Shown piece after piece: positions 1-20,000 of a stretch of 20,000 bases of DNA (positions within the stretch are counted from its first letter, which is position 1; the number at the start of each line of letters is the position of its first letter). Where the stretch lies: positions 51,157-71,156 of IMG/VR virus record IMGVR_UViG_3300044712_002681; one strand, written 5' to 3'. The notes under the pieces were generated by a model, which saw only the letters and a list, made by a program, of their open reading frames with translations, did no database searches and was not told the origin of the DNA. A program made the position numbers and the translations under genes. The stretch comes from an uncultured virus (IMG/VR IMGVR_UViG_3300044712_002681) (lineage: Duplodnaviria; Heunggongvirae; Uroviricota; Caudoviricetes).

Positions 1-322
1 ATTCCATAATGTTTTTAACCCCATATTTTTGTGAAATAGTTTTTTCAAATGTGTTACATTTTTTACAAATATAATTATTACCTTTTTTCATTATATTAAC
101 ATAATTGTTATAAGTAATATTAATTAATTCACCACAATTAGTACATTTAACTAAAATTTTTTGATTACTACCTAAAGATAAATGTTCTATTGGAATAGTT
201 ATAATATCGTTTAACTTGACATTATATTTTAAATCATTATAATATTTCAAAGTTCTTTTAGAAACCGTTACAGTTAAATTTTTATTCGCAATATTTTCAA
301 AAAAGTTATCAATTTCTACCAT
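1..322 (-). CDS. Partial gene (runs off window start): Zn-ribbon protein resembling the N-terminus of phage homing-endonuclease-like proteins
   Basis: Not in ORF track. Manual translation from ATG at 322: MVEIDNFFENIANKNLTVTVSKRTLKYYNDLKYNVKLNDIITIPIEHLSLGSNQKILVKCTNCGE...YICKKCNTFEKTISQKYGVKNIME, open to the edge. Two CxxC pairs plus a KYGVxN motif; nuclease domain not visible. Confidence 0.65.
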   Translation of the reverse strand, partial: MVEIDNFFENIANKNLTVTVSKRTLKYYNDLKYNVKLNDIITIPIEHLSLGSNQKILVKCTNCGELINITYNNYVNIMKKGNNYICKKCNTFEKTISQKYGVKNIME

Positions 323-411
323 TTAAATATTAATTAAGTTTTCGATATATATTAAAATTTTATTCAATAAATAATATTATAAAAAAAGATGCAAGATTAT
401 GATATAACATA

Positions 412-1146
412 TTATAATTTTATTTTATTTTCTTCATTTTTGAAAAATGTTTTTACAACTTCCATCAACCAACAAGCATCAATGATATCATCTAATGGTT
501 TAGGTACATCTTTATTTTTTCTTATTTTTTCTTCATATTCTTTACACCAAGTCTTTAAATCACATTTGATATTATTACAATCTAAAAATGCATAAAACAT
601 ATCCCATTTGTCAAATTTAGTTGCTTGCTTACCATTATTATTTTCTAAATGAATAACTTCTTTTATTATTCTTTTTCCTTGAAGTTCTTTTCTTGGTTCA
701 TATGTCATTCGACAACATTCAGTTTTAACTGTAAGTGGTGATAATATTTGAACATTTGAATATTTATTCAATTTATGTAATAATTTATGTTTTAATAACG
801 TAGTAAATTCAACAATATCAATAAGTGGTCCAACATTAGAACTATAACTATATCCTTCTATTCCAATTCTAATACTATCTAATAAACCAACATTATCAAT
901 AATATCATTAATTATTAAATTTGTTGTGTCATCGAATTCTAATAATTTTAAAATTTGTGATTTACTGTAATCTTTTTCTTCAGTATATTTATATATAATA
1001 TTTCGATAATTTATAAAGTCTTCAGTATTTTTTACCCATATATTATTATCTTTTTTAGTTGAATAACTAAAAAGTTTAATATTGTCATTTTTTTCTATAC
1101 ACATCGCTGTTGAAATTTTACTCACATCTAATCCAATAAAAATCAT
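412..1146 (-). CDS. ruvC: RuvC-like Holliday junction resolvase (RNase H fold)
   Basis: N-terminal IGLDVSKISTAMC (catalytic D), central IGIEGYSYSS (E), C-terminal DDIIDA (D..D): canonical RuvC acidic arrangement. Confidence 0.8.
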   Translation of the reverse strand: MIFIGLDVSKISTAMCIEKNDNIKLFSYSTKKDNNIWVKNTEDFINYRNIIYKYTEEKDYSKSQILKLLEFDDTTNLIINDIIDNVGLLDSIRIGIEGYSYSSNVGPLIDIVEFTTLLKHKLLHKLNKYSNVQILSPLTVKTECCRMTYEPRKELQGKRIIKEVIHLENNNGKQATKFDKWDMFYAFLDCNNIKCDLKTWCKEYEEKIRKNKDVPKPLDDIIDACWLMEVVKTFFKNEENKIKL

Positions 1147-1160
1147 AAACTGTTATTATT

Positions 1161-1176
1161 TTTTTATATATATAAA
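1161..1176. promoter_or_regulatory. TATATA-core putative promoter between divergent genes
   Basis: TATATATATA at 1165-1174, about 20 nt from both starts; same core recurs before most transcription-unit starts. Confidence 0.45.
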
Positions 1177-1197
1177 GAAAAACTAGTTCAATAAGAA

Positions 1198-1578
1198 ATG
1201 AAAACATTTAATGAATTTATAAATGAAAATTTTGATGAAGATATTGAAGATGATGAAGAATTCTTTGATGATTATTCAAAAATAAAAAATGAACTTAATA
1301 CTATTTTTGGTAAAGGATTTGGAAATGATGCTAATTGGGCTGGTGTAGTTTGGCCTATATTAACAAAAAATGATTATGAAGGTATATTTATATATTTGGG
1401 TGATGATGATGAACTTTTTTTATTAAAAAGAACTTTTGATAAAATTAAAGAAGAAAATAATGATGAAATATTATTTAGTGTAACTAATAGGGAAGAATTT
1501 GATAAATTAATAAAGTTAGCTAAAGATAAAGAACAAATAAAAATGTTACAAAATGCAAAAAAATATAATGTTATTTAA
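1198..1578 (+). CDS. Hypothetical protein with capsid-targeting-like N-terminus (MKTFNEFINE) and C-terminal AKKYNVI
   Basis: 126-aa ORF; N-terminus resembles the T4 internal-protein leader MKTYQEFIAE; C-terminus shared with two other ORFs here. Confidence 0.75.
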   Translation: MKTFNEFINENFDEDIEDDEEFFDDYSKIKNELNTIFGKGFGNDANWAGVVWPILTKNDYEGIFIYLGDDDELFLLKRTFDKIKEENNDEILFSVTNREEFDKLIKLAKDKEQIKMLQNAKKYNVI

Positions 1579-1756
1579 TCTAACATATGCTAAGAGGAAT
1601 GGTGTTCCAAAGTATACTGAATTTGAAACAAAAAAAGAAGTTATTGAATTTTTGCTTGAAAATTTAGATAATATGGATTTGTTAACAATTAATAATATGA
1701 TTATTGATATAAATTTATTGATTAAAAAAATAAAAGAAATTGAAAATGAAATATGA
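1568..1756 (+). CDS. Small hypothetical protein
   Basis: ORF 1553..1756; the ATG at 1568 gives a shorter overlap with the upstream stop; tightly packed in operon. Confidence 0.6.
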   Translation: MLFNLTYAKRNGVPKYTEFETKKEVIEFLLENLDNMDLLTINNMIIDINLLIKKIKEIENEI

Positions 1757-2153
1757 TGGTATTGTAAGTAGATTGGATGAAAATTTATATTTATTTATTT
1801 TAAATCCTGATGATAATATGATAATGGATGGTATGAATATATCAGAACATGAATGTTATAAAGATTTGAAAAATGATCAAATCCAGGTTGTTGAAGTTAT
1901 ATTCAAGGATGGTACAGAAGAATTGGATGATATTGATTTAGAAGATTTTATATATAGTGATGTATATGATAGAAATAGTATTTTTTTATATATTCATGAT
2001 ATTTTGTTATATTCTATTAGCAACAATAAAAAAAATATATCATTAAAGAAATTGATAGATAATGGGGATTTGAATAAAATAGCGATAGAATGTATCGAAA
2101 ATTCTAAATCCGATGAAATTAAAGAAGAAAAAATAATAGAATTTAATGAATAA
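1746..2153 (+). CDS. Acidic hypothetical protein
   Basis: ORF track 1740..2153 (TTG); ATG at 1746 more likely; overlaps neighbours. Confidence 0.7.
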   Translation: MKYDGIVSRLDENLYLFILNPDDNMIMDGMNISEHECYKDLKNDQIQVVEVIFKDGTEELDDIDLEDFIYSDVYDRNSIFLYIHDILLYSISNNKKNISLKKLIDNGDLNKIAIECIENSKSDEIKEEKIIEFNE

Positions 2154-2460
2154 TTATTTTTCAGTAAAAGATAGTTTAATAAAATTAAAAGATAAAAAGT
2201 ACGGAGAAAATATTAATAAAACAATTGATATTTTAGTCAATAGATTTGATGAAAGTCAAATCAGAATTTTATCTAATCAAGGATTAAAAATTGATAATAA
2301 TATTATTAGATTATACTTTATTGATAATGTTGGTTTTAGATGTATGAATGAAAAAGATAATATTTATGGTAAATTACCAATATGTAAAAATATAGAAAGA
2401 TTTATGAATAATTTATATGTTGAAGCTGTTAATGATGCCATAGATTTAATCTATTCTTAA
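2146..2460 (+). CDS. Hypothetical protein
   Basis: 104-aa ORF, 8-nt overlap with upstream gene. Confidence 0.7.
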   Translation: MNNYFSVKDSLIKLKDKKYGENINKTIDILVNRFDESQIRILSNQGLKIDNNIIRLYFIDNVGFRCMNEKDNIYGKLPICKNIERFMNNLYVEAVNDAIDLIYS

Positions 2461-2477
2461 AAAAAAAATTATTAAAT

Positions 2478-2696
2478 ATGAAAATTGATAAAATATCAAA
2501 AAAATTTGAAAATGTTACTCCTAAAAATGATAGTCGAATTTTAATAGAAGATGGTGATGGTATATTAGCGTTTGGTTATATTAAGGATAATATGTATGTT
2601 TATGATGGATCAACTACAGGTTGGAATCCTGTTTCAGATATTAAAAATTGGATTTCAATAAGTGAACTTAAAGATAAATTAGGTTGGAATGAATGA
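2478..2696 (+). CDS. Small hypothetical protein
   Basis: 72-aa ORF after an A-rich spacer typical of this window. Confidence 0.65.
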   Translation: MKIDKISKKFENVTPKNDSRILIEDGDGILAFGYIKDNMYVYDGSTTGWNPVSDIKNWISISELKDKLGWNE

Positions 2697-2895
2697 TTTT
2701 GATTTATTTAGTTTATTTGATGATAATAATTTCATTGAAGATAATATTATCATTGAAAATAAAAAAGATGGTAGTTGTATAATATGTGATACAATTCTCG
2801 AAGTTTGTAGAAATAATATAACTGGGTATTATGAACCTATTTTATGTCCATCGTGTCTGTTGGATATGTCTAATTTTATGAATAGAAAGTCATAA
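2689..2895 (+). CDS. Small putative Zn-finger protein
   Basis: CIIC...CPSC pairs in a 68-aa ORF coupled to the upstream gene. Confidence 0.6.
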   Translation: MNDFDLFSLFDDNNFIEDNIIIENKKDGSCIICDTILEVCRNNITGYYEPILCPSCLLDMSNFMNRKS

Positions 2896-3255
2896 AATAT
2901 TATATTTTTTAGCTGATTTATATATATCTTGTAATTTTTTATATTTTTTAATTTCTTTTGGTGTTAATTTTCGAATAATTTCACTATCATCAATAGCAAT
3001 GTTTGAATCATCATTATCATATGTTTTTATTGAATATGGTAATTTACAATCTAATACAGAATAGATTCTTGCCATATTAACTAATGGTGGTGAAACTTTA
3101 AAATTACCATCTATTAATGCTTTCTTTATTTTATCTAAATCTAATAAAATATAATCACCAAATTTATATGTAAAACCTGATTCTTTATCAGTGAATTTGA
3201 ATTTATTATTCCAATCATCAATTTCAATTTCTTCAAATGTTTTTAAATATTTCAT
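2890..3255 (-). CDS. Tagged-family protein (MKYLKTFEE ... SAKKYNIL)
   Basis: ORF 2890..3264; ATG at 3255 lies just past the upstream stop (3257-3259) and yields the shared N-terminal motif; internal KFGDYIL. Confidence 0.75.
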   Translation of the reverse strand: MKYLKTFEEIEIDDWNNKFKFTDKESGFTYKFGDYILLDLDKIKKALIDGNFKVSPPLVNMARIYSVLDCKLPYSIKTYDNDDSNIAIDDSEIIRKLTPKEIKKYKKLQDIYKSAKKYNIL

Positions 3256-3256
3256 A

Positions 3257-3586
3257 TTATTCATAATTCACATATCCTAAAGTATCATCACCTAAACCTA
3301 AACCAATTCCAATTGTACAATTACCATTTAATGGGTTATTAATTCCGATTACACAAGGTTGAACAATATCGTTTTGTGGAATGTTTGGTGTAATATAATA
3401 TTTAAGTCGTTCTTTTTCTTTTTTTTCTATTTGTGTTACATTACCATTATCATCAATAAAATTATATACATTTAAATTTGTAATACCTGATGTATTACCC
3501 GTATTAACGATATTTGAAGTGGATATATTTGTAAATCCACTATTAATTGTTGTATTTAATGCTGTTGAAAATGATAATCTTCCCAT
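3257..3586 (-). CDS. Hypothetical protein, possibly virion-associated
   Basis: 109-aa N/T/G-rich ORF with three [ST]GxT motifs; 1-nt coupling to upstream gene. Confidence 0.6.
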   Translation of the reverse strand: MGRLSFSTALNTTINSGFTNISTSNIVNTGNTSGITNLNVYNFIDDNGNVTQIEKKEKERLKYYITPNIPQNDIVQPCVIGINNPLNGNCTIGIGLGLGDDTLGYVNYE

Positions 3587-3900
3587 TATAATATATTATA
3601 TTTTTTTGCTTTAATTTTTATTTTTAAATTTTCTAAATTTTTTGCATATGTTGTATAATCAACATGAACACTTTTTGTCGGAATATTATTAATTTTTCCG
3701 AAATATTTTATTAATTCTTCTGGAATATTTTCATATGTTATAGCAATTATATCATTTTGAATGTGATATATGTTACCAATATTATCTCTTAAAAAATTAT
3801 TTATTTTAGTTTCTTGAAATATAGGCAATTTATCAGCAATAATAAAATCCCCAATTTCTGGTTTATTTAAATCTTCAAATATTTTAAAAGCCGTTATCAT
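3586..3900 (-). CDS. Tagged-family protein (MITAFKIFE ... KAKKYNIL)
   Basis: 104-aa ORF with both shared terminal motifs and internal EIGDFII. Confidence 0.75.
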   Translation of the reverse strand: MITAFKIFEDLNKPEIGDFIIADKLPIFQETKINNFLRDNIGNIYHIQNDIIAITYENIPEELIKYFGKINNIPTKSVHVDYTTYAKNLENLKIKIKAKKYNIL

Positions 3901-3923
3901 AAAATATTATTTTTTTACTTAAT

Positions 3924-5232
3924 GAATTATATATAAAAAATTTTTTAGTAAAAAACCATATTTTTTAAATTATATATACTTATACTAAAAAACAATATTG
4001 GTATAAATGAAAATAATTAAATATACATATAAGTTTAGATTAGTACCAAATAATGATCAAATAAATCTATTAAGTAAACATTTTGGTTCTGTTAGATGGA
4101 CTTATAATTATTTTTTGAATCAAAGAAAAAAAGAATATTTAAATAATAAAAAAACATTAACATATAATAAACAATCTAGTTTTCTAACACAATTAAAGAA
4201 AGATAAAGAAACCGAATGGTTGAAAGAAATAAATTCACAGACATTACAATATTCTTTAAAATGTCTAGATACTGCTTATCAATGTTTTTTTTCAGGAAAA
4301 TCAAAATTTCCAAAATATAAATCGAAAAAAAATAAAAATTGTTTTACAATACCCCAATTTGTATCAGTAAAGAATAATAAACTTCATATACCAAAATTTA
4401 AAGATGGAATTGAAATGATAATGGAACGAAAAATAAGTGGTGTGGTTAAACGATCAACAATAAGTAAAACACCAACAGGCAAATATTTTGTAACAATTTT
4501 AACAGAACAAGAATATCAACCTGTTAGTAAAACAAACCAATCTGTAGGAATAGATTTAGGAATAAAAGATTTTTTAGTGTTATCTAATGATTCGAAAATC
4601 AAGAATCATAGATTTCTAAAACATTATGAAAAAAAATTAATTTTAAATCAAAAATATTTATCAAGAAAAACTAAAGGGTCAAATCGTTATGAAAAGCAAA
4701 AGATTAAAGTTGCTAGGATTTATGAAAAAATTACAAATTCACGGATGGATTTAATTCATAAAACTACTACATCTTTGATAAAACAATTTGATACTATATA
4801 TTTAGAAGACTTGAATGTGAAAGGAATGATGAAAAATCATAAATTAGCAAAAGCTATTAGTGATGTTAGTTGGGGTAAATTCATAGATATTCTTGAATAT
4901 AAAGCCAATTGGAATGATAAACAAGTCATTCGTATAGATAGATTTTTTCCTTCAAGTAAAACCTGTTCTAAATGTGGTTGGATTAATAATAATTTAACAC
5001 TTAAAGATCGAAATTGGATTTGTCCAAAATGTGGTGAAAAACATGATAGAGATTTTAATGCAGCAACAAATATCCTTAATGAAGGATATCGTAAAAATAT
5101 ATCAGATGGAACGTCTGATTACGAACGTGGAGCAAAAATAAGACCATCCGATGGCATAAGCAATGAAACGTTTAAAGTGAAGGAACATTGTGTTCCCGAA
5201 ACCACTACATTATTAGTGTAGTGGTAGTTCAT
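3924..5232 (+). mobile_element. IS200/IS605-family tnpB-only (IS1341-like) element; left boundary tentative
   Basis: tnpB without tnpA; right-end hairpin ACCACTACA(5201-5209)/TGTAGTGGT(5217-5225) followed by AGTTCAT. Left end inferred from empty-site reconstruction. Confidence 0.6.
4007..5221 (+). CDS. tnpB: RNA-guided endonuclease TnpB
   Basis: YKFRLVP HTH start, RWTYNYFL, RuvC-I GIDLGIKDF, RuvC-II YLEDLNVKGM, Zn finger SSKTCSKCG/CPKCG, RuvC-III HDRDFNAATNI; D-E-D triad intact. Confidence 0.95.
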   Translation: MKIIKYTYKFRLVPNNDQINLLSKHFGSVRWTYNYFLNQRKKEYLNNKKTLTYNKQSSFLTQLKKDKETEWLKEINSQTLQYSLKCLDTAYQCFFSGKSKFPKYKSKKNKNCFTIPQFVSVKNNKLHIPKFKDGIEMIMERKISGVVKRSTISKTPTGKYFVTILTEQEYQPVSKTNQSVGIDLGIKDFLVLSNDSKIKNHRFLKHYEKKLILNQKYLSRKTKGSNRYEKQKIKVARIYEKITNSRMDLIHKTTTSLIKQFDTIYLEDLNVKGMMKNHKLAKAISDVSWGKFIDILEYKANWNDKQVIRIDRFFPSSKTCSKCGWINNNLTLKDRNWICPKCGEKHDRDFNAATNILNEGYRKNISDGTSDYERGAKIRPSDGISNETFKVKEHCVPETTTLLV

Positions 5233-5252
5233 TTGTAGAAATTTGTGAAATA
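5060..5252 (+). ncRNA. Predicted TnpB omega/reRNA (scaffold overlapping tnpB 3' end plus flank-derived guide); ends approximate
   Basis: Established TnpB architecture; the segment after the last RuvC motif is less AT-rich and ends in the 9-bp hairpin and TTCAT. Confidence 0.5.
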
Positions 5253-8200
5253 TATGTATTATTTAATGTATTAACTTTAACAATAGTTTCTACCGAAGTA
5301 TTTAATGCTGTACTATCTACAACAATATTACTATGTATTCTATCACTAGATACATAATCTGTTGTTTGATAATATTTCATATTGGTTAAATCAAAATTAT
5401 GATTGACTAACCAATGATTTCTTGGTTCATCATAATAAAATAATTTATTATTAACATATCCTAAACCATTACCATCATTATCATATGTTGTAGTTTCTAT
5501 GTATATATATGGATCAATATATTTATCAATATTAAAACTGAATGGTTTCAAATCATTTTTATTAATTTTAAAATATTGAACAGGAACTAATATATCTGTT
5601 GGATTATAGATTGTACTACCTGATAGATAATATGTCTTTATTTTGGCTGAAAAGCTAATTGGTGTGGCATTATTATCAATTGTTGTTCCAGTTATTCCTG
5701 ATAAAGTATAAAAATTAATTGTTATAAGATAATCTGATCCAAAATTTAATGTTGCGGTATAATCAAAATTAACCACTGTTGAATTTCTTTCAACAACTGA
5801 CATTTTAGTTTGATTACTTTCATCATAATCTTGATATAATGTTTGATTTGTATCGGAAACACCTGTAATATCTAATAAGTTAGCTGAAATTGGAATAATA
5901 TTTTTTCTTAACCATTTTTTTAATTTGGTTAATTTATATTGAACATCATCTAATGAATAAATTAAAACATTATTACCATCTTCATCAGTTATTCTATATG
6001 ATAAATTAAATAAATTTGTTTTTTTCCAAGTATTTTGTTGTTGATATTTACCAGCAATAAAATCCATTTCATTCCAACCTTCTACACTATTATCGAAAAT
6101 GTCAGGAATTAATACTTTATGTAATTTTCCATATAAATAAGATGATTTATCAATATTTTTGTAATATTCATATAATTGTAAATCATTGTATCCAAAATAA
6201 TTAATTGCATTAATTAATGATTTATATGAACCAATATAATCATATATATCTCTACATATTAATAACATTTCTTTTCTTTTTTGATTAAATATTGTATAAT
6301 CTATTGCATTATCATTTATATCTGATTCATATAAAATTTCATAAACATCTTCTTCTGATTGAACACCTAAATTATTGAGATTAACTTTATAACGAATATC
6401 TTCAATTTCAGTTTGACCATAAACAGGACAAGATAATATTTCTTTTGGTTGAACTTCTATTTTAAATTTAAATGTAGTACCTGTTGATGTGAAATATGTA
6501 AATCCTGATGAATTGTAAGTTGTTCCACTATCATATAAATTAAATTCGTTATTATTAACATATTCAGAATCAATTATAATTTTATTTCTCGAAACATCTT
6601 TTATTTTATATGTATAAACATTTTCAAATATTCGTTGTTTCATTTTACTTTGGTCAGTAAAATAAAACTTCACCAATTGATCTTTTTCAAATCCATATGA
6701 TATAAAACTAAAATCAATGGGTGCTTTATATTCTAATATTGAATCATTAAATATAAAGTTTGATGTAGCATATGATGAACCCGAATTTGTAAATCCACTA
6801 TAAGAAAAATAATCGCTATTATTTTCGTGTTTTTCAATTTTTTCAATTTTTAAAATTCTACTATTTACACCTTCTTCTGTTGCATTATAACCCATAAATA
6901 TTTCTAATGGTTCTGGTATCCAATTATAACTTGTTGATGAATCCAATTGTTCTAATTTAAATGTTAATCCTGTAAAAATTGTTTGTTGATATTTTGGATT
7001 TGATATTCTTGTTAAATCTTTATTTGGTAAATCATTAAGAAATACAACATTTTCGGTTGAATCAATTAATGGTTTTTGTCCAATATATTTATATGCATCA
7101 TTATTGTTATAAGGTACTAATTGATCACCTGTAATATCATATAAAAATATAGAATTATCTATAATATTATCATACGATACTTTCCAATATGCATGAAAAT
7201 AAATATCACGATTATATTTTCCTCTAGGTTTTCTAATAAATTCACGAGTTTTACAATGAATATTAACATTATCTTCTGATAAGAATATCCCTTGATATGA
7301 TAAAGAAATTGTATCTTCTGTTAAACCAATAATATTATATTCTTTATTATTTTCATTATAAGTCGAGCCTGATACCTTTAAAATCATACCTGTAGCTAAT
7401 CCAATATCAAATAAGTTTACTATTGTTTTAATTTCATTACCTGAAAATAATAATGCCCTATTTCTATTATTTTGAAGAATATTATAAGATGATAAAATAT
7501 TAACCAATACTTCTAATTCCCAAATATCTATATCGGTATTTATTGTTAATGTGTAGCCAGAATATGCTATATTATAACCACTATTTACAATAAACCCATT
7601 ACTATATAATATTGTTCCATATTTATTTATAAATGAATTTATGGTTGTTTGTGTATTACCTGAAAAATTTGTAAAATATTCTATACCATTTAAAGTTAAT
7701 CTAAATCCAAATCTATCTGTATCATTATTTAGTTCGAATAATATTTCAGATTCAATTTGATTTTTATATAGACCACTATCTGATTTATTAGTTTTTTCAT
7801 CATATATTTTTTCATTAGTTATAATATCGTATTTATTTGATGATAATGATAAATCATTAGATATTTGTATTCCATTTGTATAACCAGAAACATTAAAATA
7901 TGGATGTTTAGCACCATATAAACTTTCAATTGTTAAATAGTGATCATTATTTTTTAATGAATAATAAATATCTATTCCATATTCAGATAATATTGATTTA
8001 TATTTAGTAATAAAATTATTTATTGTATTTTGAATAACGTCAGTTGTGCTACCACTAGAATAAATTTGAGAAAAATTTAAAAAATTTGTGGTCAAAAAAC
8101 AATATGAATTATTATATGATGTATTATTAAATTCTGTAATATTACCACTAGGTGTAGAATATGCACTTCTTATTTGGTGTGGTTGTAATTTTTGATATAT

Positions 8201-9418
8201 ATTATATGTTAATCCTGTTTCATCAAAAATAAATCCTGGTGTAAATATTATAGTTGTATTTGTACTACTATTGTATGATACATTACTAATACTCAATTCC
8301 CTGTTATTCATTAAATATGTGTAACCCGTAGAAGTTCCACTTAATAATATTACATCACCTGTATTAAGATTAGTATATCCAGTAAATTGAATAGTGTTCC
8401 ATTGATTTGTTTGATTTAATGTATTTGTATAATTATTTGTTTGTTGATAATATTGCTTAAATAACAATTTTTTAGTTGTTATAAATTTTTCATCTATTAA
8501 TTCATCAACAATAAAAGTATAACCACTAAATAATTTATTACCATTACCATCTTCAAATTGTATTTCTTTTTTTGATAAATCTGAACCTGTTGATGTATAA
8601 ATAATATCTGGTGCTAAATTACTAATATTTTTGTTAAATGTTAAAATATTTCCATTTAAAGTAATTTCACCTTGATAAATTTTAGGTCTTTCTGTAAAAA
8701 GTTCAATCTTTAAATTAAAAATATTATCCTTTACACCATTTAATTTTAATTCATTAATATATGATAATGTTAATCCGCTTTGCTTCACACTAACAATTGC
8801 ATCATTATAATCCGAATTTAATATTGAAAATTTTTTATTTTCATAAAGATTACTAAAAAAAGTATCACTCGATAAATTTCTATTATAATCGTTTATTGAT
8901 ATTACGTTTAATGAACTTGTATAACCAGATGGAATATATGAAAAATTAAAAATATCATTTGCTGTATTAGTAACAATTAAGAATGCATGTTTTTTTACAG
9001 ATAATACTGTAAAATATTGGTCATCACTAAAATCACTTGATCCTGTCACACCTGACAAAGATACTATTGTTCCAACTGGAAATTTTTTATGAAAGTCTGT
9101 ACCATATATCCATTTGGAATAAAAATTATTTGATTCATTTACTTTTTGAATATTTGTAATCAATTCATTTTGAAAATTAGTTTCACCTTTAATAGTTAAT
9201 CCACTATTATTATTATAATTTATATTAATTAAGTCAGCAGTACTTATAAAATCAATAGGTTCTACAGTTTCAAATATATGTAAACTTTGTGTTTTAAATG
9301 TTTGATCCGAATTTTCATCAAATAAAATTTTTCCTTCCCAACTTTCAGTATCTTCATTATATTGAAAATTATGTGGAAATCCTTCTTTAGTAAAGAATAT
9401 AATGTTTTTATTATTCAC
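5213..9418 (-). CDS. Large putative virion structural protein, possibly baseplate wedge-type
   Basis: 1401 aa, GTG start, N/T/S/Y-rich; IYDYIGSYKSLINAINYFGY resembles the KGT..(A/G)I...L...G motif of baseplate wedge/P2 gpI-like proteins; 21 [ST]GxT motifs by hand count. Confidence 0.6.
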   Translation of the reverse strand: MNNKNIIFFTKEGFPHNFQYNEDTESWEGKILFDENSDQTFKTQSLHIFETVEPIDFISTADLININYNNNSGLTIKGETNFQNELITNIQKVNESNNFYSKWIYGTDFHKKFPVGTIVSLSGVTGSSDFSDDQYFTVLSVKKHAFLIVTNTANDIFNFSYIPSGYTSSLNVISINDYNRNLSSDTFFSNLYENKKFSILNSDYNDAIVSVKQSGLTLSYINELKLNGVKDNIFNLKIELFTERPKIYQGEITLNGNILTFNKNISNLAPDIIYTSTGSDLSKKEIQFEDGNGNKLFSGYTFIVDELIDEKFITTKKLLFKQYYQQTNNYTNTLNQTNQWNTIQFTGYTNLNTGDVILLSGTSTGYTYLMNNRELSISNVSYNSSTNTTIIFTPGFIFDETGLTYNIYQKLQPHQIRSAYSTPSGNITEFNNTSYNNSYCFLTTNFLNFSQIYSSGSTTDVIQNTINNFITKYKSILSEYGIDIYYSLKNNDHYLTIESLYGAKHPYFNVSGYTNGIQISNDLSLSSNKYDIITNEKIYDEKTNKSDSGLYKNQIESEILFELNNDTDRFGFRLTLNGIEYFTNFSGNTQTTINSFINKYGTILYSNGFIVNSGYNIAYSGYTLTINTDIDIWELEVLVNILSSYNILQNNRNRALLFSGNEIKTIVNLFDIGLATGMILKVSGSTYNENNKEYNIIGLTEDTISLSYQGIFLSEDNVNIHCKTREFIRKPRGKYNRDIYFHAYWKVSYDNIIDNSIFLYDITGDQLVPYNNNDAYKYIGQKPLIDSTENVVFLNDLPNKDLTRISNPKYQQTIFTGLTFKLEQLDSSTSYNWIPEPLEIFMGYNATEEGVNSRILKIEKIEKHENNSDYFSYSGFTNSGSSYATSNFIFNDSILEYKAPIDFSFISYGFEKDQLVKFYFTDQSKMKQRIFENVYTYKIKDVSRNKIIIDSEYVNNNEFNLYDSGTTYNSSGFTYFTSTGTTFKFKIEVQPKEILSCPVYGQTEIEDIRYKVNLNNLGVQSEEDVYEILYESDINDNAIDYTIFNQKRKEMLLICRDIYDYIGSYKSLINAINYFGYNDLQLYEYYKNIDKSSYLYGKLHKVLIPDIFDNSVEGWNEMDFIAGKYQQQNTWKKTNLFNLSYRITDEDGNNVLIYSLDDVQYKLTKLKKWLRKNIIPISANLLDITGVSDTNQTLYQDYDESNQTKMSVVERNSTVVNFDYTATLNFGSDYLITINFYTLSGITGTTIDNNATPISFSAKIKTYYLSGSTIYNPTDILVPVQYFKINKNDLKPFSFNIDKYIDPYIYIETTTYDNDGNGLGYVNNKLFYYDEPRNHWLVNHNFDLTNMKYYQTTDYVSSDRIHSNIVVDSTALNTSVETIVKVNTLNNTYISQISTNELPLH

Positions 9419-9436
9419 AGATAATAATTTTTCTTC

Positions 9437-9491
9437 TATATATAAAAAATCAAATTCTTATATAAAAAATAATTTTAAATGTTAATATATA
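9437..9491. promoter_or_regulatory. Pair of TATATA-core putative promoters for divergent genes
   Basis: TTTTTATATATA on minus strand (9437-9448) before 9418; TAATATATA (9483-9491) before 9496. Confidence 0.45.
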
Positions 9492-9495
9492 CAAT

Positions 9496-9792
9496 ATGTC
9501 AAAAATAAAAAAAGTTGAATATATTGAAGATGGTAAACTATATAAAACCCAATTTTTATATTGGTGTTTAGGTTGTGGATATGAACATGCATTTTCATTA
9601 AAAGAAAATGGTGGTTATCATATATTTAATATGGATTTAGAAAATCCTACAGTTTCACCGTCATTATTACAAAATTTTGTGCCAGGTAAATTATGTCATT
9701 CATTTATTATAGATGGAAAAATTCAATATTTAAATGATTGTGATCATAAATTAGCAGGTCAAATTATTGATATTCCAGAATATCCAATATAA
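9496..9792 (+). CDS. Cys/His metal-binding protein (DUF6527-like)
   Basis: WCLGCGYEH, FNMDLENPTVSPSLL, CHSFIIDGKIQYLNDCDHKLAGQ match a conserved small family recalled as DUF6527. Confidence 0.65.
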   Translation: MSKIKKVEYIEDGKLYKTQFLYWCLGCGYEHAFSLKENGGYHIFNMDLENPTVSPSLLQNFVPGKLCHSFIIDGKIQYLNDCDHKLAGQIIDIPEYPI

Positions 9793-9801
9793 AATGATTA
9801 T

Positions 9802-10626
9802 ATGATTACACAATTTAAAATTTTTGAATCTGAAAATGAAATAACTGTGCCAGATGTTGCTTGGTTATATTTTTTACATTATTGTTATAAAGGTAAAATG
9901 AAAGTGGATGTATGGAAAACTGACACAAGAATGGATGGAATTTCTTGTCAAGAAGCTTTAAGTAAATTTGATTGTGTTAAAATAATAGATGGTAATTTTA
10001 TATCAACAAAAGACTGCGAAAAAATAATTGACAAGTATTTTGGATCTAAAACCTTTGATGAAGCAGTAAAATCACAAAAAAAATTAGAAAAATATGATAC
10101 ACCAACCACTACTTATGTTAACGTATTTGATCGTAAATATCCAATAAGTAAAATTGCATATGAATTATTTATTAAATTTAAAAATCCAAATATTGACAAG
10201 GCTTTTGATAAAATACGAGAAATGATAATAATTCATTTTAATTCACAGCGTTCGTTGAAAAATATTTTAGAAAAAATGTCAAAAATGAGACATATTGATA
10301 AATGGAATTATAAAACTGCATATAAAATGTTTGATGGAAATATTCCAGAAAAAATTATAATTTATAGGGGATTAAAAAATGATTATAATCCAAATTATAA
10401 TTTAGAATATTCGTGTTGGACTACATCAATAAAGGAAGGTGAAAGATTTGCAAAATATTTATTTTCTGGTGGACGACAATTTAAGCCAAAATATTCAGAT
10501 GATCCTACAATGTTAGTTGCGGAAGTAAATCTTGATGATATTGCAATATTTATTGGTGGGGATGAATCTGAAGTTATAATGAAAGGTGATGTTGAAATTA
10601 AAGAAATTATAAAAATAACAATATGA
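9802..10626 (+). CDS. Putative ADP-ribosyltransferase (R-S-E type) with N-terminal tag MITQFKIFE
   Basis: IIIYRGL, YSCWTTS...ERFA, DESEVIM in correct order and spacing in the C-terminal ~90 aa. Confidence 0.7.
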   Translation: MITQFKIFESENEITVPDVAWLYFLHYCYKGKMKVDVWKTDTRMDGISCQEALSKFDCVKIIDGNFISTKDCEKIIDKYFGSKTFDEAVKSQKKLEKYDTPTTTYVNVFDRKYPISKIAYELFIKFKNPNIDKAFDKIREMIIIHFNSQRSLKNILEKMSKMRHIDKWNYKTAYKMFDGNIPEKIIIYRGLKNDYNPNYNLEYSCWTTSIKEGERFAKYLFSGGRQFKPKYSDDPTMLVAEVNLDDIAIFIGGDESEVIMKGDVEIKEIIKITI

Positions 10627-11135
10627 AATATTTAAAATATTTTGAAAATGAATTAATTTATAAAACCCATCGTGGTGAAATATATAAACACGATGATAAA
10701 ATATTGAAAATTACAAAGGATGTTATTGAATATAATAATGCATTAATTTTGATTAATAATCCTTCTAAATATTTTATTAAATATTATTCAGCTAAAAAAA
10801 TATCAGATGATAAATTCGAATTAATAATGGAAAAAATAATACCATTAAATGATGATGAATCTGATATGGTTGATTTAATTCAAAATACATTAGGTATTGA
10901 AGAATATATGTTAGATGATAATAAAAGATATAATTTTATTAAAGAATTAAAAAATAATCCCGAATATTATGAAGATTTTTGTTCATTTAATGAAATAATA
11001 AATATGATTAATTTATTAAAAAAAATGTATATAGAAGCTAAATATAGAAATATTAAATTGTATGATTTAAGAAGTTCAAATATAGGTAAAACTATTGATA
11101 ATAATATAGTACATTTTGATTTGGGTGCAGGTTAA
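10623..11135 (+). CDS. Minimal protein-kinase-like protein with N-terminal tag MKYLKYFE
   Basis: GEIY, ILKIT (beta3 Lys), following Glu, LIMEKI hinge, YDLRSSNIG catalytic loop, VHFDLG (DFG-like). Confidence 0.7.
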   Translation: MKYLKYFENELIYKTHRGEIYKHDDKILKITKDVIEYNNALILINNPSKYFIKYYSAKKISDDKFELIMEKIIPLNDDESDMVDLIQNTLGIEEYMLDDNKRYNFIKELKNNPEYYEDFCSFNEIINMINLLKKMYIEAKYRNIKLYDLRSSNIGKTIDNNIVHFDLGAG

Positions 11136-11149
11136 AAAAAATAATAAAA

Positions 11150-12058
11150 ATGAAATATTTAAAATATTTTGAAAGTAAACAACGTGGTAATCTTTATCAT
11201 ATATTCGATTTAAAAAAATGTCATCACATTTTAAAAACAAATACAATTGAATCATATAAGTTTACAAATATATCAACAACTAGAAATAAAATGATGAATG
11301 GTTATCTTGGTGATTCCCCTATATCAATATTTAAATTAGAATTAGATGGTGATAAATTAAGCAATAAATATAAAATAAAGCCAATTACGTATCCATCAAC
11401 AGAAATTGGTATTGGTGGTGAAAGAAGACCTATTCGTTTAGAAGAATTTGAAGAAGTTATTTTAACTGATCAGATAAAAAATATAAATCAATATGTTAAA
11501 AAATTTATAATAATTAAATCACGGGTTGAAAGAATGATAGATTCCGGGTGGTTTGATAGTGATGGTGGATATTTTGATGATGAAGATTCAAAAAGAATTA
11601 CATTACCTGAATTTTTAAAGAAAAATATAGCAAAAATAAAAGAATTATTTGGTGATATTTATATTCAGGATGACACAAGAATAATTAAAGATGATCAATG
11701 GTTAGAAAATATTATAAATCATCCAATTAAGCAAATAAATCATGGGTATTGTTTATATTGGAGAGGATATAAAAAATCACCAAATTTCAATCGTGGTGTT
11801 ATTGATGATGTTCAACCATTCGATAAAAGAAATAAAAAAATTGATAAATTGGTCATTGGATGGGATTATAATAATCTATATTTAAGTAAAAATAATAAAT
11901 TTGATAATTTGCCAAAAGCTCGAGATAATTATAATTTGTATTCATTTGATTTTGAATACGAACCAGTTGATATTATTAGTGAAACAGTTGATAGTGTTCA
12001 TATAAAAAAAGGGTATTTGGGTAATATTGATTTGATTATAAAAAAGAAAATATTTTAA
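11150..12058 (+). CDS. Putative ADP-ribosyltransferase-fold protein with N-terminal tag MKYLKYFE
   Basis: LYHIF, ISTTRN, FKLELDG, EEFEEVI: H-S/T-ExE arrangement reminiscent of the ART fold; C-terminal half unassigned. Confidence 0.5.
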   Translation: MKYLKYFESKQRGNLYHIFDLKKCHHILKTNTIESYKFTNISTTRNKMMNGYLGDSPISIFKLELDGDKLSNKYKIKPITYPSTEIGIGGERRPIRLEEFEEVILTDQIKNINQYVKKFIIIKSRVERMIDSGWFDSDGGYFDDEDSKRITLPEFLKKNIAKIKELFGDIYIQDDTRIIKDDQWLENIINHPIKQINHGYCLYWRGYKKSPNFNRGVIDDVQPFDKRNKKIDKLVIGWDYNNLYLSKNNKFDNLPKARDNYNLYSFDFEYEPVDIISETVDSVHIKKGYLGNIDLIIKKKIF

Positions 12059-12222
12059 TGAACATATGAAATTTTTGATGAATTTATGGTATTACCTACA
12101 AAAACAGATTCAACTATAAAAATTAACGTTGGTGATTATGTATTTGTTAAAAAAAAATTGAAGATTTAAAATTGAAAATAAAAGCATATAAATATTATAA
12201 TCAATTAAAACTTTTTCAATAA
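12058..12222 (+). pseudogene. Degraded member of the tagged AKKYN family
   Basis: ATG-A-ACA TAT GAA ATT TTT (TYEIF), then INVGDYVFV, a frameshift at the A9 run (12149-12157), then IEDLKLKIKAYKYYN; compare LENLKIKIKAKKYNIL of 3586..3900. Confidence 0.55.
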
Positions 12223-12254
12223 ATCGGAATATATTAAATAAAAAATATATTACG

Positions 12255-12521
12255 GTGGAAATTAATCTTAAAGATAATATTTATTTTAAAACATATGAAA
12301 ATAAACTTAAATTAAGTGAAGAAATTGTTGAATTTATATTGTCGGATAAAATAGATAAAGTTTTATTTAAAGGTGATCCTAATATCATAAATTATAAATT
12401 AATAAAAAAAATACTTCCACTTACAGAATTAAACAACACTCCTGAATTAGTTAGAAAAAAATATCAAAATATTTTAGAATTGTGTGATAATTCACAATAT
12501 TGTATAATTTATAGAAAATAA
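12255..12521 (+). CDS. Hypothetical protein
   Basis: 88-aa ORF, GTG start, coupled to downstream genes. Confidence 0.6.
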   Translation: MEINLKDNIYFKTYENKLKLSEEIVEFILSDKIDKVLFKGDPNIINYKLIKKILPLTELNNTPELVRKKYQNILELCDNSQYCIIYRK

Positions 12522-12522
12522 C

Positions 12523-12861
12523 ATGATAAATATTAGAAATAATCAAACATTTGAAAAAACAATTGATATTGATATCAATGAAAATGTTACTATAACATTG
12601 AGAGATGACGAATATAATGATCTTATTGAAAAACTTGAATTATCAATGTTAGAAAAAATAAAATATTTAGATTTATATTTTAATAAAATAGAAAAAAAAG
12701 AAATAGAATGTCATAATTTTATAAAAGATATTTTTAATATTTTTTATGATTCATATGATAGAGATAGTGAAATTGTTTTTAAAAAAACATTATCTGAAAT
12801 TAATGAAGATGAATTATTTAATGTATTAAAAAAGTATAAAAAATTATTAGGGTTAGAATGA
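12523..12861 (+). CDS. Hypothetical protein
   Basis: 112-aa acidic, helical-looking ORF. Confidence 0.7.
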   Translation: MINIRNNQTFEKTIDIDINENVTITLRDDEYNDLIEKLELSMLEKIKYLDLYFNKIEKKEIECHNFIKDIFNIFYDSYDRDSEIVFKKTLSEINEDELFNVLKKYKKLLGLE

Positions 12862-13058
12862 CAGAAGAATTGGATAATTGGAAAAATGTTAAATATAGAA
12901 TGATAGAAGAAGGGTTTGATTATTGTTTTAATGGTTATAGTCGTTGGGATGAAATTGAAGATGAACAATTTCATTATTTAATTGACCAATATTTAAATAT
13001 ATCTAAAAAAATAAAAGAATTAGTAGATAATAGAATAGAAAAATTATCAATATTGTGA
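12858..13058 (+). CDS. Small hypothetical protein
   Basis: 66-aa ORF with ATGA overlap; IEEGFDYCFNGYSRWDEIED core. Confidence 0.7.
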   Translation: MTEELDNWKNVKYRMIEEGFDYCFNGYSRWDEIEDEQFHYLIDQYLNISKKIKELVDNRIEKLSIL

Positions 13059-13059
13059 T

Positions 13060-13395
13060 TTATTCTGATTCTTTTTGTGATTTTTTAATTTTTTTCAATT
13101 TTATTTTTCGTACTTCTCTAAGTATAGCTTTTTCCCAATCATCTTTTTTTTCAAAAAGTTTTCCTTTATAATAATATTTGTCAAGATCAGGATTTTCATA
13201 ATCTATTGCTGGACCATTTAATCTGTGATAAATCCCCATTTTCTTATATTCAGTTCTGTCTTTATATTTTATAATATTATTAGTTATATTATTGGTTAAC
13301 CAGGAATCAACATTAACTTTATTTTTATAAAAATCTATTAATTTTTCAGTTTTTTCTATATCCTTCTTAGAATTAATTTCATCAAATTCATCCAT
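13060..13395 (-). CDS. Hypothetical protein with one HRxxGPA repeat unit
   Basis: YHRLNGPAIDY...KYYYKGK, a motif common in phage and giant-virus proteins; basic RKIKLKKI tail. Confidence 0.7.
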   Translation of the reverse strand: MDEFDEINSKKDIEKTEKLIDFYKNKVNVDSWLTNNITNNIIKYKDRTEYKKMGIYHRLNGPAIDYENPDLDKYYYKGKLFEKKDDWEKAILREVRKIKLKKIKKSQKESE

Positions 13396-13414
13396 ATTAT
13401 ATATTTCCTTTTTA

Positions 13415-13450
13415 TTTTTTTAATATATAAAGATAAATAGAAAAAGTTGA
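13415..13450. promoter_or_regulatory. TAATATATA putative promoter between divergent genes
   Basis: TTTTTTTAATATATA ending 13429, ~25 nt before ATG 13454. Confidence 0.45.
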
Positions 13451-13453
13451 TAC

Positions 13454-15886
13454 ATGCAAAAAAATAAATGGAATAGAAAAGTTGATTGGATTAAAAGTGG
13501 ATCAACTTATATTCAACAAAGTCGAACTGAATTATATGATGAAAATAAGGTTATTGCTGTTGGTGATATTTATTTTAGGTTAAATAAGTATTTAACTGGT
13601 GTCACTTTCACATATATTAATAGTTTAAATAACATATATAAAAAAGACTTATTAACAGGTGATGGATATTCTATTGTTAATATGTATAATGAATATGATG
13701 TTATTGATAGGGCAATGAAGAATATTATTCAAGTTGATATTGCAGCAGATACAAATATTGATTTAGATTTACAATGGTTTGAAATAAATGGTGTTAAACT
13801 TAAACCTGGACATTTAGTTTTATTAAAAAATCAAAATTCTGAATTTCAAAATGATATTTATTATGTAAGTGATCAATATTTTTTAGAAATTACAGATTAT
13901 TTATCAACTCGTGAAAAATCGGATAAATTTAGTTGTAGTATAAAATTAGGTAAAAATTTTGATAAACAATTTTTCTTGGTTAATAATGGATTTGAATTTC
14001 CAATACAACATGAACCTAAACATTTTATTGAAGGTAAATCATTTATACTTAAAAATATAATTAAATATGATGGGTTATATAATACCCGAACAGATTCTGA
14101 AGGAACATCAAAAATGATTTTCACTGATGTTGATTTGGCAAGAAAACAAATATTTGATAATGTAGATAAATATTCAGATATTATTTTAACAGGAATAACA
14201 GCTATAAGTGTCCCAGATAATTATTTAACAATAAATTATCATTATGATTCATATACCATTAGGTCAGGTATAACAGAAGAAATGTTTTATACTGGAATAA
14301 CATCTGATATTAAAAATGATATTGTAAAAGGTTTCACAACAATTTATATTCCATCAACATTTAATTGTCAAACGGATGATTATATTAATTTAAAAATATA
14401 TAGTGGATCAACCATTACTTTAGATTTAAATAGTTTTATTAAAGATAATTTAACATCATATGTAGTTTTAGAAGAAACGATTCCAAATAATATTATAACT
14501 AATTTACAAAATTGTACATATATAATTAGTAATTATAATGTTGCATATAATTGGTATGATGCTTTAGAAAAAGCAAATTTTTCACCATATTCTAATTTTT
14601 TCACCCTTACTGCATATACATATAATGTAGATATTACAGATTTTATAAATATTCAAATTTTTCCAAAAGAATATGAATATGATAAATATTTTGATTATAA
14701 TGGATTAAGTTTTGATTTTACAGATTCAATTGATCCATATTTTCATTCATTTTTTTACACAAGTAATCAATATATTAAATATGATTTATATGATAAGTTA
14801 TATCAAATAAATAATACAGGATTTACTGCAAATTTTTCTATATTTAATGAAAATATATTAAGTGGTTTTACATATAGATATACTGATGATAGTAGAATTA
14901 GAATTACAACATCAATATCGGGTATAACTAACAATTTTAAACCATATACTTATGTGTATGCATCTGCGGATGGTCAAATAACACAAAAAACTTTAGTGTA
15001 TGATGTTAATGATTATGAAATAATTATATCAAGACCAAAAATATGGACACAATATCCAACACAAACGCAATTACCATCATTAACATCAGTACAAAATATA
15101 GATGGTTTAAAAAATATATCAGATATTTTATATGAAGTATATTTAAATGATGATTTATATTCAAATGAAAAAAAATATATTGCGAAATCTTACGCAGAAT
15201 TGTTAACAAGTAATAGTTTTTTTAGATTGAATGTAACTGGTATTCTTTATGAAAATAATAATAATGAATATATTTTAAAATTATATGATTTGGGAAAAGA
15301 ACTTGGTGGTAATGATCAATATTTACATTTTGTTTCCAATGAGTTAATTTATGTTGGTAGTGATAGAATAACAAGATTACCTGTATCATTAAAAACATTA
15401 TCTGGTTATACTTATACATCAAGTATAATGACAGGAACAACAATTATATATGATTTTAATACACTTAATTGGAATGTTTTAAATGGTGGGGAAGATGATA
15501 TTTCATATTCACCTATATGTGATTCTGGAAATAATCTTATTTTATCACCAATTAGTGTTGTGCCACTTGTATATAATGTTATAAATGGTGGTATTGATTC
15601 AACTTACGGTTCAATTACAACGACAACGACAACAACTGTTTTACCGACAACGACAACGACAACAACTGTTTTACCGACAACGACAACGACAACAACTGTT
15701 TTACCGACAACGACAACGACAACAACAACATTAATGCCAACAACGACATTAATGCCAACAACAACATTAATGCCAACAACGACATTAATGCCAACAACAA
15801 CATTAATGCCAACAACGACATTAATGCCAACAACGACATTAATGCCAACAGTATTCGAAATATTTGGACAATTATATCAGATTTAA
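13454..15886 (+). CDS. Putative virion structural protein with Thr/Pro-rich C-terminal tail
   Basis: 810 aa; INGVKLKPGHLVLLKNQNSEFQNDIY resembles the IDGV.L..GDRVLVKNQ...NGIY motif of phage tail/fibre proteins; 11 [ST]GxT motifs. Confidence 0.65.
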   Translation: MQKNKWNRKVDWIKSGSTYIQQSRTELYDENKVIAVGDIYFRLNKYLTGVTFTYINSLNNIYKKDLLTGDGYSIVNMYNEYDVIDRAMKNIIQVDIAADTNIDLDLQWFEINGVKLKPGHLVLLKNQNSEFQNDIYYVSDQYFLEITDYLSTREKSDKFSCSIKLGKNFDKQFFLVNNGFEFPIQHEPKHFIEGKSFILKNIIKYDGLYNTRTDSEGTSKMIFTDVDLARKQIFDNVDKYSDIILTGITAISVPDNYLTINYHYDSYTIRSGITEEMFYTGITSDIKNDIVKGFTTIYIPSTFNCQTDDYINLKIYSGSTITLDLNSFIKDNLTSYVVLEETIPNNIITNLQNCTYIISNYNVAYNWYDALEKANFSPYSNFFTLTAYTYNVDITDFINIQIFPKEYEYDKYFDYNGLSFDFTDSIDPYFHSFFYTSNQYIKYDLYDKLYQINNTGFTANFSIFNENILSGFTYRYTDDSRIRITTSISGITNNFKPYTYVYASADGQITQKTLVYDVNDYEIIISRPKIWTQYPTQTQLPSLTSVQNIDGLKNISDILYEVYLNDDLYSNEKKYIAKSYAELLTSNSFFRLNVTGILYENNNNEYILKLYDLGKELGGNDQYLHFVSNELIYVGSDRITRLPVSLKTLSGYTYTSSIMTGTTIIYDFNTLNWNVLNGGEDDISYSPICDSGNNLILSPISVVPLVYNVINGGIDSTYGSITTTTTTTVLPTTTTTTTVLPTTTTTTTVLPTTTTTTTTLMPTTTLMPTTTLMPTTTLMPTTTLMPTTTLMPTTTLMPTVFEIFGQLYQI
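15617..15850 (+). repeat. Coding tandem repeats: 30-bp x3 (TTTTTTTVLP) then 18-bp x~7 (LMPTTT)
   Basis: acaacgacaacgacaacaactgttttaccg and ttaatgccaacaac(g/a)aca units read directly. Confidence 0.95.
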
Positions 15887-15935
15887 TATTTTTTAAAAAT
15901 ATAAAATCTATATATATAATAAAATAATAAAATCA

Positions 15936-16514
15936 ATGGCTAGAATTGATGCGAATGCTAGAATAATAATAAAACAAAGTACAGTTTCGGGTGAAACTGC
16001 ATCTCTTGCACCATTAAGTGTTAATGGTACATATGATCATACATTGTTACCATCTTGGAATCCAAGTGATATATATATTGGTGAATTTTTTATGAATGAA
16101 CCTGATGAAAAATTGTGGATCCGATTAAATAGTACAACTATTAAAAGAATTTTATTAGAAGGTGATGTCGTATCAAGTTCCGGTGGAACACCTGGCACAT
16201 CAGGTACATCAGGCACATCTGGGATTAATGGTACATCAGGCACATCTGGGATTAATGGTACAATAACAGGTGTTACAATACATAATGATTTTTATTATAA
16301 TTCAGGGAATACAACATTATATGTTCCAAAAATAGTAACATCTGAAATGTTTTTAACAGGTTTAACATCATCTGGATTAACTAATTATTTAGTTTCTGAT
16401 AATAATGGTAAATTATTTAAAACTAATGTAAATGTAAATACGACTGATGTTATTATTGGTGCAGTAACATTACATTTTGTAAACGGTTTATTTACAGGGT
16501 GTGATGGATGTTAA
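15936..16514 (+). CDS. Putative virion/fibre-associated protein with short Gly-X-Y stretch
   Basis: IGEFFMNEPDEKLWI resembles the GE..N..D.KL motif of fibre N-termini; [16 protein letters not shown] repeat; ends LHFVNGLFTG. Confidence 0.6.
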   Translation: MARIDANARIIIKQSTVSGETASLAPLSVNGTYDHTLLPSWNPSDIYIGEFFMNEPDEKLWIRLNSTTIKRILLEGDVVSSSGGTPGTSGTSGTSGINGTSGTSGINGTITGVTIHNDFYYNSGNTTLYVPKIVTSEMFLTGLTSSGLTNYLVSDNNGKLFKTNVNVNTTDVIIGAVTLHFVNGLFTGCDGC

Positions 16515-16528
16515 AAAAATTATAAATT

Positions 16529-17017
16529 ATGAAATATATTTGCTTCGACAAAGATACCGAAAAAATTTTATGTAATGAAAATGATTTAATTTATATTAAA
16601 TCCTTACCACCAACAACTACAACTACAACAACCATTCCAATGATTGCTATTTATTATGGTGATAGTTCAAAAACAAGGATAGTAGAAGCTGATATTTTAT
16701 CTACATTTTTTACAGCATCTGGTTATGTTGGTAATTTAAGTGGTCGTTCTTATAATTTTTCAACAGGATACACATATAAATATTGGTGTATTCCTTGGGG
16801 TTATAATAATCCTGAACGTGTTATAAATTATATAACAAATAATTCGACAATTACAATTTTAGCATATGATTCATATTATAGATATTATCAAGTTGATCCT
16901 ACACCAATACAATCTATAACATATGGCATAATAGAAATAAATAATATTTGGTATAGAATATATAGAACATTAACAAAAAATTCAACAAATATTGAATATT
17001 ATGTTTATTCGTTTTAA
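16529..17017 (+). CDS. Putative virion protein with PPTTTTTTIP linker
   Basis: 162 aa, Tyr/Thr-rich, in operon with fibre-like genes. Confidence 0.6.
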   Translation: MKYICFDKDTEKILCNENDLIYIKSLPPTTTTTTTIPMIAIYYGDSSKTRIVEADILSTFFTASGYVGNLSGRSYNFSTGYTYKYWCIPWGYNNPERVINYITNNSTITILAYDSYYRYYQVDPTPIQSITYGIIEINNIWYRIYRTLTKNSTNIEYYVYSF

Positions 17018-17033
17018 AAAATAAATTATAATA

Positions 17034-20000
17034 ATGAGTGGTCAAACTTTTTATAATCCAGTTGAATATGGTTATGAAATTGAATCTAGGATAGTACCAG
17101 AATATAATAATGCTAATCCTAGACAAATTTATGCTATGTTGGAAGATTATTATCTACATGGTGGGTTTAGGGTTTGTGACACTATTCAAGGTGTATTACC
17201 ATTTCCAGAAGAATATGAAATAGATATACCAATACCAAATTATAGAAATTATATCACATTTGACAAAAGAAAGTTGGGTATGATTGTCTATACTTTAGAT
17301 GATGGTAAATTTTGGCAATTAATAAATAATCCAAGCGAATCTTTCCCACCATATTTTGATCGTAATGATAGAACATTAACAACAAATTTTGATTGGATTG
17401 AATTGAATTTTTTTAATTCCTTTGAATCAATAAATTATGATAATAGTACAGGTGAATTAATTTTATCATTTAGTAAAACATATAATTCGGGTGCAACATA
17501 TGAATATAGTGGTAATACTATAACTGAAATAATAACAGGTTTAACATATTTAAATAATAAATTAAGTGGGTTAACTGATGTTAATACTTCTGAATCAGAA
17601 AATTATCAATTTTTAATTTATTATAATGGATTTTGGGTAAATTCTGGTGTATCATTTACATCTGGAACATCAGGAAATGATGGATCATCTGGTACTTCTG
17701 GTGTTGATGGTATATTTTTCGGTAGTTCGGGAAGTTCAGGTACATCAGGAACAAATGGTACATCAGGAACAAATGGTACATCAGGAACAAATGGTACATC
17801 AGGAAGTTCAGGATCATCAGGAAAATCAGGAACAAATGGTACATCAGGAAGTTCAGGATCATCAGGAAGTTCAGGAACAAATGGTACATCAGGTAGTTCA
17901 GGATCATCAGGAAAATCAGGAACAAATGGTACATCAGGTAGTTCAGGATCATCAGGAAAATCAGGAACAAATGGTACATCAGGTAGTTCAGGATCATCAG
18001 GAAAATCAGGAACAAATGGTACATCAGGTAGTTCAGGAACAAATGGTACTGATGGTGAATCAGGATTATTTGGTGGTGATAGTCAACCATATAAATTTTC
18101 TTCTAATATATCATATGATGATCCTACTAGTTGTTATTTAAGTTTTAATAACGAAAATTATGATGATATAACTAAAATTTGTGTTAGTATTGAAAATAAT
18201 GATAATGTTGAAATTGGTGTATGGTTATATAGTTTAACTGCCAATGGTATGTCTAGATTTAGAATTTTTGATAGAAATAATTCTACAAATTTTATAATAT
18301 TTAATATAGATAATAGTGTTGATAATGGAACGTGGTTTTCTTTTGATGTAACAGTAATAACATATAATAATAATTTTAATTTAAATGATAATATTGTTTT
18401 AACATATACAGATTCTGGTGATGGTACATCTGGAACATCAGGTTCATCTGGTGTGGATGGAAATTTTTATGGATCATCAGGAACATCAGGTACGAATGGA
18501 ACATCAGGTACGAATGGAACATCAGGTACGAATGGAACATCAGGTACGAATGGAACATCAGGTACGAATGGAACATCAGGTACGAATGGAACATCAGGTA
18601 CGAATGGAACATCAGGCACGAATGGAACATCAGGTACGAATGGAACATCAGGTACGAATGGAACATCAGGTACGAATGGAACATCAGGTACGAATGGAAC
18701 ATCAGGAACATCAGGCACGAATGGTTCGAACGGTAGTTCGGGAAGTTCTGGTACTTCAGGTGTAGATGGAAATTTTTATGGGTCATCAGGTAGTTCTGGT
18801 AGTTCGGGAACGAATGGTACGTCGGGTAATTCTGGTAGTTCTGGTAGTTCTGGTAGTTCAGGTACATCAGGTATTGGTACATCAGGAAGTTCGGGTACGT
18901 CGGGTACACAAGGATTATTTGGTGGTGATAGTCAACCATATAAATTTTCAACAGATATTATACCATATTTTGGTTATTTAACATATAATAATATTAATCC
19001 TGAATTTGTAACTAATATAAATATTAATACCAACAATATAGATAATGTAAATATTGGACCATGGCTATTAAATATTTTAGATAATGGGGTATCTAGATTT
19101 AAAATTTTTGATAGGATAAATTCTACAAATTTTGCAGTATTTATAATAAATAGTAAAGTTGATAATGGTGATTATTTTTCATTTAGTGTAATTAATGTTA
19201 CATGGAATAATCTTTTTAATATAAATGATAATATAGTTTTAACATATATTCCTGGTATAAACGGTACATCTGGCACATCTGGCACAAACGGTACATCTGG
19301 CACAAATGGCACATCTGGCACATCTGGCACATCTGGCACAAACGGTACATCTGGCACAAACGGTACATCTGGCACAAACGGTACATCAGGAAGTTCGGGT
19401 ACGTCAGGTAATGGTACATCAGGAAGTTCGGGTACGTCAGGTAATGGTACATCAGGAAGTTCGGGTACGTCAGGTAATGGTACATCAGGAAGTTCAGGTG
19501 TTAATGGTACATCAGGAAGTTCAGGTGTTAATGGTACATCAGGAAGTTCAGGTGTTAATGGTACATCAGGTAGTTCAGGTGTTAATGGTAGTTCAGGCAC
19601 ATCGGGTAGTTCAGGCACATCAGGTTCAGGTACATCAGGTAGTTCAGGCACGAATGGTAGTTCAGGTACATCAGGTAGTTCAGGCACGAATGGTAGTTCA
19701 GGCACATCGGGTAGTTCAGGTACGAATGGTAGTTCAGGTACATCAGGTAGTTCAGGCACATCAGGTAGTTCAGGCACATCAGGTAGTTCAGGTACATCAG
19801 GTAGTTCAGGTACATCAGGTAGTTCAGGTACATCAGGTAGTTCAGGCGTTAATGGTACATCGGGTAGTTCAGGTACGAATGGTAGTTCAGGTACATCAGG
19901 TAGTTCAGGCACGAATGGTAGTTCAGGTACATCAGGTAGTTCAGGCACGAATGGTAGTTCAGGTACATCAGGTAGTTCAGGCACGAATGGTAGTTCAGGT
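17034..20000 (+). CDS. Partial (>988 aa) fibre-like protein: Gly-X-Y (GTS/GTN/GSS) blocks alternating with duplicated ~115-120-aa globular domains
   Basis: Absent from ORF track because no stop in window. Manual translation [24 protein letters not shown]...HGGFRV...[19 protein letters not shown]..., frame stays open to the window end. Confidence 0.85.
17664..18062 (+). repeat. Gly-X-Y block 1 (18-bp and 45-bp units)
   Basis: ggaacaaatggtacatca units and a 45-bp [15 protein letters not shown] unit. Confidence 0.9.
18423..18911 (+). repeat. Gly-X-Y block 2 including 12 x 18-bp array (18480-18695)
   Basis: ggaacatcaggtacgaat x12, one copy with a ggc variant. Confidence 0.9.
19254..20000 (+). 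repeat. Gly-X-Y block 3 (mixed short units), runs off window
   Basis: ggcacaaacggtacatct, ggtacatcaggaagttcaggtgttaat and ggtagttcaggtacatca units. Confidence 0.9.

Follow-up and report, generated by a model that had tools for sequence, protein, structure and literature searches.

Three tagged genes in a variable slot of a megaphage genome as candidate interchangeable head cargo

Three adjacent genes of an uncultured phage, P0001, P0002, and P0003, appear to fill a variable slot with interchangeable head cargo that would be made late and injected to modify host macromolecules, a reading to which we give a probability of about 0.6. The evidence is best read as three proteins that belong independently to a class of roughly 80 exchangeable cargo proteins, and not as a dedicated system. 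The genes lie in a window of 20,000 nucleotides (positions 51,157 to 71,156 of IMG/VR record IMGVR_UViG_3300044712_002681), whose features are listed in Table 1. The phage record (501 kb, 70% complete, ∼78% A+T) holds 729 ORFs, called from ATG starts only and at a length of at least 60 aa. The source is a T4-like megaphage, related to Mahaphage, that probably infects Bacteroidota.

Table 1. Features of the window (positions counted from its first nucleotide)
Position	Strand	Feature	Remarks
1198-1578	+	Tagged ORF, class B, M-K-T-F-N-E-F-I-N-E	C-terminal K-K-Y-N-V
2890-3264	-	Tagged ORF	C-terminal K-K-Y-N-I
3586-3900	-	Tagged ORF	C-terminal K-K-Y-N-I
5213-9418	-	Large unannotated gene	Left anchor of variable slot
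9485-9491	+	ATATATA, putative phage late-promoter element	11 nt upstream of the run's first gene
9496-9792	+	DUF6527 / phrog_3362 small Cys/His protein	Opens four-gene run; without tag
9802-10626	+	P0001 (ART1), 274 aa	Tag, helical/winged-helix-like N-terminal part, C-terminal R-S-E ART domain
9802-9828	+	P0001 tag, class A	M-I-T-Q-F-K-I-F-E
10342-10623	+	P0001 ART domain, residues 181-274	Predicted structure
10623-11135	+	P0002 (kinase), 170 aa	Tag, minimal protein-kinase-like fold with degenerate Gly-rich loop
10623-10646	+	P0002 tag, class A	M-K-Y-L-K-Y-F-E; without L/I-x-E
11150-12058	+	P0003 (ART2), 302 aa	Tag, N-terminal Tpt1/DarT-like ART domain, C-terminal beta domain
11150-11173	+	P0003 tag, class A	M-K-Y-L-K-Y-F-E; without L/I-x-E
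11171-11680	+	P0003 ART-fold domain, residues 8-177	Predicted structure
11735-12049	+	P0003 C-terminal domain, residues 196-300	Weak fold matches only
13060-15886		111-aa gene (-) and 810-aa gene (+)	Right anchors of variable slot

The three genes and their predicted folds

P0001 and P0002 overlap by 4 nt (ATGA), and a gap of 14 nt separates P0002 from P0003. The gene that opens the run matched the DUF6527 profile over the cut-off (E 2.3e-8). A sigma-70 scan was uninformative, with 42 sites against 36.6 expected, and no terminator was found. A sequence-only reading had described three adjacent tagged genes with ART and kinase motifs; the ORFs, tags, and motifs were all present, the motifs were conserved in homologues, and the proposed ART, kinase, and second ART folds agreed with structure comparison for all three proteins. 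At the sequence level, no Pfam or PHROG family was matched when the proteins and their alignments were scanned, the PDB gave chance matches only (protein A repeats for P0002), and the annotated phage records held no match to P0001 or P0002 and a single weak one to P0003.

In the predicted structure of P0001, R189 is placed with strand 1 (residues 184–191), S204-C-W-T with strand 2 (203–207), and E255-x-E257 with strand 5 (257–261). The family alignment (n = 30) showed R189, W206, and T207 in all sequences, S (23/30) or T (7/30) at position 204, and E255 and E257 in 28, the other two having gaps. The best fold match was TreX (Z 7.9, rmsd 2.4, 80 aligned), followed by KptA (Z 7.7, rmsd 2.7, 76 aligned), and ART-superfamily chains filled most of the best 50 matches listed for residues 181–274. 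By modelled fold and strand placement of R, S, and E, P0001 falls in the R-S-E clade of ARTs, and R-S-E with E-x-E is typical of arginine-specific ARTs. Residues 10–111 gave weak winged-helix matches (Z 5.0–5.1). T4 Alt, ModA, and ModB share the signature and the ART fold; P0001, however, had no sequence match to them in Pfam, PHROGs (Alt/VIP2, ModA, and Mod profiles), or the PDB, and it carries a minimal ART of 94 residues whose nearest solved folds are the two named above. Alt, ModA, and T7K were absent among the matches listed in the structure searches, which does not speak against any of them. The ART fold scores were middling, the best Z of P0001 being below 8 and neither P0001 nor P0003 having a Foldseek match in the PDB at E 0.001. 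A duplication linking P0001 and P0003 was rejected, since the two families could not be aligned (probability 0.4%).

P0002 possesses the Lys, helix-C Glu, catalytic D-x4-N, and DFG Asp of the protein-kinase-like superfamily, and these positions were highly conserved when P0002 was aligned with the 92 relatives no longer than 270 aa (K29 91/93, E36 90/93, D148 87/93, N153 89/93, D166 88/93). The Gly-rich loop, activation segment, and C-lobe helices of the superfamily were not present, and the chain ends at residue 170, four residues past the DFG-like Asp. Y13 and T15 stand where 62/93 and 85/93 aligned sequences have Gly; the kinase could therefore be weak or dead. The Atlas model (pLDDT 0.81) matched APH, Pkinase, and T7 kinase clusters at TM 0.55–0.62 and PF27024 at TM 0.62, with a feature match of 0.95 to a cluster containing 17% PF27024, while other viral clusters were closer than the T7 kinase (TM 0.71–0.78). 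Relatives of P0002 matched ABC1/APH over the cut-off and occur within polyvalent-type proteins of 900–2200 aa, and in one related record (G002) gp23 is followed, two genes on, by a kinase homologue. The suggested likeness to T7 gp0.7 thus stood as a phage kinase-like fold, which JSS1_004 shares as well, and failed as close homology: P0002 has F-D-L-G in place of the DPV of T7K (PMC13645617), no shut-off, DNA-binding, or other further domain, and no kinase-family match at the sequence level in Pfam or PHROGs, and it has a putative late-type promoter and a tag. T7K is described as disarming defences through promiscuous phosphorylation (PMC13645617).

The ART motifs of P0003 are H17, S42-T-T-R, and E99-x-E101-E102. 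Across its family (n = 69), H17 and R45 were conserved in 65 members each, S42 in 66, and the three glutamates in all 69. The N-terminal domain overlaid the NAD lobe of yeast Tpt1 (Z 8.9, rmsd 2.6, 111 aligned) and DarT (Z 5.5–6.6; best rmsd 4.4, 133 aligned), with the His in strand 1 as in Tpt1/KptA and DarT. What sets it apart from them is S-T-T in the second strand and E-x-E-E in the final strand of the core. Tpt1 carries its RNA lobe at the N-terminus; in P0003 the ART domain begins at residue 8, and neither that lobe nor the H-H-h signature was found. None of the 69 members matched PF01885 (Tpt1/KptA) or the DarT profile, and no DarG/NADAR antitoxin was recognised among the neighbours of P0003 in the window. 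Judged from its motifs, the signature appears to be an unusual hybrid, H-S-E, outside the named clades H-H-h, H-Y-[EDQ], and R-S-E (PMC9503650). The C-terminal domain matched BC2332 (Z 5.2), an RbcS-like fold (Z 4.4), and Arr (Z 3.9), retained Y-x-R-G in 43–45 of 60 full-length members, and is possibly a second, degenerate ART-like domain. In BFVD, 12 matches at E 0.001 were all uncharacterised or without a name, and Tox-ART-HYD1 matched three of the 69, distant relatives, at E 0.012, which is a hint only.

The N-terminal tag, the ATATATA motif, and the head genes

The tag is 8–10 residues long, with a hydrophobic residue at position 4–5 and an aromatic one at 7–8 (L4/F7 in P0002 and P0003, F5/F8 in P0001). 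It was found on 92 of the 729 ORFs; shuffled sequences gave 13.7 on average (maximum 24) and internal protein positions 9–17 matches. Of the 92, ∼14 are expected to be false, for example four integrase-repeat proteins and one ABC permease. The patterns were drawn up from 87 ORFs, and 73 of the 92 matches lie in the 430 kb read afterwards. Class A accounts for 74 tagged ORFs and class B for 18. An L/I-x-E within the first 14 residues occurred in 31/74 class A, 16/18 class B, and 94/637 untagged ORFs; within the trio it is confined to the tag of P0001 (I7-F-E9), where it forms the T4 gp21-type cut motif. The protease of this phage may differ from gp21 in the motif that it cuts. None of 20 replication/metabolism genes was tagged, and the tagged set holds three ART-PolyVal matches (two over the cut-off), a Nudix, and two paralogues of P0003. 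Our literature search, covering open-access main texts only, found no paper describing such a tag or the P0001–P0003 families in megaphages.

The ATATATA motif was observed upstream of 38/44 tagged operon leaders and 102/357 untagged ones (p 1e-13). This comparison is the fair one, since the background of 2.5% comes from mostly coding windows and understates the intergenic chance. Counted by operon, the motif served 73/92 tagged ORFs, 166/637 untagged ORFs, and 2/20 replication/metabolism genes. Neither gp21 nor gp23 had a match in the 501-kb record, so the head evidence was drawn from relatives, which have 41–48% identity in the DNA polymerase or in P0003. There, gp23 was found in 4/4 named relatives and 2/5 ART2-bearing records, and the gp21 family in 4/4 named relatives at scores under the cut-off. 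ATATATA preceded gp23 in all four named relatives and G006, and the gp21-like gene in three of the four as called, in G005 and G006, and in the fourth named relative if a shorter start is taken. From this sequence pattern, we regard the motif as a putative late promoter common to head genes and tagged genes.

The protease-scaffold proteins of the named relatives contained 11, 11, 14, and 11 copies of a class B-like motif (shuffle mean 0.12–0.16), and those of two further relatives contained 14 and 9, giving a range of 9–14 across six relatives. The N-termini of T4 IPII and IPIII match class B, which is also the class of the scaffold repeats, whereas the tags of the trio are class A; IPI has F4/F7. 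The resemblance to the T4 CTS lies in a constant signal of ∼10 N-terminal residues, hydrophobic or aromatic at positions 4 and 7, borne by unrelated small proteins and followed by variable cargo (PMC3012670, PMC9026906, PMC12373910), and residues 4 and 7 are given as the targeting positions (PMC9026906). The megaphage differs in carrying roughly 80 such ORFs per genome against three in T4, in the Glu at 8–9 of its main class A, mostly without L/I-x-E, and in a cargo that includes enzymes. T4 gp22 and Alt match neither tag pattern. No internal copy was found in gp22, in contrast to the relatives' scaffold, which forms one protein with the protease. Alt lacks a CTS-type tag and is known as a packaged, injected protein (PMC9026906, PMC9958956). 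For T-even phages, roughly ten or more IPs are reported (PMC12373910); a cargo count of ∼80 is far above this and counts against the cargo reading, as do the class A tags of the trio and the failure of T4 Alt and gp22 to match the tag patterns. According to PMC9958956, it is not yet settled how proteins come to be positioned in the T4 scaffolding core. The earlier suggestion of packaged effectors gained circumstantial support from the late-type motif, the match to IPII and IPIII, and the scaffold repeats.

The variable slot and the competing explanations

The proposed sequence of events would begin with late transcription of the four-gene run from the ATATATA promoter. Each tag would dock its protein on the prohead scaffold core, where the tag might then be clipped, or left intact, by the prohead protease, and the proteins would leave the head with the DNA by analogy with the T4 IPs and Alt. 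In the newly infected cell, P0001 would most likely mono-ADP-ribosylate arginines of a host protein, a target proposed because of its R-S-E with E-x-E. P0002 would phosphorylate host proteins, with loose specificity given that it has no activation segment, and P0003 would use NAD+ on a nucleic acid or nucleotide, given its Tpt1/DarT-like fold. Together, the three may blunt host defence or redirect host machinery.

The content of the slot in relatives argues for independent members. The trio as a special effector set, as the sequence-only reading had it, was not supported: tagged ORFs occur throughout the genome, and none of the 13 ART1 loci, 15 ART2 loci, and one kinase locus of other records showed the three genes together. 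The left anchor gene also stands left of the slot in L004 and L083–L085, and the 111-aa gene also follows ART2 in L013, L080, L083–L085, and L087–L088; the DUF6527 gene was not at the corresponding place in L004, L080, and L083. In other relatives the slot was filled by Nudix or other tagged genes. A dedicated module, in which the kinase controls the activity of the ARTs or the genes act in a toxin-antitoxin-like manner, would account for the tight spacing and for ART1 and ART2 lying at most one gene apart in 2/13 ART1 loci, but it is highly improbable. In its favour, the longest contigs of one ART1 homologue and one kinase homologue are both 6785 long, so a further genome may carry the two genes. 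One of those two loci (L080, 78% identity) has ART1 joined directly to ART2 without a kinase, which largely refutes it, and the other (L013) has an unrelated tagged gene between the ARTs. Furthermore, neither ART1 nor the kinase lay within 6 kb of ART2 in any of the 15 ART2 loci, a 98% complete record (G005) has ART2 in the same slot with no ART1 or kinase match, none of 150 kinase relatives was fused to either ART family, and runs of three to four tagged genes occur six times in the genome. The searches for ART1 in 10 records had no positive control.

The tag could instead be a nucleic-acid-level module, either a late-gene translation start or a homology for cassette shuffling, with the enzymes acting unpackaged and late in the producing cell. 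We consider this unlikely, even though the first 25 nt of P0002 recur in P0003, four tagged ORFs have a copy of the first 24 nt without mismatch and 11 with at most three, the tag is made of A+T-rich codons in an A+T-rich genome, and Bacteroidetes are described as lacking Shine-Dalgarno sequences (PMC6847099). The homologues of P0003 retain the protein pattern in spite of sequence change, with 62 distinct first-nine-residue strings among 69; 38 of these fit class A or B, and hydrophobic-x-E occurs in 23 others. The 166 untagged ORFs behind ATATATA indicate that late expression needs no tag, and the protein-level match to IPII, IPIII, and the scaffold repeats would be left unexplained. Another explanation accepts packaging and assigns P0003, and perhaps P0001, to RNA repair or the handling of NAD+/ADP-ribose signals in place of host-protein takeover. 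Its probability is small. The best fold match of P0003 and the second-best of P0001, with the latter's winged-helix matches, point that way, as do the neighbours of P0003 homologues (Nudix in L087/L088 and L090, an ART-PolyVal-like gene in L090, a paralogue in L089), the fusion of kinase relatives to 2H phosphoesterase, CTP-transferase-like, and poly(A)-polymerase domains, and the use of KptA by jumbo phages in tRNA repair (PMC9503650). P0003, however, leaves no room for the N-terminal RNA lobe of Tpt1, and its glutamates are invariant at a position that is hydrophobic in the H-H-h clade (PMC9503650), and the signature of P0001 is of the arginine-specific type. It is scarcely credible that the motifs are relics in proteins packaged as core filler or otherwise inactive: P0002, with its degenerate Gly-rich loop and its lack of a C-lobe end, and the middling fold scores would suit such relics, but the residues at catalytic positions are the most conserved columns in all three families at 30–60% overall identity.

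Relation to packaged phage enzymes and wider meaning

Packaged ARTs, phage kinases, and CTS cargo are already known in general, and this particular trio is a transient combination. For jumbo myoviruses, numerous fast-evolving ARTs and Nudix proteins have been put forward as head cargo, alongside polyvalent proteins (Iyer et al., PMC9503650, PMC7824862), and the kinase relatives of P0002 also lie in polyvalent-type proteins. The cargo in those accounts is predicted from MuF/portal fusions and gene context, whereas the megaphage genes stand alone and have a short peptide tag and a class of promoter in common. With the trio come three enzyme families that lack annotation; the ART signature of one lies beyond the three named clades.

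The CTS-like tag on about one ORF in eight, together with the scaffold repeats of the relatives, leads to a docking hypothesis. We tentatively suggest, with more doubt than confidence, that the largest known phages load ∼80 proteins into the head by a short helix at the N-terminus, a mimic of the scaffold's Y-x-x-Y-[LI]-x-E repeats. The injected payload would include an undescribed H-S-E class of nucleic-acid ARTs, a minimal promiscuous kinase, and a new family of arginine-specific ARTs. Since the tag would mimic tandem protease-scaffold repeats, the cargo would co-assemble with the core. If this is true, a partner for the T4-type targeting signal, long unknown, is indicated by the scaffold repeats, and the injected proteins of uncultured megaphages can be predicted from the tag in their sequences. 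The tag would then provide a sequence rule by which candidate injected anti-defence proteins may be listed in uncultured megaphages of Bacteroidota.

Predicted folds of the three tagged proteins

Three neighbouring tagged ORFs with the motifs quoted in the sequence-only reading were found, and conservation in their alignments is highest at the motif residues (30 homologues for P0001 and 12 for P0002, query included; 68 for P0003). Pfam and PHROG profile scans gave no family for any of the three. The AlphaFold model of P0001 was confident (pLDDT 89), and in the structure comparison its residues 181–274 matched chains of the ADP-ribosyltransferase (ART) superfamily, namely TreX (Z 7.9) and KptA (Z 7.7), then diphtheria toxin, Arr and PARPs. 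Because no chain reached Z 8 and Foldseek at E 0.001 returned none, the assignment rests on the consistent match list together with R189, S/T204 and E257, which are nearly invariant and lie on three predicted strands. The E255-x-E257 pair presumably points to arginine as the acceptor. R-S-E is described as an ART clade signature in section 27 of PMC9503650, and the C-terminal domain of P0001 is, as modelled, an ART fold carrying it, which agrees with the earlier proposal for the first gene. Residues 10–111 showed a weak winged-helix resemblance (Z 5.0–5.1); W38, D41 and R43 are invariant in the N-terminal part, as are H145, N147 and S148.

The P0003 model was also confident (pLDDT 93). Residues 8–177 matched the NAD lobe of Tpt1 (Z 8.9), the sole structure at Z of at least 8, and DarT (Z 5.5–6.6), so the suggested second ART-like protein holds at the level of the predicted fold. 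Its signature (H17, S42-T-T-R45, E99-x-E101-E102) reads as a His-type first strand mixed with R-S-E-type second and fifth strands. P0003 was rejected as a Tpt1, lacking the RNA lobe and carrying glutamates where a hydrophobic residue is expected, and as a DarT, with no DarT profile match. The C-terminal 100 residues gave weak structure matches only. Three paralogues occur in the source genome, two of which fit the tag patterns, and the P0001 and P0003 families were not alignable with each other.

The Atlas model of P0002 reached TM 0.55–0.62 with APH, Pkinase and T7-kinase clusters and 0.71–0.78 with viral clusters. A profile search returned 238 relatives; when P0002 was aligned with the 92 of at most 270 aa among the matches listed, K29, E36, D148, N153 and D166 were kept in 87–91 of 93 sequences, and Y13 and T15 occupied positions that are mostly Gly in the relatives. 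The chain stops four residues past the DFG-like Asp and therefore has no activation segment. Among 30 relatives scanned, several long ones matched ABC1/APH, beside CTP-transferase-like, 2H, pyrophosphatase, GNAT or poly(A)-polymerase domains; the close relatives P0114, P0112 and L002:5470-6474 have an additional N-terminal domain, which is GNAT in P0114 and carries no assignment in P0112. By fold, P0002 is predicted to be phage-kinase-like. The proposed kinase stood as regards fold and residues, and membership of the T7 gp0.7 family was ruled out, as the DPV motif and shut-off domain described in PMC13645617 set gp0.7 apart.

Features of the window (plain coordinates) and of related loci (L-numbers)
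Feature	Coordinates	Remark
RuvC-like protein	412-1146 (-)	weak phrog_159 Holliday junction resolvase match, E 0.0025
ORFs with C-terminal K-[YF]-N-[ILV]	1198-1578, 2890-3264, 3586-3900	
404-aa ORF with C-terminal zinc ribbon	4007-5221	ATATATA upstream; presumably an IS605-type TnpB
DUF6527/phrog_3362 Cys/His gene, untagged, heads the run	9496-9792	profile match; late-type ATATATA upstream; absent from the matching place in relatives
P0001 ORF	9802-10626	
P0002 ORF	10623-11135	
P0003 ORF	11150-12058	
Thr/Pro-rich and G-T-S-G repeats	15600-15886, 16150-16250, 17034-20000	probable fibre/decoration proteins; repeats cause many spurious ORFs in other frames
ART1 homologue in two ORFs (135 + 140 aa)	L009:5001-5836	break or sequencing error
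Four tandem integrase-repeat (PF14882) proteins beside a helicase	L026:2218-7829	source genome, 158-164 kb
Prohead protease-scaffold fusions	L065-L068, L101:10024-12429, L102:7699-10155	9-14 Y-x-x-Y-[LI]-x-E repeats; six megaphage records

The tag, the ATATATA element and the head genes

Both tag patterns are anchored near the protein start; class A reads [LIFV]-x-x-[FY]-E and class B reads [FY]-x-x-[FY]-[LIV]-x-E. They match 92 of the 729 ORFs of the source genome (shuffle mean 13.7), 75 in class A and 18 in class B with one in both; the tags of P0001, P0002 and P0003 are all class A. A family scan of 91 proteins (86 of the 92 tagged and five others) assigned tagged proteins to ART-PolyVal (three matches), Nudix, HNH and ankyrin (two), most being without a family, and none of 20 annotated replication/metabolism genes is tagged. 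The pattern match of the four PF14882 proteins is probably false.

In T4, residues 4 and 7 serve targeting, residues 8 and 10 serve processing, and the prohead protease gp21 cleaves after L/I-x-E, as described in PMC9026906. Numbered from Met, the 4 + 7 pattern is common to classes A and B, as in the T4 capsid-targeting sequence. Translated from the T4 record, IPII and IPIII fit class B, and IPI has F4 and F7; Alt, gp21, gp22, gp23 and 10 other T4 proteins did not fit the patterns. The gp21 cut motif is present in 16 of 18 class B tags against 31 of 74 of class A, and among the three genes in P0001 only. The protease-scaffold proteins of four named GenBank relatives hold 11, 11, 14 and 11 class B copies (shuffle mean 0.12–0.16), mostly with a period of 14 residues, and those of the records G005 and G006 hold 14 and 9, unlike the T4 scaffold gp22 with 0. 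Being tandem duplicates, the copies are not independent; they could serve as cleavage sites for the protease, as a coiled-coil surface joined by the tags, or in both ways.

Of 44 tagged operon leaders (the first genes of runs), 38 have ATATATA no farther than 60 nt away; for untagged leaders the count is 102 of 357 (p 1e-13). Of all 6–9-mers tested, ATATATA made this distinction best. Counted by operon, it covers 73 of 92 tagged against 166 of 637 untagged ORFs. The element stands upstream of the tail-fibre gene and 11 nt upstream of the DUF6527 gene; two of the 20 replication/metabolism genes have it and eight have TAnnTTTG. Searches of the source record (70% complete) for gp21 and the capsid protein gp23 gave no match. 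All four named relatives have gp23 with ATATATA upstream, directly preceded by a 700–800-aa gene with a weak gp21 match, which itself has the element in three as called and in the fourth with a shorter start. G006 has it upstream of both protease and gp23; G005 has it upstream of the protease, not of gp23 as called, whose start looks over-extended. From these sequences we infer that ATATATA is the late promoter of this phage group.

A C-terminal K-[YF]-N-[ILV] (often A-K-K-Y-N-I-L) was observed on 55 ORFs of the source genome (shuffle mean 0.7), 37 of them also N-terminally tagged, and in none of P0001, P0002 and P0003. It is probably a protein-level signal, since nine such ORFs precede a gene on the other strand. 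A second, distinct signature, an R-x-x-K-[LI]-x-x-L-like tail, occurs on rows of small untagged ORFs in related phages (L009, L047, L103-L104).

The variable slot and the source genome

Among 13 ART1 loci from other records, ART2 lay within one gene in 2, and none had the kinase; two of these loci stop directly behind ART1, and two pairs each seem to be a single phage. In L080 (78% identity) ART1 is joined directly to ART2. Neither ART1 nor the kinase was found inside 6 kb at any of the 15 ART2 loci, about 11 of which are distinct. Between flanks matching the window's slot, ART2 stands with other genes in L083-L085 and with a Nudix gene in L087-L088 (G005). The one other kinase locus (G002) lies two genes past gp23, without ARTs. 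The genes sit in a variable slot that has ART2 as its anchor and tagged genes as its content, much like the ip genes that T-even phages vary behind a constant signal (PMC3012670, PMC12373910). The first 25 bases of P0002 and P0003 are identical, which could aid cassette shuffling.

The window is the terminal part of a 501-kb linear virus record whose DNA polymerase is nearest to those of four GenBank genomes of 634–735 kb (identity 41–48%). The four largest genomes in PMC7162821 are placed in the Mahaphage clade, with Bacteroidetes hosts predicted, and TAnnTTTG is given as the −7 promoter element of Bacteroidetes in PMC6847099. Of 401 operon leaders in the source genome, 85 have this element no more than 45 nt away, with most positions peaking at −25 to −35; random windows contain it in 4.4% of cases. 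The polymerase kinship to Mahaphage-type relatives and the enrichment at leaders make a Bacteroidota host likely. The genome also encodes many sugar-nucleotide epimerases and glycosyltransferases, RtcB, an RNA ligase, glutathionylspermidine synthase and three DNA methyltransferases, one with an insert.

Proposed packaging and its alternatives

The ORFs, their conservation, predicted folds, tag statistics, promoter class and slot variability are observations. The reading that we favour, at a probability of roughly 0.6, is that the three proteins would be made late, loaded into the head and ejected together with the DNA, P0001 acting as an arginine-type ART, P0002 as a loosely specific kinase and P0003 as an NAD+-using enzyme of Tpt1/DarT fold. 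It is unlikely, albeit worth weighing, that the tag is instead a nucleic-acid module and the late enzymes stay unpackaged. Rather doubtful is a role of the packaged enzymes in RNA repair or NAD signals. That the three genes form one set, as proposed earlier, is not supported, the trio occurring in none of the compared ART1, ART2 or kinase loci, and a dedicated trio is very improbable; that the genes are relics is scarcely credible.

Packaged ARTs, phage kinases and cargo with capsid-targeting sequences are already known, as covered in PMC9503650, PMC7824862 and PMC9958956. The papers listed by our literature searches included none on the tag or the three families in megaphages. What is new is the scale of the tagging, the scaffold repeats and the three protein families.
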